From: a bacterium
Lineage (GTDB): Bacteria; JAMOTN01
NCBI GenBank assembly: GCA_027062325.1
Contig: JAMOTN010000025.1
Location: forward strand, 1-45,695
Length of the DNA stretch: 45,695 nt
Direction of reading: 5' to 3'
Shown here one piece after another: positions 1-45,695 of this stretch. How positions within the stretch are numbered: the first letter of the stretch is position 1; every line of letters begins with the position of its first letter. Position numbers and translations under genes: made by a program. Under the pieces are notes generated by a model, which was given only the letters and a program-made list of their open reading frames with translations, searched no databases and was not told where the DNA came from.

Positions 1-32
1 CAAAAATAAAAAAATGAAAAAAAAATAAAAAA

Positions 33-154
33 GGGCTGGCGGACACCTATTTTTCCACCCCTTCCCGGCGGGGCAGTATCGTCGGCTGTAGGGGGCTTAA
101 CTTCCGGGTTCGGCATGGCTCCGGGTGTTTCCCCCCTCACTACTCCACCAGCCC
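33..154 (-). rRNA. rrf: 5S ribosomal RNA
   Basis: Reverse complement has 5S hallmarks (CCATGCCGAACCCGGAAGTTAAGCC; terminal helix GGGCTGG...CCAGCCC), ~122 nt, directly downstream of 23S. Confidence 0.95.
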
Positions 155-155
155 T

Positions 156-3224
<3,069 letters not shown>

Positions 3225-3235
3225 TAGCTATTAAT

Positions 3236-4959
<1,724 letters not shown>

Positions 4960-5014
4960 CTATCCTACCTCTCCCTTCATCTCTTCCTCCTTAATCGCCC
5001 TCAGCAATTCTCAT

Positions 5015-5042
5015 TTTATATCTTCCTCTCTTACATTGTCAA
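5015..5042 (-). promoter_or_regulatory. sigma70-type promoter of the rRNA operon
   Basis: Minus strand TTGACA-N16-TATAAA (alternatively N18-TAAAAT), with an AT-rich upstream tract, ~180 nt before 16S. Confidence 0.8.
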
Positions 5043-5166
5043 TAGGGGAAACAAAATCACTATTTTTCTAGAATTTATCGATATTTTTTATTTCTTCAAC
5101 ATTACCAGTTGCCTTTTAAAACTTAATGCAATTGCCACCTGCCAATCTAAATATCAATATTCCCAA

Positions 5167-6120
5167 TTACTCCCCTAATAACTCCTTGACAACTCTTACA
5201 AATTCATCCACAGGCGAATAAGTGGCTCTCCAACCAAGAGCATTTATCTTGCTTACATCAGCAATCACATATCCAAGATCAGCTTTTCTTCTCCCTGCAA
5301 ATTCCCACTCAAACTCATTAAATTCCTCTCTTATCTTTTCACAAACTTCTAAAACACTAACCCCTCTACCTGTGCCACAGTTCAAAATCATCCCCTCACC
5401 TTTCTTCATTAAAATCCTTTCCAAAACAAAAATATGGGCTCTTGCAACATCTCTTACATCCACAAAATCTCTAACTGGGGTACCATCCTTTGTATCCCAA
5501 TCATTTCCGTAAATTTTGAACTTCTTGCCAGTTTTTAAAGATAAAACTATATTTGCAGGTAATCCCCCTTCATCAAGATGCATTCCCAAACTCTTATCAA
5601 ACCCTATTACGTTAAAATATCTCAAAGCTACAGCATCACTATGAAAATCAAACAATACATACTCTCCAGCCATCTTGGTTTTTGCATAACAACTAACAGG
5701 TTTGGTAAAATCTTCTTCTTTAAAAGCCCCACTTTTCCAATCTCCGTAAACTGAAGCACTAGAGGAGAAAACAACTTTAGCTTCCACCAATTTTGCCACC
5801 TCAAATACATTTTTGCTGCCCAAAAAATTGACATTCCAGTATTCTGCTTTCTTTTTCTCTCCCTCTTCCACCGAGACTTTAGCTGCAAGATGCATAACGC
5901 AAAACGGTCTGTACTTTTCAAAAACATCCTTTAATTCATCAAAATTCAAAATATCAACTTCAAAAAATTCATCCATTCCGGCTTTCTCAGCCCACTCCAA
6001 TTTCCCACGCGAAAGGTTATCTAAAACTCCAACTTCATAACCTTTTCCTTTTAATTCTTTTACAATATGACTTCCTATATATCCCGCTCCTCCCGTAACT
6101 ATTACTCTTTTTGAAGACAT
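5167..6120 (-). CDS. galE: UDP-glucose 4-epimerase (extended SDR)
   Basis: TGGAGYIG, SSSASVYG, YAKTK (YxxxK), LRYFNVIG, DGTPVRDFVDV motifs. Confidence 0.85.
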   Translation of the reverse strand: MSSKRVIVTGGAGYIGSHIVKELKGKGYEVGVLDNLSRGKLEWAEKAGMDEFFEVDILNFDELKDVFEKYRPFCVMHLAAKVSVEEGEKKKAEYWNVNFLGSKNVFEVAKLVEAKVVFSSSASVYGDWKSGAFKEEDFTKPVSCYAKTKMAGEYVLFDFHSDAVALRYFNVIGFDKSLGMHLDEGGLPANIVLSLKTGKKFKIYGNDWDTKDGTPVRDFVDVRDVARAHIFVLERILMKKGEGMILNCGTGRGVSVLEVCEKIREEFNEFEWEFAGRRKADLGYVIADVSKINALGWRATYSPVDEFVRVVKELLGE

Positions 6121-6168
6121 AACTCCACCAGCACCTCCACCATCAATACCATCATTTATTGTCGTTTA

Positions 6169-6196
6169 GTTAAAATATATCTGTTAAAATATATCT
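6169..6196. repeat. perfect tandem 14-bp direct repeat GTTAAAATATATCT x2 in divergent intergenic region
   Basis: Copies at 6169-6182 and 6183-6196. Confidence 0.8.
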
Positions 6197-6238
6197 TGAT
6201 AAGGAATATAGCAAAATTTACAAAAAGGAGCGTTCAAA

Positions 6239-6976
6239 ATGAAAACTTTTATTTCCTTCGACAACTTCATAGAAAAAGTCAAGTTGTTAGCTCGAAAAAG
6301 TGGGATCATGAATAAAAATTTAGAAGTTGAAGTAGGGAAGCTCACTCCTGAAGAGGCAATTGGATCACCATTAAGAGATGACTTTCCCCTATTAAAAGGA
6401 AAAGAGTTCCTTATTGAAGCTAAAATTGAATCAGTACGCGGCCAAGCTTTCACTGCATATCCAGCTCCATTTAAAGGAACCATTGAAGAAGCTTTGAATC
6501 TTCCCGATACTCCTTTTGCAACCTCAATAAAGGTAGCAGTTGCAAATGCCGTTTTACGCTACCTCGGTTACGTTGATAAAACTATTCATTGCAAAGATGA
6601 GACTCCTTCAAAATGCGCGAGGGAATTAATTCACTTTTTAAAATCCAAAGGATACTCAACCGTATCTTTGGTAGGTCTACAACCTGCTTTTGCATCTGAG
6701 TTATTAAGCGCATTTGGTAAAAATAGAGTTCTAATATTTGATCTTGATGAAGGAAATATTAAAAAAGGATTTGAAGGATGTGAGGTTTTTGGACCAGACA
6801 AGTACAATCTCCTATCAACTTCTGACGTTGTCTTAGCAACCGGAAGCACTGTTACTAATAAAACCTTGTGGGAAATTTCTAAGCACATTAACGGTGACTT
6901 CTATCTGTATGGAGTAACAGCAAGAGCTTATGCTTTTATAGCTGGAATACCAGAGTTTTGTAAATTTGGTGGTTAG
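6239..6976 (+). CDS. DUF364 / Rossmann-like domain protein
   Basis: PEEAIG..RDDFPLLKGKE, GQAFT, TIHCKD..P..CA, VGLQPA, DLD..NI, LATGSTVTN motifs; RBS AAGGAG. Confidence 0.75.
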   Translation: MKTFISFDNFIEKVKLLARKSGIMNKNLEVEVGKLTPEEAIGSPLRDDFPLLKGKEFLIEAKIESVRGQAFTAYPAPFKGTIEEALNLPDTPFATSIKVAVANAVLRYLGYVDKTIHCKDETPSKCARELIHFLKSKGYSTVSLVGLQPAFASELLSAFGKNRVLIFDLDEGNIKKGFEGCEVFGPDKYNLLSTSDVVLATGSTVTNKTLWEISKHINGDFYLYGVTARAYAFIAGIPEFCKFGG

Positions 6977-7017
6977 TAATAGCAACATTTAATGATATAT
7001 TCAAGGAGTGAGTCAAA

Positions 7018-8085
7018 ATGATTTCCAGAATTCTGTTTGTTGATGGAAGTAGGGTAATCATCAATGCTCTATCTACAGAACTTTCGGAAGAGTTTAATGT
7101 GTTAAAGGCATACTCCTTTCAAGAAGCCCAAGAGATCTTAAAAAAAGAGGAAGTTGATGCTTTAGTAACAGCACGTACTCTCCCAGACGGAAGCGGTTTC
7201 GACTTAGCTGCAGAAGTGAAAAAGAAGAAAGATATCCCTGTTATTATGTTGATTGCAGATGAAGACGTCACAGTTTTTGAACTTCATCCTTACGTGGATG
7301 TTTTTATCAGTAAAGTAGGACTAACTGCAAAAAAGATTATAAGTGAATTAGAAAACTTTGAAAAAGAGATAAATGAAATTAAAAATAGGGAAGAAAAACT
7401 CATATTGGTCGTTGATGACTCCACAATGCTCAGAAAAGCCATCGTAAACAAGTTATCTAAGAAATACAATGTTGAGGAAGCCGAAAACGGGCGCGAAGCT
7501 TTTGAAAAAGCTATAAAGCTTGTACCCGACTTGATAACAATGGATGTTGATATGCCTGTAATGGATGGTATTACATCTTCAAGCTTCATAAGAGCTCATG
7601 TTAGAACCCGAAATGTTCCAATACTATTACTGACCTCTCATAAAGATCCAGAAACTGTGAAGAAAGCCTTTGAGGCAGGTGTAAACATGCACCTACCGAA
7701 AGACACCCCTGTTGAGGAACTTGTAGCAGCTGTTGAAAATATTCTCTCTCGCAAACCAAAACAAGAAAAGATTTTATTTGTTACAACAGAAGATCACATC
7801 ATGGAAGCACTAGTAGCAACTCCTGTCAGAACAGAAGGTTATGTTTTGAACATTGCAACTTCAATAGAAGAAGCAGAAGATGTCATGAATGAATACAACG
7901 TAGTAATTATCAATGATGAAGTCATTAAAGGTAGAATACCACAGTTCCTGAAGGACAACAACAAAAAAGTAATTATCTTAACAGACGATCCGGAAAAATT
8001 TGATGGGTTTGAAATAGTTGAAAAACCGTTTGAAGCTGAAGACCTTATAAAACTAATATCGAAAATGCTAGCGGTAGCAGAGTAA
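7018..8085 (+). CDS. response regulator made of three tandem receiver (REC) domains
   Basis: ILFVDGS.., ILVVDDS...PDLITMDVDMPVMDG...LLTS...PK, and ILFV...KPF repeats; no output domain visible. Confidence 0.8.
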   Translation: MISRILFVDGSRVIINALSTELSEEFNVLKAYSFQEAQEILKKEEVDALVTARTLPDGSGFDLAAEVKKKKDIPVIMLIADEDVTVFELHPYVDVFISKVGLTAKKIISELENFEKEINEIKNREEKLILVVDDSTMLRKAIVNKLSKKYNVEEAENGREAFEKAIKLVPDLITMDVDMPVMDGITSSSFIRAHVRTRNVPILLLTSHKDPETVKKAFEAGVNMHLPKDTPVEELVAAVENILSRKPKQEKILFVTTEDHIMEALVATPVRTEGYVLNIATSIEEAEDVMNEYNVVIINDEVIKGRIPQFLKDNNKKVIILTDDPEKFDGFEIVEKPFEAEDLIKLISKMLAVAE

Positions 8086-8108
8086 TGAGCAATAAATATA
8101 ATGCAATA

Positions 8109-8786
8109 TTAAATTTCATCTAAAATTTTCATAATAAGTCGGGCAGCTTCAAAAAATTGCTGCTCGACTTTGTTTTTATGGCTTTTGAATTTTTCTCTTA
8201 TACTCTTCAACTCTTCTCTTGAACCAAAAAATCGACTAGCTGATATAAAGCATGCTTTCAAAAATAAGGCGTAGTAGTTATCTCGCCCAACTTCTTTTAA
8301 ACTTCTGAAAGCCAATTTCAAATTCCACCACGATGACAGAGCATTTCTTACCCTTTTAAATCCCGAAGATTCATAAGCCTCCAAAGCTTCTTTGTAAGCT
8401 TTAAACAAATACCCCCACTCCTTACCAAGCTCTTCAAGTTGATTTCGCACAAATTCTGCTCGCTTATTCCACGCGCGACCTTCAAAAAACCTACACGTCC
8501 CCCAACTTCTAGCAAGGGCAAGTACTACAAATTCTTTAGCTTTTAAAGCCATCCCACCTTTATTCAACAGCTCAGTTGAAATAAAAAAAGCCTCCTTGTA
8601 CCTGTATTTAAGTAGATCCCATTTTAAAGCTTCCAAGGTTACCTCATAAGTTGGAGCAACGCTAAGATCCACCCTAATTTTTGAGAGTATAGAACTAAGC
8701 TTTTGAAGCTTTATATCAACTGCTAAAGCAGTAGTAAGAAACACTATCACTAAAGTGACACAAGTTTTTATCATCAATAATCTCAA
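8109..8786 (-). CDS. hypothetical exported protein
   Basis: 225-aa ORF with signal-peptide-like N-terminus (…FLTTALA), 11 bp from upstream gene. Confidence 0.6.
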   Translation of the reverse strand: MRLLMIKTCVTLVIVFLTTALAVDIKLQKLSSILSKIRVDLSVAPTYEVTLEALKWDLLKYRYKEAFFISTELLNKGGMALKAKEFVVLALARSWGTCRFFEGRAWNKRAEFVRNQLEELGKEWGYLFKAYKEALEAYESSGFKRVRNALSSWWNLKLAFRSLKEVGRDNYYALFLKACFISASRFFGSREELKSIREKFKSHKNKVEQQFFEAARLIMKILDEI

Positions 8787-8797
8787 ACCAGAATCAC

Positions 8798-10498
8798 CTA
8801 CTTCTTTGAGGCAGTAGAACCATTCAAAGCCTTCTGGGGTTTATGATCATTTTTATTTAGTAACCCCTTCCACTTTTCAATCAACAATGCATTGTAGTAA
8901 TTTGCAGAATCCCATGCCCAGCAGTGCCAGTTTAAAAATTCCTTGAACATTCTCAAAGCTTTCCTTTTAGAAGCAGCATCAGGTTGAGTTGCTAGTATTT
9001 TAGCCATCCAGTACATAGTCTCCCTATTGTATGGATAAGTAAGGTAGGCATTCTGAACATTTACAAATCCACTTTTGTCCTTTCTGTTTAACTTTGCCAC
9101 TCCTATTGCTACATTAGCGTAAGGGTTGAATTGATCAACTTTTAAAAGTTCCTTAGCAACAACCTCTGCAGAAGCCCATTCATTGTTCAACATCAAAGCA
9201 ATACACTTAGCTTCTTTTTCGTTAAGATCCTTATCTTCAAGATTCATTATCTTCTCCGGAATCTTCAAAGCAAGTAGTCGCAAATACTGTTTTTTAGCCA
9301 CGGAGTAATGCCATTGTTTCCAAACATTCTGGGCAAAATCTGGGTTAGAGAAGTATCTAGAATCTCTCAGTGAATTGTAAGAGAGGTAAATTGGAAAAGT
9401 AGCAAGTAGTACAACTGTGGCAACAACCCCCAAAAACACCTTCACCTTTTTCTTCTCAACAGGCAAATCTACAGAAGCCACACTTAAAATGTAGGCGAAT
9501 AGAAGTGATGATACAGCAGGAGTCATAGGAGCTGCCACAAGGAACAAAAACACAACAACTCCCTCAAAAAATCCTCTACTAAAGAAAAGATAGGCTCCAA
9601 CAACCAAAATTGAAAGATATCCAAACATCCACCCTAATTTTACAAATGACGGCACCACCTCTGAAGTATCTCTTACCTGTTTCCCTATTTTCTTAGCATA
9701 ATCCTCTCCCAGAAATCGCACAAAATCTTTGTAGACAGAATTCGCAGCAGTATTGCGCACATTTTTTACAAACCAGCTTTCATCGTAAAATCTTTCATGT
9801 TGAGCTCCGAATGGAATTTGCTTCAATTTAGCATAAAAATTACTTATCCAGTAAACCTCATAGGTAAAGTTGGGAAGTGAAAAGGTAAACGCAAACCCCA
9901 AACCTATGGCTAAAGCCACCCCAATCGCAACTTTTTTATCAAGAGAGGAAAATGCATAGTAGAAACCTAACAATGCTATGAATAACTTAACAAAATCTGG
10001 TGCCACCACAACCGCAATTATAAAACCTGCTACCTTAGCATAAACATTCTCTGAAACCGTCACCAACAAAAGAGCCACATCTATAAGAAGCCATTTCTCA
10101 ACCCCCCAATTTAAAAACTGAGCCAAAAGCAAATAAGCAAAACTCAATCCCAACAACGCCACAAATACTGGTCTCAACCTTGGGAAAGAGTAAAGGAGCT
10201 GAGTTATCAAAGCTATGGATAGAAAATTATAAGCCGCAAGCAACCAATCACCAAAATACACAGAGGTGAAGCTGACAAGTGCTAACAAAACTGCAACAAC
10301 AAAGCTTATAACAGCAGAAACACTCAATCCAGAGCGTGGCTTGTTCTTCACCAATAAAAATAGTGTTAATAAGCCTAATACAAAAAACAATGCCACACCG
10401 TCAAAATCGTAAAAGTTCTGATACCAGTTTCTGGGCAACAGCTCCATTCCCTGAATACCTTTTATAAGACCATCGATTTTCACTCTAACTCCTCCCAC
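8798..10498 (-). CDS. polytopic membrane protein with C-terminal TPR-like region (possibly O-antigen ligase-like)
   Basis: About 10-12 hydrophobic segments, a soluble loop, then helical TPR-like repeats; RBS GGAGG. Family assignment is weak. Confidence 0.55.
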   Translation of the reverse strand: MGGVRVKIDGLIKGIQGMELLPRNWYQNFYDFDGVALFFVLGLLTLFLLVKNKPRSGLSVSAVISFVVAVLLALVSFTSVYFGDWLLAAYNFLSIALITQLLYSFPRLRPVFVALLGLSFAYLLLAQFLNWGVEKWLLIDVALLLVTVSENVYAKVAGFIIAVVVAPDFVKLFIALLGFYYAFSSLDKKVAIGVALAIGLGFAFTFSLPNFTYEVYWISNFYAKLKQIPFGAQHERFYDESWFVKNVRNTAANSVYKDFVRFLGEDYAKKIGKQVRDTSEVVPSFVKLGWMFGYLSILVVGAYLFFSRGFFEGVVVFLFLVAAPMTPAVSSLLFAYILSVASVDLPVEKKKVKVFLGVVATVVLLATFPIYLSYNSLRDSRYFSNPDFAQNVWKQWHYSVAKKQYLRLLALKIPEKIMNLEDKDLNEKEAKCIALMLNNEWASAEVVAKELLKVDQFNPYANVAIGVAKLNRKDKSGFVNVQNAYLTYPYNRETMYWMAKILATQPDAASKRKALRMFKEFLNWHCWAWDSANYYNALLIEKWKGLLNKNDHKPQKALNGSTASKK

Positions 10499-10546
10499 AA
10501 TTATCCCCTCCTAAATCTCACTTAAACAATATTTAAGATAGCAAAT

Positions 10547-11383
10547 TTACAACTCCTCTTTGAACTTCAACAACGAATGCCTATCTTCAAAAACATTATT
10601 TTTCTCTGTAATCCATGAACTAGTCTCTCCTAAATCTACCTCAACAGAAATGTAAGAAGTAGAATCTGCATCTACCTCAGCCAACACCAACCCTCGCGGT
10701 GATACTATTCTGCTCCTTCCCGTAAAAGTGTAATTATTTTCTCTTCCTATCCTATTTGCCAAAACAACAAAACTTCTGTTCTCCACAGCCCTTGTCCAAA
10801 CCGCGTTTTGAGCATACGGAAGAACAAGATTGGCAGAAAATAACAAAATTTTAGCTCCATTCAAAACTAAAAGCCGCGACAACTCTGGAAATATCCAGTC
10901 AAAACATATTAATGTTCCAAATTTAACCCCATCAAACTCAAATACTCCTAATTTATCTCCTCTTATAAATCTCTCCTTTTCTTTAAAAAATAGATGCAGC
11001 TTATCGTAGTATCCTACAACTCCATCAGAACTTAGGAGGACAACAGAGTTGTAAACACAACTACTTTCATCTGAATCACATGCACCTTTTCTTGCATCCC
11101 CTACAACCCAAAGTCTCCTACCACCGCGTTTTTTTTCTACATGCGCTATAGCCTTTATAAATTCAGAATAGTTGTCAGTTGAAAATTCCTTTGCTAAAGC
11201 TTTAAACTTTTCACGACTCAAATCGTAACCTGTTAAAGCCAACTCTGGAAAAACAACAATCTCTAAACCATCTGTTTCAATAGAGTTCTCCAGCATATAG
11301 TTCACAACAAACTCCTCATTATACTTTCTATCCCCTATTCGAGGAAAAAACTGAAAAAACGCAAGACGCAATTTTTTACCCAC
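10547..11383 (-). CDS. carbon-nitrogen hydrolase (nitrilase superfamily)
   Basis: E-K-C triad motifs VFPELALTGY, YDKLHLF, LICFDWIFPE; RAVEN; NRIG.E...F.G.S. Confidence 0.9.
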   Translation of the reverse strand: MGKKLRLAFFQFFPRIGDRKYNEEFVVNYMLENSIETDGLEIVVFPELALTGYDLSREKFKALAKEFSTDNYSEFIKAIAHVEKKRGGRRLWVVGDARKGACDSDESSCVYNSVVLLSSDGVVGYYDKLHLFFKEKERFIRGDKLGVFEFDGVKFGTLICFDWIFPELSRLLVLNGAKILLFSANLVLPYAQNAVWTRAVENRSFVVLANRIGRENNYTFTGRSRIVSPRGLVLAEVDADSTSYISVEVDLGETSSWITEKNNVFEDRHSLLKFKEEL

Positions 11384-11394
11384 TACTTTCCCCC

Positions 11395-11637
11395 CTATAT
11401 TGAACCAAGCTCTGCTTCAATATCTTCAACCTCCGGATCCACAATAACAACATCACGACTCATCTTTCTTATCACTACAAATGGTACATCCACCTTCTCG
11501 TAATACACCGCCTCCGCCAATCCATCAGGAGTTGATACATCAACTTCCTCAAAGTAAATCCCCGAATTCTCCATATCTTTAGCCAAAATATCACACTTGA
11601 CACAATCTGGTCGTCTAAACAACAACACCTCAAACAT
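11395..11637 (-). CDS. glutaredoxin/NrdH-like redoxin
   Basis: 80 aa, PDCVKC (CxxC), DV.TPDGLAEA.YY and V-P motif; directly downstream of the nrdD homolog; RBS GGAGG. Confidence 0.75.
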   Translation of the reverse strand: MFEVLLFRRPDCVKCDILAKDMENSGIYFEEVDVSTPDGLAEAVYYEKVDVPFVVIRKMSRDVVIVDPEVEDIEAELGSI

Positions 11638-11674
11638 TTAAACCCCTCCATTTAATTCCTGTCATACTCACAAA

Positions 11675-13675
11675 CTAAAACTTTTTTCTATCCGAAATCT
11701 CTGCGACTTTTCCAGAATTCCACCAGCTCACTTTTGAAAAACTCATCGCAGCTTTCGAAACTCCATCAACATTCAGACTTCCGCAAACCGGACACGAACT
11801 TTTCAACCCACGAGAAGAATTTCCACAGCTATAACAAACTGTAAATTCAGGAACAAATACCATCTCCTCAACACTTGTTGTACTCCAGATACTTCTTACA
11901 AAACTTGCCACTCTGTCTTTTAAACGTGAATTTTCCGCCAAGTACACGTAAAAATTTGTAACCCCATCCATTAAAAGATGAAACTTTCCCTCAAGTTTAG
12001 CTCTGCTTGTTAAATCAAGATCAGCATCAACAGGCAGGTGGGAAGAAGACGTATAGTAAACCATCCCCAAATCCTTATTCCCTCTCACTACCTTCAAAGC
12101 TCCTGCAAATTGCTTTAAATCCTTATACGCCAACCTAAACACTGCTTCTTCCTGGGGAGACTGTTCAAGCACAAACTCAATCCCATACCTGCTACTCAAC
12201 TCTTCGCATTTAAGTTTCAAAGCTGCAACAACTTTTAGTGCAAATTTCAAACTTGAAGTACTCTCAAAATACTCCTCCCCTCTAATAAACTTCACAAACT
12301 CAGAGAGCCCCACAAAGCTCAAAGAACAAACAACTTTATCATTTGAAAGATCAAAGGGTATCAAACCTCTAAATGCTGCATAACTCCCACTCTCTCCCGT
12401 GAGATTTAATCTTTCTATAAACTCCCTTTTTGCAAGGCAAATCTCAGCAGCTTTTTCAAGCAAATTACCCAACATATCAAAAGCTTTTTCTTCCGTAGGG
12501 GTCTTATAAGCTAAACGTGGCAAATTCAACGAAACATTTAAAAGAGATAGACGAGTCTTCAACACATCCTTTCTATCTAAAACGCCCCCCTTCTCCTTAT
12601 AAAACGGACTCAGACGCTTAAACTCTCTGTCAAAAATTATGTCAACTCCACCTTTTTCAAAGGCCACTTTTGAAGCCATCTCCAACGCCTCTTCCCAACC
12701 AGAGGAACTAAACGTATCCTCAGTTACAATAAACAGAACGCGTGGGAAGAAGAACGGAACTCCGGTTTTATCTCCTTCCCCTATGACATCCATAAAAGCT
12801 TTAAAAATGAGCTTTGCCTCTTCAGAAAAGTCAGCATACTTTCCAACTTCGGAGCCACCAAATCCTATAGCCTCAATCTCCCTAAGACGAGATGGAACAC
12901 CCCAGTAAAGCCCAAATATAACCTCAAGCACTTCTCCAACTGCAAAAGTATTAGCAGAACCGAATACAAGCATTTGAATTATTTGCCTTACCTCTTCATA
13001 AGACAATCCCTTAACAAATGGAGCAAACAACACATTGAAAGCATACCAGTATATAGGAGCGGTAAAATACTGCTTAACAGCAGAACTGAATTTCACCACG
13101 TGATCAACTAAAACCTCAGGATGCCTTGCAGGACCTGAAGCATTGTAAAATATACTGGAACTAATTCCCGTTTTCTTCAAGTTGTCCAAAGAATAGCTCA
13201 ACCAATAAAGCTTATCAACCTCGTCAACATCATGTATGTGAATATCTCCTTCTAAATGCAAAGATGACAATTTTTGTGGATAAACAACCTCTAAAGCATA
13301 GCTTTCTTTCAATTTTCTACCTATTAAATCAGACATACCAGCAGGCGTAGAGATAAACTTATAACTTCGCTCTTTCTTAACTCGTTCATAGTATCGCTTT
13401 GGTTTCTCTATTATTTCTGACAACTCTTTTATGTAAAATCCCTCTTTTTTAAGAATGTTAGAATCATATCCCAATTCTTCCATTGAAGCCCGTACAAGCT
13501 CTCTTATCAAATCCTTGCTAATTACACGCAAATTTAAAGCCGCTACCCTCTTATCAACATTTGCCATTAAATTTGCTAATTCAACATCATTCAAAATTCC
13601 GGATAGTAAATCTTTAACTTCTTCTTGAACATTGCCAACAGAATCACTGCTCTTAACAAAGAGTACACTATCCAT
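11675..13675 (-). CDS. nrdD: class III (anaerobic) ribonucleotide reductase homolog, apparently lacking catalytic residues
   Basis: ATP-cone-like IRELV, H.EGDIHIHD, GPARH, PFFFPR, NVSLNLPRLAY, LEQSPQE, YYTSS.H, Zn ribbon CYSC..CPVCGS, WN.GK.AE..DR; RxxGY motif replaced by KAAMS. Confidence 0.85.
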   Translation of the reverse strand: MDSVLFVKSSDSVGNVQEEVKDLLSGILNDVELANLMANVDKRVAALNLRVISKDLIRELVRASMEELGYDSNILKKEGFYIKELSEIIEKPKRYYERVKKERSYKFISTPAGMSDLIGRKLKESYALEVVYPQKLSSLHLEGDIHIHDVDEVDKLYWLSYSLDNLKKTGISSSIFYNASGPARHPEVLVDHVVKFSSAVKQYFTAPIYWYAFNVLFAPFVKGLSYEEVRQIIQMLVFGSANTFAVGEVLEVIFGLYWGVPSRLREIEAIGFGGSEVGKYADFSEEAKLIFKAFMDVIGEGDKTGVPFFFPRVLFIVTEDTFSSSGWEEALEMASKVAFEKGGVDIIFDREFKRLSPFYKEKGGVLDRKDVLKTRLSLLNVSLNLPRLAYKTPTEEKAFDMLGNLLEKAAEICLAKREFIERLNLTGESGSYAAFRGLIPFDLSNDKVVCSLSFVGLSEFVKFIRGEEYFESTSSLKFALKVVAALKLKCEELSSRYGIEFVLEQSPQEEAVFRLAYKDLKQFAGALKVVRGNKDLGMVYYTSSSHLPVDADLDLTSRAKLEGKFHLLMDGVTNFYVYLAENSRLKDRVASFVRSIWSTTSVEEMVFVPEFTVCYSCGNSSRGLKSSCPVCGSLNVDGVSKAAMSFSKVSWWNSGKVAEISDRKKF

Positions 13676-13722
13676 TATTTTTACCCCCCAACTTTACCTG
13701 GACGTTTTGTGATCGTGACTAC

Positions 13723-14433
13723 TTAGCGCTGCAATTCTCTCAAAATAAACTGAGCAAATTCTTTAGCATATTTTGGTCCCGGTGCAGTAAACACTTTAGC
13801 ACCCTTCTGAGTAGTAAAAAATACTATCTTTTCCCCCACATACTCAACTTGTTTATCTTCTAGCAACGAAAGTGAATCCTTACACGCAAACACAGTGGCC
13901 TTTTTCCCAACTATCACTCCAGCTTCCGCCAATATCATTGGAGCCAAACATATAGCAGCAATATTTTTTCCCTTTTGGTAAGCTAATTTAGCTATATTAA
14001 CATACGCCTTGTCATTATAAATTTTTAAAATGCCGCTTCCTCCCGCAAAATAGACTAAATCAAATTCATCAATACGCTCCTTCAAAGTCTCTAAAGGCAG
14101 TACTCCTTTAACCAATAACCCTAACATCCCTCGGCACTCTCTAGATATAGAGAAAACATTGCAGCACCAACCATGCTCTTTAAAATATTTGAAAGGAATA
14201 TAAAATTCTTCATCTCTGAAATTTTTAGGAGCAATCACAAAAGCTACATTCATCTTCTTACTTTGCTCCGTCGTACCAACCTTCGAAGCTACAGAACGGG
14301 TGCACACCACCTGTTTTAAATTCAACACCTTCTTCTCAACAGATCCTGCAGTAACCTGAGTGTAAAAACCTTTATAAATCCAGAAGCCTAACAAAACTCC
14401 TATCATTACAGTAAACATCAGCCATCCTCGCAT
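13723..14433 (-). CDS. DJ-1/PfpI family protein with N-terminal membrane anchor
   Basis: IAPKNFRDEE, FAGGSG, AAICLAP (nucleophile Cys), GKKATVF, TA.GP motifs. Confidence 0.85.
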   Translation of the reverse strand: MRGWLMFTVMIGVLLGFWIYKGFYTQVTAGSVEKKVLNLKQVVCTRSVASKVGTTEQSKKMNVAFVIAPKNFRDEEFYIPFKYFKEHGWCCNVFSISRECRGMLGLLVKGVLPLETLKERIDEFDLVYFAGGSGILKIYNDKAYVNIAKLAYQKGKNIAAICLAPMILAEAGVIVGKKATVFACKDSLSLLEDKQVEYVGEKIVFFTTQKGAKVFTAPGPKYAKEFAQFILRELQR

Positions 14434-14446
14434 AGTATCGCCCCCA

Positions 14447-15307
14447 TCATCTTAACCACTCCCTCAAAATAACCGCAAACTTTTTTCTCAATCTTTTTAC
14501 TTCATCATCAAAGCCAGCTCTCTTTGCAAGCTCAACTTCAAACTTAATCTCATCAACTCCTAAAAGATTTTCTATCTTTTTTAGTATATAGAAAGCTTCT
14601 GCATATCTCTTCTTGCTGTATAAGAGCCGGGATGCTACAACAGCTGCAGAAATTTTCCCAGCTTGAGCCGCAAATCTTAACATTTGGATAGCTTGATCCG
14701 TATCCAGAGAATACAATCCCATTCCTCTAAGATAGGCATACTCAAAAGCAGGAATAACATCTCTCAAGCCCTCAAGCCACTCTAAAGATTTCTTCAAATT
14801 TTTTCTTTTTAGTGCAAAAAATAAATACTCAACTACTCCTTCCATACTATTATTTTTCCCAGCTTCCACTTTTCCAGATTCCAAGCTGACAAATTTATCA
14901 ACTATATCTCTTGCCCTCTTGAAAAACTCTGACTCGTCAGTTGCCAGATTAAACTCTAAAAGTTCAATGAGTAAACTCTCCTCCCCCAACTTTTTTATAT
15001 GATCAACCACTTGCCTTAAAATATCAGCATCAACATTTGCTCTAATCCAACCAGACAACTTCAGTTGCTCATCCAATTCTAAACACTTAGCCATAACCAA
15101 TATACTGCTTAAATCTACATTCTCAACATTGATTTTTCCCACATATAAATTGCTTACAATTTTTCTCTCTTGTTCACAACTACTCACAACAATTCTTTTA
15201 AAACATCCAGAGAAGAAAATCAGCGTAAAGCTTACAACAACAAACAACAGCAATTTATTCACAATCCGATCATAACTTTTAGCTCCTCCATGCATATACT
15301 CAATCAT
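14447..15307 (-). CDS. putative lipoprotein, TPR-like helical
   Basis: Hydrophobic stretch ending in lipobox FSG-C; helical repeats in C-terminal half; RBS GGGAGG. Confidence 0.6.
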   Translation of the reverse strand: MIEYMHGGAKSYDRIVNKLLLFVVVSFTLIFFSGCFKRIVVSSCEQERKIVSNLYVGKINVENVDLSSILVMAKCLELDEQLKLSGWIRANVDADILRQVVDHIKKLGEESLLIELLEFNLATDESEFFKRARDIVDKFVSLESGKVEAGKNNSMEGVVEYLFFALKRKNLKKSLEWLEGLRDVIPAFEYAYLRGMGLYSLDTDQAIQMLRFAAQAGKISAAVVASRLLYSKKRYAEAFYILKKIENLLGVDEIKFEVELAKRAGFDDEVKRLRKKFAVILREWLR

Positions 15308-15459
15308 AAACCACTCTTACCTCCCAAATTTACCTTTAAACATTAGCAAAACCTCATAACTTCTCGTAAAATATAAATTGCGGCTCTGCAAAAAATTCTA
15401 CAATGCCATTGCTACCTGACAATTTACCTCATTTTTAGGTTATCAAAATTATAAGGAGA

Positions 15460-17142
15460 GTGATAGCTATGGCCACTTTTAAAGTTGAACTTCTTGATCT
15501 TAACGAAACAATAGAAGTCGAAGAAAACACCTCTTACGAATCAATAGCTCAAAAGTACCAGGATAAATTCGACGCAAAAATCTTAGCAGTGGTGGTAAAT
15601 AACAAATTAAAAGAACTTTTTAAAACTGTAAAGTTTGACTGCAAGTTAAAATTCGTAACATTAGCTTCTCTAGATGGAGAACGTATATACTCAAGAAGCC
15701 TATCTTTCGTAGCAGATGTAGCTGCACGCTCTCTATTTTCACACAAACTTTACATTTACGCCTCTTTGCATGGTGGTCTCTACTGCACACTCAAACCTCT
15801 TTCTGGAGTAGAAAAACCACTCCCAGAAGGTTGGCAGCTTCAATTGAAAGAGAAGATGGCTGAGATCATAGCAAAGGATATGCCTTTTATAAAAGTGAAG
15901 ATGCCAAAAGAACGCGCTTTAAAAGTGTTCAAGCAAGCGGATCTCATGGACAAGTACGAGTTATTTTCTCTCATTCCAAGGCAGACAATTTCAATATATT
16001 ACCTAGGCGAATACGTCAATTACTTTTACGGACATTTAGTTCCATCAACTGGCTATCTCGACAAATTTGATGTGAAGCCTTACAAGGATGGCTTCATTTT
16101 GCTATACCCGAGATGGCAACATTACTGGGATATAGCAGAGTTCAAAGAAATGAAAAACCTATCAACCGTTTACGAAGAGTATTCCAATTGGCTTAAGGTT
16201 CTCGGCATGGAAAAGATAAGCGACATAAATAAGATGATCCTCGATGGTAAGATAAAAGATTTGATCCTTCTATCGGAAGCACTCCAGGAAAAGAAGATAG
16301 CACAAATTGCAGATAAAATCAGCGAGAAAATAGACAAAGTAAGAGTAATTCTCATAGCAGGTCCATCTTCTTCAGGAAAAACTACCTTTTCAAAACGCCT
16401 TGCTATCCAACTGCGCGTTAACGGAGTAAAACCAATCCCCATTTCGTTAGACAATTACTTCTTAGATCGCGATAAGACTCCAAAAGATGAAAATGGAAAG
16501 CCAGACTGGGAATCAATTTACGCTTTAAACATAGAATTACTAAACGAACACCTCAATAAACTATTTGACGGTAAAGAAGTAGAACTGCCTTACTATGACT
16601 TCAGAACCGGCAAAAGCCGGCCAAGCGGAGAAATTATCAAACTCGATAAAGATGCAGTGCTAATTTTGGAAGGAATACACGCTCTAAACGACAAACTCAC
16701 CCCACACGTAGATCCAGAGCTGAAGTTTAAGATATACATATCAGCCTTGACCCAGCTTCATATCGACGACACAAACAGAATTCCAACTACCGACACACGC
16801 CTAATTAGAAGAATCGTCCGTGATCACAAATTCAGGGGTCATTCTCCAAAACAAACTATTCAGATGTGGAGCATGGTAAGGCGCGGGGAAGAAAGATGGA
16901 TTTTCCCATTCCAAGAGCAAGCTGATGCCTACTTCAACTCCGCACTTGTCTATGAACTTGGAATTCTAAGAAAATACGCTGTTCCTCTATTATCAGAAAT
17001 AACACGTGATCAACCTGAATTTGTAGAAGCAAGCAGACTATTGCGTTTCCTTGGATACTTTCTTCCAATGGAGGAAGAGGGAGCAATTCCACTAAACTCC
17101 ATATTGCGCGAATTCATAGGTGGAAGTTGCTTTAAGTATTAG
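15460..17142 (+). CDS. nucleoside (uridine) kinase with N-terminal TGS/ThrRS-like domain
   Basis: G.RIY.RSL.F, YFYGHLVPSTG, P-loop AGPSSSGKT, LDNYF, LEGIHALN, TTDTRLIRRIVRD, FIGGSCF; likely start ATG 15469. Confidence 0.9.
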   Translation: MIAMATFKVELLDLNETIEVEENTSYESIAQKYQDKFDAKILAVVVNNKLKELFKTVKFDCKLKFVTLASLDGERIYSRSLSFVADVAARSLFSHKLYIYASLHGGLYCTLKPLSGVEKPLPEGWQLQLKEKMAEIIAKDMPFIKVKMPKERALKVFKQADLMDKYELFSLIPRQTISIYYLGEYVNYFYGHLVPSTGYLDKFDVKPYKDGFILLYPRWQHYWDIAEFKEMKNLSTVYEEYSNWLKVLGMEKISDINKMILDGKIKDLILLSEALQEKKIAQIADKISEKIDKVRVILIAGPSSSGKTTFSKRLAIQLRVNGVKPIPISLDNYFLDRDKTPKDENGKPDWESIYALNIELLNEHLNKLFDGKEVELPYYDFRTGKSRPSGEIIKLDKDAVLILEGIHALNDKLTPHVDPELKFKIYISALTQLHIDDTNRIPTTDTRLIRRIVRDHKFRGHSPKQTIQMWSMVRRGEERWIFPFQEQADAYFNSALVYELGILRKYAVPLLSEITRDQPEFVEASRLLRFLGYFLPMEEEGAIPLNSILREFIGGSCFKY

Positions 17143-17475
17143 TTGTTGACAACAAAACAAAAATTTGCCAAAGAGGTGGCGTGCGTGTGCTTTTCTAAAA
17201 ACAACAGTTACACAGCGGCAGACACATTATCTCAAAATCTTTTGATTTGTCCAAAATGTCTTACGTGCGTAGAGAAATTTTCTCATGATCAAGAGGCAAT
17301 TTCTGTTGATCCAACTACATGTCCTTTCTGCAACACAGAGCTTGTCCAGCTAGAAAAAGAAAAACTAGAAGAGGTAATAGTAAAAGCAAAGCAATTTTTG
17401 AACAACAAAGGCAGCAGCCTATGGGATAAAATAAGACTAAAAGCAATAAACTTTATAGCAGAAAGCAAAATGTAA
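17143..17475 (+). CDS. small zinc-ribbon-like hypothetical protein (start uncertain)
   Basis: CPKC..C and CPFC motifs; lies between co-oriented genes. Confidence 0.55.
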   Translation: MLTTKQKFAKEVACVCFSKNNSYTAADTLSQNLLICPKCLTCVEKFSHDQEAISVDPTTCPFCNTELVQLEKEKLEEVIVKAKQFLNNKGSSLWDKIRLKAINFIAESKM

Positions 17476-17533
17476 CTTACAGAGTAAAATACCTAAGTTT
17501 GCAGGTTTATGAAACTTTAAAGGAGGGATTGAG

Positions 17534-18370
17534 ATGCTTGGTATTATTGGAGGAAGTGGCGTTCAAAATCTTGAAGGTATAAATTGGGAAGGGGAAATAG
17601 ATATATCAACTCCTTTTGGGCAACCATCATCTCCTGTAAAACTTGGGGAAATTGGTGGCAAAAAAATTGCATTCATCACAAGGCATGGCCCAGGCCATAC
17701 ATTTACCCCAACAGAGGTCCCCTACAGGGCAAACATATGGGCTCTCAAGAAAGTTGGAGTCACAGCAATTCTTTCTGTAAGTGCTGTCGGATCACTCAAA
17801 GAAGAATTTGCCCCTGGTGATTTTGTGATAATAGATGACTTCATAGATAAAACGTTTGCTCGCGAAAATACCTTTTTCAAAGATTTAGGAGTAGTGGCAC
17901 ACACACCTCTTGCACCTGCTGCATGTCCAACGCTAAAGGAGATTGTCAAAAAAGCAGCTAAGGAAGCAGGAGTTGATCTCAAAGAAGGCGGTGTATATGT
18001 GTGTATAGAAGGACCTCAGTTTTCCACCATGGCAGAAAGTAAAATGCACCAACAGTGGGGAGCATCCATCGTTGGTATGACAAACGCAACTGAGTTTAGA
18101 TTAGCAAGAGAAGCAGGTCTCTGTTATCTATCCATATCCATGGTCACCGATTACGACGTCTGGAAAGAGCACAAAGTTGATGCTCAAGAAGTATTGAAAG
18201 TTATGGCTGCAAACATCAGCAAAGCTCAAAAGCTTATTCCTTACATAGTAAAGCATTTTGATGACAATCCCGAGTGCGTTTGTCATCTGCTGAACAAAAA
18301 CGCCGTTGTTACAGATCCAACAAAAGTCACAGATGACATTAGAGAAATTATCGATTTTTTGTTAGAATAG
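17534..18370 (+). CDS. mtnP: S-methyl-5'-thioadenosine phosphorylase
   Basis: GIIGGSG, TPFG.PS, RHG..H, YRANIWALK, SAVGSL, EGPQFST.AES, VGMT, MVTDYD motifs. Confidence 0.92.
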   Translation: MLGIIGGSGVQNLEGINWEGEIDISTPFGQPSSPVKLGEIGGKKIAFITRHGPGHTFTPTEVPYRANIWALKKVGVTAILSVSAVGSLKEEFAPGDFVIIDDFIDKTFARENTFFKDLGVVAHTPLAPAACPTLKEIVKKAAKEAGVDLKEGGVYVCIEGPQFSTMAESKMHQQWGASIVGMTNATEFRLAREAGLCYLSISMVTDYDVWKEHKVDAQEVLKVMAANISKAQKLIPYIVKHFDDNPECVCHLLNKNAVVTDPTKVTDDIREIIDFLLE

Positions 18371-18432
18371 TTTAGGTGTAGTTTTTTACAATACTAATAC
18401 TCCAGTGTGAAGAGGGCAGTGGAGGTAGTTTT

Positions 18433-18765
18433 ATGGGGAGAGTTCTTAAAATCACGGCTTCGCGTCCATGGACAGCAGGATGCGTAGTAAATTTATGGTT
18501 TGACATCCAAGATGGAAAGCCTGTGTGGTACACAGCAATGATGACAAGTCGTACTATTTACGAAGTATTTGTTATGCGCTGGATTCTAAAAACGTATGGA
18601 TTCGAAGTAGTTTACAAAGCAATTAATTACTTCTATTCCAAGCAGAAGAGGATTCCTGAAACAATCAAATCTATAATGCACATGCTAACAGCAAGAGGTT
18701 TGGTGTGGCATGAAGACGATAAAGCAAATGCCCAAGGTAAGAGTTGTCGCAGAAAAGTTGTATAG
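18433..18765 (+). CDS. hypothetical protein
   Basis: 110-aa ORF with RBS GGAGG, fills the gap in a plus-strand run; overlaps next ORF. Confidence 0.5.
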   Translation: MGRVLKITASRPWTAGCVVNLWFDIQDGKPVWYTAMMTSRTIYEVFVMRWILKTYGFEVVYKAINYFYSKQKRIPETIKSIMHMLTARGLVWHEDDKANAQGKSCRRKVV

Positions 18766-19312
18766 AGTGCTGGGTGCAGGGCCAATTTGTGTATTAACCA
18801 TTGAAGAAGAGGATAAGTTCACGGCTACCCCTGTAGCGTGGATGATGCCCTGCTCTTTTGATCCTCCAATGGTTGCAGTAGCCGTAGCTCCTGAAAGATT
18901 CTTTTTTGAAATTTTCAACTCTCAACTAAAAAAACGCGGAGTTGCTAGATGGGTAATAAATGTTCCTGCACCGGATCATCTTGAGCTCGTCATGAAGTTG
19001 GGTTCAAAAAGCGGGAAAGTATTCGACAAAAGTAAATTATTAAGTCTGGAACGTGTAGAGGTCAAAACAGCCTCTGATAATGCTAAGTTCCCGATTATAA
19101 GCGATTTTCCAATAAACGTAGCAGTAGAAAGTAAAACACAAAATTTCTTTAAAACAGGGGATCATCTTATAATAAGCGGATCAATTTTAACAGGCTGGGC
19201 TGAACGTGGTACTTTAGATAATGTAGGAATAGTTTATCCGGACAATCTAAAGCTACCACATCATGCAGGTTCCAATAAGTTTCTTATAAGTACTAATTTA
19301 ATCGAAGCTTAA
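18710..19312 (+). CDS. flavin reductase family (FMN-binding split barrel) protein
   Basis: P.AWMMP.S.DPPMVAVAV, VINVP, G.KSG...DK, GDH.I..G, HH.G motifs. Confidence 0.8.
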   Translation: MKTIKQMPKVRVVAEKLYRVLGAGPICVLTIEEEDKFTATPVAWMMPCSFDPPMVAVAVAPERFFFEIFNSQLKKRGVARWVINVPAPDHLELVMKLGSKSGKVFDKSKLLSLERVEVKTASDNAKFPIISDFPINVAVESKTQNFFKTGDHLIISGSILTGWAERGTLDNVGIVYPDNLKLPHHAGSNKFLISTNLIEA

Positions 19313-19329
19313 AAGGGAGGGATATCATC

Positions 19330-20094
19330 ATGAGAAAAATTCTAAACATTCTGATTATTCTTACACTTTTTTCATTCAGTGTTATGGCAACAGACAGCTA
19401 CAATTTAAAGTTCAAATTCAAACCTGGACAGGTTATAAAGTACGCAATGGTCATGAGTGGAAAAGTCGCAACCAAAGTTGCTCCCAAAAGTGGTGAAGCT
19501 AAGGAAGATAAAGGTTCTTTCAGAATTAACATGCTGCTTAAAGGGGAAGTAACTAAAGTTATGAATAGAGGACGTAAATTTGAAATTCTCTACTCTATTC
19601 TTAAGGGACAACAAGTTGTAAATAACGGCGTTCCCCAACCATTAACTTATGGTGATGTCAAAGTTTATGTAACCATGGATAACAAGGGGCGTGTCTTGGG
19701 GACTTTGAGCAATTCTCCTCAATTTTCCAACATTGGAAGCAGCAGTTTGAGTCTCCCAGAAAAGCCCGTTAAGGTGGGAGATAGCTGGAAAGCAGAGTTA
19801 AGTGGTAAAAATAATCCTGTTCCTACAATCGGCCTCTTTAAACTCGTCAAAGTTTATAAAAATAAGAGGGGCCACAAAATCGCCGTTATAAAAGTCAAAA
19901 CTTATTCAAAGAAAGTGCCGGGCATGCATCTTAAAGCTACCGCAACAGGCACTCTCTACTTTGACATTGACGACGGAATCATCACCAAATCAGTTGTGCG
20001 TAGCAAAGCTCACGTAAAGTATTTTGACAAGAATGCAGATGCTACTGTGGAGCAGAGCGTAAATTCAAGTGTGAAGATGGAGTTGATAAGGTAG
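19330..20094 (+). CDS. secreted beta-rich hypothetical protein
   Basis: Signal peptide (…SFSVMA), LKFKFKPG, LPEKPVKVGDSW, G.LYFD.DDG motifs; RBS GGGAGG. Confidence 0.65.
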   Translation: MRKILNILIILTLFSFSVMATDSYNLKFKFKPGQVIKYAMVMSGKVATKVAPKSGEAKEDKGSFRINMLLKGEVTKVMNRGRKFEILYSILKGQQVVNNGVPQPLTYGDVKVYVTMDNKGRVLGTLSNSPQFSNIGSSSLSLPEKPVKVGDSWKAELSGKNNPVPTIGLFKLVKVYKNKRGHKIAVIKVKTYSKKVPGMHLKATATGTLYFDIDDGIITKSVVRSKAHVKYFDKNADATVEQSVNSSVKMELIR

Positions 20095-20143
20095 AACATG
20101 GGCCTAGAATAAGCCCGGGAAGGAGATGAAGCTCTAAAATCCA

Positions 20144-20962
20144 ATGCAATCTATAAAATATTGCGAGACCTCCAAACTCACTGATACAACCTATGTTGTA
20201 AAGGCTGCCCTGCCCTGTAGGTTTGCAAAGCCAAGGGTGGGGCAGTTTTTAATTGTAGCTACTCAAAACACAGAGCGCATCCCCGTCACACCACTCTGGC
20301 TAGAAGAAGCGGAAGGAAAAATTCATTTCATTGTGGAAGTGGTAGGGGCATCAACTTATCAATTCATAGAAGATTTAAAGAATGGACTTTCTATAACTTC
20401 CCTGATGAAGGCTGGTAAACCAAATAATCTTCACGGAAAAATCCTTTTTATAGTTTCTCCAATTGCTGTAGGGGTCGCATCTTATGCAATACAAAATAGT
20501 GACATTAAAGACTATTACCTTGTTGTTGCATCAAGAAGTGAGAAGTACAGATCCATTTACTCCTATTTGACTAATTTCATTTCTGAAAACAAATCATTCT
20601 TTCACTGTGATCAAGATAGGAATCTTTCTAAAACTTTGGGTGAGTTAAAAGATACCATAAGCTTTTCTCCTGATATTGTTATGCTGGCAGGAAGTCCTAG
20701 TATGATGCGCTTTTCATTTGAAACATTGAAAACCGTATTTCCAAACTCAAAATTCGTTGCCTCATTAAATCCGATAATGCTTGATGGAACTGGTATGTGT
20801 GGTGCATGCCGAGTAGAAGTGGCAGGTGAAGTGAAGTTTGCCTGTAAAGATGGTCCAGATTTCTTAGCAGAAGATATAAACTGGGACAATCTGATAGAGA
20901 GACAGAAATTCTACACATCCGAGGAAGAAGAAGCTAAGAGGCAGTTAATACTTGAGAACTAA
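20144..20962 (+). CDS. nfnA: NfnA/SudB-like FAD, [2Fe-2S] subunit (degenerate NAD-binding region)
   Basis: GQFLI...ERIP.T, VGAST, SLNPIMLDGTGMCGACRV...FACKDGPDF; overlaps nfnB. Confidence 0.75.
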   Translation: MQSIKYCETSKLTDTTYVVKAALPCRFAKPRVGQFLIVATQNTERIPVTPLWLEEAEGKIHFIVEVVGASTYQFIEDLKNGLSITSLMKAGKPNNLHGKILFIVSPIAVGVASYAIQNSDIKDYYLVVASRSEKYRSIYSYLTNFISENKSFFHCDQDRNLSKTLGELKDTISFSPDIVMLAGSPSMMRFSFETLKTVFPNSKFVASLNPIMLDGTGMCGACRVEVAGEVKFACKDGPDFLAEDINWDNLIERQKFYTSEEEEAKRQLILEN

Positions 20963-22322
20963 CGTTGGAGGGGAGCAGATGAGATTCCCTGATAAGCTAT
21001 ACCTTGCTGAACTAGATCCAAACGAGCGAATCGAAAATTTTGCAGAAGTTACTCGATCCGTTACTCTTTCACAAGTACAACAAGAAGCTGCAAGATGCCT
21101 TTCGTGTAAGAGCAAACCATGTTCCACAAATTGCCCCATCCACACTAAAATTCCAGAGATAATCCGTTTAATTAAGAACAACTCTTTGAAAGAGGCAACT
21201 TTACTTCTTCTTAAAGATAATCCTCTTCCTGCTATAACTGGACGTGTATGTCCTCAAGAAAGATACTGCGAAGGAAACTGTGTTTTAGCCAAAAACAGCA
21301 TCTCATTCGGAGCAATTGAGCGTTTTTTAGGAGATAAACTTCTCTTAGAAAGCACTATTTCTCCTGAAGAGTTAAAGCCGAAGGAATTAAGCTCTAAAAA
21401 AATTTCGGTTGCTATAATTGGCTCAGGTCCAGCCGGATTATCTTCGGCATTTTTTCTAACCTTGAATGGAGCGGAAGTAGCAGTATTTGAAGCCTTGGAT
21501 AAAGTAGGAGGCGTTTTAAGATACGGTATCCCAGAATTCAGACTCCCAAAAATGATCCTTGACTTACAAATTTCTTTCTTAGAAGAGTTAGGTGTGCAAT
21601 TTTTCACATCCTGCAGGATTGAAAAAGAAGACCTTGAAAAACTTGTTGAAGAATTTGATTACATTATAATGGCAACCGGAGCTGGCTTACCACGCCTTAT
21701 TGATATTCCCGGGATAAACTCGCCGCGTGTTATAACTGCCAATGAACTCCTATTCCGAGTAAACTACATGGAGGCTTACAAGTTCCCCGAAAAGCTCACC
21801 CCTGTCAAAAGGCCTGCTTCAGAATTACGAGATAAGGTGCATGCAGTTGTAGTTGGCGCAGGCAACACTGCCATGGATGCTGCAAGAGTCTTAAGACGAC
21901 TTGGCTACAAGGTCATTGTCGCTTATAGGCGCAGCATTTCAGAGTCTCGTGCACGTTACGCTGAGATAACCCATGCCATGGAAGAAGGAGTCAAATTTAA
22001 AGAGTACGTAGTTCCTGTAAAAGTATCATCAACTAATGATCCGATACACCCTCTCAAGATAACACTTGCTAAAACCAAAGTTGAGGGGAAGAAAGTTATT
22101 ACTCTTGAGAAAACTGAGACTCTTTATGCCTCACTTATGGTACTTGCAATTGGTTCACGCCGCAACTTCATAGAGGGAACAAGGGACTGGATAAAAGATT
22201 TTTCAACCAAAACAACCCAGTCACGAATCTTCGCAGCAGGAGATATAATAAGAGGCGCTGCCACTGTTATCGAGGCAGTCGCTGACGGTAAACGCTGTGC
22301 CGAACAGGTGTTAGAGAGGTAA
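20952..22322 (+). CDS. nfnB: NfnB/SudA (GltD-like) NAD(P)H-dependent Fe-S flavoprotein
   Basis: RCLSCKSKPCSTNCP, GRVCPQERYCEGNC, GSGPAG, YGIPEFRLPK, GAGNTAMD, YRRS, FAAGD..G.ATV motifs. Confidence 0.85.
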   Translation: MRTNVGGEQMRFPDKLYLAELDPNERIENFAEVTRSVTLSQVQQEAARCLSCKSKPCSTNCPIHTKIPEIIRLIKNNSLKEATLLLLKDNPLPAITGRVCPQERYCEGNCVLAKNSISFGAIERFLGDKLLLESTISPEELKPKELSSKKISVAIIGSGPAGLSSAFFLTLNGAEVAVFEALDKVGGVLRYGIPEFRLPKMILDLQISFLEELGVQFFTSCRIEKEDLEKLVEEFDYIIMATGAGLPRLIDIPGINSPRVITANELLFRVNYMEAYKFPEKLTPVKRPASELRDKVHAVVVGAGNTAMDAARVLRRLGYKVIVAYRRSISESRARYAEITHAMEEGVKFKEYVVPVKVSSTNDPIHPLKITLAKTKVEGKKVITLEKTETLYASLMVLAIGSRRNFIEGTRDWIKDFSTKTTQSRIFAAGDIIRGAATVIEAVADGKRCAEQVLER

Positions 22323-22345
22323 AATTGCCATTGCCAATCAACCTT

Positions 22346-23887
22346 TTACCTCCTCTTGCCCCTTTTTCTATCATTATGCCGTTCATGCCGTCTAAAACTA
22401 TTCCTATTCCCAATTCTTGCATTTTGATTATTCTTGTACTCTCTTTCCTCCAATCTTCTTTTTTCCTCAACCAATGCAGTTACAAACTCCAGCATATTAA
22501 GAAAGTCCTTTACTTCTCTTTTTTCCGCTAAGGAAACTATTTTAGATAATACATTTGCTCCTCTATTTTCCATAATCTTCTTTAAAAAGTGATCTACCAC
22601 TAAGACAGAAAATCTTTCCTTATCCTCCTTTGTCCAATTAAGCTTATACACTCTATCATGAACAGTTATCAACATCTTAATCAAACTTTTAGCTGTGTCC
22701 TCCATCTTTTTTCCAACATTTAAGGACATAATTCTATTTCTTAACTTCTGCAAATTCATATTCCGCCAATCCTCGTAAAATGACGCCACATCAAATCTAT
22801 CATCCATTTTTATTTCGATAAGCGAAGCTATCCACGTAATCCTTGGCTCTGGTGGAGTAAATTTCACTTTTCCCGTTAAATCCAACACCCCAAAGCCGTA
22901 AGTCTTTTTTCCTAAGCTATATTTCCATATCGTCTTGGGCAATTTTTCCATACTTATCCTACGATTTTTCCTGTAATAAGGGTACTCCCTTCTCGCATCT
23001 ATCTTTTCATCTCTTATCTCCTCTAAAAATACGCTTTTGGCTGCCACTCCCGTCCCAAATCCACTAATCAAATAGTAGCCTATAGGTTGTTCAAATAACC
23101 ATCCAACACTCTCTCCCATACTTTCATCCAACCTCAATCCAAAAACATCAAAATACCAAAGTGCCAGTAATTTCAATACCCCTTCTAAACTCGACAGATC
23201 TAAAGCCGCCACTTTTTTAGGATAATTTTCTTTTAAATCCTTAATCTGTTTTTTCATTTCTGAAGAACCCAGGATCTTTTCTTTTATAAATAAAAATAAA
23301 ATTTCATCCATCTCAACGATCAACTTAACAGGACTTCTAGTAGCAATAAAGTAATAATTTTGCCTTATCCTTTTTTTTCTAGTTGCCTCAGCACTAAAGT
23401 TTATATACTTTGCAGGATTTTCTTCAATACTTACTTTTACAAACTTCCCTATTTTGTTTAAATTGTCTTTTCCCAACCGCTCTAGCCTCACTACATCCTC
23501 ATTCCTTCCACTCATCTCAGCAAATTCTAAAACCTTATCGTAAAACACCTTTCCTACTTTCTCAAACAATTTATTAAGCCTTCTACCCCTAAACTTACTA
23601 AAATCAATTTTGTTGAACATCCCCGCAAATTTTGCTGCAGCAAATATGGTAGTTATAAACGCCCCTTTTATCTCTGTAGCCGGTATATACTTCATGTAAG
23701 CATATCTTTTAGGATCTGTTGCACTCAAAACTTTCTTAATAAACTCTATGTCAAAATTATCGCTTTTCTCAATCTTTTCCACCACAGCCGATAGCCAATC
23801 CGCAAATATCCCTTCCTTTCCTTTACTCTTAAAACAGAAAGGAGTAGCTGTCGTTACATTAAACTCTGCTCGCAACCACTTAACCAT
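22346..23887 (-). CDS. csm5: type III CRISPR RAMP Csm5 (Cas7 group) with ~170-aa C-terminal extension
   Basis: N-terminal T.TP strand, YIPATEIKGAF, G-rich GFGTG..AKS, PKT...GFGVL; downstream of csm2-csm3. Confidence 0.7.
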   Translation of the reverse strand: MVKWLRAEFNVTTATPFCFKSKGKEGIFADWLSAVVEKIEKSDNFDIEFIKKVLSATDPKRYAYMKYIPATEIKGAFITTIFAAAKFAGMFNKIDFSKFRGRRLNKLFEKVGKVFYDKVLEFAEMSGRNEDVVRLERLGKDNLNKIGKFVKVSIEENPAKYINFSAEATRKKRIRQNYYFIATRSPVKLIVEMDEILFLFIKEKILGSSEMKKQIKDLKENYPKKVAALDLSSLEGVLKLLALWYFDVFGLRLDESMGESVGWLFEQPIGYYLISGFGTGVAAKSVFLEEIRDEKIDARREYPYYRKNRRISMEKLPKTIWKYSLGKKTYGFGVLDLTGKVKFTPPEPRITWIASLIEIKMDDRFDVASFYEDWRNMNLQKLRNRIMSLNVGKKMEDTAKSLIKMLITVHDRVYKLNWTKEDKERFSVLVVDHFLKKIMENRGANVLSKIVSLAEKREVKDFLNMLEFVTALVEEKRRLEEREYKNNQNARIGNRNSFRRHERHNDRKRGKRR

Positions 23888-23915
23888 ATAAACTCCTCCC
23901 AGTAGCTATAATCCA

Positions 23916-24566
23916 CTACTCTACAACCACACTTTCATTCACTTTACTAAACCTAACTCTTCCATAACCTCTACTACCACTTCCACCAAGGTAGTCACTT
24001 TCTACCAACTTCAACCCCTCATCCACCAGAGAAAGCAGACTCTTTTCATCATCTCCTTCAAATACCTTGACGAGAATCTTTCCTCTAAACACGCTACCAG
24101 CAGCAACTCTCTCCATTATCCTAGGTCCAGCACCAGAAACTGTCCCAGTAATTCTATCTATGGAAACCTCCGTCTTTTCTTCCAATTTATAGTTTACAGG
24201 CATGAAGTCTTCAACAATTATGCGAGTAGGCGCAATTTCTTTCATATTTTTACCATCCTTATCTCCTGCAGAAACTCCAAATAATTTCAGAAAACTTTTT
24301 AATTTTTCATCACTTCCATCTTTTAATACACTTAAATCAGCCGGTTTCCCATCCTTGCTCCAACCATACTTTAGTTCTAATAAAGATCTCATCTTTCCTT
24401 TCAAACTTGAACCGGGAATGTAAGGTTCTCCATCCAGCGGATTTTTTACGACCGGATTATCTATTCCTCCTATTCTCTCTTCAGTTCCACCCGCTCCTAT
24501 ATGCAAACCCGTTAAAATTTCAACATCATATATCAACTCTAAAACTTTCTTTAATTTCTTACCCAC
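23916..24566 (-). CDS. csm3: type III-A CRISPR RAMP Csm3 (Cas7)
   Basis: TGLHIGAG, IGGIDNPVVK (catalytic Asp), PYIPGSSLKGKMRSLLE, KTEVSIDR, ERV.AG, YLGGSGSRGYG. Confidence 0.95.
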   Translation of the reverse strand: MGKKLKKVLELIYDVEILTGLHIGAGGTEERIGGIDNPVVKNPLDGEPYIPGSSLKGKMRSLLELKYGWSKDGKPADLSVLKDGSDEKLKSFLKLFGVSAGDKDGKNMKEIAPTRIIVEDFMPVNYKLEEKTEVSIDRITGTVSGAGPRIMERVAAGSVFRGKILVKVFEGDDEKSLLSLVDEGLKLVESDYLGGSGSRGYGRVRFSKVNESVVVE

Positions 24567-24620
24567 AACCTTTCGCCTCCTCTTTCACTAGTTTTATCTT
24601 ATTGTTTTATCGCAAGTCTT

Positions 24621-25043
24621 TTACGAAGATCTTTTTCTCTTTCCATCTCTTTCCTTTTCAGAAAGTAGGACATAACTTACCTCTAAAACATCTACCTTGT
24701 TTCTCAACCAGTTTTCAAACTCTGCCAAACTTCCCAAAGTCAATAAATCCTTTTCCCACATTTCAAACTTTTTCAATAACTTGTCTATTTCTCCATTTTC
24801 TCCTTTTTTGTCTTTTCTAACCATGTTATATCTCACTCTATACAGCCCTATAACAAGCTCTTTTTTCCAATCGTTAAGTTTCTCTCCCACTTTCTTTTCC
24901 TTTTCTACTTCATACAACTTTGCCAAAAAGATATTATAAAGCTTTCTCAACTGCCTATTACCAACTTCTTCACTTTCAAAAAACTTTGACAACTCCTCTG
25001 CCTCATCTCTAACCCTCTTCCACTCCTCACTCACTCTTACCAC
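24621..25043 (-). CDS. csm2: type III-A small subunit Csm2 (Cas11)
   Basis: 140-aa helical protein with AEELSK...QLRKLY and Y...R motifs, upstream of csm3. Confidence 0.8.
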   Translation of the reverse strand: MVRVSEEWKRVRDEAEELSKFFESEEVGNRQLRKLYNIFLAKLYEVEKEKKVGEKLNDWKKELVIGLYRVRYNMVRKDKKGENGEIDKLLKKFEMWEKDLLTLGSLAEFENWLRNKVDVLEVSYVLLSEKERDGKRKRSS

Positions 25044-25098
25044 CTCACTTGCATTAACACTTTGATTGTAATTTAACTTTCAGATTATTTGTATAGTG

Positions 25099-25114
25099 TG
25101 CTAATATTATAACA
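25099..25114. promoter_or_regulatory. putative bidirectional promoter of the cas locus (overlapping extended -10 elements)
   Basis: Minus strand TGtTATAAT (25114-25106) and plus strand TGcTAATAT (25099-25107) within the 96-bp divergent gap. Confidence 0.5.
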
Positions 25115-25139
25115 AACCACCCCAACGGAGGTAATTAAT

Positions 25140-25979
25140 TTGGCAAATCAAACCATTAGCATTTACAGGATAAAATTTGAAAAAATTTTCAACAAATTTG
25201 AAAATTGGCGGTGGAATTTACACTCACGCTTAGGAATTGCTTTAAAATCTACATTTTGTCAAATCAAAAAAGCAAGTCCTAAGGAGTGTAGGAATTGCTT
25301 TAGAAAAATTTTTTGCCCAGTCGCTCAAATATTTTTTAGAAATTGGATAAGTGGAAAAATACCACCGCTTCCTTTAAGGTTCTCTACAACCCCCAACTCA
25401 AACAACTCATTGTACCTTTTTGAATACGAACCCGGCACTGCAAAATTAACATTTGAAGCTCTCAAAACATTTGAAAGCGAAGATTTTAAAGTGGTTTCTA
25501 TGAGAAAAGTTTTTTCATTCTCTCCAGAAATTCTCTTAGATCACCACTCTCAACTTATAGAGTTTGCTACGAAACTTCTAAAAATCAAACTTTCGAATCC
25601 ATTTTCTTTTAAAATCTCAAATATATGCCTTCCTAAAAGCACTTCACAGGATATAAATTCTATAAAAGAATTGCTTTCCAGCCTTACTTATAATAAAACT
25701 AGAATAATTCTGCTATTCATGGGTATTTGGGAGGACTTTAAAGAACATTCTTTTAACCTTAAAGACTTTACCAACTACGTAGAAACAATGAACTTCTCAA
25801 TATCCACACTTCAAGTTTTTTCTCACAGAAACCAGAACTTCATAACCTATCCAGTTTTAAATTGTGAAATATCTTTTTCAGAATTCAACAACGAAGTTGC
25901 AAAATTTTTAATCTGCGCCAAAGTGTTCGGTTCTGGTAAGATGTCATCGGTGTACTCGGATGTTACAGTTATAAATTAA
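25140..25979 (+). CDS. cas6: Cas6-like crRNA processing RAMP, divergent
   Basis: L...LG.ALK..FC......C..C.....CP..IF......P.P signature, S.R.Q motif, C-terminal G.GK..S loop; RBS GGAGG; precedes cas10. Confidence 0.65.
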   Translation: MANQTISIYRIKFEKIFNKFENWRWNLHSRLGIALKSTFCQIKKASPKECRNCFRKIFCPVAQIFFRNWISGKIPPLPLRFSTTPNSNNSLYLFEYEPGTAKLTFEALKTFESEDFKVVSMRKVFSFSPEILLDHHSQLIEFATKLLKIKLSNPFSFKISNICLPKSTSQDINSIKELLSSLTYNKTRIILLFMGIWEDFKEHSFNLKDFTNYVETMNFSISTLQVFSHRNQNFITYPVLNCEISFSEFNNEVAKFLICAKVFGSGKMSSVYSDVTVIN

Positions 25980-25998
25980 AAATGGGAGGAGAGTAAAG

Positions 25999-28263
25999 GT
26001 GTCACTTAAAAACTTGGTAACCCAGGCTCTAAAACTTCTAGAATCAACAACTATAAAAGAAACTACTGACATTTTTCAAGCCCTAAAACTCCCTGTAATC
26101 ACCTATAATATGGAAAATTTAGACTCCATTTTTCCACACGTTTTTGAAAATATAGAAAGGTTATGGTTTGAACGTATTTTATGGCTTGACGGAGCTGAAA
26201 AAATCATTATTGGAAAACTAGATGTATCTGGAATACAACGTTTCTTAAGTGAGGTCCTAGTCTCAAAAGCTATGTCCACAATGAAAATTCGAAGCGAACT
26301 CTTGGAATTTTTGGAAAGTCTTTTTCTCTACTCCCTGGCAGAAAGCATAAATCTTATATTTGGTAAAGGCACTGCAAAGGTAATGGCTGTAGGGGCTGGA
26401 AAAGGCGACATATTCATCAAAGTCAGTGATGAAGACATATCACTCAAAGCAGAGATTACAAACCTTATCGCAGAAAATTTAATTCTCTCAATAAACTCCA
26501 GATTATACAGCTTTTTCGGAGTAAGGTGCCCAATTTTCATATTTGCACTTAGTAAAACTCCAATCGATCTTTCTTCCAAACTTTCTTCAAATGAAGAAAA
26601 GCTGTTAGATTCCTTTAAAATCTTAGAAAGTAAGAAAAATGTTAAGTGGAATCTAGTTGGTTTTGAAAAAACTTACTCAGAGTTTAACAATTCAACATCC
26701 AATTCAACAATTTGCGAATACACATACGAGACTATCAGTTGCTGTAAAAGATGTAAAAAATTTTTCTCAATCAATGAACTTCCAGAAAACAAAGACAAAG
26801 AGTTATGTATAGGATGTAATCTAATCGACAGTTTCAAGAAAGCAAGTCAAAACATAGACCCAACTTTAGCTCGAACCTCAACTATTATGATCGAGTTTAA
26901 TAATAACTCACTTACTATCAAACCTTTTGATAACCAAAGCGAAAATCGCTTACTCCAAAAGGTTACAGAGTTCATTTTAGGGTCAGGGATTACTATTCAA
27001 CTACCGGAAAATTTGTCTATCCATTCAACTTTTTCCAGAACAACTCGCTTTGCAATTTGCTGGGTTACTTCTAGAAACATTGAAAGTCTGGATTCTCTAA
27101 ACAAAACCAATCTAGATAATATCCACTGGATGATGTATAATGATGGCTCAATCTACGCAAAAATTCCAAATACAAAGAAATACCACTATGTATCTCTTCA
27201 AGATTTGGTTAACACTACTTTGAAAAGCCTGAACAAGAAAAACTCTTATATAGCTTTTGCTAAAAGCGATATAGATTCTTTCGGTAAAATTTTCGCATTT
27301 TCATTAAAAAACGCTTTCAAATCTCAAATTAACTCCTCAACAAGAGAATACTTCAAGATAGCTTTTTCTCTATCATATTACATTGAATATTTTGTGAAAA
27401 TTTTAACCTCTCAAGTTATTGAAGACCCCTCTGTCTTTCTAGATCACCTTATAAAAATCACATCTTCATCTGAAGAATTCACTAATTTGATAAAGCAGCT
27501 CAAAGATATTTTTAATGTCATACAAGAGTTTCCAAACAATGAATATTCTCTTCACGTTCATATCTTATATGCAGGTGGAGATGATATAACGCTGGTTGGT
27601 AGATTTTTAGATGTAATACTTGCTGTGATGCTTATATGGCTATTATTTAAGTTATATACTCACAACACTCTAGGATTTTCAACTGGAGTTTCCATTGATA
27701 AAGCAACCTTCCCTTTCTATCTTCTGAATAAAAGATCTTCAAAATTAGAAGAGACTGCTAAAAATATAATTAAATACCTTGCTAAACAGCATGCGCTTTC
27801 CATTAACACATCTTCTAAACCTATTCTAAAAGACGCAATTGCAATAGATACAGTTTCTCTATTTGAAAAAGGCTCAATCTGTTTATTTAAACAGGACATT
27901 TTATCTCAACTTCCAATTACATTTTCACGCTTCATAGAATTAGAAAGTGGTTTTATTAAACGCATAGCTAAAATTCAAAAGCTTATTAACTATCCAGAAA
28001 AAGACATAAGTCTACTTGAACTTTTCAAAGAATATATGCGTCTCGAATACTACATAATCAGAAAAGAAAAGGCAGACTCAGCTCTCGTTGAAACTTATTC
28101 AAAAATTAAAAATACATTTACAATTAGTAAAGACGAATTTTTATCTTATTCTAACTACAAACGTTGGGCTTCCATATTTCTTGCTTGTAAATTAGCATAT
28201 GAAACTAAAAAAATCATCAATAAAACAGCTGAAGAAAATTCATCTGAAGTTCAGGAGGGCTAA
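25999..28263 (+). CDS. cas10: Cas10/Csm1, no N-terminal HD nuclease, GGDD cyclase motif intact
   Basis: Palm1 KLDVSGIQRFL..RS, Zn finger CKRC..CIGC, Palm2 KSDIDSFGKIF and ILYAGGDDITLVG, S.G motif, E..AK, helical C-terminal domain. Confidence 0.9.
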   Translation: MSLKNLVTQALKLLESTTIKETTDIFQALKLPVITYNMENLDSIFPHVFENIERLWFERILWLDGAEKIIIGKLDVSGIQRFLSEVLVSKAMSTMKIRSELLEFLESLFLYSLAESINLIFGKGTAKVMAVGAGKGDIFIKVSDEDISLKAEITNLIAENLILSINSRLYSFFGVRCPIFIFALSKTPIDLSSKLSSNEEKLLDSFKILESKKNVKWNLVGFEKTYSEFNNSTSNSTICEYTYETISCCKRCKKFFSINELPENKDKELCIGCNLIDSFKKASQNIDPTLARTSTIMIEFNNNSLTIKPFDNQSENRLLQKVTEFILGSGITIQLPENLSIHSTFSRTTRFAICWVTSRNIESLDSLNKTNLDNIHWMMYNDGSIYAKIPNTKKYHYVSLQDLVNTTLKSLNKKNSYIAFAKSDIDSFGKIFAFSLKNAFKSQINSSTREYFKIAFSLSYYIEYFVKILTSQVIEDPSVFLDHLIKITSSSEEFTNLIKQLKDIFNVIQEFPNNEYSLHVHILYAGGDDITLVGRFLDVILAVMLIWLLFKLYTHNTLGFSTGVSIDKATFPFYLLNKRSSKLEETAKNIIKYLAKQHALSINTSSKPILKDAIAIDTVSLFEKGSICLFKQDILSQLPITFSRFIELESGFIKRIAKIQKLINYPEKDISLLELFKEYMRLEYYIIRKEKADSALVETYSKIKNTFTISKDEFLSYSNYKRWASIFLACKLAYETKKIINKTAEENSSEVQEG

Positions 28264-28265
28264 GT

Positions 28266-29405
28266 ATGAAGTCTGATATGATAGCATTAGTAGTTAAGTT
28301 ACCGTTCAAGAAAGTAAGATTCGGATACGTTGAAGACGAACCTTACAAAATATACAGTGAAGTAATTCCATCAGACCGCTTATGGGGAAATATCATTTAC
28401 AACTCTTTTCTCACTCTAGATGAAAAACTAGCAAATGAATTGATCAACTCCATGTATATATCCACTGCTTTTTTATATAATGAAGACACACTATTTATCC
28501 CACACTTTCCAAATGAGAAACTTATAAAGTTTGCAATAACTAAGGAACTTCTTGCTCCAAAGGATATTAAAAAACTTCGTTGGTTTCCCTTGAATAAATT
28601 CAAAGAATATATAAACCTCGATCCAAAAGCAAGCTCTCAGAAAGTTAAAAAATGGATTGAAGAAGAGTGGGCATACATAAGTGAAATGACAGAGAAAGAA
28701 TTTTACTCTGTAAAAACTGAAACCAATGCTAAATTGCCGTATCTTGGAGAAACTTCGGAGTTTGTCGCTTCTCCTTTCCACTTTAGTTGGGTGGAGTTCT
28801 CAAAAAATTCTGGTTATTGGTCTCTTATAATTCTCGATCCCTCATCATCAGATGTGGAAGTCTCTAAATTAGTCGACACTCTAATTAAGGTATTGGAATT
28901 TTCTTCGAAAGTTGGTCTAGGAAGCGATACATCTTTAGGCTTTGGTAAGTTTGAATTTAATGAAGAAAATATCTATCAACTTGAATGTAAAATTGAAAAT
29001 AATCTTACAAAACCCACAAATCTTTTTCTTATATCGCGAACCATGCTAGAGAATATAAACACATTAACTCAAAACAAGAAAATTACTCCTACAAAACTTG
29101 AGGTAGACATATCAACCGGTTGGACTAAAGGGTTATTTGACGAGGAGAAAACATCTTTTGCATATAGAAAAATTCCACTTCCCGTATACCGTGAAGGCTG
29201 TGTATGGAAACTCAACTCTATACCAGAAAAATTCCACATTGCCAGAATTAAAAGTGCTCCCTCAGAAGTGGAATTTTTGAAAGATCTCGGCATATTCATA
29301 CTGCCAGTTTTTTGGAAAGAACATATCTCAGAAAATCCTCATTCAATTTACAGAAACTTATCAATGTTAGCTTTCTTTACGATAGATCAAGAAATAGACA
29401 ATTAA
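28266..29405 (+). CDS. csm4: type III-A RAMP Csm4 (Cas5 group)
   Basis: IPSDRLWG.I, ISTAFLY.....FIP, GLGSDTSLGFGKF, GW...RK.....EG.V motifs. Confidence 0.85.
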   Translation: MKSDMIALVVKLPFKKVRFGYVEDEPYKIYSEVIPSDRLWGNIIYNSFLTLDEKLANELINSMYISTAFLYNEDTLFIPHFPNEKLIKFAITKELLAPKDIKKLRWFPLNKFKEYINLDPKASSQKVKKWIEEEWAYISEMTEKEFYSVKTETNAKLPYLGETSEFVASPFHFSWVEFSKNSGYWSLIILDPSSSDVEVSKLVDTLIKVLEFSSKVGLGSDTSLGFGKFEFNEENIYQLECKIENNLTKPTNLFLISRTMLENINTLTQNKKITPTKLEVDISTGWTKGLFDEEKTSFAYRKIPLPVYREGCVWKLNSIPEKFHIARIKSAPSEVEFLKDLGIFILPVFWKEHISENPHSIYRNLSMLAFFTIDQEIDN

Positions 29406-29411
29406 TAAGGG

Positions 29412-30086
29412 GTGAAAAATATGTTTAAAATAGCAAAGTTTAAATTGGGTTTAGAAACAACTTCACCTCTTCTGATTCCAGACACAAGCTATACAAAGTC
29501 ACTCCTCCACTCATATGATTTAATAGCAATACAAAAGGACTCTAAATACATCATTCCAGCAACCTCTCTTAAAGGAAAACTAAAATACCTATTTGCTATA
29601 AAACATGGCTTCGGCGGTACATCTTTAAAAGACTTAGAAGAACTTCCAGCTACATTAACAGATGTTTTCTTCAACTGGGTAAATGTGTTCGGTTGTGGAG
29701 CGGATTTGATGATGAATTTGAGTAAGAAAGGGAAACTTGAAGCTGTAAAATCCAAACTCAAGATCCCTGCTAGAGTATTTTTTAACGATTTAGTCAGCAC
29801 CAAGGAGATAAATAAAGAAGCTCCTTTTGAAAATAAAACCTCTGTATCTATCGACCGTTTTTCCCTAAAAGCCAATGATGGCTCACTTCTTCAATTTGCG
29901 TGCGTTCCCAGAAACACCCCCTTCGAAGGGGTAATTGAAATACTCTATAAGAACGATGAAGAATTAAAAAGCTACGTGGCTATACTCAAAGAGTCACTAG
30001 AAATGCTAAACACCGATTATCTCGGTAGAGGTGGCTCACGCGGAATGGGAAGGGTAAAAGTACTTTCTTTTTCAAAAGAAGAGTAG
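29412..30086 (+). CDS. csm3: second, divergent Csm3-like RAMP (Cas7)
   Basis: LETTSPLLI, YIIPATSLKGKLK, FG, PARVFFND, KTSVSIDR, VP....F, DYLGRGGSRGMGRV. Confidence 0.85.
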   Translation: MKNMFKIAKFKLGLETTSPLLIPDTSYTKSLLHSYDLIAIQKDSKYIIPATSLKGKLKYLFAIKHGFGGTSLKDLEELPATLTDVFFNWVNVFGCGADLMMNLSKKGKLEAVKSKLKIPARVFFNDLVSTKEINKEAPFENKTSVSIDRFSLKANDGSLLQFACVPRNTPFEGVIEILYKNDEELKSYVAILKESLEMLNTDYLGRGGSRGMGRVKVLSFSKEE

Positions 30087-30210
30087 GAAAAGGAAAAGAG
30101 TGGTGCCGGCTCTAGCTAGGAGGCCGTAATAACTAACCTCATTCGATAAATAATAGGTATAGAAGTTGGAAAAAACAGATTATTTCAAATTACATTTCAT
30201 TTTCATTCAA

Positions 30211-30636
30211 TTACTCTTCTCTTATAAGAACAAAAAACTCTATCATATTATTTTCCAACATTTCTTTTATTTCATTGTACTCATATTCGCGCACTTCAAG
30301 CCTCTTTTTAGTCTTTAAAGCCAAAGCCCACTCTCCCTTGTTAAACACTATCTCTACTCTGTTGAAAAAGAAATGTTTCTCCAAATGAGGCGGGGCTAGT
30401 TTTTTTAAAACCTCCACTGTACTTTCATGCCCCAACGCACTCAAAATCTCAACGTTTTCTGCCTCAATGCCCTCTAAAATTTCAAAGTAAGTCTCCATTC
30501 CTATTCTTCTCAAAAAAAATCTAGCTTCCACATCATTATCTGGAATAGGAATAATTATGCTGTTCAACAGATAAACTCGACGTGGCAACTCATATTTTTC
30601 AAGCAAATTTGCAAAATTCAAACTACGCACTTCCAT
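30211..30636 (-). CDS. crn2: DUF1874 family ring nuclease (Crn2 / AcrIII-1 family)
   Basis: YLLNS...P, SALGHESTVE.L (GH motif), NR.EI....G..AL......RL...E pattern typical of DUF1874/YddF/STIV B116; adjacent to csm genes. Confidence 0.8.
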   Translation of the reverse strand: MEVRSLNFANLLEKYELPRRVYLLNSIIIPIPDNDVEARFFLRRIGMETYFEILEGIEAENVEILSALGHESTVEVLKKLAPPHLEKHFFFNRVEIVFNKGEWALALKTKKRLEVREYEYNEIKEMLENNMIEFFVLIREE

Positions 30637-30675
30637 TTCACTCCCATATTCACAAATCTCACCTAAACAAAACCC

Positions 30676-30951
30676 TTACTCAAAAAGCGAATAGTATAAA
30701 GCAACTGCCAGACCTATTACTAAGCCAGTTCCAAGACCGTTTATGAATGATACCTGCTCCTCCTTTGCCTCTACCTTCTCTCCTTTTAAGCAAGCTTTTA
30801 AAATTTCTGGAATTGTGCGTTGAGCCTCTTCCGTCATAACAATGTTTGGTCTTATTTTCATATTGTAAAAGACTGCCCACATCCCTACAAACACTATTAT
30901 TAACAATGCCAACTTCCAAACAGCTCTAGGAGACTTGGCCATAGTCACCAC
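30676..30951 (-). CDS. small two-TM membrane protein of unknown function
   Basis: Hydrophobic helices LALLIIVFVGMWAVFY and GLGTGLVIGLAVALYY; 39 bp upstream of crn2. Confidence 0.7.
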   Translation of the reverse strand: MVTMAKSPRAVWKLALLIIVFVGMWAVFYNMKIRPNIVMTEEAQRTIPEILKACLKGEKVEAKEEQVSFINGLGTGLVIGLAVALYYSLFE

Positions 30952-30974
30952 CTACCTTTAAAATACTCTTTCTT

Positions 30975-31003
30975 ATAATATTTAAAAACTTCCTTACTGG
31001 CAA
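30975..31003 (-). promoter_or_regulatory. putative sigma70 promoter for 2-TM gene + crn2
   Basis: Minus strand TTGCCA-N17-TATTAT ending ~25 nt before the ORF. Confidence 0.6.
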
Positions 31004-31068
31004 ACTTTCCTCAAACTCAAAAGTATCGCTTACCACTTCTTTTCTTACCTTAAATATCTTATATTCTT

Positions 31069-33471
31069 TCACATATTCTTTTCTATCTTTGAGGCTTTAT
31101 CAATATCACCAATCTTCTTATAAAGATTGACCAACTTATCTCTAAGCCCAGAAACATCATATTTAACCCACAACTTAAAGTAATTCTCTGCAGCCTTTTT
31201 CAAATTTCCTGCAGCTTCTAAAACCACACCTTTACAAAACAACACCTTTTTAGACTCTGGAACACTTTTTAAAAACTCCACAAGCCACGTATTAAACTTG
31301 CTACATTCCCTAGTTTTTAGCAGCTTTACAGCACTGTCAACTAACTTACTATCTATATCTTCTCGTTCCCTTTCCACCTCATTGCTACCCACACTTTTAC
31401 CTTTTATATTAGCAACAACCCTTTTAACCACTTTCTTAACAATCCCATAAATAGCATCTGCAAGAAGAATCTTTATATCCGTTCCAAAATTCCGACTCAA
31501 TTTTGACAAAACTTTTTTAACAAAGACTGCACATTCAACGCTCGCCCTCCCAGTTTCTAGACTAGACACTAAAAAGTCATAGAATCCTTTTAAAAAAGCA
31601 TTAACAGCCTCCAACTCCTCCCTTTCATTCTTTCTATAAGAAGGAGCATTCTCCTTAATCCAATTAAGCACATTCTCTGCTCTTTCCACTTCTCCTTCTG
31701 CTAATCTTAACCTCACCAACTCAAAAGCCGCATCAGCTTTAATCCACCATTTCCCCTCACTCTTTAAAACTTTCTCCAAAATCTTTTCCTTATCCTTATT
31801 CCCTAAGTTAGACGCTGCTTCAAACAACAGCTCTGCACTTTTTATCTCACTTAAAGCATCCATACCAAGTTTACCCATCTTCCACAACCAAAACTCAGCT
31901 ACTTCCCTAATCTTTCTATTATTAGAATTTTGGAATTTTTCTGCGAAATGTACAATCTCAGAAGTTGCTCCCATTCCATCTAATATTTCAAAAATAATCT
32001 TCAGTGTCTCCACCTCAGGCTTATAATTCACAAGCTTTTTAAATAAATCCAAAGCCTTTTCTTTATCTCCTAAACTATAAACTGCAAAGGCCTTCATTTT
32101 GGCTAATTCATACTCTCCATTTTTTAAAAGAGTATCCATATCCAGCTTTTCAAATTCTTTATAAGATCCACTGTTATACTTTGCATACCACCACATTCTA
32201 AATATCTCTGGATCATAAGTGAACTGAGAACATTTCTTGAAAAATACCTGCCACTTTTTCTGTTTGTACAAAGCCAAACACCATAAGCGCACCACATCAA
32301 AAAGTTCTTTCATGGACAATTTTAGACCTTTATAAAATACCACCTTTCCTTTCGTCTTATGAGTCTTCACAATCAACTTCATAATTTCCGGGGTTATTAC
32401 TACCTCTAACAACTTTTCAACTTCTCTGTATTTCCCTGCAGCAGCTAAAGACTTCAGGTAAACCATAAAGTTATCAAATTCTTTCAAATAAATAAGCTCA
32501 CTTTCACTCTTCCCACCAACCTTATTCAATTTATTAAGTTTATAATCAAAGTACCTTTTTAAATCTTTAGCAGCCTCAATATAATCTCCTAAATAAAATT
32601 CAGCGTATCCCTTGTAAACCAATTTATCCCGCTTCAAGCAAAGCTTTAACACCTGCTTATACTTTCCAGCTTTTAAAAAACTAATAGCCGCCTCCTCACA
32701 CAAACCAAGCCCTCTATATACCAAGGCCGCCTCCGCATTCTTTTTTAAATTTTCCAAAGCAAGTGCATACATTTCAAATAAGTTCTTAATAAGTGATAAA
32801 TCTTCACTTAAAATCTTCTTTGAAACTTTCCTTTTAGAAGCTCCTTTAACTTTTTTTTGATTCGAACTTGCTCTATTTAATCCATTCAACGCCTTACTCA
32901 AACAACACGAACACGAACTTTCAGCCTCTTCATAACAACTGCAACAAGCATTGCAATTTTTAAACCTAGATATTGAAACTCCCTCAAGAGAGCACCATTT
33001 CTCAAAATCTTCAACAACTTCTTTGTACCTTTTCAACTTAATCAAGCTAGAAAAGTAAATCAGACATTCATCCGGTCTACTAAAATCAGCAAGCTCAACC
33101 ACTTTATCATATTTTTTCAAATTCCAATAACACCATACTAAACCATAACGCGCCCAATCTTTGTATTGAGCAAACTTATCATAAACACGTTTGTACCACT
33201 TTAAAGCCTCACTGTATCTACCAAGCTGATAGTAACTCTCCGCTATCACCATTGCTATCTCTGGAAGTCTTATTTCAGTGGGCGAAAGAGAAGAAGCTTC
33301 CTCTATAACATCCTTGTAAAACCCTTTATTGTAAAGCTTTATTATGTACTCTGCATCTACTGAAAAGGCTACATTCACTATGAAGATAAATACACACAAA
33401 AAAAGGAGCAGCTTAATTAGCCACTCCCCTTCTGCTAGCAATTTCAATCTAAGCTCTGATTTTATACTCAT
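31069..33471 (-). CDS. large TPR-repeat protein, probably exported
   Basis: Signal-like LLLFLCVFIFIVNVAFS, TPR repeats (AESYYQLGRYSEALKWY; GYAEFYLGDYIEAA; KGVVLEAAGNLKKAA), Cys-rich insert. Confidence 0.75.
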   Translation of the reverse strand: MSIKSELRLKLLAEGEWLIKLLLFLCVFIFIVNVAFSVDAEYIIKLYNKGFYKDVIEEASSLSPTEIRLPEIAMVIAESYYQLGRYSEALKWYKRVYDKFAQYKDWARYGLVWCYWNLKKYDKVVELADFSRPDECLIYFSSLIKLKRYKEVVEDFEKWCSLEGVSISRFKNCNACCSCYEEAESSCSCCLSKALNGLNRASSNQKKVKGASKRKVSKKILSEDLSLIKNLFEMYALALENLKKNAEAALVYRGLGLCEEAAISFLKAGKYKQVLKLCLKRDKLVYKGYAEFYLGDYIEAAKDLKRYFDYKLNKLNKVGGKSESELIYLKEFDNFMVYLKSLAAAGKYREVEKLLEVVITPEIMKLIVKTHKTKGKVVFYKGLKLSMKELFDVVRLWCLALYKQKKWQVFFKKCSQFTYDPEIFRMWWYAKYNSGSYKEFEKLDMDTLLKNGEYELAKMKAFAVYSLGDKEKALDLFKKLVNYKPEVETLKIIFEILDGMGATSEIVHFAEKFQNSNNRKIREVAEFWLWKMGKLGMDALSEIKSAELLFEAASNLGNKDKEKILEKVLKSEGKWWIKADAAFELVRLRLAEGEVERAENVLNWIKENAPSYRKNEREELEAVNAFLKGFYDFLVSSLETGRASVECAVFVKKVLSKLSRNFGTDIKILLADAIYGIVKKVVKRVVANIKGKSVGSNEVEREREDIDSKLVDSAVKLLKTRECSKFNTWLVEFLKSVPESKKVLFCKGVVLEAAGNLKKAAENYFKLWVKYDVSGLRDKLVNLYKKIGDIDKASKIEKNM

Positions 33472-33540
33472 CTGCTACTCCCCTCTAGTTATCTTCTAAT
33501 GTTTTCACATCCGACAAAGCATCAAATACTTCTACCTTTC

Positions 33541-36078
33541 CTAATCCTTTTTAGCAACAGAGCCATCCACTACTCCTATATCAGGCAACTTTTCAGCCTC
33601 TATTACCTTTCCATTTTCATAAACCGCCTGTGGCGTAAACTGACTCCTTATCTCCTCGAAGTTATCCTTGTATTTCTTTTCAAATACTCGAACAAAAGCC
33701 TCAGCCATCTCTGGATCAAATTGTGAGCCCCGCTCTTTTAAAATTGTGTCTATTGCAACTTCAGGAGGAAGCCCTCGTCTGTAAGCACGATGAGATGTCA
33801 TAGCATCAAATGTATCTGCTACAGCTATTATTCTCGAACCTATAGGAACATTCTCTCCTTTTAAACCATCTGGATAACCACGCCCATCGTATCTTTCATG
33901 GTGATGTTTGACCCACGGGATGATCTCTGCAAACATTTCAAATGGCTCTAGAATTTTCGCACTTATAACCGGGTGTTTTTGAATTTCACGGTATTCTTCG
34001 TCTGTAAGACGTCCCTTCTTCAGAAGGATGCTATCTCTTATTCCAATCTTTCCTATATCGTGAAGAAGGGCTGCCATCTCAAGCTTTTCTCTCTCTTCCT
34101 CACCCCAACCAAGCTCTTCTGCAATATCCTTTGAGTAAATCGCAACACGCTGTGAGTGTCCATGAGTATATGGATCTCTCGCATCCATTGCATTCGCAAG
34201 AACGTGAATGGTATCCTTGTACATCTTCTTTATTTGGCGATAAAGCTTAGAATTTTCGATCATTCCAGCAGCTAGAGAGGCAATAAGCTCGACCATTTTT
34301 AAATCTTCCATGTTATAGGGTATCTCTCCAAGTTTATTTAAAACCTCTAAAACTCCTATCACCTTTTCCTCTTTTGTAGCTCTATCTACAGTGATTAAAG
34401 GAACAGCTATAATTGAGCGAGTTTTAAACTGAGTTTTTTGGTCAGCCCCTTTGAAAAATCTATCATCCTTTGAAGTATCGGGAACAATAACCGACTCTTT
34501 ATTCTCTGCAACCCATCCTGCAATTCCCTGACCTCTTTTTAAGCGAATCTCCTTAAGCTTCTCCCCACTTCCACCCTCAACTATGTTGAAGTAAAGCTCT
34601 CCTGTATCCTCATTTCTCAACAATACGCTACTTGCCTCAGAATTCAAAGCATCCTTAGTCTTTGCTATAATAACGCCAAGCAACTCATCCAAATCCAGCG
34701 AAGAATTTATTATCTGCTTAGAAACATCAAAAATTGTCTCCAACTCCTTTACTTGTTGTATCAAGAACTCCTGCTTATAAAGCTTGTTGTATGCTTTGAT
34801 TGCTATCCTTTTCACATAGTCAAGATACTCCTTTTCAAAATCTGTAAACTCTTTTACTGAAAATACTACGGCTCCTCTTAAGCTAGCTAATACTTCATCT
34901 TTATCATTATTTTCAAAATCATCATTCTCACTATCCTCCCCTATCAACAACAAGACTTTATAGCCCTTCCAATCAAACAGATAATCCTTCTCCCTTTTTA
35001 TATGAGTGAATAACTCCTCTTTAAACTCATCCCAATCATCAATGAGCTCCTCACCTGTTCTGAGCTCAAACCTTTCTATATCTTTTCTATATGAATAAAC
35101 CCCTATTTGGGAAGATTTGAAAAATCCTGAGAAAAAGTTCGCTAGAACCTGCCAATAACTTGCCCAATCTTTTGCCTCAAAAAGTCCAACAGTCAACTTA
35201 TCTCTAGCTTCCAACCAAAACGGATTTTGAGTTGTCTCTATCCACCTATCCTCACTCTCTTTTAAAGGATTATCTTGAACAATTATTCGCTTAGCCATCT
35301 TAATTTTTTTGCTTTTCTCATCAACTTCAACTATTATTCCATTTAAACATCTCTTGTTACTAGAAGAAGCCCCGCGCATTTTCACAGGGAGCTTACCCAC
35401 GTATTGTTCAACTGCCATATCCCTCTTTATTCCAACAACAGACTCATGTGTTCCACACATTCCAGCATCAGTTATGTAAACACTTCCCTCAGGTAAAATT
35501 TGCAAATCCGCTGTCTGAACATGCGTGTGGGTACCGACGATGATGTGAACTCGTCCATCCAACCAATAAGCTAAACTCTTCTTTTCTATCTCACTTTCTC
35601 CATGAAAATCAACCATCCAAATATCAGCCTTATTATAGTGCTCATTTAATACTTCTTCTACTTTTTTAAACGGATCAACTGAAACCTTAACCTGCTCTTT
35701 CCCAAATATATCTATGAGAGTTTCAGCACCTAAAGCATTTATTACTCCTAACTTTTTCCCACCTTTTTCAACAACTATCCAACCTTTTCCCGGCATATCA
35801 TCAGGGTAATTTACAGGTCTAATAACAGGAAGCTCTTTTTCAAAAATCTTTTTCACATCTTTTCTAAACCATGTGTGATTACCTAAAGTTATAACATCAA
35901 CTCCTGTTTTCAAAATTTTCTCCGCCTCTTTTAAAGTTATCCCTAGGCCCTTCGCCGAGTTTTCTCCATTCACAACTATAAAATCCGGCTGTAGCCTCTC
36001 TTTAATCCAGGGAACTAACTTTTCTATTATCTCCAATCCTACATCGTCATTTATATCTCCTAGAAAAACAATTCTCAT
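33541..36078 (-). CDS. YmdB-family metallophosphoesterase fused to GAF domain(s) and HD-GYP phosphodiesterase
   Basis: N-term LGDI, VNGENS, TLGNH, DFHGE, GTHTHVQTAD, YITDAGMCG; GAF GQGIAGWVA..RSIIAVPL..GVLEVLNK; HD-GYP HSQRV, LLHDIGK, HHHERYDGRGYP, DTFDAMTS.RAYR. Confidence 0.9.
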   Translation of the reverse strand: MRIVFLGDINDDVGLEIIEKLVPWIKERLQPDFIVVNGENSAKGLGITLKEAEKILKTGVDVITLGNHTWFRKDVKKIFEKELPVIRPVNYPDDMPGKGWIVVEKGGKKLGVINALGAETLIDIFGKEQVKVSVDPFKKVEEVLNEHYNKADIWMVDFHGESEIEKKSLAYWLDGRVHIIVGTHTHVQTADLQILPEGSVYITDAGMCGTHESVVGIKRDMAVEQYVGKLPVKMRGASSSNKRCLNGIIVEVDEKSKKIKMAKRIIVQDNPLKESEDRWIETTQNPFWLEARDKLTVGLFEAKDWASYWQVLANFFSGFFKSSQIGVYSYRKDIERFELRTGEELIDDWDEFKEELFTHIKREKDYLFDWKGYKVLLLIGEDSENDDFENNDKDEVLASLRGAVVFSVKEFTDFEKEYLDYVKRIAIKAYNKLYKQEFLIQQVKELETIFDVSKQIINSSLDLDELLGVIIAKTKDALNSEASSVLLRNEDTGELYFNIVEGGSGEKLKEIRLKRGQGIAGWVAENKESVIVPDTSKDDRFFKGADQKTQFKTRSIIAVPLITVDRATKEEKVIGVLEVLNKLGEIPYNMEDLKMVELIASLAAGMIENSKLYRQIKKMYKDTIHVLANAMDARDPYTHGHSQRVAIYSKDIAEELGWGEEEREKLEMAALLHDIGKIGIRDSILLKKGRLTDEEYREIQKHPVISAKILEPFEMFAEIIPWVKHHHERYDGRGYPDGLKGENVPIGSRIIAVADTFDAMTSHRAYRRGLPPEVAIDTILKERGSQFDPEMAEAFVRVFEKKYKDNFEEIRSQFTPQAVYENGKVIEAEKLPDIGVVDGSVAKKD

Positions 36079-38339
36079 TACTGACCCTCCTTTGGCTCAA
36101 GCCCGTTAATTTCATCCTCTATATCTGCAAAAACTACTCTATTTCTTCCAGTTTCCTTTGCCGTATAAAGAGCCCTGTCAACTCTTTTTATAAAACTTTC
36201 AACGCTCTCTCCCCTCTGCCAAATACCGACACCTATACTTATAGTCACCCTTATTCCTTTTATAGTCTCTGAAGCTACAGTTTTTCTTATTCTCTCTGCT
36301 ATAACAATTGCACCATCTTTTGCAGTTTCAGGAAGTATAACTGCAAACTCTTCTCCTCCGTATCTACAGGGAATATCGATCTTTCTTACTATTGATTTTA
36401 TCACCTGAGCAACTGCTTTTAAAACTTCATCTCCAACTTGATGTCCATATCTATCATTTATACTCTTAAAATGATCAATATCTGTCATCAATAAAGCAAC
36501 TTCCTTACCATATCTTCTAGCCCTTGCAATCTCCTCCTCTATTCTCATATCAAAGTATCTTCTTACAAACAAACCTGTTAAGCCATCCTTTGTAGCCATT
36601 TCATAAAGCCTTGCACTCTCTACAACACCACTTACCTGAGAAGTCAAAATCTTTAATAACTCTACATAATCGTTGACATTTTTTAAAACCCCTTCAGGAA
36701 GATTTACTACATTTAAAACTCCAACTGTTCTTCCATGTAAACTCAGAGGATAACAAAGCAAATTTCTAACTGACCCCACACTTAAGCCTTTTTCTTTAAA
36801 CTCAACTTCTCCTTTTTTTATCTTATTCAAACTATCCACAAGCTCCCAGTCTCCATCTGAAAACACTTTACCAGCTATTCCTTCACCCTTTTTCAAAATA
36901 ATCTTTTCTCCCTCAGCAAACTTAGATGGCCAAACAGCCTTGACAACAAGACCGCCAGCCCCTGCATCCCATAACATAACCGAAGCCCTCTCACACCCAA
37001 CCGCCTGAACTACTTCTTCCAAAAAGTTTTTTAATATAGCATCTAAATCCGTTAAATCCTGAACTTCCGTAGCAATTTTCTTTATCACCTCAAGTTCACG
37101 TTCTTTTTCTAACTTTTTCAACCTTTCTTCTTCATAAAGATATCGATACTTAACAGCACCAACAGTTAAAAAAAGCATAAACCAACTAAAACACAGTGCT
37201 CCAAAGTGCACGTATTGATTGAATACAAGTCCAATGAAGAACACCCCAGCTACAAAAGGAATATACAGTATATTTCTAATAACCCAATTCTTTGACTTTA
37301 CATCAAACAATATCACCAACGAAATAAAAGCTATAATCAAATCCAGCATCTTATTGCTTTTCAAATACTTCCTATGCTTCAAATCTTTGTAAGCATAGGA
37401 ATGCCAATAAACTCCCGGAATTAAACCCATATCTGTGCTATACCAATCTCTGCTGGTAACATCTCCTACAAATACAACCTTGTCTTTAAAAGCCTCTGTC
37501 AACTCTTCTGTTGACATTTTCAACACCTGCGACATAGAATATTCAATCATATCTTCACGCTCTTTAGGGAACACCACTCTGAAGCTTGAAAGCCTATCAG
37601 TTAAACTTTTATTCAAAACTCCTTCCTTTCTTGAAACTTTTTCTAAATTACTCCTCAATAGAGTCTCGGAGCTAGAACTTTGTCCAACACCTCTCTCAGC
37701 ATTAAACAAGCATAATTTTTCAGCTGAATAGTAATAAGCTGCGTATGCCAAAGTCTTTTCTCCAAAATCCTTATAGTACAAACGATACTTTCTTAATATC
37801 CCATCTTTGTCAAGTTCTACATTCACTATTCCAAAATCTAAAGCCTTTTGCCTTAGCAATTTCGCAGGATATACAACAGATGGAACCAACATGGAATTAT
37901 CTATTCTAACAGCTAAAACTGCAGGGATTTTTTCTAAAAGCCGTGAAAACTCTTTATCATAAGGAGACTCTAATTCAAATAAAATATCAAATAGGATAAC
38001 TTTGGGACAGTTAGAAGAATTTTTGAGCATCGACAAACGCTCTAAGAAATCTATGCAAGCCTTTCTCCTCTCAAAACCATGCTGTACTTTTCCAAAATAC
38101 TCTTCAAGACAATCATCCGTAATAGAAACAACCACCGTACTTTTGTCTTTATCAAACTCACATAACTTCAGTACCTTCTCAAAATACCTACTATTCACAA
38201 ACCAACGCCAGACATAACCGTCTATACCCGCTTCTAAAGCCATTACATATAAGAAGTAATAAACCATACTTCCCACAAAGAAACTCAAAAGTACAAATCT
38301 AAAGTTGGAATATCTTCCAAAAATATTCGATCCCCCCAC
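36078..38339 (-). CDS. membrane diguanylate cyclase, CHASE2-TM-GAF-GGDEF
   Basis: CHASE2 motifs (FDILF, D.DGILR, FKDKVVFVG, PGVYWH), 3 TM helices, GAF (GEGIAGKV), DGLTGL, DIDHFKSIND.YGH..GD, I-site RKID, RYGGEEF; TAATG overlap with next gene. Confidence 0.9.
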   Translation of the reverse strand: MGGSNIFGRYSNFRFVLLSFFVGSMVYYFLYVMALEAGIDGYVWRWFVNSRYFEKVLKLCEFDKDKSTVVVSITDDCLEEYFGKVQHGFERRKACIDFLERLSMLKNSSNCPKVILFDILFELESPYDKEFSRLLEKIPAVLAVRIDNSMLVPSVVYPAKLLRQKALDFGIVNVELDKDGILRKYRLYYKDFGEKTLAYAAYYYSAEKLCLFNAERGVGQSSSSETLLRSNLEKVSRKEGVLNKSLTDRLSSFRVVFPKEREDMIEYSMSQVLKMSTEELTEAFKDKVVFVGDVTSRDWYSTDMGLIPGVYWHSYAYKDLKHRKYLKSNKMLDLIIAFISLVILFDVKSKNWVIRNILYIPFVAGVFFIGLVFNQYVHFGALCFSWFMLFLTVGAVKYRYLYEEERLKKLEKERELEVIKKIATEVQDLTDLDAILKNFLEEVVQAVGCERASVMLWDAGAGGLVVKAVWPSKFAEGEKIILKKGEGIAGKVFSDGDWELVDSLNKIKKGEVEFKEKGLSVGSVRNLLCYPLSLHGRTVGVLNVVNLPEGVLKNVNDYVELLKILTSQVSGVVESARLYEMATKDGLTGLFVRRYFDMRIEEEIARARRYGKEVALLMTDIDHFKSINDRYGHQVGDEVLKAVAQVIKSIVRKIDIPCRYGGEEFAVILPETAKDGAIVIAERIRKTVASETIKGIRVTISIGVGIWQRGESVESFIKRVDRALYTAKETGRNRVVFADIEDEINGLEPKEGQ

Positions 38340-38486
38340 TCCAAAACTGCCTTAAAAAAGTCACTACTTTACTTCCGTAACATATTCCACAACATAGCAC
38401 TCAGTAAGTTTATTCAATTTATTTTATTCAATTTTTTATACAAACCCATTTAACGATATTTCAAACTCAAACCTATAAAACCTCAT

Positions 38487-39428
38487 TTAAACTCCAACAT
38501 CTCTTGGCATTCTGAATTCAAATCCTATTGTTCGCAATGAATACTTAGGAATCAACGGCATATTTCTCTTGAAGGAAGCTTGTTTCACCATCTTAACCAC
38601 TTTATTTACTAACTCTTGCCCATACTTCTCATATAGCTGTCGAGGCTTCCTCCTCAAATCTATCCACTCAAACAATATTTGATCTAAAACCTCATATCCA
38701 ATCCCCAATTCTGCCTCATCCTCTTGATCAATCCAAAGCTCTGCTGTAGGAGTACGATCAATTATCTTTTGGGGAGTTTTAAAGTACCTTGCCATTTGAA
38801 ATACCTGAGTTTTATAAAGGTCTCCGACTGGATAGATAGCTGCTGCCATATCTCCATACCAAGTAGCATATCCTAAAAGTAACTCCGTTTTATTACTTCC
38901 TCCTAAAACAACAGCTTCATTAGCAGAAGCTATATCAAACAACACCGTCATTCTAACTCTAGCTGTTATATTACCTCTTCTAAGCTTTTCAGAGTTTGAT
39001 CGATTAGTTTCTAAACCAATAAGAGTCTCAAATCTCTCTACTATTGGCTTTACATCCAATTCAATCCAATTTACTTTTGGAAATTTATCTCTCAAATGCT
39101 CCACACACTCAAAACTCAACTTACTAGTTACATCAGAATGTGGAAGAAAAACTGCGTACACATTCTCTTCTCCAAAAGCTCTTACTGCAAACTCTAACAC
39201 TACTGCAGAATCCACTCCTCCAGAAATTGTTAAAGCAACCTTTTTAAAACCAAATTTCTCAACCTCATCCTTTAAAAATAGAGTTGTTATTTCTTCGACT
39301 AATTGCTCATTGACCTTTAATTGTTCTTTGATTGCTGCCTCTTCAGTATAATCTTCAACTACTTGTAAACCCTCAGTAAACTTCATATCAAACTTCTCTC
39401 GCTTTTCTATCTGTTTCACGTGAAACAT
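38487..39428 (-). CDS. nadE: NAD+ synthetase, synthetase-only subunit
   Basis: SGGVDS, GN..ARVRM, NKTELLLGY.T.YGD, DLYKTQV, PTAELW..Q.DE, FKR; real start may be the in-frame GTG at 39419-39421. Confidence 0.92.
   Translation of the reverse strand: MFHVKQIEKREKFDMKFTEGLQVVEDYTEEAAIKEQLKVNEQLVEEITTLFLKDEVEKFGFKKVALTISGGVDSAVVLEFAVRAFGEENVYAVFLPHSDVTSKLSFECVEHLRDKFPKVNWIELDVKPIVERFETLIGLETNRSNSEKLRRGNITARVRMTVLFDIASANEAVVLGGSNKTELLLGYATWYGDMAAAIYPVGDLYKTQVFQMARYFKTPQKIIDRTPTAELWIDQEDEAELGIGYEVLDQILFEWIDLRRKPRQLYEKYGQELVNKVVKMVKQASFKRNMPLIPKYSLRTIGFEFRMPRDVGV
39412..39427. promoter_or_regulatory. parS: parS centromere-like site (ParB binding)
   Basis: Perfect 16-bp palindrome TGTTTCACGTGAAACA. 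Confidence 0.9.
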
Positions 39429-39451
39429 ACCTCCTTTCTCAAAACTCCTTT

Positions 39452-40342
39452 TTAAAAATGCTTCTTTAATACATCTATGAAGTTCACAAAACCTTCAAGT
39501 TTCTCACGTTGGGCGACAATTCGCTGAAGTTCTCTTAAAGTCATGTCCAACCTCTCATCTCTAAATATTGGTAGGTTTATCCTTGCCACACGCACATCAT
39601 CTATATCCGCATCAGTTATAAGCAATTCTTCCTCAAAATACGAAGCTTTTTTAACATTTCCAAGAGGAGAGTGCACTTCACTTCCTCCCCAAAATATCAG
39701 GCCATTTTCCGTACCAACCCGATTTGAAAATATGGTATAAACTCCGTACAGCTCCGAATATGTCCGTATAAAATTCTCCCAAATATCAGAACTTGCAAGT
39801 TTGGGAGTGTATACTCCTTTACTAGGCGAACAAGCAACTGCTAAGAGATACACTGCTCCATCACACACTGCAACATAAGCAGCAGAAGGATGCCACATAT
39901 CTTCGCATATCAGTATTGCCATACGTCCAAATTTTGTATTAAAAGCTTTAATACGATTGCCACGCGCTGCGTATCGTTGTTCTTCAAACATTCCATAAGT
40001 TGGAAGATAGGCTTTTCTGTGAACATGTAAAATTTTCCCATCCTCTATGTAAGCAGAAGCAATGTGAAATTTATATTCCACGGATTCCTCAATAAAACCA
40101 ACTACAATACTTATATCCTCTTCTTTGCTGACTTTTTTTAGTTCGGATAACTCATCAGATTCTAAAGGCAAAGCAACTTCAAAAACCATGTCCCGCAAAT
40201 CATATCCCGTCAGGGATAGCTCGGGAAACACAACTAATTCTGCTCCTCTCTTTTTGGCTTCTTTTATAAAAGAGATGTGTTTTTTTAAATTTTTCTCCAC
40301 GTCCGCAAGGTAAGGCTTTATCTGAGCTACGGCAACCCTCAC
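39452..40342 (-). CDS. nitrilase-family amidohydrolase, probable glutaminase subunit of a two-gene NAD synthetase
   Basis: VFPELSLTGY, HRKAYLPTYGMFEEQRY, LICEDMWH, NRVG.E....FWGGS; LP.Y..F.E.RY resembles NAD synthetase glutaminase domains; immediately upstream of nadE. Confidence 0.8.
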   Translation of the reverse strand: MRVAVAQIKPYLADVEKNLKKHISFIKEAKKRGAELVVFPELSLTGYDLRDMVFEVALPLESDELSELKKVSKEEDISIVVGFIEESVEYKFHIASAYIEDGKILHVHRKAYLPTYGMFEEQRYAARGNRIKAFNTKFGRMAILICEDMWHPSAAYVAVCDGAVYLLAVACSPSKGVYTPKLASSDIWENFIRTYSELYGVYTIFSNRVGTENGLIFWGGSEVHSPLGNVKKASYFEEELLITDADIDDVRVARINLPIFRDERLDMTLRELQRIVAQREKLEGFVNFIDVLKKHF

Positions 40343-40612
40343 CTAAGATCACTCCTCTCATTAAACTATTAGATTCCAATAAACAAGTCATTAAATTTCT
40401 AATTATGAATAATTATACTTCAATTTTTAAGTGGGCAGTAGTTATTTTTACTCATATTTTGCTTAATTTTTTGCATAGATAAAACAACTGCAAACAAAAA
40501 AACAAAATCGATAAAATTTTCTGATTTGGATATTTTTCTATAAATTAATTTAGTTTTTTTAAAAAAAACTGTAGCAACCGTCAGCAAAATTTTTAATCTC
40601 TTTTCTTTCTAT

Positions 40613-40644
40613 TTTCTTTCTTTCTTTCTTTCTTCCTTCCTTCC
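40613..40644. repeat. simple sequence repeat (TTTC)5(TTCC)3 inside a ~60-bp pyrimidine tract
   Basis: Read directly; tract spans about 40597-40657. Confidence 0.85.
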
Positions 40645-41186
40645 TTTCCACTTTTCCATAGCAAGCTGTATATTTTGAAGCTATACAATGAGTCAATGTA
40701 AAAAATCAATATTTAACTTTAAATCAACTGCTTTAATTTTCTCTTTGATAAATTTTTCTTTACTTTTTTAAAATAAATTTAACAGTTTAGGAAATTTTTT
40801 CGTCTAAAATTAGATCAAACCAAAATAATAGAAGCACTGGAAATAGATAAGAAACACAACAAATATTTCAGAGTAAAAAATTTTAGCTTAATTTTAGCTT
40901 AAAATTTCAACCCAACCTCTGACAAAAGGCTTTGTCCTTACATTTAACCACAATAAAACTAATAAAACAAAATTTAATACAAAAATCCAAAAATTTACAA
41001 CCTAGAAGTAAATCCAGAAGAAATTTTTCACAAAATCTTTTACAAAAGACCATTTACACAAGAATTATTTAAACAAATTTCTTTCCAATATATTTCTCCC
41101 CAATATATCTCGTAAAACATATTTTGATATCTTGAAGCCGTTTAAATTGGAATTAACTCAAAACCAATTAAAAACAAAATAAAATA

Positions 41187-42317
41187 TTAAACAACTTTTT
41201 CAAATATTTTTATCACACTTAGAAAATTTTCTTGCCTCTCTTCTCCAACTAATTTAATTGCTCTTTTAGAGAAAACATTCCACTCAACAGGATTCTTTAA
41301 AACTTTTCTCAACAATCTATACAAATGCTCTAAATCACCGTAATCAACACTTAATCCCATATACTCAACGTCTCCCATACCTTTTACCTTCCAACCAACA
41401 GTAGGAGTACCAAAACTAGCCGCCTCCAAAACGCTCAACGGATGAGCCTCAGCCCTCGACAGAAGAAGATGAACCTTACTTTTTGCATAAAGACTAAACA
41501 ATCTTTCCCTCTCAACGTATCCCAAATACTTTACCCAACCCAAATTATCAATTCTTCTTAACTGCTCCTCATATCTCTTATCTCCACTCCCTGCAACAAC
41601 CACATTAAAATCCCTAAATTCTTCACACAAAGCTATAAGAGTATCGACATCTTTAGGTTCGGCTAATCTAGAAGCCCAAAGTATATCTATATTTCTATCG
41701 GTAAATTTATTTAACCTAATCCCCTCATTAATATTTTCATAATTAAACATCCCAAAATTCTTTACCAAATAGGCTTTTTTCACTCCTAAATCATTCAACC
41801 ACTTCCAATCATCCTCATTAACACATATGAAAGCATCAGTACACTTAATTAATATTTTCTCAATTAACTCATAAATTTTGGAAATACCAGGTCTTTTAAA
41901 GTAAAATCCGTGTACGTGATACACCACTTTAGGATAATTTTCTCCTCCACTCCACAACCCTTTTTCAAAAAAAGTTCTGAAAAATACAGCTAACCTTACC
42001 AAGGCAGCCATTTTCGAAGTGTGTACATGAATCACATCAGGAGAGGAGATTTCTATCACTTTCAGCATCTTAAAGAATGAAATTACATCTTTTAAACCAA
42101 CCTCATAGGGAAAATTCAAATTATAAACCTTTCTAACCAACCCTTCATCAAGCACCTTTCTCAAAAAATCACCATTTTTTGCTACCACTAATTCTACATC
42201 TAAATGTTTAAAAATTCCTTCAAGGTCCACTTTCTTCAACCATTTTAAAAAATTGTATATCCAAACCTGAGCTCCTGCAAACTGCCCATCAAATACAACC
42301 TCTAAAATCTTCATCAC
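41187..42317 (-). CDS. glycosyltransferase family 4 (GT-B)
   Basis: GAQ, PDVIHVHTSK, YHVHG, SRL..PK, VAGSG, S.AEAHPLSVLEA (Ex7E), G.P.V motifs. Confidence 0.88.
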   Translation of the reverse strand: MMKILEVVFDGQFAGAQVWIYNFLKWLKKVDLEGIFKHLDVELVVAKNGDFLRKVLDEGLVRKVYNLNFPYEVGLKDVISFFKMLKVIEISSPDVIHVHTSKMAALVRLAVFFRTFFEKGLWSGGENYPKVVYHVHGFYFKRPGISKIYELIEKILIKCTDAFICVNEDDWKWLNDLGVKKAYLVKNFGMFNYENINEGIRLNKFTDRNIDILWASRLAEPKDVDTLIALCEEFRDFNVVVAGSGDKRYEEQLRRIDNLGWVKYLGYVERERLFSLYAKSKVHLLLSRAEAHPLSVLEAASFGTPTVGWKVKGMGDVEYMGLSVDYGDLEHLYRLLRKVLKNPVEWNVFSKRAIKLVGEERQENFLSVIKIFEKVV

Positions 42318-42402
42318 AACGCCCCCACTCTAAAACCTCTGTCCAAAACTTAAATCACATTTTATCTCACCTACTCCAAAACTATTAACAAAAATAAGAC
42401 AC

Positions 42403-42440
42403 AAAATCAAAAAGGGCGGAGCATTATTGCCCCGCCCTTC
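42403..42440 (-). terminator. intrinsic terminator downstream of gdhA
   Basis: Minus strand AAGGGCGGGGCA-ATAA-TGCTCCGCCCTT hairpin followed by a T-rich tract. Confidence 0.8.
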
Positions 42441-42462
42441 AAATACTACCCTTAACTACATA

Positions 42463-43746
42463 CTAAGCATAAAGCCCTCTCATTCTTGTGACTTCCGCAA
42501 CTCTGCTTATAGCAAGGATGTAAGCTGCTTCTCTCATAGGCACATCGTATTCGTTCATCATACGGACTATATCATCAAATGACTGATCCATTATAATTTT
42601 CAACCTTTCTCTTACCTCTTCCAAGGTCCAATAGAACCCTTGTCTATTCTGCACCCACTCAAAGTAACTTACAGTAACTCCTCCTGCATTTGCATATATG
42701 TCTGGAACAATCAACTTTCCCTTACTAACTAGATATTCCTCAGCTACAGGAGTTGTTGGACCATTTGCAGCCTCAATTATAACCTGCGCCTTAATATCCT
42801 TCATAATATCACTTGTAATAGAATTTTCCAACGCCGCTGGAATCAATATATCCACATCTGCCGTCAAAACTCTCAAGTTTCCTTCCTTAACATTCTCAAC
42901 TATCTCCACATCGCTCATACCTGCTGCTGCCTTTACAACAGATTTCGTCTCCTGCACCTTTTCAAACAGTGTTGGAATATCAATTCTATCACCTTTCGCA
43001 AACACAGCCCCCGTTGCATCAGAAACTGCAACGATCTTTGCACCATGCTCATGCAAGAAAAGTGCAGCATGCGAACCAACATTACCAAAACCTTGAATTG
43101 CAATCTTGGCACCAACCAAGTTTATTCCCTTATGCTCAGCTGCTCTCATAGCCACATAATAAACTCCACGCCCTGTTGCTTCAGGTCTTCCACGACTTCC
43201 TCCAAGAACTCCCGGCTTTCCAGTAACTACAGCATTTTCTGTTCTTCCAATATGCATGCTGTAAGTATCCATTATCCAAGCCATCTCACGTGGCCCAGTG
43301 TTAACATCAGGAGCAGGAACATCCTCTTCCGGTCCTATTATCTTTATAATCTCTGCAGTGTAACGCCTTGTAAGCCTCTCTATTTCACCAACGCTCAACT
43401 TTGAAGGATCAACGGCAATTCCACCTTTAGCTCCACCAAATGGAATATTAACAACTGCGGTTTTCCACGTCATCCATTCCGCAAGAGCTGTCACCTCATC
43501 CAAAGTAACTGCTGGGTGAAATCTTATTCCACCCTTACCCGGACCTCTCGCTATATTGTATATAACACGGTGTCCAGTAAACACCTTTACACTTCCATCA
43601 TCCATCTCAACCGGAACAGAAACTGTAACCTGAATTTTAGGCTTACTCAAAATCTCTTTCAAACCAGGATCCAATTTCATGATGTCTGCAGCTTTTTCAA
43701 ATTGCTGAAGAGCAATTTCTCTGGGATTCAAACTTTCTGCGCTCAT
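42463..43746 (-). CDS. gdhA: glutamate dehydrogenase (Glu/Leu/Phe/Val dehydrogenase family)
   Basis: GPGKGGIRFHP, PFGGAKGG, DVPAPDVNT, VTGKP..LGGS.GR.EATG, QGFGNVG, EAANGP, ANAGGVTVSYFEWVQN. Confidence 0.93.
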   Translation of the reverse strand: MSAESLNPREIALQQFEKAADIMKLDPGLKEILSKPKIQVTVSVPVEMDDGSVKVFTGHRVIYNIARGPGKGGIRFHPAVTLDEVTALAEWMTWKTAVVNIPFGGAKGGIAVDPSKLSVGEIERLTRRYTAEIIKIIGPEEDVPAPDVNTGPREMAWIMDTYSMHIGRTENAVVTGKPGVLGGSRGRPEATGRGVYYVAMRAAEHKGINLVGAKIAIQGFGNVGSHAALFLHEHGAKIVAVSDATGAVFAKGDRIDIPTLFEKVQETKSVVKAAAGMSDVEIVENVKEGNLRVLTADVDILIPAALENSITSDIMKDIKAQVIIEAANGPTTPVAEEYLVSKGKLIVPDIYANAGGVTVSYFEWVQNRQGFYWTLEEVRERLKIIMDQSFDDIVRMMNEYDVPMREAAYILAISRVAEVTRMRGLYA

Positions 43747-43830
43747 AAATGTTCCCTCCTTGCAAGTTTTATCGAGCCGGCCTTTTTTCCAGCCCCTTAA
43801 TTAAGTGGTAAAACAAAGGACAGCATTTTG

Positions 43831-44106
43831 TCAATTTTTACCCCACACTCCCGTCACGTATATTATTACCGGTATAACCGAAAATACGAACAAAATCATC
43901 ACTATAAACCAGTTTGGAATATTATAACTGCTCAAATTTTCACCAATTTTCTTTTCAATAGTTATAATAAAATCCTCTATTATGTCACTTACCCTCAATA
44001 TTTTCCCTACAAATGAAGAGCTTCTCTCCTCTACTCTACTCTCTACAACTTCTTCTTTAATTTCTAAGTTAACCTTTTCAACCTTATTTGATTCTTTATT
44101 AACCAT
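43831..44106 (-). CDS. small protein with C-terminal TM helix
   Basis: RBS AGGAGAGG, charged N-terminus, hydrophobic WFIVMILFVFSVIPVIIYV. Confidence 0.6.
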   Translation of the reverse strand: MVNKESNKVEKVNLEIKEEVVESRVEERSSSFVGKILRVSDIIEDFIITIEKKIGENLSSYNIPNWFIVMILFVFSVIPVIIYVTGVWGKN

Positions 44107-44138
44107 TCTAACCCTCTCCTTTTAATGCAATCTATACT

Positions 44139-45695
44139 TCACCATATCTTTTTATGTAACTCCGAAAGCAGCTCCTTTGCCCTTTCAACAATCTCAGATT
44201 TTGCAGAAGGATTTCTAACAATACGCAACAATTCTTCCATTGCTTCATCTTCAAGACCTCTATCTATGTAAGTTTTAGCAAGGGCAAACCTAACTTCTGG
44301 ATCCTCTTTGATATCAAGAGCCTGCTTATAATAATCAACAGCTTCCGAAAACATCATCTTTTTTCTCAAAATTTCAGCAGCTCTCACATACGCTTCAAAA
44401 CATTTTTTATTCTTTTCTATGACATCAAAATACAAACTCAACGCCTCAGTCAAAGCTCCTCTATTCTCAACAAGTTTTGCCTTCAAAAGTACTGCCTCTT
44501 CAGAAAATTCATTCTCATCTAAACTCTCCAAAATTTCAAAAGCCTTTATTTCATCTCCCAACTTGAAGTAAAGTCTTGCTTTCAACAATTTCGCCTTAAC
44601 ATCTTCTTTTCTCACACTGTTAACAACCATCAAAGCATCCTTATATTTTCCTTCCTTTTCTAGAATTTCAGCAAGTTTACAGTAAAATTTAACCTTTTCC
44701 TCCTCGTTTAAATACTCTGCCCTAGTAACATCATTCAGCACATCCTTCAACTCATCGTTTAATCCCTCTTCCTCCAAGTAAGAAACAAGCCTATTTAAAA
44801 TCTCAACATTATCCGGCCACTTATCCCGCGCTTTTCTTAGTCTTAAAATTGCATCAGCCTTTAAACCTTTTGAATACAAAATTTCAACTCTAAGTAGCTC
44901 AACATCCGGCGTATCAACTCCAGCCCTATCTAACATTTCCAGAGCATCGTCAAACCTCTCCTGCAACACATAAAGTTTAGCCAATCTTATCCTTATACTT
45001 GGATCATCTTTAAGCTCTAGAACTTTTCTCAAAATGTATATAGCATCAGAAACCTTTCCCCTGCTTTCGTAAAAGTCCGCAAATTCCAGCATCACCTTAC
45101 CATTACTATACTGAATCACCTTTTTGTAATACAATTCCGCATCATCATTATTCCCCATCTTAGCATGAAGCCTTGCCATAAATAAATCTACTTTCCAACC
45201 TAAGTTTTCAAGATTTTTAAATATAGTTGCCGCTTCCCACAAACCCCTATTCATCTTTTCCACAGCTTCAAAAAATAAGCGAGCTTCATCAAATATAAGC
45301 TTTTCCGGTATATCAAAATCCTCCTGCCTGTACACTTTTATCATTGCCACAAGTAACTTACTCAAATCTGAGTTGTCCAACGAAAATTTCATTGCTTCTT
45401 CATAATAGCCTAGCACAAAAGAAAGGTAACTCTTTACAAGACCATCCTGCACAACCTCATAAGCCCTATCCGGAGGCAGATAGCGAGCTACCTCAATCCA
45501 CCACTCACGTGTATTCTCAATCTCTGCTAAGCGAACAACCGCCTCCTCAACCAAGTTGGCACTACCACTTTTTTTACCAACTTCGTACAATATTAGGTAT
45601 TTATCCTTACCCTCCAGTCTATTTGCAAGATCTACCGCTTCCTTCCACATCCTATTCTCCAAACTCACTCTTGCTAGCTTCTCCACTATATCTTT
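44139..45695 (-). CDS. TPR-repeat protein, probably 5'-truncated by the window edge
   Basis: Many TPR repeats (A.L....G..D.A...Y); reading frame stays open from GTG 45686 to the window end. Confidence 0.75.
   Translation of the reverse strand, partial: KDIVEKLARVSLENRMWKEAVDLANRLEGKDKYLILYEVGKKSGSANLVEEAVVRLAEIENTREWWIEVARYLPPDRAYEVVQDGLVKSYLSFVLGYYEEAMKFSLDNSDLSKLLVAMIKVYRQEDFDIPEKLIFDEARLFFEAVEKMNRGLWEAATIFKNLENLGWKVDLFMARLHAKMGNNDDAELYYKKVIQYSNGKVMLEFADFYESRGKVSDAIYILRKVLELKDDPSIRIRLAKLYVLQERFDDALEMLDRAGVDTPDVELLRVEILYSKGLKADAILRLRKARDKWPDNVEILNRLVSYLEEEGLNDELKDVLNDVTRAEYLNEEEKVKFYCKLAEILEKEGKYKDALMVVNSVRKEDVKAKLLKARLYFKLGDEIKAFEILESLDENEFSEEAVLLKAKLVENRGALTEALSLYFDVIEKNKKCFEAYVRAAEILRKKMMFSEAVDYYKQALDIKEDPEVRFALAKTYIDRGLEDEAMEELLRIVRNPSAKSEIVERAKELLSELHKKIW

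What the first reader, a model, noticed from the sequence alone, without database searches (positions are those of the whole stretch)
22346..22860. Csm5 appears fused to a second Csm2/Cas11-like domain plus an Arg-rich tail
Seen: Csm5 motifs end near aa 340 (PKT...GFGVL), then a TPPEP linker, then ~125 aa predicted helical (LQKLRNRIMSL...KMLITVHDRVYK...ERF...EVKDFLNMLEFVTAL) and a basic tail (RRHERHNDRKRGKRR). The QKLR start and the DF..MLE.V.A ending resemble the Csm2 QLR and C-terminal F..F.EA.VAY helices. Known: Cas7-Cas11 fusion defines type III-E. Inference: an independent Cas7-Cas11 fusion that caps the complex, alongside a free Csm2. The resemblance is by eye only.
Basis: partly seen in the sequence, partly recalled or inferred. 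Interest (0 to 1): 0.75.

Follow-up and report, generated by a model that had tools for sequence, protein, structure and literature searches.

The report
Divergent Csm5 with helical, basic extension
The last gene of a type III-A-like CRISPR operon encodes a very divergent Csm5 cap subunit with an extra 170-residue helical, arginine-rich C-terminal part, and whether that part is a second Cas11/Csm2 domain could not be shown.

Summary
Window 22346-23887 (-) is one uninterrupted 513-codon gene. Residues 1-342 are Csm5-like: hhalign against 21 Csm5 gave 82% probability, E 1e-5, ending at the Csm5 C-terminus. The gene sits in an operon csm2-csm3-X beside cas10-csm4. After a TPPEP linker come a roughly 130-residue all-helical domain and a 36-residue tail with 14 Arg/Lys. 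An assembly from a second sample bridges the junction with no indel.

The Cas11 reading is not established.
- **For:** Smith-Waterman against the neighbouring Csm2 gave p about 0.003. Csm2 ranks 2-3 of 6730 sequences. The last helix matches the Csm2 profile (P 0.017).
- **Against:** there is no Pfam, NCBIfam or PADLOC hit. HMMER scored 3.0 bits, within the shuffle range. A profile centred on the local Csm2 gave nothing, yet it recognised a foreign Csm2 at 97%.
- **Inconclusive:** AlphaFold models were poor (pLDDT 41 and 56), and fold searches listed no Cas11.

The protein has no detectable homologue among 1.84 billion representatives. Three other Csm5 proteins carry unrelated charged helical C-terminal extensions of 147-219 residues, so such extensions recur.

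Best reading: a lineage-specific RNA-binding cap extension. A Csm2-derived domain remains possible, at about 0.3.

The parts
22346..23887 (-). Whole gene, 513 aa (P0001) plus stop: Csm5-like core with a C-terminal extension
   Evidence: ORF list and translation. The only sequence match is to itself, among 7999 candidates scored from the 5.8-billion collection and in the full scan of 1.84 billion representatives.
23893..23900 (-). Shine-Dalgarno GGGAGGAG, 5 nt before the ATG
   Evidence: Read directly from the sequence.
22862..23887 (-). Csm5-like RAMP core, aa 1-342
   Evidence: hhalign against 21 Csm5: 82% probability, E 1e-5, aa 268-337 on the profile's C-terminal end. KYIPATEIKGAFITT resembles the consensus PYIPGSSIKGAIRTA. 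Weak RAMPs match in the genome scan, E 0.15. Atlas feature hits to RAMP clusters at 0.85 and 0.84, leads only.
22844..22861 (-). Linker F-TPPEP, aa 343-348
   Evidence: Sequence. An X2 contig bridges it without an indel.
22457..22843 (-). All-helical domain, aa 349-477, about the size of a Csm2. Ancestry unresolved.
   Evidence: AF2 of aa 346-482 gave seven helices at pLDDT 56. In-frame coding score is 0.37 bits/codon. SW against the local Csm2 gave p about 0.003. Profile searches were negative or marginal.
22349..22456 (-). Basic tail, aa 478-513: 14 K/R, 5 D/E, 2 H
   Evidence: Composition count. Identical in the X2 contig 22321-22471.
23916..24566 (-). csm3 (Cas7 backbone), immediately upstream in the same operon
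   Evidence: TIGR02582 at 3.5e-53, 180.6 bits against a cut-off of 90. About 50% identical to many Csm3 proteins.
24621..25043 (-). Free csm2 (Cas11), first gene of the operon (P0002)
   Evidence: PF03750 at 1.3e-3, below the cut-off. PADLOC Csm2 at 1.2e-4. hhalign against 27 Csm2: 70% probability, 4e-5. My Csm2 HMM: 23.6 bits, top hit among 6704 ORFs.
25140..25979 (+). Possible cas6 (P0003), first gene of the divergent operon
   Evidence: Only a weak PADLOC Cas6 hit, 1.8e-4. No Pfam or NCBIfam hit.
25999..28263 (+). cas10/csm1 with a GGDD motif and no N-terminal HD region
   Evidence: TIGR02578 at 2e-27, with protein 67-726 on model positions 227-741. 'YAGGDD' is visible in the translation.
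28266..29405 (+). csm4 (Cas5)
   Evidence: TIGR01903 at 5.8e-25, 88 bits against a cut-off of 55.
29412..30086 (+). Second Csm3-like Cas7
   Evidence: PF03787 at 9.4e-12, TIGR02582 at 4.7e-16, PADLOC Csm3 at 5.7e-22.
30211..30636 (-). STIV B116-like (DUF1874) protein next to the locus
   Evidence: PF08960 at 2.6e-13. That this family contains cA4 ring nucleases is recalled, not tested here.

Best explanation
P0001 is the Csm5 subunit of a type III-A-like effector. Csm5 is the Cas7-family protein that caps the Csm3 backbone at the 3' end of the crRNA. This copy has diverged beyond HMM recognition. It carries a lineage-specific C-terminal module: a roughly 130-residue alpha-helical domain followed by a 36-residue Arg/Lys-rich tail.

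The module most likely sits at the crRNA-3' (top) end of the complex. There it would add a positively charged surface that holds the crRNA 3' end or the guide-target duplex. This would be analogous to the extra domains on the terminal Cas7 of types III-D2 and III-E, and to the charged helical extensions found on three other Csm5 proteins.

Shown here: a single continuous gene, a Csm5-like core that ends near aa 340, and the helical and basic character of the extension. Inferred: its position in the complex and its RNA binding. Its descent from Csm2 is possible but not demonstrated.
For: Gene integrity: one ORF with its own RBS. The junction is bridged in two assemblies without an indel. In-frame coding score equals that of the core.

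Csm5 identity: hhalign 82% probability, E 1e-5, onto the C-terminal end of a 21-sequence Csm5 profile. The IPxxxIKGA motif is present. The gene lies in an operon csm2-csm3-X divergent from cas6?-cas10-csm4-csm3'. It is one of only four RAMP-like regions in the genome, and the other three are Csm3, Csm3' and Csm4.

Extension: seven predicted helices and 14 K/R in the last 36 residues.

Recurrence of such extensions: Csm5 of G382 has its core at aa 20-347 of 494. Csm5 of G158 has its core at aa 1-389 of 538. A Geothermobacter MAG Csm5 has its core at aa 3-360 of 579. That makes 3 of the 31 other Csm5 frames I looked at (30 loci plus L006). The first two extensions are homologous to each other (BLASTP 6e-8). 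None resembles Csm2 (hhalign 0.4%, 0.2% and 0.35%).

Precedent for extra domains on the terminal Cas7: the Cas7.4 INS and CTE domains of type III-D2, and the III-E INS domain that contacts the guide-target duplex (PMC13294483; passages read).

Against Cas11 ancestry: no family hit for the extension in Pfam at E<=10 or in PADLOC at E<=0.1. HMMER gave 3.0 bits against shuffles at 1.0 +/- 1.6. A profile centred on P0002 gave 0.3% probability, while a foreign Csm2 scored 97.4% against it.
Against: Csm5 membership is weak by HMM. TIGR01899 gave no hit. My own Csm5 HMM scored P0001 at 5.7 bits, E 3.2, below Csm3.

The extension is not homologous to the other Csm5 extensions (hhalign 0.3%; BLASTP E 1.9), so 'recurrent' means analogous at best.

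The pairwise similarity to the neighbouring Csm2 is better than expected for an unrelated domain. S=65 against 37.6 +/- 6.8 in shuffles, p_emp 0.003, and 1 of 2457 genome windows reach it. Csm2 ranks 2-3 of 6730 sequences. That favours the rival explanation.

No experiment or confident structure places the domain in the complex. RNA binding is inferred from charge alone.
Confidence: 0.5

Rival explanations
1. One reading: the helical domain is a Cas11 small-subunit domain that arose by duplication of the adjacent csm2 and fused to the C-terminus of csm5. It would end the Csm2 minor filament as a covalently tethered last small subunit.
For: Size and helical content fit Csm2.

Smith-Waterman against local Csm2 P0002 gives a collinear alignment of C-term 19-141 with P0002 12-137. 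S=65, p_emp 0.003 with whole shuffles and 0.003-0.005 with 10-20-residue window shuffles. One of 2457 genome windows is as good.

With the C-term as query, P0002 ranks 3 of 6730 (2 without the tail) and a foreign Csm2 (L056) ranks 5 (4 without the tail). L056 gives z 4.76.

The two pairwise alignments agree with the family alignment within +/-1 column at 48 of 82 positions.

hhalign against 27 Csm2 (without P0002) aligns EVKDFLNMLEFVTALVE to the family's last helix, P 0.017. One of 250 shuffles and 3 of 250 genome windows score as well.

MAFFT puts KLR under the nearly invariant QLR arginine and VY under AY.

Several Csm2 proteins, including P0002, also end in short K/R tails.
Against: No hit to PF03750 or any other family at E<=10, and none in PADLOC at E<=0.1.

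The HMMER Csm2 profile gave 3.0 bits, with 10-12% of shuffles as good or better and the reversed sequence at 4.0. The protein is not among the 2621 of 6704 ORFs reported at E<=1000.

hhalign probability is only 2.6% and covers only 17 residues. The reversed sequence scores 16.1 against 18.0 for the real one.

A profile of P0002 plus its five closest Csm2 gave score 13.4 in a different register, with 27% of shuffles and 24% of windows as good or better. It recognised L056 at 97.4%.

Without the basic tails the SW p rises to 0.018-0.036. Mean z against the 27 Csm2 is 0.60, compared with 1.56 for P0002 and 0.07-0.08 for controls.

The MAFFT --add identity test showed no excess: 11-19% of controls were as good or better for P0002, and about 50% for the family mean.

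An unrelated 192-aa Myb-like repeat protein outscores Csm2 as an SW hit (S=86).

The K.AY..GR motif is not kept, and the family's nearly invariant Glu is kept only in one of two registers.

None of 35 genomes with a PF03750 hit had it in a frame longer than 219 aa, apart from one false positive in a chemoreceptor.
Confidence: 0.3
2. The extension is a docking platform for a partner protein rather than an RNA-binding cap. The partner could be a host ribonuclease that trims the crRNA 3' end, or an accessory effector. The basic tail would be a flexible tether.
For: Csm5 lies at the crRNA 3' end where trimming occurs. Csm5 of Staphylococcus epidermidis is reported to recruit PNPase and RNase J2 (recalled from the literature, not read here). 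No CARF effector gene was recognised in the window with the scans run, so a non-canonical partner is conceivable.
Against: No candidate partner was identified. Nothing in the sequence points to a protein-binding module. A tail with 14 K/R of 36 fits nucleic-acid binding more simply.
Confidence: 0.12
3. Artefact: two genes (csm5 and a small downstream gene) joined by an assembly or sequencing error, or a non-coding 3' read-through.
For: The 33-codon tail has a weak in-frame coding score, 0.05 against 0.36 bits/codon in the +1 frame. There are no homologues to confirm the architecture.
Against: Two assemblies from different samples and studies agree across the junction and the tail with no indel, and the only difference is synonymous. 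The helical part scores 0.37 bits/codon in frame and negative in all other frames. No Shine-Dalgarno precedes the Met360 codon, and only a loosely spaced GAGGA (10 nt) precedes Met376.
Confidence: 0.03

Closest known systems
Csm5 (COG1332 / TIGR01899), the Cas7-family cap of type III-A Csm complexes
   Same: Operon position after csm3. The IPxxxIKGA motif. A C-terminal G-rich loop, P.T(R/I)W and G(W/F)G strand that hhalign places at the end of the Csm5 profile. No other Csm5 candidate in the genome.
   Different: No hit to the curated HMM and no sequence relative found in the two large protein collections. It has 171 extra C-terminal residues. Typical Csm5 proteins in my sample are 314-401 aa.
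Csm2 / Cas11 small subunit (PF03750)
   Same: The extension is of similar size and all-helical. It has a K-L-R where the family has Q-L-R, a final amphipathic helix resembling F..F...FEA.VAY, a basic tail like several Csm2 proteins, and a marginally significant pairwise similarity to the neighbouring Csm2.
   Different: It fails all HMM and profile thresholds. The middle K.AY..GR motif is absent. No fold evidence exists. It is covalently attached to a Cas7, not a free multi-copy subunit.
Cas7-11 (type III-E) and Cas7x3 (type III-D2) multidomain effectors
   Same: An extra domain is attached to a Cas7 at the far end of the backbone. In III-D2 the terminal Cas7.4 carries an INS and a C-terminal extension domain. 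In III-E the INS domain contacts the guide-target duplex (PMC13294483, passages read).
   Different: Here all other subunits are separate genes of III-A type with Cas10 present. There is no fusion of several Cas7 domains. No similarity to those domains was tested or shown.
Csm5 proteins with charged helical C-terminal extensions in G382, G158 and a Geothermobacter MAG (L069, L037, L006)
   Same: A canonical III-A operon with a free csm2, a Csm5 core followed by 147-219 extra residues that look, from the sequence, like charged helical segments, ending in a K-rich stretch.
   Different: Those extensions begin with a long E/K/R/Q coiled-coil-like stretch, and two of them are homologous to each other. 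P0001's extension shows no similarity to them, and its charged stretch is at the end.

Membership tests
Csm5 (type III-A Cas7-family cap) | Match to the curated family HMM (TIGR01899) above its cut-off | tested here: not met
   No NCBIfam hit at E<=0.01. G000 had no TIGR01899 match at 1e-5. My own 21-sequence Csm5 HMM gave 5.7 bits, E 3.2.
Csm5 (type III-A Cas7-family cap) | Profile-profile similarity to Csm5, including the C-terminal G-rich loop and last strand | tested here: met
   hhalign 82.3% probability, E 1e-5, aa 268-337 on profile positions 294-359 of 365. Only the C-terminal fifth of the profile is aligned.
Csm5 (type III-A Cas7-family cap) | Gene in a csm operon beside csm3, with cas10, csm4 and csm2 present and no other Csm5 candidate | tested here: met
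   Order is csm2-csm3-P0001, divergent from cas10-csm4-csm3'. The genome has four RAMP-like regions, and the fourth is P0001.
Csm5 (type III-A Cas7-family cap) | RRM/RAMP fold | tested here: inconclusive
   AF2 single-sequence model at pLDDT 41. Atlas structure hits have TM 0.25-0.27 to Cas7g and Csm4 clusters, under the bar.
Cas11 / Csm2 small subunit | Match to a family HMM (PF03750 or PADLOC Csm2) | tested here: not met
   0 families at E<=10 in Pfam for aa 345-513. 0 in PADLOC at E<=0.1. My Csm2 HMM gave 3.0 bits, with 10-12% of shuffles as good or better.
Cas11 / Csm2 small subunit | Profile-profile similarity over the domain | tested here: inconclusive
   hhalign against 27 Csm2: 2.6% probability, P 0.017, last helix only. 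Empirically 1 of 250 shuffles and 3 of 250 windows are as good. The P0002-centred profile gave 0.3% probability.
Cas11 / Csm2 small subunit | Conserved QLR arginine, K.AY..GR and FEA.VAY motifs in order | tested here: inconclusive
   KLR aligns under QLR and VY under AY. GR is not kept. The FEA Glu is kept only in the pairwise register, and it is Thr in the MAFFT/hhalign register.
Cas11 / Csm2 small subunit | Five- or six-helix bundle fold matching solved Csm2/Cmr5 | tested here: inconclusive
Cas11 / Csm2 small subunit | Small (about 120-150 aa) alpha-helical, positively charged protein or domain in a type III locus | tested here: met
   aa 349-477 are helical. The domain has 25 K/R against 21 D/E, and the tail has 14 K/R.
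Type III-E Cas7-11-like fusion | Several Cas7 domains and Cas11 in one polypeptide, without Cas10 | tested here: not met
   Separate csm3, csm3', csm4 and cas10 genes are present.

The most novel reading that the evidence does not exclude
An independent Cas7-Cas11 fusion inside an otherwise multi-subunit type III-A system. A duplicate of the neighbouring csm2 would have been captured at the 3' end of csm5. The minor (Cas11) filament would then be closed by a covalently tethered last small subunit with an RNA-gripping Arg-rich tail. This would be a snapshot of the first step on the road that led to the fused III-D/III-E effectors.
Probability: 0.3. Interest if true: 0.65.

Novelty: new variant of a known kind. 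Interest (0 to 1): 0.4.

Why it matters
Type III effectors differ most at the two ends of the Cas7 backbone. Subunit fusion is thought to have produced the single-protein III-E effector. A Csm5 that carries its own small-subunit-like domain would be an independent, early example of that trend.

Even if the domain is unrelated to Cas11, this protein and the three other extended Csm5 proteins found here show something useful. The crRNA-3' cap of III-A complexes repeatedly acquires charged helical appendages. My two literature searches found no description of these, although neither search was exhaustive.

The appendages could influence crRNA length, target-RNA grip or recruitment of partners. 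The practical value is modest until a structure or relatives are available.

Tried and rejected
- **Sequence searches for relatives of P0001.** The word-indexed search of 5.8 billion proteins (7999 candidates scored), the full phmmer scan of 1.84 billion representatives, 41 genomes in six frames, and PDB sequences found only the protein itself or nothing. No alignment could therefore be built for folding.
- **Relatives of the local Csm2.** The word search found only itself.
- **AF2 of the whole protein.** pLDDT 41, unusable.
- **AF2 of aa 346-482.** pLDDT 56. Foldseek PDB and VIA-align wide listed only generic helical proteins, with no Csm2 or Cmr5 in the rows shown. With such a model this says nothing either way.
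- **ESM Atlas on aa 343-513.** No feature hit, and structure hits with TM <=0.42.
- **Complex prediction of Csm2 (28-row alignment) with aa 343-485.** 'No answer', score 0.00. This is not evidence for or against binding.
- **BLASTP of the C-term against P0002.** Nothing.
- **MAFFT --add identity test.** No excess over controls. The 22% identity to P0002 seen in alignment A3 is therefore not used as evidence.
- **A weak PF03750 hit in a 702-aa ORF of G085**, considered as a possible fused Csm2. It is a methyl-accepting chemotaxis protein, a false positive.
- **Internal translation start for a free small subunit.** No Shine-Dalgarno before the Met360 codon. Only a GAGGA 10 nt before the Met376 codon, which would remove the first helices. 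Not supported.
- **Similarity to the top SW hit on contig C14.** It is a Myb-like repeat protein, and the match is taken as chance.
- **The search for related loci with Csm3.** It gave only 2 loci. In L007 the gene after csm4 is a CARF protein, not Csm5.
- **RNA evidence.** No RNA holder was listed. X3 and X4 hold only short identical fragments plus unrelated contigs.
- **Supplementary files of papers.** Not consulted.
Full report
**What is there.** Window 22346-23887 on the minus strand is one 513-codon ORF, P0001. A strong Shine-Dalgarno, GGGAGGAG, precedes it. It is the last gene of a three-gene operon.
- The first gene (24621-25043) is a divergent Csm2. PF03750 scores 1.3e-3, below the cut-off. 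PADLOC Csm2 scores 1.2e-4. hhalign against 27 Csm2 gives 70% probability.
- The second gene (23916-24566) is a clear Csm3. TIGR02582 scores 3.5e-53, and it is about 50% identical to many Csm3 proteins.

A divergent plus-strand operon encodes four genes:
- a weak Cas6 candidate;
- a Cas10 that keeps GGDD but lacks the region matching the first 226 positions of the Csm1 model;
- Csm4;
- a second Csm3-like Cas7.

A STIV-B116-like gene follows. The window holds no CRISPR array. The genome has one at the end of contig C29 next to cas1 and two cas2 genes. The genome is a 1.65-Mb, 84%-complete MAG. None of the genomes returned as its relatives is closer than 'same domain'. Its rRNA operon is about 60% GC against 36% for the rest of the window.

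**Is the N-terminal part Csm5?** No curated model recognises P0001: Pfam, NCBIfam and TIGR01899 in the genome scan all fail. My own 21-sequence Csm5 HMM gives only 5.7 bits. That must be stated against the assignment.

Profile-profile comparison does support it. It aligns aa 268-337 to the last 66 positions of the Csm5 profile at 82% probability, E 1e-5. ISGFGTG lies on the family's G.G.G loop, LPKTIW on P.TR, and YGFGVL on P.GW..L. KYIPATEIKGAFITT matches the family's PYIPGSSIKGAIRTA.

The genome has four RAMP-like regions. The other three are Csm3, Csm3' and Csm4.

**Is the fusion real?** The frame is open throughout. The in-frame codon-usage score of the helical part (0.37 bits/codon) equals that of the core (0.40) and is negative in the five other frames. 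The 33-codon tail is weak (0.05).

A 49-kb contig of run X1, probably the source, covers the gene with no difference. Run X2, from another sample and study, has a 153-nt contig across 22769-22921 with no indel and one synonymous change (Ile357 ATC>ATT). It also has an identical 151-nt contig over the tail and stop.

**What is the extension?** After F-TPPEP (343-348) come about 130 residues predicted as seven helices. A 36-residue tail follows, with 14 K/R, 5 D/E and 2 H.

The extension has no family hit in Pfam at E<=10 or in PADLOC at E<=0.1. The whole-protein scan of NCBIfam at E<=0.01 also found nothing. No sequence relative turned up in the word search of the 5.8-billion collection (7999 candidates scored) or in the full scan of 1.84 billion representatives. 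The Atlas gave no feature hit.

**Tests of the Cas11 idea: points in favour.**
- Smith-Waterman of aa 343-513 against the neighbouring Csm2 gives a collinear alignment over nearly the whole Csm2. S=65, against 37.6 +/- 6.8 for 3000 shuffles, p_emp 0.003.
- With 10- and 20-residue window shuffles, p is 0.003-0.005. One of 2457 non-overlapping genome windows is as good.
- Used as a query against 6730 sequences, the extension ranks the local Csm2 third (second without the tail). It ranks a Csm2 from an unrelated genome (L056) fifth (fourth without the tail; z 4.76).
- The two alignments agree with the family alignment within one column at 48 of 82 positions.
- hhalign against 27 Csm2, not including the local one, aligns the last helix to the family's last helix at P 0.017. 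One of 250 shuffles and 3 of 250 genome windows score as well.
- MAFFT places KLR under the nearly invariant QLR arginine.

**Tests of the Cas11 idea: points against.**
- hhalign probability is 2.6%, over 17 residues only. The reversed sequence scores almost as well, 16.1 against 18.0.
- A HMMER Csm2 profile gives 3.0 bits. Between 10% and 12% of shuffles do as well, and the reversed sequence scores 4.0. The protein is not among the 2621 of 6704 ORFs reported at E<=1000.
- A profile built from the local Csm2 and its five nearest relatives should be the most sensitive detector of a local duplicate. It gives 13.4 in another register, with 24-27% of controls as good or better. The same profile scores the foreign Csm2 L056 at 97.4%.
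- Without the basic tails the pairwise p rises to 0.018-0.036.
- Mean z against 27 Csm2 is 0.60, compared with 1.56 for the true Csm2 and 0.07-0.08 for two negative controls.
- A MAFFT-add identity test shows no excess.
- An unrelated Myb-like repeat protein is a better SW hit than Csm2.
- A chemoreceptor in another genome reaches E 9e-4 on PF03750. This shows how easily helical proteins give weak Csm2 matches.

**Context from other Csm5 proteins.** Among the 30 Csm5 loci plus L006, three carry long C-terminal extensions after a complete core.

| Source | Core (aa) | Protein length (aa) |
|---|---|---|
| G382 | 20-347 | 494 |
| G158 | 1-389 | 538 |
| Geothermobacter MAG | 3-360 | 579 |

A separate csm2 is present in the same genome in all three. 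It lies in the same operon in G382 and the Geothermobacter MAG. In G158 it is on another contig.

The G382 and G158 extensions are homologous to each other (28% identity over 127 aa, E 6e-8). All three start with a long charged stretch and end K-rich. None resembles Csm2. None resembles the P0001 extension.

Charged helical appendages on the III-A cap subunit therefore recur. In the other cases they are not detectably Cas11.

Passages of PMC13294483 describe INS and C-terminal-extension domains on the terminal Cas7.4 of type III-D2. They also describe an INS domain contacting the guide-target duplex in type III-E. This is the closest structural precedent for an added domain at this end of the backbone.

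My two searches, Csm5 + Csm2 + fused + C-terminal domain and Csm5 + C-terminal extension, found no paper describing an extended or Cas11-fused Csm5. I read only search listings and abstracts, plus passages of PMC3150331 and PMC13294483. Supplements were not available.

**Verdict.** P0001 is a Csm5 with a real, fused, Csm2-sized helical domain and an Arg-rich tail. Homology to Cas11 rests on one pairwise similarity at p about 0.003 and one matching helix, and it is contradicted by the most pertinent profile test.

I put the lineage-specific RNA-binding cap extension at about 0.5, a true Csm2-derived domain at about 0.3, a partner-docking module at about 0.12, and an artefact at about 0.03. The placement in the complex and RNA binding are inferences from Csm architecture and charge. 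They are not results.

Noticed in passing
window 30211-30636 (-): A 141-aa STIV B116-like / DUF1874 protein (PF08960, 2.6e-13) lies directly after the type III genes. From recall, this family includes the cA4 ring nucleases AcrIII-1/Crn2. Together with the GGDD-bearing Cas10, this suggests cyclic-oligoadenylate signalling with a built-in off switch.
   Followed up: partly
window 25999-28263 (+) and the whole window: Cas10 keeps GGDD and a Cys-rich stretch but has no region matching the HD part of the Csm1 model (protein 67-726 on model 227-741). No CARF/SAVED-type effector gene was recognised near the locus with the Pfam, NCBIfam and PADLOC scans I ran. P0003 (279 aa) and the 91-aa ORF at 30676-30951 remain unassigned.
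   Followed up: partly
window 23916-30086: The effector genes are split into two divergent operons (csm2-csm3-csm5 on the minus strand; cas6?-cas10-csm4-csm3' on the plus strand), with two different Csm3-type Cas7 genes. This is not the usual cas10-csm2-csm3-csm4-csm5 order.
   Followed up: no
G000 contig C29, locus L071:11189-13894: A CRISPR array of at least 9 copies of a 35-nt repeat ending in ATTACGAC runs off the contig end. Next to it are a long Cas1 (535 aa; the Cas1 model matches only aa 184-324) and two cas2 genes. Several spacers are very GC-rich although the genome is about 36% GC. One spacer occurs twice.
   Followed up: partly
L069:6299-7783 (-), L037:880-2493 (+), L006:7674-9413 (+): Three Csm5 proteins from unrelated genomes carry 147-219-aa charged helical C-terminal extensions after a complete Csm5 core. 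Two of the extensions are homologous to each other (BLASTP 6e-8). No Pfam hit for the one scanned on its own (G382) and none over that region in the G158 protein; the Geothermobacter extension was not scanned against Pfam. My two literature searches found no description.
   Followed up: partly
window 1-4835 and genome G000: A bacterial 5S-23S-16S rRNA operon at about 60% GC sits in a window that is otherwise about 36% GC, as in thermophiles. The runs that hold the DNA are hydrothermal-vent metagenomes. None of the genomes returned as relatives is closer than 'same domain'.
   Followed up: no
window 33541-38339 (-): Two large signalling proteins lie next to the CRISPR locus: YmdB-like phosphoesterase + GAF + HD (845 aa), and CHASE2 + GAF + GGDEF (753 aa). 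The GGDEF domain also gives a weak hit to the Cas10 palm2 model.
   Followed up: no
L068:4612-6720 (+) in G085: A methyl-accepting chemotaxis protein gives a PF03750 (Csm2) match at E 9e-4 in a genome scan. This is a reminder that weak Csm2 hits in long helical proteins are unreliable.
   Followed up: yes
L007:7442-8794 (+): In a Bryobacteraceae MAG, the gene after csm4 in the usual Csm5 position is a TIGR02710-family CARF protein (8e-11, below the cut-off) rather than Csm5.
   Followed up: no
G000 contig C14, locus L070:1452-2030 (+): A 192-aa protein with two Myb/SANT-like 'WTKE(D/E)E..LKENY' repeats. It is the best chance Smith-Waterman hit of the P0001 extension.
   Followed up: partly
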